Origin: Candidatus Lokiarchaeum ossiferum
Lineage (GTDB): Archaea > Asgardarchaeota > Lokiarchaeia > Sigyniarchaeales > Promethearchaeaceae
DNA length: 32,000 nucleotides
Direction of reading: 5' to 3'
Assembly (NCBI GenBank): GCA_025839675.1
Contig: CP104013.1
Span: 90,001-122,000 of the forward strand
Below are positions 1-32,000 of this stretch, piece after piece. The notes below the pieces were generated by a model. That model had not been told where the DNA came from. It did no database searches and was given only the letters and a program-made list of their open reading frames with translations. The number at the start of each line of letters is the position of its first letter. The first letter of the stretch is position 1. The position numbers were made by a program, and so were the translations under genes.

Positions 1-758
1 TTTCTCTTAGCTTTTCCAAAGATTTTTCTAGTTTCGCAAATATTAATGAAGTCCGGACAGAGACGTTTGGTCAATTGGGACTTTTAGAAAATAATACTCC
101 CACTGAATTAATTTTCCCATTTAAATTAAGCAATATTGATTCCTTTTTTGCGTGTGATCGGATTTTAGAGGATTATTTCAACATCGCTTCCAAAGAAAAC
201 CCTGATGAACCGTATATCCGACCAAAATGGTTTGAAGATGGGTCAATAAAACCATTATCATTAAAAGAACGAAAAGTGTTAGTCGCTTTAATTAAAAATC
301 CAAATATGACAATGGAAAAAATTGGAGAAGACGAAAATGTAGAGCTTTCGCGCCATACTGTGGCTCGTATGAAACGAAAATTTCTTGCCGAAGGTTTAAT
401 CAAGAAAATGATTATCCCAGATTTAAAAAGTATTGGATTTGATATAATGGTTTTTTACACATTCAGATTTAATCCAAATCACCCCCCTCAATTTGAAGAC
501 TTTGAGATGATTAATTCCAAATCTACTCTATTTTTTGCCCATCGAAAGTTTAACGCTGTAATGCTTTCTGTCTACGCAACTTATGCCGATTACAAAGAAG
601 ATAAGATGCGAAAATTTACATATTTGAAAGATCAGAATATTTTAACTTACAATCCTGCTCCTAAGAAATATGTGTTTGATCAGATGGAGATTATTAAATA
701 TTTCAAGTTTGCTCCTATTACAGAAAAAATTTTACTTTCAGATCTCGCTGAAGAATAA
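1..758 (+). CDS. Winged-helix (Lrp/AsnC- or MarR-like) transcriptional regulator, probably 5'-truncated by the window edge
   Basis: The track ORF 75..758 begins at a TTG. The same frame has no stop back to nt 3, and the first in-frame ATG (aa 78) would cut the domain, so the gene likely starts upstream of the window. HTH-like stretch: LSLKERKVLVALIKNPNMTMEKIGEDENVELSRHTVARMKRKFLAEGLI. A T6 run at 778-783 follows the stop. Confidence 0.6.
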   Translation, partial: SLSFSKDFSSFANINEVRTETFGQLGLLENNTPTELIFPFKLSNIDSFFACDRILEDYFNIASKENPDEPYIRPKWFEDGSIKPLSLKERKVLVALIKNPNMTMEKIGEDENVELSRHTVARMKRKFLAEGLIKKMIIPDLKSIGFDIMVFYTFRFNPNHPPQFEDFEMINSKSTLFFAHRKFNAVMLSVYATYADYKEDKMRKFTYLKDQNILTYNPAPKKYVFDQMEIIKYFKFAPITEKILLSDLAEE

Positions 759-892
759 CATTATTTTCTTATTTCCGTTTTTTATCATTTAGAGGGTAGT
801 TACATATTATATCCATCTTTGATATTGCTCAATTTTTATTTCTGTATTCGTTCGACAATTATTGACACGTATGGGTGTATATCAGCTTGATA

Positions 893-1099
893 CTAGCCTC
901 CACCAAACATATGGATGGCCAGTACTTCATCTCCATCTTGGATAAGGGTATTTTTGTAATCTTTTTTTTCAACAAATTCCCCATTAATTTTGACCATGAT
1001 CTCTGGAAATGTATATTTGTGGAGCTCCAACATTTTAGTAACTGTCATCCCTTTGAACCACTGAAAATCCCGATTATTCACAGTTATCATAAACTTCAC
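893..1099 (-). CDS. ThiS/MoaD-family beta-grasp sulfur-carrier / small modifier protein ending in GGG
   Basis: 68 aa with an ATG start. The C-terminal half INGEFVEKKDYKNTLIQDGDEVLAIHMFGGG* fits the ThiS pattern (NGe.v......l.dGD.veiv..vgGG) with a terminal diglycine. It lies 29 nt downstream of the MFS gene on the same strand. Confidence 0.8.
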   Translation of the reverse strand: MKFMITVNNRDFQWFKGMTVTKMLELHKYTFPEIMVKINGEFVEKKDYKNTLIQDGDEVLAIHMFGGG

Positions 1100-1128
1100 A
1101 TCTTAGTAATCAAAACCCAAAAAAAAGG

Positions 1129-2430
1129 TTATTCCTTAGCAAGGTCTGTTTGAAATTGATTTTCTTGATTTGAAATTGTTTTTTTTTCTTCAATTTTCTC
1201 AGCTAAATAAGGTGAAATTGATTTAATGGCTAATAAAAAGAAAGGAATTAACGCTAGTTCAATGTAAATTGAAACTATAAATGGAGTTTGGGGTCTAAAG
1301 GAATCCCATAAGATACCTCCGAGTACTGGGCCCAAGATACTTCCAATATTTCCCATTAAGTTTTGAAATCCAAAAATTTTTCCCCGGTTTCGTTCAGAAA
1401 TCCGGCTTAAAATATTTTGGATTGATAATCCTGCCACAGAAGCAATAGTAAAATCGATTATCATTAAAAAAGTGAAGAGGTAGAAGTTATAAGTCTGCAA
1501 TAATAATAATGTAAAAAGAGCTCCAGCTATGCTTGCTAAGGATATGCCCCACTCTGGTCGAATTTTGTCAATAATCTTACCCAATTTTGGAGCAAGAATT
1601 GTTGTTAATATTCCATTACAGAAATAAGCCGCTAAAATTAAATCTGTATTTTGTGTGATAAATTCCATTAAATATATCTGAATAAATGGTTTTGCTAATG
1701 AACCATTGAAATTACTAAGCAGAATGACTAAGTAGAGAAATAAAATTCCATAAATCCAGTTTTTTTTAAGGGTGAGAGTAGAAGATATTTTCTCTTCGGA
1801 ATTAGAGGTTTCTTCATCCACAAATTTTATTTTATCATCAACTTTATTTCTAAATTTGAATCCAGCATAGAAATTGGCCATGCTATACAATAGTATTGGA
1901 GAAAACAATAAAAATGGGGATAAATTATTACCTTGAGCAAATCCAAATATTGTAAATCCTATCACCGAACCAAGAAGTTGTCCTCTTCCGACAGCCGCCA
2001 TTCGCATTCCATAGGCTTGAGTGCGATTTTTTTTGTTTGATTTCTCTGAAAGAAGTGTGTCTAATGAGACCCAAAAAAATCCCGCCCCAAAACCTATTGA
2101 AAAAGTACCCCATCCCATGATCCAGAGTGTTTTAAGTATAATTCCGGCATATATAATTAAATAGGCGGTTGCTCTTCCAAAGGATCCCAATAGAACAAGT
2201 TTCTTTTTTGATATTTTATCCGTCAAAGCTCCAGCAATGGGAGAACTTATAGAATAACCTAAAATCTGGACTGAAACGAGCATTCCAATGTCTGTGGCAC
2301 TGGCATGCAAAACTTGATTGCAAAAATAAAGAATTATAAATTCTAAAAAAAACATCCCCAAGCCATTCCAAAACACAATATTAATCATAGCTCGGAAATC
2401 TTGTGTAAATTTTCCTTGGTTTTCTTCCAT
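1129..2430 (-). CDS. Major facilitator superfamily (MFS) transporter
   Basis: 433 aa with about 12 hydrophobic helices in two halves, separated by a charged loop (KFVDEETSNSEEK). There is a motif-A-like GALTDKISKKKLVLLG after TM2 and a second copy-like APKLGKIIDKIRPEWG in the C-terminal half. Confidence 0.85.
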   Translation of the reverse strand: MEENQGKFTQDFRAMINIVFWNGLGMFFLEFIILYFCNQVLHASATDIGMLVSVQILGYSISSPIAGALTDKISKKKLVLLGSFGRATAYLIIYAGIILKTLWIMGWGTFSIGFGAGFFWVSLDTLLSEKSNKKNRTQAYGMRMAAVGRGQLLGSVIGFTIFGFAQGNNLSPFLLFSPILLYSMANFYAGFKFRNKVDDKIKFVDEETSNSEEKISSTLTLKKNWIYGILFLYLVILLSNFNGSLAKPFIQIYLMEFITQNTDLILAAYFCNGILTTILAPKLGKIIDKIRPEWGISLASIAGALFTLLLLQTYNFYLFTFLMIIDFTIASVAGLSIQNILSRISERNRGKIFGFQNLMGNIGSILGPVLGGILWDSFRPQTPFIVSIYIELALIPFFLLAIKSISPYLAEKIEEKKTISNQENQFQTDLAKE

Positions 2431-2480
2431 GTGATAATTAATTTAATGAACTCAATAAGAAAAAACTTAGGAATTTGATT

Positions 2481-3281
2481 TTATATCATTTCTACCGAAA
2501 AAATGCAAGCTTTATCTCCATGAGCAATACATGATGTTTCTTTAGCTTTAATTGTCATGTCAGCAAGTAACTCATGTTGTAGGAACCCTTCAATAAATCC
2601 TTCGATAAATTTGCACGAAAAGTTATCATTTTTAATTCCTCGACAAACCGGACATAGGTTTATTTCAATCTCTAAGTTTTCTTCGGTAAACTCATTTACA
2701 TGATTTATTGATATTAGATCTAATTCCTTCCGTAATTTCTTCTTTAATTGTTTTTTAGTTTTAATGTTACGTGCTCTAACTTGACCTGCTTTAAAACCAA
2801 TTAACTTCATAACATTTGGTTCGAATCTATCTTGAAATTGTCGAATTACCTTTATCACATGCTTGGGAAAATCCTTTGAGATATAGAGTTGAGTGAATTC
2901 TGAATAAACGATTTCATCAACATTTTTGGCAAAAGGTTCAAAAATCTGGGTATCTCCATTCCAATTCTTTATATTTTGACCGAATTGCTCATAAAATTGT
3001 TCAGAAATCTTTTTTAGAGATATTTCAACGAAATTATCTTCCTTACTTTCTTCTACAATCCCAACAACAATGATATCCTGATTAGATGAAATTAAAACTC
3101 GATGATCTCCAGTTTCGAAATGAGTTATTTGCCCAATTTTTAACTCCTTAGTAAAAAGCGAAATTGCTGAAATCATTCCACTAAACAAAACACCATTCAT
3201 CGCAATAGTTTTTGTAGTAAATGATCTGTGGAGAAGCAAAAATGAAGACCCTTTTTGAATAATAAATATTTCGAGTAGCAT
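2481..3281 (-). CDS. Two-domain protein: N-terminal longin/roadblock-like domain plus C-terminal V4R (4-vinyl-reductase / Bet3-fold) domain
   Basis: 266 aa. The C-terminus CPVCRGIKNDNFSCKFIEGFIEGFLQHEL...ETSCIAHGDKACIFSVEMI fits the V4R Cys/Gly pattern. The N-terminus (LLEIFIIQKGSSFLLLH.., NGVLFSGMISAISLFTKEL, ITHFETGDHRVLISSNQDIIVVGIVEE, NFVEISLKKISEQFYEQFG) has the beta-beta-alpha-beta-beta-beta-alpha pattern of longin/roadblock folds. That N-terminal fold call is inferred from the pattern only. Confidence 0.7.
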   Translation of the reverse strand: MLLEIFIIQKGSSFLLLHRSFTTKTIAMNGVLFSGMISAISLFTKELKIGQITHFETGDHRVLISSNQDIIVVGIVEESKEDNFVEISLKKISEQFYEQFGQNIKNWNGDTQIFEPFAKNVDEIVYSEFTQLYISKDFPKHVIKVIRQFQDRFEPNVMKLIGFKAGQVRARNIKTKKQLKKKLRKELDLISINHVNEFTEENLEIEINLCPVCRGIKNDNFSCKFIEGFIEGFLQHELLADMTIKAKETSCIAHGDKACIFSVEMI

Positions 3282-3316
3282 GTATGGATCAAATTCCTTT
3301 CATAATATTTGTTGAC

Positions 3317-3652
3317 TTATTCTTCTCCCATCATAAATTGCGTAAATTTGAACACTAATATTAGAGATAGGGCAAATAATGAAAACCCAACGATTAATAA
3401 TATTGACATAACTGATTTAAAGAGTTCATAATTATCCATCCAATAAAATTCTGAAATCAAATCCATAAATGCAGATATTGTCCCCATCGAAATGGCAAGA
3501 ATCATTAATGGAAATCCTTTGGAAGCGAAAATTTTGTTCTTCTTTTTAGCATAAAATGCCATAACTAAGATGAAGACAAATCCTAAAAGGGATAATCCTT
3601 CTAAAATTGCATCCAACCAATTAATTTCTGGGGCAGGGGTCATAAAGATCAT
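3317..3652 (-). CDS. Small 3-TM membrane protein (paralog B)
   Basis: 111 aa with three hydrophobic helices. It shares the motifs FYAKKKNKIFASKGF and FMDLISEF and an acidic C-terminus (GEE) with the upstream 125-aa ORF. Its ATG overlaps the upstream stop (ATGA at 3649-3652). Confidence 0.7.
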   Translation of the reverse strand: MIFMTPAPEINWLDAILEGLSLLGFVFILVMAFYAKKKNKIFASKGFPLMILAISMGTISAFMDLISEFYWMDNYELFKSVMSILLIVGFSLFALSLILVFKFTQFMMGEE

Positions 3653-4026
3653 TCTTCTTTACCCTCCCATAATTCCATTCCATATTTTGCAATTTTGTAA
3701 AAGGCAAATCCCACTATGAATAAACCTAAAAAGGAAAAGATGGCATCTAACATATCAAAAAGGGTGTATACAAATACCGTTTCACCATCAATTTTTTTGG
3801 TGACTAAAGTATCTAATAAATCAAAGAAGAAATGTAAGGTAATGAAGGTAAATCCTATGAATAATTCAATAAATCCTTTTTTTGTGAATTTAGGGTAGTT
3901 TTTTCGTAAATAGACTAATGCAAATACGTTCGAAATGGCCGCTAGAATAATAATTAATTCAATTATCATCGTCGTTAATTCTGATGCATCTCGTAATTGC
4001 TGAATTGTATCCCACTGAATTACCAT
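3649..4026 (-). CDS. Small 3-TM membrane protein (paralog A)
   Basis: 125 aa with three hydrophobic helices. Motifs VYLRKNYPKFTKKGF and FFDLLDTL and an acidic C-terminus (GKEE) parallel the downstream paralog. A TATA-like TTTAAAAA lies about 25 nt upstream. Confidence 0.7.
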   Translation of the reverse strand: MVIQWDTIQQLRDASELTTMIIELIIILAAISNVFALVYLRKNYPKFTKKGFIELFIGFTFITLHFFFDLLDTLVTKKIDGETVFVYTLFDMLDAIFSFLGLFIVGFAFYKIAKYGMELWEGKEE

Positions 4027-4050
4027 TATGACTTACTTATTTTTTTGTGT

Positions 4051-4058
4051 TTTTTAAA
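4051..4058 (-). promoter_or_regulatory. TATA-box-like TTTAAAAA upstream of the two-membrane-protein/V4R operon
   Basis: The minus strand reads AGTTTAAAAAACAC. There are 24 nt between the element and the ATG at 4026, so a leaderless or very short-leader mRNA is plausible. The AT-rich background makes this weak. Confidence 0.3.
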
Positions 4059-4129
4059 CTTCCCTTACACTTAAATAAATAAAATACAGTTCACGAGATA
4101 TAACAAAAGGAACAAATTTCTATTTTGTT

Positions 4130-4149
4130 TAATAAATAAATTAAAAAAA
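4130..4149 (-). terminator. T7 run immediately after the AOR stop codon (archaeal oligo-T terminator)
   Basis: The minus strand reads TAA-TTTTTTT-AATTTATTTATT. On the plus strand this is A7 at 4143-4149. Confidence 0.4.
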
Positions 4150-6312
4150 TTATTGAAGAGGCAGAATTACTTCAATTAGTTCAGGTAAGTCCATACCAAT
4201 TTTCTTCAAATGTTCAATTGTTGGAACTCCATTAGAATTCCAGCCTCTTCGCTTATAGACTGCATCTGTAAGTTTTTCATATTGCTCTAATCGATATTTT
4301 CTTACAATTGCAATTTTTTCTGCGGTGGTTTTTTTAGCAGGATCTACGTTCATTAACTCTTGTAATTGTTTATCATACCGATCTTGGCGGGAAAGATATT
4401 CTTCTTCAGTGACAGGACCTGCTGCACGATATGGAACGGCATCATTCTTCCGAAGACCTTTGCCCAAACGAATATTGAAAATTCGTTGAAAATTATAAAC
4501 TCGTTCGGATTGCAAAATTAATTCTTCCCGAGATAATGGTTTTCCTGTAACTCCTTCGAAGATCCACCGATAATTTTCAACGTGTTCAGGAACTTTGGCT
4601 GCTTCTTGAGGTTCATAATTTTTATTGCTTGCAGGAGTAATATCATTCCAAGGCAATTTACATAATCCCATAAGTCCAAACCACGTTCTAAACATTGGGA
4701 AGTAATGAAGGGCTTCTGCTTTATCTTCAAAGGATGGAATTTGATTATTTACCATATCCATGAAAATTAACCACGCTTCATCGTGTTGTGGGCCTTTATT
4801 GGTTAAACCATATCCACCTTGTTGAGCTAGTGATTCTTTGCTTTGATATTCAGAATATTCTAATCCCTTTTGTTCCATCCCGATATCTTCCATGAACTCT
4901 AAGTCTCCGCCATATTCTTTCGCAAAGATTTGTTTCATTTTATGTGTTCCTTGGCCTGCAATTTTACCGAATCCTTCTCCACGAGACATTTGGTGAAGTA
5001 ATTTTAATGCATCTTGAGAATTTCCAAACTTTAAATCCAAACCTCCAGTGATTTCTTTATTCAAGATTCCAGCTTCATAACATTCCATTATGAAAGCAGT
5101 CATAGTGGCAAAGGAGATGATATCAATACCATATGTATCACAGTAGAAATTGGCTTCCATAACAAATTGTGGATCAAAACATCCCATATTTGCCCCTAAA
5201 CCTGCAGCATTTTCATATTCCGGACCATCCACAGTTACTTTGTGTCCTTTATATGGTCCCGAAAGCAATTCAAAATTATCGGCTGCTTTTGCACAAGACA
5301 TAGAACATCCATACCAGCATCCATCAGGTAAATTTTGTGACAGAAATTTATCCCGAAATACGTTAGATTCAATATTCTTGGTATTTTTATGGGCTCCATA
5401 CTTGAAATTGTGGGTCGGTAAAAGATCATATTGATCCATGACTTCAATGATGTTAGCTGTTCCAACTTGTCTCATTCTGCATTGATCATTATCGAATTTT
5501 TCAATTTCTCGGTGTAATCGTAATCCCGCTTTATTTAACAATTCAATTTTTGCAGGATGATTAAGATTACCTTTGACACCTTTAAATTTAATGACTAAGG
5601 CTTTAATGTGCTTATCCCGAAATACTGTTCCTATACCTCCACGTCCTGCTTGTTTTATTCGGGGTACTTTACGTCGAAGATCATAAAATGAAAAATTCAA
5701 CATTCCAATAAGTGTATGTTCTGCTGCTGAACCAGCACAAACTACTGCGACGTTCCGTTTGTCTTTCTCATCTTCCGCATACATTTCAGTTAATTGTTCA
5801 CATAAAATATGAGCATCATGAGATTCCAAGGGTGCTTCTTCAATTTGAACAGTGCCATTATTTCCATCAAGGACAATAATAACATCTTTCTCTGCTTTTC
5901 CTTGAAGTTCAAGGGCATCAAAGCCAGAAAATTTAAGATAAGGTCCAAAATACCCTCCAACATTGCTATCAATCACAATATCCGTCAAAGGGGAAATTGA
6001 GACGATAAGCGATTTTCCTGAGCCTGGATATTGGGTAATTCCACAAACGGGACCAGTTCCTATGATGATTTCATTCTCAGGATCATTCCATTTCGTATTG
6101 GGGGATACCGCATCCCATAAATAGCGAAGTCCGAATCCTTTTCCTCCAATGAACTTATCTTTCATTTCTTGGGTAATTGGCTTGGATTTTATTGTATTAT
6201 CAGATACATTCACATACAATGTGCGATTATTATATCCTTTTTCAATGGAACCAAGATCATAATTCCATTTATTAAGTAATTTATGATTTTCTTTTAATTT
6301 TTGTACATCCAT
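4150..6312 (-). CDS. aor: Aldehyde:ferredoxin oxidoreductase family (tungsto/molybdopterin) enzyme, long 720-aa form
   Basis: N-terminal AOR pattern: GYNNRTLYVNVSD..FIGGKGFGLRYLW..NEIIIGTGPVCG..SGKSLIVSISPLTD. C-terminal-domain pattern: PEYENAAGLGANMGCFDP..NFYCDTYGIDIISF..ECYEAGIL and RGWNSNGVPT. The cluster Cys block is DGCWYGCSMSC, with LMGLCKLPW further on. A GAGGA Shine-Dalgarno sits 6 nt before the ATG, and a T7 run follows the stop directly. Confidence 0.92.
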   Translation of the reverse strand: MDVQKLKENHKLLNKWNYDLGSIEKGYNNRTLYVNVSDNTIKSKPITQEMKDKFIGGKGFGLRYLWDAVSPNTKWNDPENEIIIGTGPVCGITQYPGSGKSLIVSISPLTDIVIDSNVGGYFGPYLKFSGFDALELQGKAEKDVIIVLDGNNGTVQIEEAPLESHDAHILCEQLTEMYAEDEKDKRNVAVVCAGSAAEHTLIGMLNFSFYDLRRKVPRIKQAGRGGIGTVFRDKHIKALVIKFKGVKGNLNHPAKIELLNKAGLRLHREIEKFDNDQCRMRQVGTANIIEVMDQYDLLPTHNFKYGAHKNTKNIESNVFRDKFLSQNLPDGCWYGCSMSCAKAADNFELLSGPYKGHKVTVDGPEYENAAGLGANMGCFDPQFVMEANFYCDTYGIDIISFATMTAFIMECYEAGILNKEITGGLDLKFGNSQDALKLLHQMSRGEGFGKIAGQGTHKMKQIFAKEYGGDLEFMEDIGMEQKGLEYSEYQSKESLAQQGGYGLTNKGPQHDEAWLIFMDMVNNQIPSFEDKAEALHYFPMFRTWFGLMGLCKLPWNDITPASNKNYEPQEAAKVPEHVENYRWIFEGVTGKPLSREELILQSERVYNFQRIFNIRLGKGLRKNDAVPYRAAGPVTEEEYLSRQDRYDKQLQELMNVDPAKKTTAEKIAIVRKYRLEQYEKLTDAVYKRRGWNSNGVPTIEHLKKIGMDLPELIEVILPLQ

Positions 6313-6327
6313 TTTAATTCCTCACAA

Positions 6328-6714
6328 TTAGAATTCTTCTATAAAAATTGCTCCCGTTGGGCATTCCTTCACACAAATTCCACAAGCAACACATTTAAAT
6401 GGCTCTAATAATGCATCATGTTGAAACATTGCATTTTCTGGACAAGCGGCAACACACATTAAACAACCAACACAATCCTTCTTTCGAATTCGATAGATAC
6501 CTTTTTTATCTTGATAAATGGCTTCAACAGGGCATACTTCGGCACACCTACCACATTGAGTGCAAGTAATAATCGTTTTACTCTCATCATCATTCACTTT
6601 TATACGCAATGATGCTTTTAAAGAATTAACTTCCTTAAAATAGAGCTTAGAGCATGCATCTTCACAAGCATGACACGCCGTGCACAAATCTTCTTTCTTG
6701 GCTAATCTTTTCAA
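6328..6714 (-). CDS. Polyferredoxin, four CxxCxxCxxxC motifs (up to 4x[4Fe-4S]); likely electron-transfer partner of AOR
   Basis: 128 aa with motifs CTACHACEDAC, CTQCGRCAEVCP, CVGCLMCVAACP and CVACGICVKECP. The TTG start is preceded by GGAGGT at a 9-nt spacing (6724-6729). There are 15 nt between its stop and the AOR start. Confidence 0.9.
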   Translation of the reverse strand: MKRLAKKEDLCTACHACEDACSKLYFKEVNSLKASLRIKVNDDESKTIITCTQCGRCAEVCPVEAIYQDKKGIYRIRKKDCVGCLMCVAACPENAMFQHDALLEPFKCVACGICVKECPTGAIFIEEF

Positions 6715-6951
6715 GTTTAAAGAACCTCCAGCAAGTGAGGACTTTAATTTTTGGCCTTTGAAAAATCTTTTCGTTTTTCTAAAAAAGGGTTAAAAGTGGA
6801 TATTTTTTGCTCGATTTTGTAAAATTTTGAATATTTTTCAATCAAATTATTGGGTTGATATTCATTCGATATGAATTTCCAGTAATATCGACTCCTTTAA
6901 ATTTCTTTTAAAATCAAAAAAAAATTCAAACAAAGTACGATCCTTTACGCT

Positions 6952-6965
6952 GTTTTTGCAAAAAC
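6952..6965. promoter_or_regulatory. Perfect 14-nt palindrome GTTTTTGCAAAAAC in the divergent AOR / 7034-gene spacer
   Basis: It is perfectly self-complementary and lies 69 nt upstream of the ATG at 7034. It may be an operator, or a chance palindrome in AT-rich DNA. Confidence 0.2.
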
Positions 6966-7033
6966 GCAAATCTGAAAAACTCCTAATCACTCGATCATGT
7001 AACAAAAATTTCGATCTTAATGTTGATAAATAA

Positions 7034-8299
7034 ATGGTATCGGATAAAGAATACGAACGCGGTCCAGAATCGAATGGAGATTCTGTTGATGAATCTTTAA
7101 CTGAAGGTCCTGTTGAAGAACTTAGCGCCACTGCTGAAGAACTTCCTCCCGAACCTATTAAACTAGGTTTCAAGGAAATTGTGGAAAAAGAACTCGGCTT
7201 AATCAAAGTATGTGATTATATCGCTTCAAATCCTTTTGATTTAATATTTCAAACTAAATTAATTGAAAAATATTCAAAAGAAATCATCCATCCTTTAATA
7301 GGAGGTGAGGAAGCGCCAGAAGAATGTGACGGAGGTAGATTATTTCTCCGAGAAGAATATGAACAATTGAATATTGCTGAAAAAATGCAATCAATCATCA
7401 CCACTGGAGAATCCGTTGCTCGACAAAATGGAATCAAAGCCCATGTCCAAAAAACTATGAGTCGGTGGAGCTTGGTGATTTACGCCCTAGCGATGGTGAG
7501 TTATTTTGGTTTGATGACTTTGTTTCCTGAAGCGAATAGTACTTTTATCCTAATCCCAGTTTTTCTAATAATGTGTATGGGTCCACAATTCTTACGATCA
7601 TTTTTCACAAAGCGATGGGAAAAATTCAAATTAGCTCATACAAAAACTGTCCTGGAACAAGAACGCACCAATATTCAAGATTTAAAGACTTTTATTCAAG
7701 ATCTCATCAATGATACTCGGGAACGACTTCTAGATAATAAAGTCACTTTAGATAAAATCCAATTTGTTTTAGTGTCAAATGATTATGAAAATGTTCAATT
7801 TATTCGTTCCCAAGGTGGAACTCGCGGCCAACCTTTGAGTTCGGTTTATCAATTTTCCTATCCTGAAGGTATGGGCCCAAGCAATGTTCAATCTAATTAT
7901 GGGAAAAGCGGAATTCCTGAAGATGATAACGATAGTTTTGTATTGTTAAAAAATGCAACCTTCGATGATGATGGTACATTAAGCGAGTATTTGGCTGAAT
8001 ATCCTTCAAAAAATGATTTCCAACTCCCCGAAGCCTTATTAGGTGTCTCAAAATTTACTTCCGTTGATGATCCACGCGTTGTGATTCCATCTTTCCAAAG
8101 CAATTCTCGAATTCTTTGTGAATGTGGAGAACCAATTAAATTTACCGAAATGAAATCTTGTTCTTCAGCACTCCATAATAATTTTGAATTTTATTTGGTC
8201 ATTGGCGAAAAATGTAAATGTGGATTGAATCCGTTTGTTCTATTTAATTCTCCGGGCAATGCACAAGTTCCTGATGGATTGAAGCCTATATTTGAATAA
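7034..8299 (+). CDS. Hypothetical membrane protein (acidic N-terminus, 2 TM, C-terminal CxC...CxC)
   Basis: 421 aa with an ATG start. The N-terminus is acidic (DSVDESLTEGPVEELSATAEELPPEP). There are two adjacent hydrophobic helices (WSLVIYALAMVSYFGLMTLF, FILIPVFLIMCMGPQFL). The C-terminal Cys pairs are ILCECGEP...EKCKCGLNP. I recognise no family. Confidence 0.65.
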   Translation: MVSDKEYERGPESNGDSVDESLTEGPVEELSATAEELPPEPIKLGFKEIVEKELGLIKVCDYIASNPFDLIFQTKLIEKYSKEIIHPLIGGEEAPEECDGGRLFLREEYEQLNIAEKMQSIITTGESVARQNGIKAHVQKTMSRWSLVIYALAMVSYFGLMTLFPEANSTFILIPVFLIMCMGPQFLRSFFTKRWEKFKLAHTKTVLEQERTNIQDLKTFIQDLINDTRERLLDNKVTLDKIQFVLVSNDYENVQFIRSQGGTRGQPLSSVYQFSYPEGMGPSNVQSNYGKSGIPEDDNDSFVLLKNATFDDDGTLSEYLAEYPSKNDFQLPEALLGVSKFTSVDDPRVVIPSFQSNSRILCECGEPIKFTEMKSCSSALHNNFEFYLVIGEKCKCGLNPFVLFNSPGNAQVPDGLKPIFE

Positions 8300-8308
8300 T
8301 CTTATCCA

Positions 8309-8333
8309 TTTTTAAATATTTTTTTTTCTTTCT
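8309..8333. terminator. T-rich tract (T9) between convergent genes
   Basis: T9 at 8319-8327 lies within TTTTTAAATATTTTTTTTTCTTTCT, between the stops at 8299 (+) and 8362 (-). Confidence 0.35.
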
Positions 8334-8361
8334 GATTTGAAATCTTTTATGTGTGATAATT

Positions 8362-9753
8362 TTAAGAATCATCATCTTTTTCATAATATTTAAGCAGGCA
8401 TTTTAAGGCTTTAATTCCACGTTCTACTTCATCTACAAACACGGGGATTTGAAGATCAGTTCCAATCTCAATTATTCGATTTTGACCTTCTCTTTCCGCT
8501 TGGATTGTAATTGCAATAATTGGTTTATTAGGAAATCTTCGTTTGATATTTTCAAAAATTGAGAAGTTAAATTCAATTTCTGTAAAGAATTCTAATGCCA
8601 AAAATAGCGTTCCTACATTTTGATCTTGTAATAAGGAATTACTCGCATTATAATAGACTTGGCAAATTTGTGTCCCAACAAATTCTTTTGGAGGCCAAAA
8701 ATCAACCGGATTTCCAAGTGCACATGTTGAACCTCCTACTTTATCCAATATGGCATCACGATTTTCATTGGATAAAGGTGCGAGATGGATATTTTGGTTT
8801 CGCATTTCCGAAATGAGTAAATTTATCGCTCCTGAGGATGGACCAATTATTCCAACAGAATTATTTTTGGGAGGAGGACACCATAAGAATACTTTTGCAA
8901 ATTCAAAAAGTTCAATATAATTATCTACCTTAATTGCACCGGCTTGTTGAAATGCTTCCTCATGAATTTGATCTTTCCCGACACATTTATAGAGAACTGG
9001 CTTTTTTTGTTTATTTTTTAGCAAAACATCTATGAAGGTGGAAGGAATATCTTTTAAATATAAAATGATTAAGAGGGTGGCTTCATCTTCAAATAAGAAG
9101 TCCAAAATATCCGCTTCAGATATTGTAATACTTTTTCCAATATGAATTATTTTTGCAAAAGGAATTTTTTGACGGGGAGACCACCAGCCACAAGCTCCGG
9201 TAAGTCCACCGCTTTGAGCAAGAAAACTCACTCCTTTATCAGGTCGATTTTTTAAATTTGGCTGAATAATATGCGAGCGGGTTGGAATTACTGAAGAAGT
9301 AAAGCGATTTTGAAAATCTATGATTCCAATCATGGATGGACCCATTATTTGCAAGTCCCATTTTTTAGCAAGGTTTTCCAAATTAATAATCAGTTGTTCT
9401 GCTTCAAAGGGGGATTTTTTAACAGATGTATCTGTTTCAATCATGATTTTCTGAATGTTGTTTTGTCCCAAAAATTCTACAGTAGTTAAAATATTGTGCT
9501 GAGTTAAAATAATGGCTAAATCAGGTTGAGGGGAAATAGCATTTATCTCGTCTAGGGTCTTCAAACATTTAATTCCCATTAGTTCATCAGTAAAGGGGTG
9601 ATAAATATTGATTTTTCCACGATATTGTGCTTCTAATAAATTCTTCACAACCACTCCATTGAAAGTGTACTCATTCCGGGAAGCACCAATTATAATAATA
9701 GATTGTGGATTGAAGAAGGTTTTAAAACGATCTTCCAATGACCGAACTGCCAT
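8362..9753 (-). CDS. ADP-forming acyl-CoA synthetase alpha-subunit-like (CoA-binding + succinyl-CoA-ligase-like) protein, apparently lacking the phosphohistidine loop
   Basis: 463 aa. Family-matching segments are FFNPQSIIIIGASRNEYTFNG (CoA-binding Rossmann), LQIMGPSMIGII, SFLAQSGGLTGACGWW, IGKSITISEADILDFLFEDEATLLIILYLKDI and KKPVLYKCVGK-DQIHEEAFQQAGAIKVDNYIELFEFAKV. These follow the ACD-alpha order and length as I remember that family. Confidence 0.75.
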   Translation of the reverse strand: MAVRSLEDRFKTFFNPQSIIIIGASRNEYTFNGVVVKNLLEAQYRGKINIYHPFTDELMGIKCLKTLDEINAISPQPDLAIILTQHNILTTVEFLGQNNIQKIMIETDTSVKKSPFEAEQLIINLENLAKKWDLQIMGPSMIGIIDFQNRFTSSVIPTRSHIIQPNLKNRPDKGVSFLAQSGGLTGACGWWSPRQKIPFAKIIHIGKSITISEADILDFLFEDEATLLIILYLKDIPSTFIDVLLKNKQKKPVLYKCVGKDQIHEEAFQQAGAIKVDNYIELFEFAKVFLWCPPPKNNSVGIIGPSSGAINLLISEMRNQNIHLAPLSNENRDAILDKVGGSTCALGNPVDFWPPKEFVGTQICQVYYNASNSLLQDQNVGTLFLALEFFTEIEFNFSIFENIKRRFPNKPIIAITIQAEREGQNRIIEIGTDLQIPVFVDEVERGIKALKCLLKYYEKDDDS

Positions 9754-9924
9754 ATTATGTTTCTACCGTTAAACCTTTTTAATCCTTTTTACACCAATTC
9801 TTAATTATATCCGGAAATTCTTTTTATCTAAGTTTCGTATCTTCCTTATAAAAAAACCTTCAAAGCCAATTCTCCTTACCTTCCTCAAAACAACTTTTTT
9901 TTAGGATGTTTCCTAATCTTAACT

Positions 9925-10293
9925 ATGGATAAGAAGTTTGTTAATCCTGGAACTCCATTTAGTGATGCTGTGCGGTTTGGTAACTTACTTTTCATTTCAG
10001 GACAAGGTCCAAATTTACATGACGAAGTTCCTACTAGTATATCTGAACAAACACGGAATTGTTTAGAAAAGATAGAAAAAATTATAATGAAAGAAGATGG
10101 CAATGCTGAAAATATTTTAAAAATGACTGTATTTTGCACATCTGAAGTGTCAATTAATGATTTTCGAGCTGAATATACCCAATTTTTCCATGATCATCAT
10201 ATTTACAATTTTCCTGCTGCGAGCGCAGTAGTTGTAAGTAAACTCTTATATCCAAGCTGGAAAATTGAAATTGATGCAATTGCAGGACTATAA
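9925..10293 (+). CDS. RidA/YjgF/L-PSP family reactive-intermediate deaminase-like protein
   Basis: 122 aa. Family-typical segments are AVRFGNLLFISGQGP, ISEQTRNCLEKIEKIIMKEDGNAENILKMTVF and FPAASAVVVSKLLYPSWKIEIDAIA. Confidence 0.85.
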   Translation: MDKKFVNPGTPFSDAVRFGNLLFISGQGPNLHDEVPTSISEQTRNCLEKIEKIIMKEDGNAENILKMTVFCTSEVSINDFRAEYTQFFHDHHIYNFPAASAVVVSKLLYPSWKIEIDAIAGL

Positions 10294-10325
10294 GATAAAT
10301 ATTGTTTTAATTTTTACTTTCTACC

Positions 10326-11099
10326 CTATTTTATTTCTTTTGTTAAAATATTCCGAAATCGGGTCTTGGATATATAATGATCAGCAAAAATCTTTCCATT
10401 ATGAATTAGCACAAAAGTCCCGTAAAGTGAAGGTACTTGTTGTGCCATTTCTGGGGTTTTAATTTCATGTAATGTTAGGGAAAGATTCAAATCATCTGCA
10501 GTTTTCTGAAGATCGGGTAAAACACTGACATTATAGGGGCATTGTGCAGAATATATAATGTTTAGACCTTTGTAGTTAATGAGCATTTCTTCATTAATTT
10601 TAAACTTTGGAAGACTATTTTTATGAAATTGATGTACCATTAGATTAAATCTATCATAACTTTCGATTTCTTTGAAAGAGTTTTTTATAAAGATTGACTT
10701 TCCTGCAAGCCAAGATCCTTCAGAAGTGACAGTTACTACTCCTTTCATTCCTTTTTCCTGGGCATACTCCTCGATTTCTTTAAGTAATTTTGAAGCATAG
10801 CCCAATTGCCGAAGTTTTTTTGCTTTAGTATATATGCATTGAATGAACATATATCCTTTAGCCTCAATCGGTCTCCATGCAAATTCCCCTGGTATTGCTT
10901 CAATATACCCTTGAGTTTTTCCATCTACTTGGAGAAGTCGAATGATTAATCCATTTTTAAATTGCTCTGTTAACCATGCAAATTTTGCTTGGTAACCAGG
11001 ATGCTTTTTATTCGTATTGCATAAAAATCCATATTTTGAGAGATTTGTCTCATCAACCTCAATAATTTCAATATTACCCATATTTCCCATATCTAACAA
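10326..11099 (-). CDS. GNAT N-acetyltransferase with C-terminal YoaP-like domain
   Basis: 257 aa. GNAT motif A is RQLGYASKLLKEIEEYAQEKGMKGVV. The C-terminal CPYNVSVLPDLQKTA..HEIKTPEMAQQVPSLYGTFVLIHNGKIFADHYIS resembles the YoaP-like domain. Confidence 0.8.
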   Translation of the reverse strand: MLDMGNMGNIEIIEVDETNLSKYGFLCNTNKKHPGYQAKFAWLTEQFKNGLIIRLLQVDGKTQGYIEAIPGEFAWRPIEAKGYMFIQCIYTKAKKLRQLGYASKLLKEIEEYAQEKGMKGVVTVTSEGSWLAGKSIFIKNSFKEIESYDRFNLMVHQFHKNSLPKFKINEEMLINYKGLNIIYSAQCPYNVSVLPDLQKTADDLNLSLTLHEIKTPEMAQQVPSLYGTFVLIHNGKIFADHYISKTRFRNILTKEIK

Positions 11100-11179
11100 A
11101 CAATTTTTTTTTTACTAAAAACTTACTCCCTCTTTAGTTTATTTATTTGTTTCTGCCAAAAAAATCCATAAGAAGAAAA

Positions 11180-11215
11180 GAAAAAAAAATGATACCTTCC
11201 TTAATAAAAAGGAAG
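11180..11215 (-). terminator. Hairpin plus T10 tract downstream of the HAAS gene (intrinsic-terminator-like)
   Basis: On the minus strand, CTTCCTT-TTTATT-AAGGAAG (11196-11215) is followed 6 nt later by T10 (the A-run at 11180-11189 on the plus strand). It starts 15 nt after the stop at 11230. Confidence 0.45.
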
Positions 11216-11229
11216 AAATCTGGACTTTT

Positions 11230-12294
11230 TTAGTTAAAAGTGGTTTTAGCCTTCAATTCTATGTACTTATTTAATCTCATCTCGTATGTGAAAAGTTTAA
11301 CCACGTATGCTACAATTTTTAGGATAGAACCAAAAATTATGAAATACAATATCCATTTTGCAATGAATGAAGCATTCCATCCCCATTTAAACACACTTGA
11401 AAAAACTTGCAAAGCTTCAGGATCGGCAAGCATATTTCTTGAAAGGGGAATATAGAAGTAACTAATGAGAATTGTTAGAATGAAAAATATCCTTTGGGCA
11501 ATAACTCTTTGCATTCCAGCAAAAACTTGAGCAAGTTTAATGAGAGCCCCGCATAAATCTAAAATACCCCAGAAAATAATAATGCTCAGGAAGGCTGGGG
11601 TAAAATTGAGGTTCAATTCCTGGAAAGGTTGGATGATGAAAATTATTGCCCAAATTATTTCCCAAATGCCACTTGATAATAGATGCTTAGTATCTAAAGG
11701 TAATTTTTCGTCCCAATTGATATAATGACGACTTTTGTTCTTCTTCCCATGATGATGTTCTCTATGATATCTCTCTCGATGCTTTTTGCCTTCTTCTTTT
11801 AAATCACTGGGTAGGAAACCTTCCCATGATAATGCGATAAAAATAATGGAGATGCTAAGTAAAATGGTTAAAAATGCGGACCATAAGTTGTATCCTGTAG
11901 TGAATACATCCCAAAATGGTTGAGAATTTCGAATTATGTAAATGATCGAAATTATTAGTATACCTATCATACAGATTCCAATACCGCCAATAACTTTCTT
12001 GTAATACGGCCACCATTCTTTGCTGATAAAAATATGCGGTGTCCCTCGTTTGCGATATTCTTTAGCAATAGTATCTGGAGTTCCCATTGATTGAATCGCT
12101 TGATAAAGATGTGATTCTGAAACAACTTCTTCTTGAGCTAAATCTTCCGCTTTATCCCAGATATGTTCTTCTATCTCATTAATTATACTTTGTCTTTCTT
12201 TGGGATTCTCTTTTAACCAACCAGGTAGTTTTTCTTCGATTTGATGTAAATATTCGTTTACTATAATTTGATTTTCATTTTTTTGAGTATTCAT
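11230..12294 (-). CDS. HAAS/DUF1700-type membrane sensor partner of PadR (N-terminal helical domain plus multiple TM helices)
   Basis: The track ORF runs to 12360, but the ATG at 12294 forms an ATGA overlap with the PadR stop. The protein then begins MNTQKNENQIIVNEYLHQIEEKLPGWL..RQSIINEIEEHIWDKAE..MGTPDTIAKEY, a typical DUF1700/HAAS N-terminus. At least 6 hydrophobic helices follow, plus a basic His-rich loop KKHRERYHREHHHGKKNKSRH. Confidence 0.8.
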   Translation of the reverse strand: MNTQKNENQIIVNEYLHQIEEKLPGWLKENPKERQSIINEIEEHIWDKAEDLAQEEVVSESHLYQAIQSMGTPDTIAKEYRKRGTPHIFISKEWWPYYKKVIGGIGICMIGILIISIIYIIRNSQPFWDVFTTGYNLWSAFLTILLSISIIFIALSWEGFLPSDLKEEGKKHRERYHREHHHGKKNKSRHYINWDEKLPLDTKHLLSSGIWEIIWAIIFIIQPFQELNLNFTPAFLSIIIFWGILDLCGALIKLAQVFAGMQRVIAQRIFFILTILISYFYIPLSRNMLADPEALQVFSSVFKWGWNASFIAKWILYFIIFGSILKIVAYVVKLFTYEMRLNKYIELKAKTTFN

Positions 12295-12845
12295 AAATGC
12301 CCCTCCATATCTTCTTCTCCACGGAGAATACCTTCTAAATTGAAACCACATACTTCGCAAAATTTAATTTGCTTATCAAGGATGTCAATCTTGTTGGCAC
12401 AGTTAGGACAAAAAAAGTAATTTTCTTCTGGTAAACTTACTGTTATATCAAATAATCCTGCAATCGATTCAATAAGTTTGGAGAAAAAACCGTTTAAATG
12501 ATTGGAAATTTTCGCTCCCTCATTGGTAATGAAATAATATTTTCTTCGCCTTCCTTGATCCGAAATTCGAGCTTCCGCATCAATTAAACCTTCTTTTACA
12601 AGTTTTTTCAATAAAGGATACAATGTCCCTTCTTCAATAACTAACATATTTTTCGAAGATTTTTCAATTTCTTTCAACATCTGGTAGCCATAAATTCCGG
12701 TAGGACTGAAATCTTCAATAATTTTTAGAATTGTTAATGTAGAAATTCCCCGTAGTATTTCAGACTCCGATTTTTCCAAATAATTCCGGAAGGATTCAGA
12801 ATTGATAAGAGCTTCAGGTTGAAATTGTTTTATTCGTTTAATCAT
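12291..12845 (-). CDS. PadR-family winged-helix transcriptional regulator with C-terminal zinc ribbon
   Basis: 184 aa. The PadR core is ILKIIEDFSPTGIYGYQMLKEIEKSS..VIEEGTLYPLLKKLVKEGLIDAEARISDQGRRRKYYFITNEGAK. The C-terminus carries CPNC...(14)...CEVC. Confidence 0.88.
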   Translation of the reverse strand: MIKRIKQFQPEALINSESFRNYLEKSESEILRGISTLTILKIIEDFSPTGIYGYQMLKEIEKSSKNMLVIEEGTLYPLLKKLVKEGLIDAEARISDQGRRRKYYFITNEGAKISNHLNGFFSKLIESIAGLFDITVSLPEENYFFCPNCANKIDILDKQIKFCEVCGFNLEGILRGEEDMEGHL

Positions 12846-12892
12846 CTTAATTCATTTTTTATTTAAATTTAAATCAGTGTAAATATAGATCA

Positions 12893-12915
12893 TATACTAT
12901 GCATAATATAGTATA
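12893..12915. promoter_or_regulatory. Inverted repeat TATACTAT-N7-ATAGTATA upstream of the PadR-HAAS operon; candidate PadR operator
   Basis: Perfect 8-bp arms (12893-12900 and 12908-12915), 48-70 nt upstream of the PadR ATG (12845). PadR regulators typically autoregulate through palindromic operators. Confidence 0.35.
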
Positions 12916-13071
12916 ACACCTATAAAAACGTTTACAAAAATATTTTTTTTTTGAATTTTGTTATTCATAGATAGATTACTTAAAATTTATCTAATATATC
13001 CAATCTAAAATTATCTATGAGATTTGAATTGCTTATTTCTATTAACACAATTTTCGTAAGCATCCCTTTAC

Positions 13072-13815
13072 TCAAGAAATTTCTACTATGTGATTCCATT
13101 TGGAATATCTCGGATATGAAAATTTAGAATTGTGTGCTGGATTATTTTTTCTTTTTTCTCGTTTGCGCTTTTTTCGTTCCTTTCCACTCTCAAATCTACT
13201 AAAATCATCAATAAATAGACCTAAATCCGCTTGTTTAATATTGCTGATCTTTCTTCCTCTTTGAATAGGTGCTGATCGCCGCTCAAATTTCCGATGATAT
13301 ACTCTGGCTATTTCCTTGATAATATTGTCTGAAACTATGAAAGTGACACTCGAATTTTCAAGAAACATTGTTTCAATCCGACTACGCATGGATCGCGAAT
13401 GGTCACAGAAGTGAAGTAAAATATTTGAATCCAGAAGAACAAATGCATCCGCGGGGATTGAAGCGATATCTTCAGGCCAAAAAGCATCGTAAGCTAAATA
13501 TTTGTGAATATCTGCCAAAATATGATGATCTAATGAAACAGCGCCCCATTGGTTTTCAGCTGCTAAATACGCCAAAATCCAATCATCCAAGGCAAATGGC
13601 AATTTTCTATAAGGATGTTGCCCCTGAATTACTCCATATTGATGCTCATATAAATTAATTTTCGCTTGGGGCAAGGAAAGGGTGAATAACTCCTTTATGA
13701 TTATTTTCGGAACATTTAATTTCTGGAGGAAACTTGTGGTAGTACTGTTTTTGGATAGCTTCTCCAATACATGACAGTTTTCTAAACAAAAGGTAAATTC
13801 CGAGCAAATTGACAT
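13072..13815 (-). CDS. Hypothetical protein; possible PIN-like domain in the C-terminal half, followed by a lysine/arginine-rich tail
   Basis: 247 aa with an ATG start. FVLLDSNILLHF....VTFIVSDNIIKEIARVY resembles PIN strand-1 Asp and later acidic positions, but the match is weak. The basic tail is GKERKKRKREKRKNNP. Confidence 0.5.
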   Translation of the reverse strand: MSICSEFTFCLENCHVLEKLSKNSTTTSFLQKLNVPKIIIKELFTLSLPQAKINLYEHQYGVIQGQHPYRKLPFALDDWILAYLAAENQWGAVSLDHHILADIHKYLAYDAFWPEDIASIPADAFVLLDSNILLHFCDHSRSMRSRIETMFLENSSVTFIVSDNIIKEIARVYHRKFERRSAPIQRGRKISNIKQADLGLFIDDFSRFESGKERKKRKREKRKNNPAHNSKFSYPRYSKWNHIVEIS

Positions 13816-13890
13816 AATTCAAGATATTTTAAAAAAATGGACTTAAAAGGATCGATTTTTTTTAATAGGAGTATGAAATTGTATTTCTCA

Positions 13891-14427
13891 TTAAAATTCC
13901 TTCTTTTCTTGTCTGAAAATATTTAATAATTCACCATCTTCTTCTATTTGCATTTTATACTTGAAATTCAATCGTTTTAATAAGGCTATGGATTTTTTAT
14001 TTGATGGATTTGTATAGGCTTCAATTATCTCCAAATGAAGTTCATTAAATCCATATAAGATTACACGTGATAATACTTCTGTCATAATGCCTTTTCCTGT
14101 ATTTCCTGAAAATAATCCATAGCCCAGTTCTGCTTTAGAACATTTTTGATCAAAATTCCATATCGAAACGGTTCCAACAATGTGGTTATTGTTTTTTTTG
14201 GTAATTGCCCAAATAATCCATTTATTTTGGATCACCCCTTGGTTTTTCTCTTCAATATATTTCCGCGCTTGGGACAAGTTGGTATAAACCGGCATATTGA
14301 CATACAAGAAATTGATCTTATTGGATTGATACTCAAAAATTGCTTGCGCATCTTTTTCCTGCAATTGTCTTAATTTGTAATATTTTGATTCTAATACTGG
14401 AAAGTGAGTAAAATCTAATCCAATCAT
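13891..14427 (-). CDS. GNAT N-acetyltransferase, RimJ/RimL-like
   Basis: 178 aa. Family-typical segments are YKLRQLQEKDAQAIFEY, IVGTVSIWNFDQKCSKAELGYGL, GNTGKGIMTEVLSRVILYGFNELHLEIIEAYTNPSNKKSIALLKRLNFKY. Confidence 0.85.
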   Translation of the reverse strand: MIGLDFTHFPVLESKYYKLRQLQEKDAQAIFEYQSNKINFLYVNMPVYTNLSQARKYIEEKNQGVIQNKWIIWAITKKNNNHIVGTVSIWNFDQKCSKAELGYGLFSGNTGKGIMTEVLSRVILYGFNELHLEIIEAYTNPSNKKSIALLKRLNFKYKMQIEEDGELLNIFRQEKKEF

Positions 14428-14603
14428 ATCAATTCAAATTCAAACTGAAATTTAATTTTATTTATGTGTAGTATGACTTGGTCAACTAAGTTAGAAAATA
14501 GTCTTTCAAGTGAGGCTTATTTTTTTTTCCTTAAACCTTTTAGTTTTGAGTAAAAAATCAAAACAATATTTTATCCTAAAATCGAATTTATTTTAAGGGA
14601 TAG

Positions 14604-14618
14604 AGTAGAAGTTCTACT
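14604..14618 (+). promoter_or_regulatory. Palindrome AGTAGAA-G-TTCTACT abutting the start codon at 14619
   Basis: The 7-bp arms end one nt before the ATG. It could sequester the translation-initiation region or act as an operator. Confidence 0.2.
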
Positions 14619-14933
14619 ATGGCTAACAATGATTTGGTAAAAATTTTAGCTTTCATCGGGGGAATTCTCGGTGTTGTTAATGGCGTTATGGCATTTTTTG
14701 GAGTTTTAAATCCATATAGCACATTGCTTCGAATTTTATTCGGGATACTATCAATTTTACTCGGATTGATGGTAATTGTCAGTTCTGGATATATTAAAAT
14801 TTCCTTACCTTTTAGTATACCATTTGAAAAAGTGCCTTTGCTAATTGTGGGAATTGTTTTCTTAGTATTTGGCTCTTGGTTTGCTGGAGTTTTGATAATA
14901 ATTGCAGCAATACTCCTATTTTTGAATAAATAG
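14619..14933 (+). CDS. Small 3-TM membrane protein
   Basis: 104 aa, almost entirely hydrophobic helices (ILAFIGGILGVVNGVMAFFGV, ILFGILSILLGLMVIVSSGYI, LLIVGIVFLVFGSWFAGVLIIIAAILLF). T6 and T7 runs follow the stop. Confidence 0.6.
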   Translation: MANNDLVKILAFIGGILGVVNGVMAFFGVLNPYSTLLRILFGILSILLGLMVIVSSGYIKISLPFSIPFEKVPLLIVGIVFLVFGSWFAGVLIIIAAILLFLNK

Positions 14934-14975
14934 ACCTTTTTTAAGTTTATTTTTTTAGAAAATTTTTTCTTTTAT
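14934..14975 (+). terminator. Oligo-T runs after the small membrane protein gene
   Basis: T6 at 14937-14942, T7 at 14950-14956 and T6 at 14963-14968 directly follow the stop at 14933. Confidence 0.35.
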
Positions 14976-14998
14976 TATTCAGGAACTTTGAAAGTATT

Positions 14999-16051
14999 TC
15001 ATAAAATTACGACTTGATCATTTGAAAGTGGAAAGTTGAATAATTGATGATAAACTTCTTCCATTTCTGGCCATGTTATTTGATCATGTATTTTTTCATA
15101 AATTTCGGGCGTTAAACAACAATATTCCAGAAATCCAAATTGTAGATTGGTAGAAAAATTTTCCCTTAAGAAATAATATTGTTCATGGTCAGAAATATTT
15201 TGTTCCTGTAATGCAATATGGACTCGATTAAATTGTTCTATAGGAAGTTTTCGCGTAACTCCTTCAAATTGTCCCTGAAATTCCACATTTTTCTGCCAAA
15301 CTTGTAATAGAATCATGTTTCCGTTACTATTCTGTAACTCCATCATTTTTAATTGGGGAGAAAGATCATTCTTATTGCACTTCACTTCTGTTTCTATGTA
15401 ATATTTAACAAGTTGATCAAATAAAATGCCATAATTTGAAATGGAAGTGCATTCTTCCAGCAGAATTTCATCCAGTTTCGAAGTTTGGAATAAATTGTAC
15501 CGATTAAAATCATCTGGTGAAATTTTTTTCAATTTTAAAAGGAAACTCACGACATTTTGAATCCGTATGAAGAATGGTTCTAACTTTAAAATAGTTTGAA
15601 ATACACCATATAAAAAATCATACCGTTCTTCTATTATAGGGAAGACTCTCTCTACTAATTTTATTGCATAATCAAAATTTTGATCATTACTTCTATGCTT
15701 AATATAAGTTTCTACATCGTCTTGCATATCTTCAGGCGATCTTTCCCCATGAAGTAAGATAAACTCTATTTGTAGATAAGTCGGATAATCCAATTCAATA
15801 TATTTCGTGATTTTCGACTGAATTTTTGCCATCCGACGAGGATTCGCTGATCTTTTTTTTAATCTAAAGAGAAGTAATTTCACCTTTATCTGATGGAATT
15901 TCCAATTCATTTTTCTCCACATTTTTTCCCAGAAGTGAAGTATAATAAGATAGCAGAAAAAACCTCCACCGGCCCAGATAATATCACCATAAGTAATAGG
16001 TGGGTATGTGAATAATATCATAAGACCAAAAATCCAATAATTACATACCAA
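14999..16051 (-). CDS. Hypothetical protein with N-terminal hydrophobic segment(s)
   Basis: 350-aa ORF. The track start is a TTG, and the first ATG is at aa 11. The N-terminus is hydrophobic (IFGLMILFTYPPI.., GGGFFCYLIILHFW) and the rest is helical and charged. I recognise no family. Confidence 0.55.
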   Translation of the reverse strand: MVCNYWIFGLMILFTYPPITYGDIIWAGGGFFCYLIILHFWEKMWRKMNWKFHQIKVKLLLFRLKKRSANPRRMAKIQSKITKYIELDYPTYLQIEFILLHGERSPEDMQDDVETYIKHRSNDQNFDYAIKLVERVFPIIEERYDFLYGVFQTILKLEPFFIRIQNVVSFLLKLKKISPDDFNRYNLFQTSKLDEILLEECTSISNYGILFDQLVKYYIETEVKCNKNDLSPQLKMMELQNSNGNMILLQVWQKNVEFQGQFEGVTRKLPIEQFNRVHIALQEQNISDHEQYYFLRENFSTNLQFGFLEYCCLTPEIYEKIHDQITWPEMEEVYHQLFNFPLSNDQVVIL

Positions 16052-16392
16052 TACGAAGTTTAGGAGTAATTTCGTTTTTTTGCTGGATTCTTGAATTCTT
16101 TACACCTCATGATTTTCAAAGGAACTTTATTATGCATACCACAATAATTCTTTTACTTAAGGTTTCGGGAAAAAATTCCGATCATTCAGAATAACTACAT
16201 CATTTTTACTTTTAGCATGATAATTTTTGAAAGTTTCGCCAAAGATCTTATCTTAATGGGAATTTATTGGAGAAAAGTCTTTAATGAAATTCAGATTGGT
16301 TCACGGATGGTTATTTGTTTGAATCCATCTAGAACTTGTTTGAACTTTTTCTTGCAAAAATTAAAAAACACGGATAAAATGAAAATTAATAC

Positions 16393-16656
16393 TTACCAAT
16401 CTTCTTCTTCGTAATCATCATCAAAGATTTCTTCATCTTCTTCAATCTCATCAATGGTTTTTTCAATCAACGATCTTTGCTTAACCGTTAATTTTTCTAT
16501 TTGATGATCATCAATTAAATGCTCTTCTGTGTATTTTATCAATTCATCGAGAGTATCTGCGTAGGCTTCCCAATCGCAGTCATTTCCCAAGTTTGCGCAA
16601 CAGAAATAATATACCATGATAGTTTCATTCCAGCAATTTTTGTGATTATGACTCAA
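16393..16656 (-). CDS. DUF1059-like small protein with strongly acidic C-terminal tail
   Basis: 87 aa. YYFCCANLGNDCDWEAYADTLDELIKYTEEHLIDDHQ resembles the DUF1059 pattern (f.C.dlG.dCdf.a.ge...l......H). The tail is IDEIEEDEEIFDDDYEEEDW*. Confidence 0.6.
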   Translation of the reverse strand: MSHNHKNCWNETIMVYYFCCANLGNDCDWEAYADTLDELIKYTEEHLIDDHQIEKLTVKQRSLIEKTIDEIEEDEEIFDDDYEEEDW

Positions 16657-16747
16657 CTTAATATGAAAAGTGAGTACTTATATCTTAACGCCTCTCTGTA
16701 TTTATATTCATTCATCTGCTACTGAATGAAATGTTTTCGATAACTAG

Positions 16748-17377
16748 CTATGTGATCACAGTTATCAAAGCCTGGGAGTTAACCAATTTAAGAAAAAAAT
16801 GGGCCGATATATTAATTATCAAAAGAAAAAATACTTCAAAATGAAGTAAATTGCCCATTTTTGCCATATGGCTTTTGAAAATACTACAACAAAAATCTGT
16901 TCTATTCAAAGCTTCGAATAATTCATTCAAAACTTCTCGAATCAAGATCTCCAACTGATAACTATAAACTAACTGCGAATCCCAGAGTGTTTCTTGGTCT
17001 CTTCGGACCAAATCAACGAGTTGCCATTGGATCAACCATAGAATATGCTCCTCATCGTAATGGTTTTTGAGATAATTCTGGATTAAATATCGGGCCCCTC
17101 CGTCTGTTATCCCATAGACTTCCAAAGCTTCGAAGGACACTTTTTTTCTTTGTTCCTTCCATAAGTCAGGAGGGAATTTATGATAAAGCGGTTGTAAAAA
17201 ACGAAACTGCACTTTGCTTTCCATTGAATCGTGATAATTCCTATGAATTTGGCGGAGGAGCGATTCGAGGATTTTAATTATGATGACCGTGAAATTCTCG
17301 GGAAAAATTTCCGGCCAATCAATGGGGCGTTGAAACCGTTTATAATCGTTAAGTTCAAGGGAGGGCAAATATTTCAT
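16748..17377 (-). CDS. Hypothetical protein (209 aa), third gene of the STAND-NTPase cassette; hydrophobic C-terminal tail
   Basis: ATG start, 15 nt after the stop of the upstream ORF. The body is helical with a W/Y/L-rich core, and the C-terminus is VFFLLIINISAHFFLKLV. I recognise no family. Confidence 0.6.
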   Translation of the reverse strand: MKYLPSLELNDYKRFQRPIDWPEIFPENFTVIIIKILESLLRQIHRNYHDSMESKVQFRFLQPLYHKFPPDLWKEQRKKVSFEALEVYGITDGGARYLIQNYLKNHYDEEHILWLIQWQLVDLVRRDQETLWDSQLVYSYQLEILIREVLNELFEALNRTDFCCSIFKSHMAKMGNLLHFEVFFLLIINISAHFFLKLVNSQALITVIT

Positions 17378-17392
17378 AGGGTTTTGTCACTC

Positions 17393-17950
17393 TTACTCTT
17401 TTTTAATTTCAGTTGAATAAAGAATTTTCAATCCTTCCAGATAGGATTTCATTTTTGCTAGGAATAAATCCATAGTGTTAGAGAACTCAGGTGAGGATTC
17501 GTTCAATGTGTGGTCCAAATTAATTGAACAAATTTCTTTATAATGGCGAGATTCTTCTCCAAAAATTTCTGCAATAATTGACTTTGCATTCTCCAGATAA
17601 AAGATTTTTTTAGTTTTCCCTGTTGATTTTTGAATGGTATTGATATACGAAGTTATAATCAAGCGTTTGTCCTCATAGTCATCACCCATCATTTTAATTG
17701 CGATTGTGTTTAATTCTTTGAATTTAATCATTGTTTTTTTGTTTAATTGAGCAAAATATTCATTTCTTCTTATAGTTTTTACCAAATTATTAATTTCAAG
17801 GGCATCAATTTTAATCTGGCATTCATGAGCTCGTAGAACTGAATTGATCGCATTTTTTATTTTCTTTTTTGCTCGTCTTCCTTCAGTAAAAGATTGATCC
17901 CAAGCATATTCCAACCCACCTAACGGTGTACTTATTCCTATCTTTCCCAT
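17393..17950 (-). CDS. Hypothetical protein (185 aa), second gene of the STAND-NTPase cassette
   Basis: ATG start, 33 nt after the stop of the NTPase gene. The protein is predicted helical with a basic N-terminal stretch (GRRAKKKIKNAINS). I recognise no family. Confidence 0.6.
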   Translation of the reverse strand: MGKIGISTPLGGLEYAWDQSFTEGRRAKKKIKNAINSVLRAHECQIKIDALEINNLVKTIRRNEYFAQLNKKTMIKFKELNTIAIKMMGDDYEDKRLIITSYINTIQKSTGKTKKIFYLENAKSIIAEIFGEESRHYKEICSINLDHTLNESSPEFSNTMDLFLAKMKSYLEGLKILYSTEIKKE

Positions 17951-17983
17951 TGTGCATCATTGTTTTATAGTTAATATATTTAC

Positions 17984-20302
17984 TTATAATGTTATCGTTG
18001 GTAGATCTAACTTTATCTTCCTACAGCTTCCTCCTTTTACAATATTTTTTACTTGAAGATCATAGCGGGATTCTAATTTTGAAAAAACAGGAAGTAATTG
18101 ATTAATCATTGCTCTATCTGATGATTCAATTTCTGTATCAATATCTAAAACTGATGTCAGATATTTTCGATGGCTATAAATTATTCTATTAAGTTCGAGA
18201 TGAGTCAAGCAGAATTTATTCTGATATCTTTCAAACCAATCCTTGGGATAGGTTTTTTTCATTGTCTTTTTTACCGCCTCTATCCCATCCAAATGCTGAT
18301 TTGCAATACTTTGTAAAAATTTCAAATCTTGGTAAACATGAAAGGGTTTTATATTTGTGAAATCGGTATCACTATATTTCTTTGACATCGATTCAAAAAT
18401 AGATTTTACAATAATTGTATATTTATGAGTGGTTTGAAAACCCATGATATATCCCTTGGGCATAATCAAAATATGATCCGTCATCTTAATCACCTGTTTT
18501 TGGTTTTTGATATTTTCTTGGATAATCTCAATCATGTCAGTTGTTAAATAACCATTTTCCTTATTGCAAAGATCGGCCAAGGATTTAGTGATTTCTTCTG
18601 AATCATTAAATCCAATTTGAGCAAAATCCGTGACCAAAGCTTGCACTTGCACAAGATTGGCAGTAAATTCGGATAAGGGAGGGATAGTTTTATCAAAATC
18701 AAGATCTTGATCGCCTACACTTTTCTTTAGAAGATAGACAAGGATTAAGTACTTCAAGAAGCAATTATGAGCTTTATCTGATTTATATTTATAGAAATCG
18801 ACTATATTAATTATTTTGATTTTATTTTTTTTATTTGAAATCCACGAATAAATTAAAGATTCAAGTTTAACTGCTCGTTTTTTTATGATTTGGTAGACAT
18901 TTTTCTTAGATTTCTTGGGATCACTAGATGTCATGATATAATCAAGAAAATTACATATATCCACGTTGAAATTTCGAATATCTAAGTTTAAAATGGAGAA
19001 TAATCGTTCTTTATTAAAAAGATAGGAAACTTTATTCATTAAAAGAAATAATACATTCCATATCGAAAGGAAGATGTTAAATTCTTCTACATTGAATGTC
19101 TGCGGCAATTGTTTTTTTGTGTATGAAAATAATTGATCAAAACGAAAGCTAATGTCTACTTTTTTGTTGTACTCATTAAAATCACGAATTTTTATGTCAT
19201 AAAAGGGATATTTATTCCGAATCCAACTAATAAATGCATATCTATACCGTTTAAATAGCAATTTCGCAATAAATTCTTTGTCATTAAAATATTGCTCCTT
19301 TTTGATCTTGGCCAATTTACTTTCTGTTAAATTCTCAAAATATTCTTCTGGAGGCTCGAAATGATTTAAGTGATAATCATATAAAATATGCGTATGTGCA
19401 TCGTTTTCTATTTGATCTCCCTTTTTCGGAAATGAGTCTACCAAACTCTCGGGTCGAAGTGTTCCCACGCAATAACCGCTCATATCAAGGGATCGATGAG
19501 TTTCTAATATCGACTGAAGATAAAATCTTTGAAATTTCAACGGGAGTGAATCTAAATTATCAAAGAATAAAATAAATTTTCTATAATCGCCTTCCTCACA
19601 TGAAAATTGTGAAATTCCGGAGATTAAATGCTTAACGGATAAATTTTTTTTTACTTTTTTTAAAATTAGATAAAAATCATCTCTAAAACAAGTAAATAGA
19701 AACTTTTCGAAAATAGGCACTTTATTAGAATTTCTTCGATAGCATTTACTGAAATTTTCACAGAGTCTTGTTTTACACTTTTTGGAGTAAAGTTCAAAAG
19801 CGATTTCTTTTTGTGGGAAAAAGTCTTTTCCATTCAATATATGCTTGCTAAGTTTGAAAAAGGAATCGAGATTAGAATAAAATTGGTTTTTAATTTCTTC
19901 CTTTACAATTTTTTTAAAATCACGCTTAAAACCATCAATATCTAGAGGTTCCAAGTATTGGTGTAGTCTATCTTTGTACTCAGGTCGCTGAAAATCAACA
20001 TAACAAAAATGTACAATTTGCTTGATTTTCTTCTCTAGTAGGATTTTGTGGGTAGTAGTTGTTTTTCCACTCCCTGCGTATCCTAATATTAATATCGGTG
20101 CATTTTGAAACCCAATATTATCCGCGATAATATCTTCTTGACTTGATTTAACATATAATTCGTCATAAAAATCCTTATAACTGAGTTCATCAGGTTTTTT
20201 GTCCAATTCATCAAATTTTGTTAAAAAATATTTAGTGATATAATTCTTAACTTCATAGATTTGAGCTTGATCTGCTTTCATAAATAATCTTTCAGTATCC
20301 AT
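17984..20302 (-). CDS. P-loop NTPase, NACHT-like STAND family (772 aa) with a long C-terminal helical region
   Basis: Walker A is ILILGYAGSGKTTT (K80), Walker-B-like is KFILFFDNLDS (aa 242-252), and CVGTLRPES (aa 278-286) resembles the NACHT TSRP motif. About 480 aa of K/N/F/Y-rich helical sequence follow. ATG start. Confidence 0.75.
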   Translation of the reverse strand: MDTERLFMKADQAQIYEVKNYITKYFLTKFDELDKKPDELSYKDFYDELYVKSSQEDIIADNIGFQNAPILILGYAGSGKTTTTHKILLEKKIKQIVHFCYVDFQRPEYKDRLHQYLEPLDIDGFKRDFKKIVKEEIKNQFYSNLDSFFKLSKHILNGKDFFPQKEIAFELYSKKCKTRLCENFSKCYRRNSNKVPIFEKFLFTCFRDDFYLILKKVKKNLSVKHLISGISQFSCEEGDYRKFILFFDNLDSLPLKFQRFYLQSILETHRSLDMSGYCVGTLRPESLVDSFPKKGDQIENDAHTHILYDYHLNHFEPPEEYFENLTESKLAKIKKEQYFNDKEFIAKLLFKRYRYAFISWIRNKYPFYDIKIRDFNEYNKKVDISFRFDQLFSYTKKQLPQTFNVEEFNIFLSIWNVLFLLMNKVSYLFNKERLFSILNLDIRNFNVDICNFLDYIMTSSDPKKSKKNVYQIIKKRAVKLESLIYSWISNKKNKIKIINIVDFYKYKSDKAHNCFLKYLILVYLLKKSVGDQDLDFDKTIPPLSEFTANLVQVQALVTDFAQIGFNDSEEITKSLADLCNKENGYLTTDMIEIIQENIKNQKQVIKMTDHILIMPKGYIMGFQTTHKYTIIVKSIFESMSKKYSDTDFTNIKPFHVYQDLKFLQSIANQHLDGIEAVKKTMKKTYPKDWFERYQNKFCLTHLELNRIIYSHRKYLTSVLDIDTEIESSDRAMINQLLPVFSKLESRYDLQVKNIVKGGSCRKIKLDLPTITL

Positions 20303-20444
20303 TCGTAACTATTTCCTTATTTTATTTTATCTTTTGTAAAAATACAATTTAGTGAGTATGATGGTTTTATAATATCTACTAATTATTATTTAAACTTTTT
20401 CTTGAAGGGATCTATGTCTAAAATGAAAGAATTTGTACATCTCA

Positions 20445-20479
20445 TTCTAAAAGAAAAGAAAGGGTGAAGCCCCTTCTTT
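20445..20479 (-). terminator. Hairpin plus T-rich tail separating the 615-bp spacer from the NTPase-cassette promoter region
   Basis: On the minus strand, AAAGAAGGG-GCTTCA-CCCTT(T)CTTT (9 bp with one bulge) is followed by TCTTTTAG. Confidence 0.3.
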
Positions 20480-20794
20480 CGCCTGGTAATGATCTAATAA
20501 GGAGGAGTCGCTGGCAAAAAGAAATGGTATAGGTGGTTTACTAATTGGAATGGAAATAAAATGATTTCCAGGAAGAAATACGCGAACTTTGAGATCACGA
20601 CTCTTCACAATTGAGTATCTATGTGAATATAAAAAGCCGAAATTTTGAGTCCATAGAAATTCAGGATTTTTATTATGAAGCTGAAATAAAAATAACTTTA
20701 GCAAGGGGATCTTTCTTAGTAGGTTTTGATTGGTGGCCTGCAGCCATATTTTTGCCTTAAAGAAGATTTTAAACATTAGCGATATATTTTTCAA
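20447..20794 (-). CDS. Doubtful ORF (115 aa) in the 615-bp spacer
   Basis: The track start is a TTG and the first ATG is at aa 7. I see no SD and no recognisable motif. It is kept only because the spacer is otherwise unexplained and a hairpin plus T-tract sits at its 3' end. Confidence 0.2.
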   Translation of the reverse strand: MKNISLMFKIFFKAKIWLQATNQNLLRKIPLLKLFLFQLHNKNPEFLWTQNFGFLYSHRYSIVKSRDLKVRVFLPGNHFISIPISKPPIPFLFASDSSLLDHYQAKEGASPFLFF

Positions 20795-20917
20795 TATCTC
20801 ATCCCGCTTTCTTAAGTAATTCCAAACGTGCTTTAGCGATTTTGTATGATTGCCATAAATGCCTACGGTGCTTTGTAACAGGTTAGCTAAAAAGAATTAA
20901 AAAATATTTTTTCTTGT

Positions 20918-22477
20918 TTATGCGCATATTTGCATCCTCGCTTTTTTTTTTATCCAAAAACTAGTGATTCCAATTAAAATTAGAATCAAAGCTGCAGGAT
21001 ATGTGGGAATACTAAGATCAAAAGGATTTGAGATCTTTTCCTCAAAAAATCCACCATCAGAAATGGACCATCCAAATTCATTAATGATGTGTTCTCGTGC
21101 AGCTTTTGCAGATTCTGTACTATATTGAGCTTCTCCTGCTGAAAATTGAACGTTTTGTTGTAATTGACGTTTTCCCCATCCTTCCAATAAAATATCATAA
21201 TTTGTGGTTGATAATGGTGCTCCACGGAACATATGTCCCATATTCGTCACATTCGAAATATCCCAATTCCCTATAGGTTGATCGAAGGCAGAGTTTGCAA
21301 ACATAAACATCATATCTGTCACACTTGAAACGTCCCAATTTTCTAATGGTTGATTGAAGTGATAAGCATCAGCAAACATACCATTCATATTAATGACCTT
21401 CGAAACATCCCATCTTCCTATATCTTGATTAAATTGGGAGGCAGAATCGAACATTACGGACATAGATGTTACCTCCGAAACATCCCATCCTCCAATATCT
21501 TGATTGAAGTTCTTAGCATAGCTGAACATACCTCCCATTTCTGTAACATTTGAAACATCCCACCTTGATATATCTTGATTAAAATTTTTTGCACTTTGAA
21601 ACATTCCACCCATGTTTGTAACAAATGAAACATCCCAGTCTCCAATATAAAAATTGAATGATGTTGCCCCTGCAAACATTTGTGACATATCTGTGACACA
21701 AGAAACATCCCAGTCTCCAATTGGCTTATTAAAATTCTCCGCTCCAGAATAAATCCATCCCTCTTCACTAGGACTTCCTCCAAACATTTGTGACATATCA
21801 ACGACACGAGAAACATCCCAACTTCCGATATCCTGATTGAATGTTTTTGAATTCATAAACATTCTTCTCATATCTGTTACATGGGAAACATTCCATTGAT
21901 TTAGATTTCCTAAATGTCCTAAATTCTCGCAATCATAAAACATCTCATTGAGTGTGGTTGTATCGGTGAGATTCAATGCATCTGATGCTTTAAGTACTAA
22001 ATTCTTGCATCCTTTGAAGTATCCTCCGGTATTTCCTATTTGTAAACACCCCCATTGCGTGATTTCAATCAGTTTGAGCTCATCACCATTTGCTGGAAAA
22101 TCCCAACCATTAATTATTCCACTGATTTCGATTGTAAAAATCCCTCCAGTAGTATAAGTATGTGTAATTTCTGCTTGATTCCATATAGTAATACTGCTGT
22201 TACTCCCATCACCCCATGCAACCTCAAAATTATAATGTCCAATATTTGAGAGTGGTAATTTCACTTGGTTCGATTCACTATTTCCATCAAGTACGGTATT
22301 CCACACCGATACAAATGTATTTGAACCGTAGGAAGACTTGATGGATTTCATTTTAATGCATTTGTAATTTAATTCTTCATTCGTGGTTGTCGATTCTATA
22401 CTCGCTAATATTCCGATACAGAATAAACTTGTTACCATTAAATATCGTAATGTATTCATGTTGCACTGTTTCATCAT
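20918..22477 (-). CDS. Secreted/surface protein with DUF285 / BspA-type 25-26-residue repeats, N-terminal signal peptide and C-terminal TM anchor
   Basis: 519 aa. The signal-like N-terminus is LRYLMVTSLFCIGILASIES. There are nine repeats of the form FNQ(D/P)IG.WDVS.VT.M..MF. The C-terminus is PTYPAALILILIGITSFWIKKKAR. Confidence 0.85.
   Translation of the reverse strand: MMKQCNMNTLRYLMVTSLFCIGILASIESTTTNEELNYKCIKMKSIKSSYGSNTFVSVWNTVLDGNSESNQVKLPLSNIGHYNFEVAWGDGSNSSITIWNQAEITHTYTTGGIFTIEISGIINGWDFPANGDELKLIEITQWGCLQIGNTGGYFKGCKNLVLKASDALNLTDTTTLNEMFYDCENLGHLGNLNQWNVSHVTDMRRMFMNSKTFNQDIGSWDVSRVVDMSQMFGGSPSEEGWIYSGAENFNKPIGDWDVSCVTDMSQMFAGATSFNFYIGDWDVSFVTNMGGMFQSAKNFNQDISRWDVSNVTEMGGMFSYAKNFNQDIGGWDVSEVTSMSVMFDSASQFNQDIGRWDVSKVINMNGMFADAYHFNQPLENWDVSSVTDMMFMFANSAFDQPIGNWDISNVTNMGHMFRGAPLSTTNYDILLEGWGKRQLQQNVQFSAGEAQYSTESAKAAREHIINEFGWSISDGGFFEEKISNPFDLSIPTYPAALILILIGITSFWIKKKARMQICA
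21255..21895 (-). repeat. Intragenic tandem coding repeat (about 75-nt unit, 9 copies) encoding the WDVS..VT.M repeats of the DUF285/BspA-type protein
   Basis: The plus-strand motif GAAAC(A/G)TCCCA and close variants starts at 21255, 21327, 21401, 21477, 21552, 21627, 21702, 21810 and 21885. The spacings are 72, 74, 76, 75, 75, 75, 108 and 75 nt. Confidence 0.85.
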
Positions 22478-22701
22478 GCATCAATCTTTTGGTTTTGTTG
22501 GACTAATTTTTTTTTGAATTATTACACTAATATCCAAGGAATTTTTAAAATTTTTGAAAGAATTCTAAATATGAAAAACTTTCATTTTTGAGAGTATTTC
22601 GATTGGAAATGGAAAAATTATATCGAAGAAATTACATTGGAAATTCTTAATATTGCTACATAAATATTTATCCCAATTAAATGAAAAACCCCTTTGTTTA
22701 A

Positions 22702-23298
22702 TTAATGTTCGACATTCTTATGTAAAAGGTCGATAGCCTCCTCACGGGCTTTTAATACAATTGAAATCTCTTTTCCTTGAAATTCACTGGATTTCATTAT
22801 AATTTTTGTGAGTATATCTCGAAAATACAAATATTCATCTTTCCGAGAAATGAATGGAATTGTTTGTTGCTCAAAAATAAAATCTTCTATCGAACATTTT
22901 TTACCATTTTGATTGCCTTCTGTAAGGTCATAGCGATGCCCATTATGAACCAAAAAACAGTGCACCATCGGAACGAAGGGTAGATTATATTTATCTAAAA
23001 TAAACTGAGTCCCTGCTACAATATCTTCAGTCATTTTATAGATCCCGACATGTTTTTGGAGATCTATCCCGTTTTCTTGGGCAAGAGTGGCGGCCACAGC
23101 ATGTTTGGTTGTGCATGTTCCTTTTTCTTCTTCAAATAGAATGGTTTTTTTGTCATCATTCGAGTTGTAGCCATAAGGTAAATTATGAAGATATTCAAGA
23201 GCGTCGATTAAAGTAAATATTTTTTTTTTAAGAAAGAGATCGCTCATTAAGTTTCCTTCTTTCAATGATACATTGGGTAATTGATTATAAGAATCCAT
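22702..23298 (-). CDS. Hypothetical protein; possible transglutaminase-like Cys-His-Asp fold
   Basis: 198 aa with an ATG start. EEKGTCTTKHAVAATLAQENGIDL ... MVHCFLVHNGHRYDLTEG has the order and spacing of a papain/transglutaminase-like C...H...D triad. This is a weak call made from the pattern alone. Confidence 0.5.
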   Translation of the reverse strand: MDSYNQLPNVSLKEGNLMSDLFLKKKIFTLIDALEYLHNLPYGYNSNDDKKTILFEEEKGTCTTKHAVAATLAQENGIDLQKHVGIYKMTEDIVAGTQFILDKYNLPFVPMVHCFLVHNGHRYDLTEGNQNGKKCSIEDFIFEQQTIPFISRKDEYLYFRDILTKIIMKSSEFQGKEISIVLKAREEAIDLLHKNVEH

Positions 23299-23523
23299 AT
23301 TTCATACACGCAAATCGAGATTAGGGCTATATAAACCATATTTATGGTGAAATAAAAAGATTTCAATGAAAGAAAAAAGATGGATCATAGTATAATAATG
23401 TGAAATTAATCCCAATTTTTTAGCAATTCACGCACAAACGCAAAATTTCGCTCAATTCGCAGTTAGGATTGTTATAAGATGGAAAAAGGTAGTATAAAAA
23501 AAAACTAATACGTGCCTATCCGT

Positions 23524-24126
23524 TTATTGGATGTTATACTTAGGCAATACAAAGTTTTGAATGTAAGGCAAAGGCACTTTTGGAATGTGGGCTGGATTCT
23601 CCGCTTCTAACAACACAATCTTGGTAGTAGTGCAGATTTTTTTGTCAGCAATATATAATGCTCTTTTGATGTGATTGACATCCTTGAAGGCACATCCCAC
23701 TTCCATGATGACATCACCGGCTCGCGTGCGAGCACATTTACCGACGGGGCGTCCAAAACCATTTCTCATTCCAGAAGACAATCGGTCGGCTCCTGCAAAT
23801 GACATCATTGCATGTTCGCGGTAAGTCGTGAACGGGTGCCTTCGAATTTTGAGATGAAAATTTTGCCGTCCAATCTTTTTGATGAGGCGGCGGTTGATGT
23901 TCACACGCACGGCTTCGAGCGCGAAGTGTGAGATATTAATGTTATGTTCACAGAGCATACCGATTTTAACTTCCCAATCAATTTTTTCACGGTTGCCCAC
24001 GTCGAACCGGGTAATTTTAGAGTCGGCTCCACCCCGAACGAATTCTCGTCGGTGGCTACGGGAGCGTTTACTTTGGTATCCTTTCTTTTTAAAGACACCA
24101 AAACATTTCCAACGTCGTCTTGCCAT
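23524..24126 (-). CDS. rpl10e: Large-subunit ribosomal protein L10e (uL16)
   Basis: 200 aa. Family-matching segments are MARRRWKCFG...RREFVRGGADSKITRFDVGN, FHLKIRRHPFTTYREHAMMSFAGADRLSSGMRNGFGRPVGKCARTRAGDVIMEV and HIKRALYIADKKI, which fit L10e/uL16 throughout. The gene is visibly more GC-rich than its neighbours. Confidence 0.95.
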   Translation of the reverse strand: MARRRWKCFGVFKKKGYQSKRSRSHRREFVRGGADSKITRFDVGNREKIDWEVKIGMLCEHNINISHFALEAVRVNINRRLIKKIGRQNFHLKIRRHPFTTYREHAMMSFAGADRLSSGMRNGFGRPVGKCARTRAGDVIMEVGCAFKDVNHIKRALYIADKKICTTTKIVLLEAENPAHIPKVPLPYIQNFVLPKYNIQ

Positions 24127-24615
24127 TTTTAGTCATTTCCTATTGGATCTTCACGGTAGCGGATTTTCCGTCAGAAAAACCCAAGGGCGAAGATTTACTA
24201 TAAGGGGTAGAATATTGCATTTTAATAAAATTTTATGGTTTTGCTTCGACAAAAATCGGGGGGAGGGGAGAACGGGAAAGGTTTGGGAAATGATCGCACC
24301 AAGGAAAATGGGAAGATCGACAAATTGGTATATACCAGAGGAAGTGAAGGTAAGAATTTAGAGTTTTTGAGAAAAAGATAAAATGCTGGTAAAGGAGAAA
24401 AAATCGAAGCGAATCGAAGGAAAATGAAATGAAGATTAATAAGCAATTGTTAAAAATACTTTTTCTATTATGCTCAGAAATATCCGGGAGAAATAATGCG
24501 GGTGATTTGTGGATAAATGCATGAGGAAGTGATATATCGCTGGAACTAACAATGTTTTTTTAAGCTAAGTGAACTGGGATGTTCCAACAGTAAGAATTAC
24601 GTTTTGTTTTATTTA

Positions 24616-24786
24616 ATGGACTGGTCTTCGACCAATCCTAGGATTGTATTTCACAATCTTACTTATGATATATCCAAAATTAGAAGGGTTATAGATGCAA
24701 AATATGATCCTGATAATGAGAATTTGATAAATATATTCCAACCTATCAAGAAAAAACCAAAAAATACCCTAGAAAAAAAGGAATAA
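24616..24786 (+). CDS. Doubtful small ORF (56 aa from the first ATG)
   Basis: The track ORF 24604..24786 starts at a TTG, and the first ATG is at 24616. It has no motif and sits in the 750-bp divergent spacer. Confidence 0.2.
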   Translation: MDWSSTNPRIVFHNLTYDISKIRRVIDAKYDPDNENLINIFQPIKKKPKNTLEKKE

Positions 24787-24876
24787 AGCGAAAAAATTTG
24801 AAAGTGCTTCGTGAGTAAATCTGTGTGCAATAAGTTTAGCGGACAATTTTAATAGAACTTCAATTCAGTAAATATC

Positions 24877-25704
24877 ATGAAGACCAATCTACTTAAAAAC
24901 GAAAAAATTTTGTTTAAAATTCATGAAAAAATAGCCTATATCACCATAAATACAAAGATGAATATTTTGGATATGGAATCCGCTAAACGATTGACCCAAT
25001 TCTTAGTTAGGGCTGATTCAAGTGAAGAAGTCAATGTAGTTGTGTTAAAATCTGCGGGAGATCGGGTTTTTTCAGCAGGCTTTGATCTAAAGATGTTTGA
25101 ACAAGGGATGACTGAAGAATTACGAAAAAATTTATCACAATATGGGCGGGATATTTCGCTCACCCTCTTTTATATGAAGAAACCGGTTATAGCTCAAATT
25201 CAAGGGAGCGCAATCGGAATGGGCTGTATTATGATTCTTGCATCCGATTTTCGTTTTGCTGCCCAAAAAGAATCCACTTTTTTCCGGTTGCCCGAAGTGG
25301 ATATGGATATGTTTCCCATCACAGGGCCAACGGCAATGGCTGTATTCAGCTTGGGACAATTTCATGCCAAAGATATGCTTTTAACTGGTCGCAAGGTATC
25401 TCTCGAAGAGTTTACTCAGTGGGGAGCGCTAACAAAAGTGTGTCCACCAGAAAAATTGGACCAAGAAGTTGAATTATTTGCTCAGTCCTTAGCAAAAAAG
25501 ATCCCTTTCTTAATGAATACGATTAAACCGGCGATTAATCTTATGGCTTTTGCGCAAGCCATGAATTGGTTTGACCTAGAAAATGAATTGCAAGAATTTA
25601 AATCCACTGAATTTGACAATGTGAAGAAAAATATCCCCAAAAAAATTAAGGAAATGTGGAATAAATATGGGAAAGGCCTTCCTTATATTCGAGAAACATT
25701 ATAG
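24877..25704 (+). CDS. Enoyl-CoA hydratase/isomerase (crotonase) superfamily protein
   Basis: 275 aa. Family-typical segments are IAYITINTKMNILD, VVVLKSAGDRVFSAGFDLKMF, KPVIAQIQGSAIGMGCIMILASDFRFAA and FRLPEV. Confidence 0.88.
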   Translation: MKTNLLKNEKILFKIHEKIAYITINTKMNILDMESAKRLTQFLVRADSSEEVNVVVLKSAGDRVFSAGFDLKMFEQGMTEELRKNLSQYGRDISLTLFYMKKPVIAQIQGSAIGMGCIMILASDFRFAAQKESTFFRLPEVDMDMFPITGPTAMAVFSLGQFHAKDMLLTGRKVSLEEFTQWGALTKVCPPEKLDQEVELFAQSLAKKIPFLMNTIKPAINLMAFAQAMNWFDLENELQEFKSTEFDNVKKNIPKKIKEMWNKYGKGLPYIRETL

Positions 25705-25935
25705 CACAAATATTTTCATCAGATTTATTTCTTAACCTTTTTTAAAATGAAGAATCTTTTTGTGATACTTATTAAATAATTTCAAAAATGTCATAAACTG
25801 GACTTGTTTGAAGGAATTGACCTCGATCAATGAAAAGTTGCAGATTTTTAGTATTTAAAATTACAATATATTTCGGGATTCTTCAAATATTATTAATATG
25901 ATGATTATTAAAAATTATAATTCTTTTTGTAGTAT

Positions 25936-28362
25936 GTGGCACATCAATCTTCGGAACAACAAAATTTAAGTTTTCACAACCAACAAAGAATAATTTCGAA
26001 AATACCGGTGCAAGTAGAGAATACTTATTCCGCGGCACAAAATTTAATCAAAATCATTACTGATGTGTCTACTAGCATTATTAAACAGCTTGAAGCAATT
26101 GACGTAGTTGTAAATGGGATTGAAAATTATTCTGTGTTGGCCGAAGAGGTGCATTCACAAACCGAAAGTTCTATGACTTTTGCTCATAAGACTGTAGAAG
26201 TTGCGCATTCGGGTCAAACCGCCACAGACGAAACCATGAATGCTATTGGCAACATTTCAACTTCCGTTGAAAACACGAGAAATGAAATTGATACATTACA
26301 AGAAAAAACGGTAAATATTGGAAATATTTTAAAAAATATGAAAGATATTGCTCAACAAACTAAAATCTTATCTATCAACGCAGCAATTGAAGCAGCACGT
26401 GCAGGGGATGCGGGATATGGATTTGCAGTTGTAGCAGATGAAGTTGGAAAATTAGCAAAAAACAGTGATTTAGCTGCCGAAGAAATCAAAACGATATTAA
26501 TGGATATTGATGTGAGTATTAAAAGAACACTTACTGCAATGAATGACAGCACTAAAAAAGTGAATGATGGAGAGCAAGTGGTGAAGCAAACAGGAATTGT
26601 ATTCGAAGATATTATTAATTCAGTCGAAAATACTCTTGAGGTATTTACCGAAATTAATGAAGGTTTGCATCAACAAAATCAGAATTTAGTTCAAATAATG
26701 CGTTCGACTGAAATTATGGATTCTGAATCTAAAAAAGTATTAATTTTAAGTGACATGGCTTTAAGTAATACTGAAAACACCAAGTCATCATTAACAGAAT
26801 TAGCAAAGATCACAACCCAATTATCAGTAATATCAGAAAGAACGAATCAATTTTTAAATCAAACAGATGTTATCACAGAAAAAGTGCGATTAACAACCCA
26901 TATCCAAAGGGAATTATTAACTTTAGATCCCGCAATTTCCAACGAGATAGAAGCGAACAGAATATTGGCCAATATTCATTCTGGATTAATTACTCTAAAC
27001 GCAGATTTAACAATTTTGCCTGGAGTTGCTAAAAGTTGGTATTTAAAAGAAGATAATTTAACATGGGTGTTTTCCCTTCGAAAAAATGTGAAATTCCATC
27101 ATGGAAGGATGGTTCAAGCGAGTGATGTAAAATTTTCTTTCGAAAGAGTATTAAGTCCTCAATTAAATTCACCTTGCGCATGGTTTTTATATCAAATTGA
27201 AGGAGCGGAAGCCTATCATGATGGGCGCACAAAATCTGTATCAGGAATTACTATAAATAATCAATACCAAATCGAATTGAAATTAAAAAGTCCATATTCA
27301 GGTTTCTTACTAAATTTGGCTCACCCAACATGTTCTATTCTCCCACGCGAAGAAGTTTTAAAGAACCATTTCATTGGATGTGGAAGCTTTTTATTAGATC
27401 AAATTGAAGACCGTTTCTATTTATTGAAGTGTTTTAAGGATTATTACGGTGGTTCTGCATATGCAGATGAAGTTTTAGTTGAATATAATAATCCCAATCT
27501 TGTTGACGATTTAATTGATGGTAAATATGATTTTGTTGATCTGAGAGATTCCACAATAATTGCAAAATTACAAGAAAAGACTCAGCATATGAAAATAGTA
27601 ACCAGTGATTCAATCTCGACGAATTTCCTTACTTTCAATTTTAACTCGAAAAATCCCTTAATTCATGACAAGGATATTAGACTTGCCATAAATTATTCTA
27701 TAGATAAAGCAACAATTAATAAAGAATTGTTATTGGGTCTTGTTGATGAATGTAAAGGTATTTTTCCCCCAAGTATGATCAACGATCTGACATTGCAAGG
27801 GTATAGATATAACGTCACGAAAGCAAGATCTTTGGTACAAGGAAAGAAACACTTGATTGACGGCCATCCTTTAAAAATATTAATTCGGGAAACTGATATT
27901 TTGCATAAAAATCAAAATTTTCTTGTTTTAGAACAGATACGTCAAAATTTGAAACAAATTGGAATTTCATCCCAATATGTTGAGGTTCAATCTGCAAAAT
28001 ATTATACTCGAGCAACTTCACAATTAGGCGATCTGTGTTTCATTGGATGGTTTGCAGACACGGGAGATATGGATAATTATCTCGAGCCTTTACTGAACTA
28101 TTATAATGAAAACAATTTTGGATTTTACAAAAATGAAGAGGTGATGCAGGGTATAATTGATGCTAAGAAAATGATTATTCCTGCTAAACGAATTCAAAAA
28201 TATAAGGAAATCCAAAAATTAATTTTAGCGGATGTTCCTTGGATTTATTTATATCATACGAAAATCATTAGCGCTATTCGGAAGAAGGGAATTGACAATG
28301 TGCAATACTTCCCGACTGGAGCATTAAAAATGGACAATATCTTGATTACTGATACACCTTAG
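25936..28362 (+). CDS. Fusion protein: N-terminal methyl-accepting chemotaxis protein (MCP) signalling domain plus C-terminal ABC-type substrate-binding protein family 5 (DppA/OppA-like) domain; no TM helix
   Basis: 808 aa with a GTG start. The MCP hairpin-tip consensus is IAQQTKILSINAAIEAARAGDAGYGFAVVADEVGKLAKNSDLAAEEI, within about 300 aa of heptad-like coiled coil. It is followed by the SBP_bac_5 pattern ILPGVAKSWYLKEDNLTWVFSLRKNVKFHHGRMVQASDVKFSFERVLSP, then LRLAINYSIDK and WIYLYH. I see no hydrophobic segment or signal peptide. Confidence 0.85.
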   Translation: MAHQSSEQQNLSFHNQQRIISKIPVQVENTYSAAQNLIKIITDVSTSIIKQLEAIDVVVNGIENYSVLAEEVHSQTESSMTFAHKTVEVAHSGQTATDETMNAIGNISTSVENTRNEIDTLQEKTVNIGNILKNMKDIAQQTKILSINAAIEAARAGDAGYGFAVVADEVGKLAKNSDLAAEEIKTILMDIDVSIKRTLTAMNDSTKKVNDGEQVVKQTGIVFEDIINSVENTLEVFTEINEGLHQQNQNLVQIMRSTEIMDSESKKVLILSDMALSNTENTKSSLTELAKITTQLSVISERTNQFLNQTDVITEKVRLTTHIQRELLTLDPAISNEIEANRILANIHSGLITLNADLTILPGVAKSWYLKEDNLTWVFSLRKNVKFHHGRMVQASDVKFSFERVLSPQLNSPCAWFLYQIEGAEAYHDGRTKSVSGITINNQYQIELKLKSPYSGFLLNLAHPTCSILPREEVLKNHFIGCGSFLLDQIEDRFYLLKCFKDYYGGSAYADEVLVEYNNPNLVDDLIDGKYDFVDLRDSTIIAKLQEKTQHMKIVTSDSISTNFLTFNFNSKNPLIHDKDIRLAINYSIDKATINKELLLGLVDECKGIFPPSMINDLTLQGYRYNVTKARSLVQGKKHLIDGHPLKILIRETDILHKNQNFLVLEQIRQNLKQIGISSQYVEVQSAKYYTRATSQLGDLCFIGWFADTGDMDNYLEPLLNYYNENNFGFYKNEEVMQGIIDAKKMIIPAKRIQKYKEIQKLILADVPWIYLYHTKIISAIRKKGIDNVQYFPTGALKMDNILITDTP

Positions 28363-28392
28363 AAGGGTTATTATATTCGTTATTGTTATTTT

Positions 28393-29610
28393 CTATTGAA
28401 AATGGGTTGCAAATCGGAGTTGTTTTAAAGCTCGTTCCATTTTTGCAACTGTATATTGAATGTCTTCAGCCGTTGTTCCTTTTCCGAGTGTTAATCGAAT
28501 TGATCCGCTTGCATCAGATGGAGAAAGCCCTAGTGATGTTAGAACCCGTGAAGGTTTATCGGATTTTGAGGAACAAGCGGAACCGGTGGAAGTTGCTATA
28601 CCTTGATTATCTAACAGCATAAGTAAATCAAACCCATCAACGCCATCAAACCGAAAATTGCAGTTATTATATAAGCGTTTTTCTTGGTTTCCATTTAGAT
28701 AGGAGTAGGGAATTTTAGTAAGCACTTCACTAATAAATACTTCTTGAAGTTTTTTACCTTGCTCTTTCCACTTGTTCATATTTTGTTCGGCATTTTCAAC
28801 TGCTCTTCCTAAGGCAATTATAGCGGGTACATTTTCAGTTGATGGGCGTAAAGAATTTTCTTGTAATCCTCCATACAACATTGGCTCTAAAAAAGTAGCA
28901 AGATTTGAAAATTTCTCTGAAGTCAATTTTTGAGAATTTATACACAATGCTCCAACACCTTTTGGACCGTATAGTTTGTGCCCTGAAAGAGATAATAAAT
29001 CAATGTTTAAAGCTTGCATGTCTATCGGAATTTTTCCAAAGGCTTGTACAGCATCGCTATGAAAAATAATGTTATTCTTTTTAGCTAATTGTCCAATTTC
29101 TTTAATGGGTTGATAGGTTCCAATCTCATTATTGACAAAATGAATGGAAATTAACTGAGTGTTTTCTTGAATTAAAGATTCCAAAACAGATAATTCAACA
29201 AATCCTTCAGAAGTGACTGGGACATAGGAGACCTCAAACCCTTCATGTTCTAAATATTTAGCTGTATTGTAGATCGCTGGATGTTCAATTTGACTGACAA
29301 TCAAATGAGGCCTTTCTTTAGCTCTATGTCTCATTATGCCTTGTAAAGCTAAATTATCTGATTCTGTTCCGCTACTTGTAAAAATTACACCTTTGGGATG
29401 AATATTAAGAGAAGAAGCAATGATCTTTCGTGAATTCTCTACGCTTTTCCGAGCTCTTTTTCCCATTTCATGCAAGGATGATGGATTTTCAAAATTATTT
29501 ATTGAATATTCTGTGAAAACCTTAAAAACATCAGGATCCATTGGGGTTGTGGCTGCGTGATCTAGATAAACATATTTTTTTTGTAGCTGTGAAGTATCTC
29601 GTGAGGTCAT
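28393..29610 (-). CDS. Cysteine desulfurase (NifS/IscS-type, PLP-dependent class V aminotransferase fold)
   Basis: 405 aa. Family-typical segments are YLDHAATTP, FTSSGTESDNLAL, HSDAVQAFGKIPID, LSLSGHKLYGPKGVGAL (PLP Lys), ATSTGSACSS (catalytic Cys loop) and IRLTLGKGTT. Confidence 0.92.
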   Translation of the reverse strand: MTSRDTSQLQKKYVYLDHAATTPMDPDVFKVFTEYSINNFENPSSLHEMGKRARKSVENSRKIIASSLNIHPKGVIFTSSGTESDNLALQGIMRHRAKERPHLIVSQIEHPAIYNTAKYLEHEGFEVSYVPVTSEGFVELSVLESLIQENTQLISIHFVNNEIGTYQPIKEIGQLAKKNNIIFHSDAVQAFGKIPIDMQALNIDLLSLSGHKLYGPKGVGALCINSQKLTSEKFSNLATFLEPMLYGGLQENSLRPSTENVPAIIALGRAVENAEQNMNKWKEQGKKLQEVFISEVLTKIPYSYLNGNQEKRLYNNCNFRFDGVDGFDLLMLLDNQGIATSTGSACSSKSDKPSRVLTSLGLSPSDASGSIRLTLGKGTTAEDIQYTVAKMERALKQLRFATHFQ

Positions 29611-29650
29611 AGTTCTTTACTGGTAGAATAGTCTTGCACATAATTTAATC

Positions 29651-30148
29651 TTAGTCTTTTAGACTATAAATTAGCTTATTTGCTCCCAATTTCATTTGTA
29701 ATTGGCCAGCCCGAATAATACTTTTAATTTTCAATGGAAGATAGCGCTTTTGTTCCTTTTCTGTTATACTTAATTTACTTATTATATCCTCAATGGAAAT
29801 CCATACTCCGGGTTCAAAAAGATTCAGAATACTTGCTGTTGTAAATGAATAGGGCATTTCACTTTTTTCTTGGGGTAATTTCTCGGATTCATGTTTGTAA
29901 TCTTGACATTTTTCAACTTCACGTTCGAGAACAAAATATTGGCGCTTCAAACAAGTTGCATAGGGTTCAAAAATGGGAATGGCACCACTTTGAATGGGTA
30001 TAACTCCTTTCTCATGGCGACCTCCTAAGTAAATACATGTGTCACATTTAATTTGGGTCATAAGAATTTTCCTTAAAAGTAATGTGATTAATGGCAATAT
30101 ATAATCTACCTTTTTTTCAATATTAGAATATAGTTTGTATTTTAACAT
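29651..30148 (-). CDS. Hypothetical small protein with four Cys (CxxC...C...C), upstream of the cysteine desulfurase
   Basis: 165-aa ORF. An alternative ATG at 30061 gives 136 aa starting MTQIKCDTCIYLGG. The Cys residues are in CDTC, ATCLK and EKCQD. It is on the same strand as the desulfurase, 40 nt upstream. I recognise no family. Confidence 0.5.
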   Translation of the reverse strand: MLKYKLYSNIEKKVDYILPLITLLLRKILMTQIKCDTCIYLGGRHEKGVIPIQSGAIPIFEPYATCLKRQYFVLEREVEKCQDYKHESEKLPQEKSEMPYSFTTASILNLFEPGVWISIEDIISKLSITEKEQKRYLPLKIKSIIRAGQLQMKLGANKLIYSLKD

Positions 30149-30299
30149 TATCTTTCATATTTTTCTATTCCACCTTTTTCTTCATAGAAATAGTTATGGA
30201 ATATTCCAAGTCTAATAAAAAATACATACTATTTTTCATCTATACAAATTCTTTATAAAAAGGTTGAATTAAAAATTGAAAAGTGAGGGTGAATAATAT

Positions 30300-31172
30300 G
30301 TGGTTATGAGGTATGAAAAGAAAGAATTAACTAACCAAATTAGAGCCAAACAGTCTGGACAAATGGTTCAATTATCCAAAGGTAAAACATACTATGAATT
30401 GAAGGGTGCTCCAGCAAATGATCTGGTTGTTTTAGTGCATGGATTTTCAATGCCTTCATGTATCTGGGAACCTCTATTTTTATTTCTCCTTGATAATGGA
30501 TTTTCTGTTTTAAGGTATGATTTGTATGGGAGAGGCTATTCCGATCGGCCTAAATTGAAATACAATAAGGATTTATTTGTTGATCAACTTCATGAATTGC
30601 TATCGGCACTAAACTTGAACTCGAAACCATACTCTCTTATGGGATTATCAATGGGAGGTCCTATTTGTATTCATTATACCGACAAATATCCTCAGTTTGT
30701 AAATAAGCTTGTTCTTTCTGATCCTGCGGGATTTCCATTTAACGGAATTCCTTTCATTATGAAAATTCCCGGATTAAGCAAATTTCTTTTTAAAACATTG
30801 GGTCCTAATTTGTTATTAAAAAAGATAGATACCGATTTTGGGAAGAACGTCGACATTTCGCATCTTTATGAATGTTTTCGAGAGCAGATGAAGTATAAGG
30901 GGTTCTTAGATGCCATTTTCTCGACCATGTTTCACTTTCCCATGAATACATCAAAACCCGTTTTTCAAAGAGTTGGTTGTCTTTCGATTCCCAAATTATT
31001 AATTTGGGGTGTAAATGATACCACTGTTCCATTTTCACTCCATCAAGAAGTAATTTCAACGCTTCCTGGTGTTGAATTTCACGCTATCTCTAATACATCT
31101 CATATTCCCCATTTTGAAAAACCCGAAGAAGTAAATCCAATCATTCTTAAATTCTTGCAATCAACTCACTAA
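30300..31172 (+). CDS. Alpha/beta-fold hydrolase
   Basis: 290 aa. The motifs are VVLVHGFSMP (HG oxyanion motif), LMGLSMGG (GxSxG nucleophile elbow) and NTSHIPHFEKPEEV (catalytic His region). The GTG start at 30300 is preceded by GAGGGTG at an 8-nt spacing, and an alternative ATG lies at 30306. Confidence 0.88.
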   Translation: MVMRYEKKELTNQIRAKQSGQMVQLSKGKTYYELKGAPANDLVVLVHGFSMPSCIWEPLFLFLLDNGFSVLRYDLYGRGYSDRPKLKYNKDLFVDQLHELLSALNLNSKPYSLMGLSMGGPICIHYTDKYPQFVNKLVLSDPAGFPFNGIPFIMKIPGLSKFLFKTLGPNLLLKKIDTDFGKNVDISHLYECFREQMKYKGFLDAIFSTMFHFPMNTSKPVFQRVGCLSIPKLLIWGVNDTTVPFSLHQEVISTLPGVEFHAISNTSHIPHFEKPEEVNPIILKFLQSTH

Positions 31173-31270
31173 ATTTTACTTTTTTCATCATTTCACCTTT
31201 TTATTTTACGGAGGGTGATAACTATTTTAAACCCTAAGATGAAAAAGGATCATAACTTGGTGTTTATCTT

Positions 31271-31987
31271 ATGGCTCTTTCATTCTCTGCTGTGTTAAAT
31301 GGAATTAGCGGAACAATTGTTCTGTTAATTGGTATGTTTTATTCTATATCATTTTTGCTTATGTATCGCAAAAAAAAGTTGAAATTAATTCCAATTGTAT
31401 CCTTATTGGCTTTTTGTGCTGGATTAATTTTTCTTGGAGTTTCATCTAATTTCCTTTCTCTAGTATTTACAGGAAACAATCTCGATAAAAATACCTATGG
31501 TCTTTTATCTTATACAATTATTCCCGTTGCCACATTAGTAGCGCTCTATCTTGGATTTCATATATTTAAACCCAAATGGAAACTACAAATCACTATATTT
31601 TATTCTATATTGTGGGTGGTGTATTGGGTGTGCATCTTTTTCTTTACAGACTCAATGTTTAAAGATAGTACTGAAGTTGGTGTTGATCTACTTGATATCT
31701 CGTTAAGTTCGGTAGTATTTTACTTAACGATGTTTTATGTGTTCAGTCTTTTATTTGTCTTAAGTGGTGGTTTCTTTAGTCTAAGCCGAAAATTCAAAAA
31801 AGAAGATCTGAATGCCCCAGAAATTAAATATCTCAATTTTTTAAGTCTTGGGTGGGCGTTATTTGGGATTAGCTCTATCATTGACAGTGGAGCACCTGTT
31901 GGAATACCTGTGTTGATCATTATTGCCCGAATAATGATGTGTACGGCATATATTCTAATTTTTGAAGGCTTCAAAGGGGCAAAATAA
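31271..31987 (+). CDS. Hypothetical integral membrane protein, about 7 TM helices
   Basis: 238 aa with seven hydrophobic stretches. It has no retinal-Lys-type motif and I recognise no family. Confidence 0.6.
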   Translation: MALSFSAVLNGISGTIVLLIGMFYSISFLLMYRKKKLKLIPIVSLLAFCAGLIFLGVSSNFLSLVFTGNNLDKNTYGLLSYTIIPVATLVALYLGFHIFKPKWKLQITIFYSILWVVYWVCIFFFTDSMFKDSTEVGVDLLDISLSSVVFYLTMFYVFSLLFVLSGGFFSLSRKFKKEDLNAPEIKYLNFLSLGWALFGISSIIDSGAPVGIPVLIIIARIMMCTAYILIFEGFKGAK

Positions 31988-32000
31988 TTTAACTGCTCCA

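What the first reader, a model, noticed from the sequence alone, without database searches (positions are those of the whole stretch)
2481..4026. Longin/roadblock-like domain fused to a V4R (Bet3/TRAPP-fold) domain, co-transcribed with two paralogous 3-TM mini-proteins
Seen in the sequence:
- The 266-aa protein has a clear V4R-type C-terminus (CPVCRG...CKFIEGFIEGFL...CIAHGDKACIF).
- Its N-terminal ~105 aa alternate hydrophobic strands and two amphipathic helices in the beta-beta-alpha-beta-beta-beta-alpha order of longin/roadblock folds.
- Immediately upstream, with a 35-nt gap, are two small membrane proteins that are evident paralogs. They share Y-x-[RK]-K-..K-[FI]-..-KGF after TM1, F-x-DL-[LI] after TM2 and acidic C-termini.
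- The two paralog genes overlap by ATGA (3649-3652).

Established knowledge: eukaryotic TRAPP complexes are built only from longin-fold and Bet3-fold subunits. The Bet3 fold has been reported as homologous to the archaeal V4R domain. Longin/roadblock proteins are counted among the eukaryote-signature proteins of Asgard archaea.

Inference: a single chain combining both folds, genetically linked to dedicated membrane proteins, could be a membrane-associated regulatory or tethering module relevant to the origin of TRAPP-like machinery. Alternatively it could be a small-molecule sensor, since V4R domains also bind hydrophobic ligands.
Basis: partly seen in the sequence, partly recalled or inferred. 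Interest (0 to 1): 0.66.

Follow-up and report, generated by a model that had tools for sequence, protein, structure and literature searches.

The report
Longin–V4R protein with membrane partners
An Asgard archaeon encodes a soluble protein that joins a longin domain to a zinc-site V4R (Bet3-fold) ligand-binding domain, and its gene is almost always found beside two related small three-helix membrane proteins, which suggests a membrane-docked sensor or adaptor complex rather than a proven forerunner of the eukaryotic TRAPP complex.

Summary
Three same-strand genes are present: TM-A (3649-4026), TM-B (3317-3652, ATGA overlap) and a 266-aa protein (2481-3281, 35-nt gap).

- **C-terminal domain.** It is a bona fide V4R domain (Pfam E 1e-8, 26 of 26 relatives). 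It carries the MopR-type zinc ligands C223/E248/C251/C259. None of 26 relatives matches the Bet3/TRAPP Pfam family.
- **N-terminal domain.** AlphaFold2 gives it longin topology (ββαβββα). Foldseek matches only longin and roadblock structures. A profile search links it to a large family that includes longin-GTPase fusions.
- **Membrane proteins.** The two are paralogs (hhalign E 6e-8), each N-out/C-in with three helices.
- **Linkage.** The trio recurs in 18 of 19 independent loci. These carry Lokiarchaeial, Helarchaeota, Hodarchaeota and Heimdallarchaeota labels. In Helarchaeota the gene order is permuted. Flanking genes are not conserved.
- **GTPases.** No small GTPase is consistently nearby.

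One Heimdall longin-TRAPPC3 fusion was already published (Tran et al. 2024). The breadth of the family and the obligatory membrane partners appear to be unreported.

Best reading: a ligand- or redox-sensing cytosolic adaptor that docks on a heterodimeric membrane pair. A TRAPP-like GEF role remains speculative.

The parts
3649..4026 (-). TM-A: 125-aa membrane protein with three helices, predicted N-out/C-in. Deeply conserved features are E23 in TM1, the basic loop 1 (KLT.KGF), H65, the FDLLDT motif at the end of TM2, FD.LDA at the start of TM3, and the C-terminal IA.YG...W tail.
   Evidence: ORF. The family has 61 clusters, all about 120 aa, with no Pfam domain. Alignments. Topology. No hit in Pfam, NCBIfam, PADLOC or PDB.
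3317..3652 (-). TM-B: 111-aa paralog of TM-A with three helices, predicted N-out/C-in. Conserved features are D14/E18, the basic loop 1 (K..IFASKGF), D64...E68..W71, and the C-terminal F.FT.FMMGE[ED] tail. Its start overlaps the TM-A stop (ATGA).
   Evidence: ORF. hhalign against the TM-A family gives 94.7% probability, E 6e-8. Alignments. Topology.
2481..3281 (-). Gene for the 266-aa soluble longin-V4R protein (stop codon included).
   Evidence: ORF. 32 full-length relatives at 46-81% identity. AF2 pLDDT 81, pTM 0.75.
2964..3281 (-). Longin-type domain, residues 1 to about 106 (ββαβββα). It carries the conserved LFSG.ISA motif in helix 1.
   Evidence: AF2 secondary structure. Foldseek hits only longin and roadblock structures; Sec22b, Ykt6, AP sigma/mu, LAMTOR, Rag C-terminal domain and Mon1-Ccz1 give TMq 0.56-0.70. 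Sub-threshold Fuz_longin_1 matches in 14 of 18 and 17 of 26 relatives. The profile finds 323 relatives, including curated longin families and longin-GTPase fusions.
2484..2954 (-). V4R / Bet3-fold domain, residues about 110-266: a helical layer (H111-134, H142-150, H155-170, H176-190, H224-234) over a four-stranded sheet. The Pfam V4R match covers residues 204-264 (nt 2490-2672).
   Evidence: Pfam V4R E 1e-8, matched by 26 of 26 relatives. The MsvR V4R region of NCBIfam matches at E 1.7e-8. Foldseek hits Bet3/TRAPPC3, Thor-TRAPPC3 7yh3, MopR, PoxR, MJ1460 and YslB.
2505..2615 (-). Codons of the predicted structural zinc site: C223, E248, C251, C259.
   Evidence: The HMMER alignment to MopR (5kbe) places these residues on MopR C155, E178, C181 and C189. 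All four are invariant in 26 relatives and in divergent subfamilies. The MopR zinc cysteines C155/C181/C189 are stated in PMC9556785.
2643..2654 (-). CPVC motif (C210, C213): an additional near-invariant cysteine pair that could be a second or alternative metal or redox site.
   Evidence: Conserved in 23 of 26 close relatives and in the Hel, Heimdall and L012 subfamilies. Three relatives have SPFS instead.
4027..4149 (-). 123-nt AT-rich intergenic region upstream of TM-A and the likely promoter region. It has a TATA-like TTTAAAAA about 30 nt before the ATG.
   Evidence: Read directly from the sequence. This is inference only. The sigma-70 scan is not applicable to archaea and found nothing above the shuffled expectation.
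3282..3316 (-). 35-nt spacer between TM-B and the longin-V4R gene.
   Evidence: In other loci this spacer is 9-104 nt, always on the same strand.
2431..2480 (-). 50-nt spacer after the longin-V4R stop codon. It contains an oligo-T run (TTTTTT) and may mark the end of the transcription unit before the unrelated MFS transporter gene.
   Evidence: Sequence. The downstream gene differs in every other lineage.

Best explanation
The three genes encode one membrane-associated complex.

**The membrane pair.** TM-A and TM-B are paralogs and probably form a 3+3-helix heterodimer in the cytoplasmic membrane. Their acidic N-termini and loop 2 face outward. The basic loop 1 and the short conserved C-terminal tails face the cytoplasm.

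**The soluble protein.** The longin-V4R protein has no DNA-binding, enzymatic or transmembrane part, so its output must be protein-protein contact. The V4R domain is a zinc-stabilised α/β box of the MopR/PoxR/MsvR type. It most likely binds a hydrophobic small molecule or lipid, or senses redox state through its conserved cysteines.

**The coupling.** The longin domain is a standard protein-docking platform. It most likely couples the V4R state to the cytoplasmic loop and tails of the TM-A/TM-B pair, and possibly to a further partner.

**Shown versus inferred.**
- Shown: the domain identities, the paralogy, the topology prediction and the conserved linkage.
- Inferred: physical association, ligand binding and the direction of signalling.
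For: - **Gene linkage.** The trio is present in the window and in loci L001-L010, L012, L013, L018 and L020-L023, while the flanking genes differ. In Helarchaeota the order is V4R, then TM-A, then TM-B, so linkage survives rearrangement.
- **Operon-like spacing.** Spacers are short or overlapping and all genes are on the same strand.
- **V4R identity and zinc ligands**.
- **Longin fold and family**.
- **No other domain** in the 266-aa protein.
- **Topology.** The basic loop 1 and the conserved tails are placed in the cytoplasm in all lineages.
- **The exception.** The single locus that lacks the V4R gene (L019) also has a TM-B without the conserved C-terminal tail. This is anecdotal but consistent with the tail being a docking site.
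- **Published speculation.** From the Thor-TRAPPC3 cavity, Tran et al. 2024 speculated that it binds small molecules and concluded that Asgard TRAPP/V4R proteins probably act in ligand binding.
Against: - No direct evidence of physical interaction, of a ligand or of zinc.
- No multimer prediction could be run.
- pLDDT is only 55-66 over residues 21-60 of the longin domain.
- Foldseek E-values for the isolated N-domain are modest, 6e-4 to 1e-2.
- Tran et al. saw no membrane targeting of the Asgard proteins they expressed in HeLa cells. This family and its membrane partners were not among them.
- The TM pair has conserved acidic and His residues on the outer side. It may therefore have its own activity, such as ion binding or transport, which this model does not explain.
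Confidence: 0.5

Rival explanations
1. Membrane-anchored, TRAPP- or Ragulator-like regulator (GEF, GAP or scaffold) of a small GTPase. The longin domain would bind a Rab/Arf/Rag-like GTPase encoded elsewhere. The Bet3-fold domain would contribute to the catalytic or scaffold surface. TM-A/TM-B would fix the site of action at the membrane.
For: - The two folds are the same two that build the eukaryotic TRAPP core (established knowledge; Tran et al. 2024).
- Foldseek finds Bet3/TRAPPC3 among the top hits.
- Foldseek finds Mon1-Ccz1, LAMTOR and Rag C-terminal domains for the N-domain.
- Sequence relatives of the N-domain include fusions to Ras, Arf, Roc and Gtr1/RagA GTPase domains, and one Sybindin match.
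- One Helarchaeota locus has an Arf/Ras-like gene about 3 kb away.
Against: - No member matches Pfam TRAPP/Bet3 (0 of 26 at E<=1), whereas all match V4R and 21 match MetOD1.
- The zinc-ligand pattern is that of the bacterial sensors.
- No GTPase lies within about 5 kb in the other loci, and none with canonical G1/G3/G4 motifs is in the 32-kb window.
- Tran et al. note that MK-D1 GTPase genes are generally not in operons with longin or TRAPPC3 genes, so genomic context cannot decide this.
Confidence: 0.17
2. TM-A/TM-B form a small channel, transporter or lipid-handling unit. The longin-V4R protein would be its cytosolic gate or cargo acceptor. For example, it could take up a hydrophobic molecule or lipid handed over from the membrane, in the way Bet3 holds palmitate.
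For: - Conserved charged and polar residues lie within or at the outer ends of the helices: E23, H65, D69, D72, D91 and D94 in TM-A; D14, E18, D64 and E68 in TM-B. They are kept from Loki to Heimdall.
- Cavities of the V4R/Bet3 fold bind hydrophobic ligands, phenols in PoxR and palmitate in TRAPPC3. Tran et al. raised 'ligand transport'.
Against: - No similarity of TM-A or TM-B to any transporter or channel family.
- The single weak ZitB (CDF) hit (E 0.069) is not reproduced in 9 other members.
- PDB profile searches give nothing meaningful.
- Six helices in total is small for a transporter.
Confidence: 0.2
3. The adjacency is a conserved but functionally loose neighbourhood. The longin-V4R protein would work on its own as a soluble sensor, and the two membrane proteins would have an unrelated role.
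For: - One locus (L019) keeps TM-A/TM-B without the V4R gene.
- No experimental link exists.
Against: - 18 of 19 loci keep all three genes despite complete turnover of the flanks and a permuted order in Helarchaeota.
- Genes overlap or sit within a few nucleotides of each other.
- The three families have the same narrow phyletic range.
Confidence: 0.08

Closest known systems
Heimdallarchaeota longin-TRAPPC3 fusion protein MBD3190748.1 (AF2 model in Tran et al. 2024, Commun Biol, PMC10933270, Fig. 9g / Suppl. Fig. 10g)
   Same: It has the same two-domain order, an N-terminal longin domain and a C-terminal TRAPPC3/V4R-fold domain, in an Asgard archaeon. A Heimdall-labelled relative of the window protein (P0258, NHJ01325.1) has this architecture.
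   Different: [quoted passage not shown] It does not mention the MK-D1 orthologue WP_147662013.1, the family's spread in Loki and Helarchaeota, or any membrane-protein neighbours. I could not fetch MBD3190748.1, so whether it belongs to this exact family is untested.
Eukaryotic TRAPP core (Bet3/TRAPPC3 family plus the longin-like Bet5/Trs23/Trs20 subunits)
   Same: It uses the same two folds. Foldseek top hits include Bet3 in TRAPP complexes (2j3w, 7u05, 7kmt, 7b6d).
   Different: TRAPP is made of separate subunits and acts as a Rab GEF, with no integral-membrane partners. Here a single chain carries both folds, there is no Bet3-family sequence match, a zinc site is retained, no GTPase is linked, and there are dedicated TM partners.
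V4R sensor domains of bacterial MopR/PoxR/DmpR (phenol sensors) and of archaeal MsvR / MetOD1
   Same: There is sequence-level membership in Pfam V4R. The spacing of the Cys-Glu-Cys-Cys zinc ligands is identical. The MsvR V4R region is the best NCBIfam match. MetOD1 is matched by 21 of 26 relatives. The shared Cys cluster is noted in PMC5847659.
   Different: Those proteins couple V4R to AAA+/HTH or REC modules and regulate transcription. Here the partner domain is a longin domain and the genomic partners are membrane proteins.
Membrane-anchored longin/roadblock platforms (Ragulator-LAMTOR on lysosomes; SR-alpha SRX domain bound to membrane-anchored SR-beta)
   Same: A longin- or roadblock-fold module is held at a membrane by a dedicated anchor. 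LAMTOR, the Rag C-terminal domain and SRX are among the Foldseek hits.
   Different: Those anchors are a lipidated protein or a GTPase with one TM helix. The platforms bind GTPases, and no V4R domain is involved.

Membership tests
V4R domain (Pfam PF02830) | Profile match above the curated gathering score | tested here: met
   35.6 bits against a cut-off of 31, E 1e-8, residues 204-264. 26 of 26 relatives match.
V4R domain (Pfam PF02830) | Conserved cysteine cluster / zinc ligands as in MopR (C155, C181, C189, plus E178) | tested here: met
   C223, E248, C251 and C259 align to these residues and are invariant. The MopR ligands are stated in PMC9556785. Metal binding itself was not tested.
V4R domain (Pfam PF02830) | Two-layer α/β Bet3-like fold of about 150 residues | tested here: met
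   In the AF2 model, residues 110-266 mostly have pLDDT 75-91. Foldseek hits MJ1460 2oso, MopR 5kbi (rmsd 4.3-4.5 Å), PoxR 5frv, Bet3 and Thor-TRAPPC3. This is a predicted structure only.
Longin domain | ββαβββα topology (no N-terminal helix, C-terminal helix after strand 5) | tested here: met
   DSSP of both AF2 models gives E2-9, E15-20, H30-44/46, E52/54-57, E60-67, E70-76, H79-105/106.
Longin domain | Structural similarity to solved longin domains | tested here: met
   Sec22b 1ifq/2nut TMq 0.68-0.70, AP-3 mu 9c59 TMq 0.69 with rmsd 2.9 Å, Ykt6 3bw6 0.66, VAMP7 2vx8 0.66, Mon1-Ccz1 5ldd 0.61. The 50 best hits shown are roadblock or longin-type folds (including SRX).
Longin domain | Match to a curated longin sequence family above threshold | tested here: inconclusive
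   Fuz_longin_1 gives 16-17 bits against a cut-off of 26.1 for this protein. The match is consistent in 14 of 18 and 17 of 26 relatives. More distant relatives found by profile search reach E 6.5e-8 and also hit Longin, Clat_adaptor_s, Sybindin and Intu_longin_1. Precomputed Pfam lists Fuz_longin_1 or Longin plus V4R for two Helarchaeota members.
Roadblock/LC7 (Pfam PF03259) | αββαβββ topology with an N-terminal helix; profile match | tested here: not met
   The model starts with a strand at residue 2 and has no N-terminal helix. There is no Robl_LC7 match for this protein or its close relatives. Roadblock structures are hit by Foldseek only as the circularly related fold.
TRAPP complex / Bet3 family (Pfam PF04051) | Sequence membership in the Bet3/TRAPPC3/5/6 family | tested here: not met
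   No TRAPP family match at E<=1 in any of 26 members. The similarity is at fold level only.
TRAPP complex / Bet3 family (Pfam PF04051) | Functional or genomic association with a Rab-type GTPase | tested here: not met
   A motif scan of all fetched loci and the window finds a small GTPase only in the Helarchaeota locus, about 3 kb away on the other strand. Gene context is a weak test in Asgard archaea.
TRAPP complex / Bet3 family (Pfam PF04051) | Guanine-nucleotide exchange activity | not testable with these tools
   This needs biochemistry.
MsvR (NCBIfam NF053755) | Full-length equivalog match including the N-terminal HTH DNA-binding domain | tested here: not met
   34.5 bits against a cut-off of 220. 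Only the V4R part (profile positions 129-236) matches. No HTH domain was found.
Conserved TM-A / TM-B / longin-V4R gene module (defined here) | All three genes adjacent on one strand in independent genomes | tested here: met
   18 of 19 loci have all three, with differing flanks. The exception is L019.

The most novel reading that the evidence does not exclude
The trio is a minimal, membrane-anchored precursor of eukaryotic longin/Bet3 GTPase-regulating machinery of the TRAPP or Ragulator kind. A single chain would carry both TRAPP folds and be held on the archaeal membrane by a dedicated heterodimeric anchor. It would control an Asgard Rab/Arf/Rag-like GTPase in response to a ligand bound in the V4R cavity.
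Probability: 0.15. Interest if true: 0.85.

Novelty: new variant of a known kind. Interest (0 to 1): 0.55.

Why it matters
Asgard archaea encode many longin, roadblock and Bet3-fold proteins. There is almost no evidence about where or with what they act. Published work notes that gene context rarely helps and that the tested proteins did not go to membranes.

This module is a clear exception. A longin-V4R protein is tied to two dedicated integral membrane proteins across Loki-, Hel-, Hod- and Heimdall-labelled genomes. Two of these organisms are cultured (Promethearchaeum syntrophicum MK-D1 and a Lokiarchaeum).

That gives a concrete, small and testable system of three proteins totalling about 500 residues. 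It can address whether Asgard 'trafficking-fold' proteins work at membranes, and whether they act as ligand sensors or as GTPase regulators. If it proves to be only a prokaryote-style sensor, that too cautions against reading TRAPP function from fold content.

Tried and rejected
- **CDF/ZitB zinc transporter link for TM-A.** A single weak NCBIfam hit (E 0.069) and an HxxxD-like motif suggested it. The hit was not reproduced in 9 other family members, and there is no PDB support. Rejected.
- **Anti-phage defence system.** No PADLOC hit for any of the three proteins.
- **Sequence search of the N-domain profile against PDB.** It gave only noise: a Holliday-junction resolvase at E 0.12 and dynein. 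Fold-level and transitive profile evidence was needed instead.
- **PDB profile searches for TM-A and TM-B.** TM-A gave a GPCR helix at E 0.075, which is compositional. TM-B gave nothing.
- **Sigma-70 promoter and intrinsic-terminator scan.** It found fewer sites than in shuffled sequence and is not appropriate for archaea.
- **Conserved flanking genes.** The MFS transporter, the AFOR/ferredoxin pair and others differ between lineages, so they are not part of the module.
- **GTPase neighbourhood.** Negative except for one locus.
- **Tran et al. main text and supplement.** Neither mentions the MK-D1 orthologue, and the held supplement text does not contain MBD3190748.
- **tRNA and Rfam scans of the window.** Nothing found.
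- **Roadblock assignment.** Rejected in favour of longin on topology.
Full report
**1. What is in the sequence**

On the minus strand there are three consecutive ORFs:
- 3649-4026, 125 aa, here called TM-A;
- 3317-3652, 111 aa, here called TM-B;
- 2481-3281, 266 aa.

The TM-B start codon overlaps the TM-A stop codon (ATGA at 3649-3652). A 35-nt spacer (3282-3316) precedes the 266-aa gene. A 123-nt AT-rich gap separates TM-A from the upstream aldehyde:ferredoxin oxidoreductase gene. A 50-nt gap with a T-run separates the 266-aa gene from a downstream MFS transporter gene.

The window has about 32% G+C. Its proteins sit in clusters that include a 6.27-Mb contig, and one cluster carries the name 'Candidatus Lokiarchaeum ossiferum'. 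The source is therefore a Lokiarchaeum-like Asgard archaeon.

**2. The 266-aa protein: C-terminal domain**

- Pfam V4R matches residues 204-264 above the gathering threshold (E 1e-8).
- All 26 aligned relatives match V4R, 21 match MetOD1 and 14 match ATC_hydrolase. These are the families Galperin et al. grouped by a shared Cys cluster.
- The best NCBIfam match is the V4R portion of MsvR (E 1.7e-8), far below the equivalog cut-off, and there is no HTH domain.
- A profile-to-PDB alignment puts C223, E248, C251 and C259 on MopR C155, E178, C181 and C189. C155, C181 and C189 are the published zinc cysteines of MopR (PMC9556785). That E178 is the fourth ligand is from my own recollection.
- All four residues are invariant in the family and in the divergent subfamilies.
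- An extra CPxC pair (C210, C213) is nearly invariant.
- AlphaFold2 with 26 sequences gives mean pLDDT 81 and pTM 0.75. It models residues about 110-266 as a helical layer over a four-stranded sheet.
- Foldseek against the PDB returns Bet3/TRAPPC3 (2j3w, 6aq3, 1wc9), Thor-TRAPPC3 (7yh3), MopR, PoxR, MJ1460, YslB and H-NOX.
- No family member matches the Bet3/TRAPP Pfam family, even at E<=1.

The domain is therefore a prokaryote-type V4R. It shares the Bet3 fold, as all V4R domains do. It is not specifically TRAPPC3-like.

**3. The 266-aa protein: N-terminal domain**

- Both the full-length model and a separate model of residues 1-108 (pLDDT 78) give β-β-α-β-β-β-α with no N-terminal helix. That is the longin order, not the roadblock order.
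- Foldseek with the isolated domain returns only longin and roadblock-superfamily structures: Rag C-terminal domains, LAMTOR subunits, the MK-D1 Roadblock2 crystal structure, AP sigma and mu N-domains, COPI zeta, Ykt6, Sec22b, VAMP7, MglC, SRX and Mon1-Ccz1. E-values run from 6e-4 to 1e-2 and TMq from 0.56 to 0.70, highest for true longin domains.
- Direct sequence evidence is sub-threshold but consistent. Fuz_longin_1 is hit by 14 of 18 and 17 of 26 relatives.
- An exhaustive profile search with the N-domain finds 323 proteins at E<=1e-3. Among 103 of them scanned with Pfam:
  - 17 match Fuz_longin_1 (down to 6.5e-8);
  - single proteins match Longin, Clat_adaptor_s, Sybindin, Intu_longin_1, Robl_LC7 and MAPKK1_Int;
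  - several carry Ras, Arf, Roc or Gtr1/RagA GTPase domains.

The N-domain therefore belongs to the large Asgard longin family that is often fused to GTPases. Confidence is lowered somewhat by pLDDT of 55-66 in residues 21-60.

**4. The two membrane proteins**

- BLASTP between them is marginal (E 0.002). hhalign between ten-sequence alignments of each gives 94.7% probability and E 6e-8 over 89 columns. They are paralogs.
- Each has three hydrophobic segments.
- In every lineage, loop 1 has 3-6 Lys/Arg and almost no acidic residues, while the N-terminus and loop 2 are acidic. This predicts N-out/C-in, with loop 1 and the short C-terminal tails in the cytoplasm.
- Residues conserved from Loki to Heimdall:
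  - TM-A: E23, the KLT..G loop, H65, FD.LDT, FD.LD and the IA.YG...W tail.
  - TM-B: D..LE, K..KGF, D...E..W and the F....G tail.
- Neither protein matches any Pfam, NCBIfam, PADLOC or PDB family.

**5. Conservation of the module**

The 266-aa protein has 32 full-length relatives (46-81% identity). They come from Promethearchaeota (Lokiarchaeia), including MK-D1 (WP_147662013.1), from Harpocratesius and from one Hodarchaeota-labelled MAG. A profile built with more distant members adds:
- a Helarchaeota subfamily;
- two JGI 'hydrocarbon binding' proteins;
- a Heimdallarchaeota-labelled protein (NHJ01325.1).

The loci examined:

| Loci | Finding |
|---|---|
| L001-L009 (nine GTDB-species genomes) | All show TM-A, TM-B, then longin-V4R; flanks are unrelated between lineages |
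| L010 (Hodarchaeota-labelled) | Same trio and order |
| L012 (divergent metagenomic locus) | Same trio and order |
| L018 (Heimdall-labelled) | Same trio and order |
| L020-L023 (reached from the TM-A side) | Same trio and order; in L023 the third gene runs off the contig end (215 aa, no Pfam record) and its identity is assumed |
| L013 (Helarchaeota) | Order is longin-V4R, TM-A, TM-B; TM-B has an N-terminal extension |
| L019 | TM-A/TM-B without the V4R gene; its TM-B lacks the conserved C-terminal tail |

That is 18 of 19 loci with all three genes. All are on one strand with overlaps or short spacers. This is strong comparative evidence for a functional unit and very probably an operon. Transcription itself was not observed.

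**6. What argues about function**

- The soluble protein has no DNA-binding, catalytic or membrane segment. It must act through protein contacts.
- V4R domains are ligand-binding (phenols in MopR and PoxR) or redox-responsive (MsvR; my own knowledge) modules with a structural zinc site. Bet3 holds palmitate. Tran et al. conclude that Asgard TRAPP/V4R proteins are likely ligand binders.
- Longin domains are docking platforms.
- The most economical model is a cytosolic sensor or adaptor that docks on the cytoplasmic loop and tails of a TM-A/TM-B heterodimer.

The TRAPP-like GEF idea has limited support:
- For it: the fold combination, and the fact that relatives of the longin domain are fused to GTPases.
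- Against it: no Bet3-family signal; a sensor-type zinc site; and a GTPase near only one locus.
- Tran et al. point out that Asgard GTPases are rarely in operons with their regulators. Absence of linkage is therefore weak evidence.
- The conserved acidic and His residues at the outer ends of the helices leave room for an intrinsic ion- or solute-related activity of the membrane pair.

**7. Relation to what is known**

- The homology of V4R and Bet3 is established (Podar et al. 2008, cited).
- A longin-TRAPPC3 fusion was modelled for one Heimdall protein, MBD3190748.1 (Tran et al. 2024).
- Searches of that paper, its supplement and the literature library found no mention of the MK-D1 orthologue, its locus tags or a V4R/longin operon with membrane proteins.
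- The architecture is therefore known. The family's breadth and the obligatory membrane partners appear to be new, within the limits of the searchable literature.

**8. Verdict**

- The operon and linkage are strongly supported by synteny.
- The TRAPP-origin reading is not supported beyond fold content.
- The sensor reading is better supported, but it is inferred.
- Interest is moderate. This is a compact, testable Asgard module linking 'trafficking' folds to the membrane, but it has a partly published architecture and no functional data.

Noticed in passing
L019:2501-4135 (GCA_030605085.1, JAUWBH010000150.1): This is the only locus where the TM-A/TM-B pair is not followed by a longin-V4R gene. 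Its TM-B is truncated and lacks the conserved C-terminal F.FT.FMMGE tail. The next gene (235 aa) is unrelated. It may be a decaying copy, or a hint that the tail is the docking site.
   Followed up: partly
L013:4001-5782 (Helarchaeota subfamily; also L014): The gene order is permuted to longin-V4R, TM-A, TM-B. TM-B carries an N-terminal extension of about 60 residues with extra hydrophobic segments. An Arf/Ras/Roc-type small GTPase gene lies about 3 kb upstream on the other strand.
   Followed up: partly
window 14999-20302 (-): A 772-aa protein has only a weak P-loop match (SRP54/AAA_22, residues 67-144). It is followed on the same strand by ORFs of 185, 209 and 350 aa with no Pfam match. This is an uncharacterised cluster.
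   Followed up: partly
window 25936-28362 (+): An 808-aa protein has an MCP signalling domain (residues 90-263) placed N-terminal to a family-5 solute-binding-protein domain (360-726). This is the reverse of the usual sensor-then-signalling order of chemoreceptors.
   Followed up: no
window 4150-6714 (-): A tungsten-type aldehyde:ferredoxin oxidoreductase (720 aa) and a poly-ferredoxin with four 4Fe-4S motifs (128 aa) lie directly upstream of the module on the same strand. They are not conserved next to the module in other genomes.
   Followed up: yes
window 11230-12845 (-): A PadR-family regulator gene overlaps a gene for a HAAS-domain protein. This is the known PadR-HAAS two-gene sensor arrangement.
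   Followed up: no
window 20918-22477 (-): A 519-aa protein has three DUF285 (BspA-like leucine-rich repeat) matches at E 3e-91. LRR proteins also flank the module in L019 and L020.
   Followed up: no
L001-L004, immediately downstream of the longin-V4R gene (e.g. L001:6854-7198): In the Promethearchaeum lineage a conserved 111-114-aa soluble ORF (MNIRDSFYITDLK...) follows the longin-V4R gene on the same strand. It is absent from the window and from other lineages.
   Followed up: no

Follow-up and report, generated by a model that had tools for sequence, protein, structure and literature searches.

The STAND class of NTPases (Leipe, Koonin, Aravind 2004) is built on an ASCE P-loop core with a Walker A motif of the form GxxGxGK[ST] and a Walker B aspartate, carries a conserved arginine at the C-terminal end of the sensor-1 strand, and places a helical domain (with a GxP motif) and then a winged helix C-terminal to this core. 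One of the described members, nSTAND3, is the NTPase domain of Avs5, in which the arginine at the equivalent strand tip is essential. Here we compare with these systems a three-gene cassette (NEF87_000094-96) of Candidatus Lokiarchaeum ossiferum, source strain B-35, which had originally been predicted to encode a NACHT-like STAND NTPase with two small partners. The window, i.e. the whole stretch of DNA analysed, comprises 32,000 nucleotides, and all positions are counted from its first letter.

All three genes lie on the minus strand and begin with ATG. NEF87_000096 (17984-20302) encodes a soluble AAA+/STAND-like NTPase of 772 aa, NEF87_000095 (17393-17950) a soluble, lysine-rich orphan of 185 aa, and NEF87_000094 (16748-17377) an orphan of 209 aa with a marginal hydrophobic C-terminal segment. 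Coordinates and spacing are exactly those originally given, with gaps of 33 nt between the 772-aa and 185-aa ORFs and 15 nt between the 185-aa and 209-aa ORFs. Stop-free runs of at least 185 codons occurred in none of 200 shuffles of the window, and codon usage is gene-like for the 772-aa ORF (score 0.108) and the 185-aa ORF (0.133), confident genes scoring 0.06-0.25; the 209-aa ORF is marginal or atypical by this yardstick (0.012), its own frame still being the best of six. Upstream of the NTPase gene there is a spacer of 615 nt without an annotated gene (20303-20917, minus strand), which contains a TATA-like element, TTTAAATA, about 85-92 nt upstream of the ATG of the 772-aa ORF, as well as a hairpin with a T-tract (20449-20480, minus strand). 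A promoter-like 19-mer of the spacer has a near-repeat (repeat family D7). In a terminator consensus scan the hairpin is a 6-bp stem (20476-20459) with CTTTTCTTTT after it, and RNA folding yields an 11-bp stem of -13.7 kcal/mol in which the T-tract itself forms the 3' arm. Given that the z-score of this fold is -1.6, that equally good folds arise in 14 of 200 shuffles, and that the region holds four terminator-like sites against 4.0 expected from shuffles, all of which is near chance, the hairpin is weak evidence. Spacer and hairpin are thus present as described, but the proposed insulated transcription unit leaned on a hairpin that is no better than chance.

The 772-aa protein belongs to a genuine family that is under constraint. 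When 1.84 billion protein representatives were searched exhaustively with HMMER, 21 distant relatives came to light (660-780 aa, at most 30% identity, E from 2e-37 to 7e-4), mostly aligned over their full length, and no relative above 30% identity anywhere in that library. Across 17 homologues with an overall identity of 17-26%, the P-loop core and Walker B residues G74, G77, G79, K80, D248 and D251 and the sensor-1 arginine R283 are invariant, so that both of these STAND features are present in the family; R352, N439, R443, C514 and W689 are invariant as well. The motifs singled out in the original prediction, GYAGSGKTT (with K80), ILFFDNLDS (244-252) and GTLRPES (280-286), stand at exactly these positions and coincide with the invariant residues, and since these residues are retained at 17-26% identity, the three motifs go beyond chance. 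R283 lies in an IRxEN motif directly after strand 276-282. In addition to these motifs, the relatives share a soluble helical insert of 115-137 aa, which lacks a TM helix in all 17 members (Kyte-Doolittle (KD) maxima 0.15-1.65), and a C-terminal module; the best-conserved parts of the family include a winged-helix-like element whose wing carries a conserved 'WLTPRG'. The spacing of about 168 aa noted earlier between Walker A and Walker B amounts to 168 residues from K80 to D248, and the insert is all-helical in the AlphaFold model. As anticipated, this conserved AAA+/STAND-type P-loop NTPase carries no fused effector. Its family is distributed over an Asgard archaeon, uncultured AT-rich lineages and at least one contig whose neighbouring genes are of bacterial type, and is a group of rare, uncatalogued, soluble AAA+/STAND-like NTPases.

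Structure models of the 772-aa protein (pTM 0.76 and 0.85) predict N-terminal helices (residues 1-65) and a five-stranded core, in which the P-loop strand with K80 (also placed by alignment) is followed by strand 2 (97-103), the helical insert (about H107-H234), the Walker B-like FDNLD with D248 and D251 on strand 242-248 (again by model and alignment), and the sensor-1 strand (276-282), which ends at R283 at its tip. After a disordered loop (289-337) come a helical lid with the invariant R352, a helical domain that holds N439, R443 and C514, beta-hairpins resembling a winged helix (about 550-613) and a C-terminal helical bundle with W689 and Y693. The roughly 480 C-terminal residues, earlier described as helical and a possible sensor, look in the models like a lid and helical domain, then an element of winged-helix type and lastly a bundle of helices, rather than a repeat-type sensor; no solved structural analogue was found for this half of the protein. 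The top Foldseek ranks are taken by RdrA (RADAR), Orc4/5, Cdc6, BrxC and a phage NLR-like protein, none of them significant (RdrA 8fnu, E 7.5e-3; Orc5, probability 0.98; TM-scores of the ORC-, RdrA- and BrxC-type matches at most 0.4), and a giant-virus KAP protein is among the weak fold matches. All E-values being at least 0.0075, Foldseek gave no significant match to a solved STAND structure, and none to any defence family.

The 772-aa protein reaches no family threshold in Pfam, NCBIfam or PADLOC; its only STAND/AAA profile matches are NACHT (E 0.21) and AAA_16 (E 0.13), and with the insert removed its core has no Pfam match at 1e-3. Among the 17 members, AAA_16 is matched by 15, nSTAND3 by 10 (best 2e-6), NPHP3_N and NACHT by 8 each and NB-ARC by 5, the STAND-profile matches lying at or below threshold and mostly covering the P-loop only. 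The gathering score of nSTAND3 (27.2 bits) is reached by one member (P0015, 27.9 bits) and by the core of another after excision of its insert (P0012, 28.1 bits, profile positions 1-124 of 155), and that of NPHP3_N by P0012 and P0016. By fold and by these weak profile matches, the 772-aa protein is probably an AAA+ NTPase of the STAND/ORC-Cdc6 branch. As for NACHT itself (Pfam PF05729, gathering score 26.7 bits), the 772-aa protein scores 11.9 bits over residues 69-98 only and the best family member 23.0 bits over the P-loop only, and the Walker B of the family reads D-N-x-D, not D-G-h-D-E. With these matches sub-threshold and limited to the P-loop, and with ORC/Cdc6, RdrA and BrxC folds ranking as high as NLRs, the label 'NACHT-like' is not established. 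The profile and fold comparisons proposed alongside it thus place the NTPase in no known family and bring no significant STAND fold to it.

The two small proteins, singleton clusters found in B-35 only, have no match in Pfam, NCBIfam, PADLOC or PHROGs (E ≤0.001), in keeping with their earlier description as unrecognisable. The 185-aa protein (maximum hydrophobicity 0.53) is not a membrane protein and is possibly an adaptor. In the 209-aa protein the hydrophobic tail noted earlier does exist (residues 177-200), but with a KD maximum of 1.85 it is marginal, and judged by its sequence the protein is a candidate tail-anchored membrane partner. Neither small protein recurs beside any homologue (0 of 11 distinct homologue loci), and the triplet is therefore not a conserved neighbourhood; in its strict form, the predicted three-gene co-occurrence thus ran into the very outcome that the original prediction had named against itself. 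A looser rule holds in its place, namely that of an NTPase with an adjacent membrane protein of unrelated sequence. If a membrane protein is taken to be an adjacent ORF having a TM-like segment of KD ≥1.8, all eight homologue loci with a same-strand neighbour have one next to the NTPase, against a background of 31% of other genes (binomial P ~9e-5, for eight short metagenomic contigs and with the upstream or downstream side picked after the fact). NTPase and partner are 33, 24 or 4 nt apart or overlap, and partner genes reach 341-423 aa, the long ones having an N-terminal TM helix. Because these partners are mutually unrelated in sequence, any functional link to the NTPase would be one of position and hydrophobicity. 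The B-35 cassette fits the rule only by way of the marginal 209-aa tail, its immediate neighbour (185 aa) being non-membrane. The homologues also have as neighbours DUF4917, which we take to be SIR2-like, an AAA_15/AAA_21 ATPase, HerA/DUF87, an IS110 transposase, and PAPS_reduct with DUF3440, surroundings of an accessory, defence-like kind.

On the point, raised earlier, of variable islands, the cassette does lie in a strain-variable segment. A segment of about 6.5 kb (16100-22650, no strand; boundaries inferred from cluster look-ups) spans NEF87_000093-000097, i.e. the DUF1059, 209-aa, 185-aa, 772-aa and DUF285/BspA genes, all found in B-35 only at 90% identity by cluster look-ups. The sister strain B-36 (ANI 97.2%) lacks the cassette and has a single gene, XEO75080, at the same place, and the flanks are shared, NEF87_000089-92 corresponding to XEO75076-79 and NEF87_000098-99 to XEO75081-82. 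Nearby genes in the window encode DUF285, L10e, DUF1059, GNAT and PadR proteins, and the wider neighbourhood is one of core metabolism, not a defence island. None of the cassette genes is claimed by a known defence system (PADLOC-DB v2 component HMMs), and published PADLOC and DefenseFinder analyses of B-35 report other systems and do not include this locus. An infecting virus has now been isolated in a culture of B-36.

The family, its invariant nucleotide-binding residues, the adjacent membrane-protein genes and the strain variability are matters of observation. Since the NTPase is rare and strain-specific and its distant relatives lie beside unrelated membrane proteins, a module of the virus-defence type is plausible, and our reading of the cassette, tentative and somewhat short of probable, is that of a putative new STAND-like conflict/defence module, strain-specific and with a variable membrane partner. 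It is rather unlikely, if worth serious thought, that the NTPase is instead a stand-alone signal-transducing ATPase, for example a MalT/AfsR-type STAND regulator acting via its winged-helix-like element, and that the small ORFs are unrelated lineage-specific orphans forming no three-component system. This would fit the want of relatives of the 185- and 209-aa proteins in any homologue locus, the existence of one homologue (at L005) with no same-strand partner, the strong conservation of the 'WLTPRG' element and the atypical codon usage of the 209-aa ORF. However, in the STAND/ORC nucleotide-binding module a winged helix is built in and does not bind DNA, no HTH family is matched, the same-strand gaps of 33 and 15 nt suggest co-transcription, and membrane-protein genes recur beside the NTPase in all eight informative homologue loci.

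Strain specificity would also suit the remnant of a mobile or integrated element, in which the NTPase would be an Orc1/Cdc6-like initiator or a transposition/partition AAA+ protein and the small ORFs cargo. Foldseek does rank Orc5, Orc4, Cdc6 and Orc1/Cdc6 initiators high (probability up to 0.98), and the homologue at L009 has an IS110 transposase immediately upstream. We nevertheless consider this quite improbable: the window has no integrase, transposase, tRNA, flanking repeats or origin-like repeats, there is no match in phage, plasmid or IMG/VR collections, no Cdc6_C/ORC profile of Pfam or NCBIfam matches the 772-aa protein, and an Orc1/Cdc6 initiator was rejected on the Walker B of the family, D-N-x-D and not D-E, and on its sensor 1, which is Arg and not Asn/Thr. 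Equally hard to credit is a decaying, non-functional region with an intact NTPase gene, in which the 185- and 209-aa ORFs (394 aa in all) would be the pieces into which stop codons have broken an earlier partner gene of about 400 aa. All three ORFs do share one reading frame, the partner genes next to homologues measure 341-423 aa, the codon score of the 209-aa ORF is weak and both small proteins are singletons; yet each gap contains two in-frame stops instead of a single one, the 185-aa ORF starts with an ATG of its own and is gene-like in its codon usage, its product lacks the N-terminal TM helix of the long partners, and neither small protein resembles any of these.

In the putative conflict/defence module, the NTPase at rest would be a monomer, either bound to ADP or closed in some other way. 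Some trigger, for instance a protein or nucleic acid from a virus, would engage the conserved C-terminal module, nucleotide exchange and oligomerisation via the P-loop core (K80, D248/D251 and the sensor-1 R283) would ensue, and the assembled NTPase could then act on a separately encoded membrane-associated partner, with membrane perturbation or growth arrest as a consequence. In other genomes this partner would be the fast-evolving membrane protein encoded next door; in B-35 the hydrophobic-tailed 209-aa protein might take its place, and the 185-aa protein, being soluble, might serve as adaptor. Trigger sensing, oligomerisation, effector activation and any role of the small proteins are thus what we infer. 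Pushed further, to a form that we regard as possible but doubtful, the 772-aa protein and its roughly 20 relatives would constitute a new STAND-like clade, with a unique helical insert inside the domain and a C-terminal module that has no solved analogue, working with hypervariable, separately encoded membrane proteins in two- or three-gene abortive-infection/defence systems; in L. ossiferum the 185-aa protein would be the soluble adaptor and the 209-aa protein the tail-anchored effector. If functional, the cassette would be an uncatalogued immune-type NTPase module in a cultured Asgard archaeon, missing from its sister strain, in a lineage central to the question of where eukaryotic NLR-like immunity came from. 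If so, the pairing of a conserved, soluble ATPase with membrane partners of unrelated sequence would offer a useful case of effector swapping, and the C-terminal module would represent a novel fold for sensing or regulation. Even if non-functional, the cassette would still illustrate cleanly both a rare orphan AAA+ family and gene flux at the strain level in Lokiarchaeum.

Among defence databases, the sole consistent match of the family is to the Mad8 model PDLC04140, found in 15 of 17 members (best E 5.8e-8) and in the 772-aa protein at 3.5e-6 over residues 66-275; the latter also matches two CARF-related PADLOC models at E 0.004-0.006. Mad8 has been described as HerA/DptH-like, its model, built from pooled HHpred hits, being a generic HerA-derived P-loop model. 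Detection of MADS calls for Mad6 (a kinase), Mad7 (DptG-like) and Mad8 within 10 genes, and the system also has a methylase and a specificity subunit; near the cassette there is only the weak match to the Mad8 model, without Mad6, Mad7, methylase or specificity subunit, and MADS was rejected. The predicted core of the 772-aa protein is AAA+-like, with five strands and then a lid, and is not the larger sheet of RecA/HerA type. KAP NTPases and membrane NTPase defences such as Tmn have in common with the family a membrane link and a large insertion that interrupts the NTPase domain after Walker A and before Walker B, but the membrane element of the family is a separate gene. KAP itself, which requires two or four TM helices inserted in the NTPase domain, was rejected on the soluble insert of all 17 members. 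With ORC/Cdc6, RdrA of RADAR and BrxC of BREX the family shares, as far as its predicted fold shows, an AAA+ core followed by a helical lid and then a winged helix, whereas the B-35 cassette has neither the RdrB adenosine deaminase of RADAR nor the PglX, PglZ and BrxB of BREX. Compared with Avs/AVAST, especially Avs5 nSTAND3, and with bacterial NACHT proteins, the family is without a fused N-terminal effector and without a repeat sensor of the TPR, LRR or WD40 type, has its 115-137 aa helical insert and an Asn after the Walker B Asp (FDNxD, as against hhhhDGhDE in NACHT), and has its putative effector in a separate gene not conserved in sequence. What it has in common with them is the P-loop GxxGxGK[ST], the second Walker B acid, the invariant sensor-1 arginine, a predicted post-core helical domain with a winged-helix-like element, weak but recurrent matches to the nSTAND3, NPHP3_N, NACHT and NB-ARC profiles, and an accessory, strain-variable location.

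ORF calling in the window, which belongs to strain B-35 of Candidatus Lokiarchaeum ossiferum, recovered three minus-strand genes, NEF87_000096 (772 aa, 17984-20302), NEF87_000095 (185 aa, 17393-17950) and NEF87_000094 (209 aa, 16748-17377), with gaps of 33 nt (772- and 185-aa genes) and 15 nt (185- and 209-aa genes) as originally predicted, and the observation behind that prediction held as a whole. The ORFs are too long for chance at 32% GC, since 200 shuffled versions of the window contained not one stop-free run of at least 185 codons. Codon usage, read against a range of 0.06-0.25 for confident genes, is gene-like for the 772-aa (0.108) and 185-aa (0.133) ORFs and weak for the 209-aa ORF (0.012). 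The 185-aa protein is clearly soluble (Kyte-Doolittle, KD, maximum 0.53); a hydrophobic stretch at the C-terminus of the 209-aa protein is marginal (KD 1.85).

No gene is annotated in the 615 nt upstream of the 772-aa gene. The hairpin and T-tract that the original prediction placed in this spacer do exist (at about 20449-20480, the T-tract being the 3' arm), but they are not statistically distinct: the fold has a z-score of -1.6, 14 of 200 shuffles fold equally well, and terminator-like sites around the spacer are as numerous as in shuffles. Since archaeal termination has oligo-T as its main determinant, the T-tract could still end an upstream transcript; the cassette may be an 'insulated' transcription unit. 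The spacer also holds an unannotated 115-codon TTG ORF (20447-20794, minus strand), which stops exactly at the hairpin and T-tract, scores poorly for codon usage (-0.06) and is F/L-rich; it may be what is left of a gene, or else untranslated sequence or an ncRNA. An Rfam scan of the window returned no RNA family. Furthermore, a 19-nt near-repeat (minus strand CAAGAAAAAGTT[T/C]AAA[T/C]AA) lies at 20386-20404, upstream of the 772-aa gene, and at 16336-16354, upstream of NEF87_000092; the former copy contains a TATA-like box, TTTAAATA, and the repeat may be a promoter element common to both genes.

The 772-aa protein is a member of a family that is genuine, though very rare. An exhaustive phmmer search of 1.84 billion cluster representatives yielded 21 relatives (E 2e-37 to 7e-4, identity at most 30%), most of them 660-780 aa long and aligned over their whole length; one of them, P0044, lies on a 40.6-kb NCBI contig. 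The family-level evidence is drawn from about 20 metagenomic singletons. Aligning 17 members (17-26% identity) left the following columns invariant: G74, G77, G79, K80, D248, D251, R283, R352, N439, R443, C514 and W689; thus the three NTPase motifs singled out by the original prediction coincide exactly with the nucleotide-binding elements that the family conserves. The soluble helical insert between the motifs is kept at 115-137 aa in every member. Phage, plasmid and IMG/VR collections contained no relatives. Single-protein scans of genome, viral and metagenome contigs found none either and are not counted as evidence; negatives of the word-indexed protein search are unreliable for K/N-rich, low-complexity queries, as this search missed both small proteins (queried as a concatenate) although their exact sequences were in the collection, and even members of its own 17-sequence query alignment.

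Searches of Pfam, NCBIfam, PADLOC, PHROGs and PDB sequences with the 772-aa protein gave P-loop-level matches only, namely mad8, the PADLOC model of the MADS defence system (3.5e-6), SRP54 (8e-5) and NACHT (0.21), the last of which leaves the label 'NACHT-like' undemonstrated. The PDB sequence search reached the same level whether queried with the one protein, with the complete profile or with an insert-excised core profile (SRP54, ABCE1, RecA, midasin, dynein). Among the 17 members, sub-threshold Pfam matches lean towards STAND/AAA_16 (AAA_16 in 15, nSTAND3 in 10, NPHP3_N and NACHT in 8 each, NB-ARC in 5). Gathering scores are reached by a few members (nSTAND3 in P0015, NPHP3_N in P0012 and P0016), in alignments that break off where the insert starts; when the insert of P0012 was excised in silico, the nSTAND3 alignment covered positions 1-124 of 155 at threshold, and the insert-excised core of the window protein itself matched nothing in Pfam.

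AlphaFold2 with the family alignment modelled the full protein with a pTM of 0.76 and residues 400-772 with a pTM of 0.85 and pLDDT of 84. The modelled core runs from the P-loop strand through strand 2, the helical insert and the Walker B strand (242-248) to a sensor-1 strand (276-282) terminating in R283, and then through a disordered loop into a fifth strand. It is followed by a helical lid with the invariant R352, further helices, beta-hairpins that are flanked by helices in a winged-helix-like manner and carry a conserved 'WLTPRG' wing, and a C-terminal helical bundle. Foldseek found no PDB match to the model at E <=0.001; RdrA of RADAR (7.5e-3), Orc5, Orc4, Cdc6 and BrxC ranked best, the Orc5/Orc4/Cdc6 matches with probabilities up to 0.98 and TM-scores of at most 0.4. 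Against viral models the top match was a phage 'NLR family CARD' protein (E 0.015), and the C-terminal half alone had no structural neighbour by Foldseek (best E 2.1). On these fold and profile results we place the protein among the AAA+ NTPases, in the STAND/ORC-Cdc6 branch; it has a STAND-type sensor-1 Arg and an extended Walker B and is a member of no curated family. MADS membership was rejected because, despite a recurrent mad8 match (15/17 members), none of the MADS partner genes is present and the mad8 model is a generic one, built from pooled HerA-like HHpred matches. The KAP family was ruled out on the non-hydrophobic insert, and an all-against-all BLAST for an effector-associated domain common to the NTPase N-terminus and the partners was empty.

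Eleven distinct loci carrying homologues of the NTPase were recovered. BLAST of their called genes and all six-frame ORFs detected nothing resembling the 185- or 209-aa protein in any of them, and the idea of a strict three-gene system therefore fails: co-occurrence, which the original prediction had itself set as a test of a conserved triplet, came out negative (0/11). An equally placed 182-aa ORF in one locus (L003) was considered as a homologue of the 185-aa protein and rejected (E = 47). What does recur is a predicted membrane protein adjoining the NTPase gene in 8/8 loci having a same-strand neighbour. It lies downstream in L001 (88+ aa), L006 (341 aa) and L008 (378 aa), 24 nt away in L009 (423 aa), upstream and overlapping in L011 (129 aa) and upstream across 4 nt in L012 (97 aa); L003 has 182- and then 315+-aa proteins after a 33-nt gap, and L014 has 81- and then 629-aa proteins downstream. 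All eight loci pass a KD criterion of 1.8, versus 31% of the remaining genes across window and loci (binomial P ~9e-5, from a small sample and a crude predictor, with the upstream or downstream side picked after the data were seen). Several homologues have defence- or mobility-associated genes beside them, namely DUF4917, which we take to be SIR2-like, AAA_15/AAA_21 ATPase, HerA/DUF87, IS110 and PAPS_reduct with DUF3440. Two arrangements look like larger composite modules: in L006 (2940-5727) the homologue precedes the gene of the multi-TM 341-aa protein, which overlaps a 592-aa AAA_15/AAA_21 ATPase gene, and in L014 (1607-7416) a DUF4917 protein lies directly upstream of the homologue, with the two membrane proteins on its downstream side.

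The cassette also varies between strains. Exact-sequence look-ups equate NEF87_000089-92 with XEO75076-79 and NEF87_000098-99 with XEO75081-82 of the sister strain B-36 (6.27 Mb; 97.2% ANI to B-35), whereas NEF87_000093-97 (DUF1059, 209 aa, 185 aa, 772 aa, DUF285/BspA) are confined to B-35 at 90% identity, a single B-36 gene (XEO75080) occupying their place. The searched collection, which includes B-36 proteins, contains no sequence more than 30% identical to the 772-aa protein, and the NTPase gene is thus absent from B-36. A flanking-gene scan recovered not B-36 but a non-syntenic MAG (L015) with phosphate-transport genes. Since the small DUF1059 protein NEF87_000093 (16393-16617, minus strand) and the DUF285/BspA surface protein NEF87_000097 (20918-22477, minus strand; 75-nt periodic internal repeats) are likewise B-35-specific, the variable segment exceeds the cassette; the DUF1059 gene may be co-transcribed with it. 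The wider window holds core metabolism and one ribosomal protein gene. It also encodes (25936-28362, plus strand) an 808-aa protein with an unusual architecture that resembles a chemoreceptor, in which an MCP signalling domain (90-263) is fused to a solute-binding domain of family 5 (360-726). For B-35, PADLOC and DefenseFinder surveys in the literature give other systems and omit this locus, and its locus tags do not occur in the papers and supplements consulted.

The best-supported reading, which we advance tentatively, is that of an accessory conflict/defence-type module. The data show that the family exists, that its catalytic residues are conserved, that membrane partners recur and that the cassette varies between strains; the mechanism proposed on top of this would be a nucleotide-switch NTPase working with a separately encoded, fast-evolving membrane partner. 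In B-35 the membrane element would be the 209-aa protein, as a candidate, and the 185-aa protein might serve as adaptor. The earlier interpretation is upheld in part: the NTPase motifs it named are conserved, its three genes do not co-occur in the homologue loci, and a NACHT identity is not demonstrable. A stand-alone regulatory ATPase with the 185- and 209-aa genes as unrelated orphan neighbours, neither of which recurs beside the homologues, is a less probable reading, to be set beside the membrane partner in all eight informative loci. We give little credence to a mobile-element or initiator remnant: Orc-like folds and an IS110 neighbour stand on one side, and on the other a window that lacks integrase and transposase genes, in which a search for flanking repeats, direct or inverted, of the sort an insertion would leave gave only short, chance-level matches. 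Just as improbable is a decaying locus in which a single former partner gene has broken up into the 185- and 209-aa ORFs. One reading frame is common to all three ORFs (starts 20302, 17950 and 17377, all 1 mod 3) and the summed 394 aa is near the 341-423 aa of partner genes elsewhere, which raises the possibility of a split gene; however, each short gap holds two in-frame stops and no similarity backs the idea.

The question can be put to the test, since this Asgard archaeon is in culture and a sister strain is devoid of the cassette. As regards known systems, the sensor-1 R283 is equivalent to an Arg at the strand tip of nSTAND3, the NTPase domain of Avs5, where it is essential. New here are an uncatalogued NTPase clade, a C-terminal module without a solved analogue and orphan partners, whereas STAND-like NTPase modules with separate effectors are of a kind already known.
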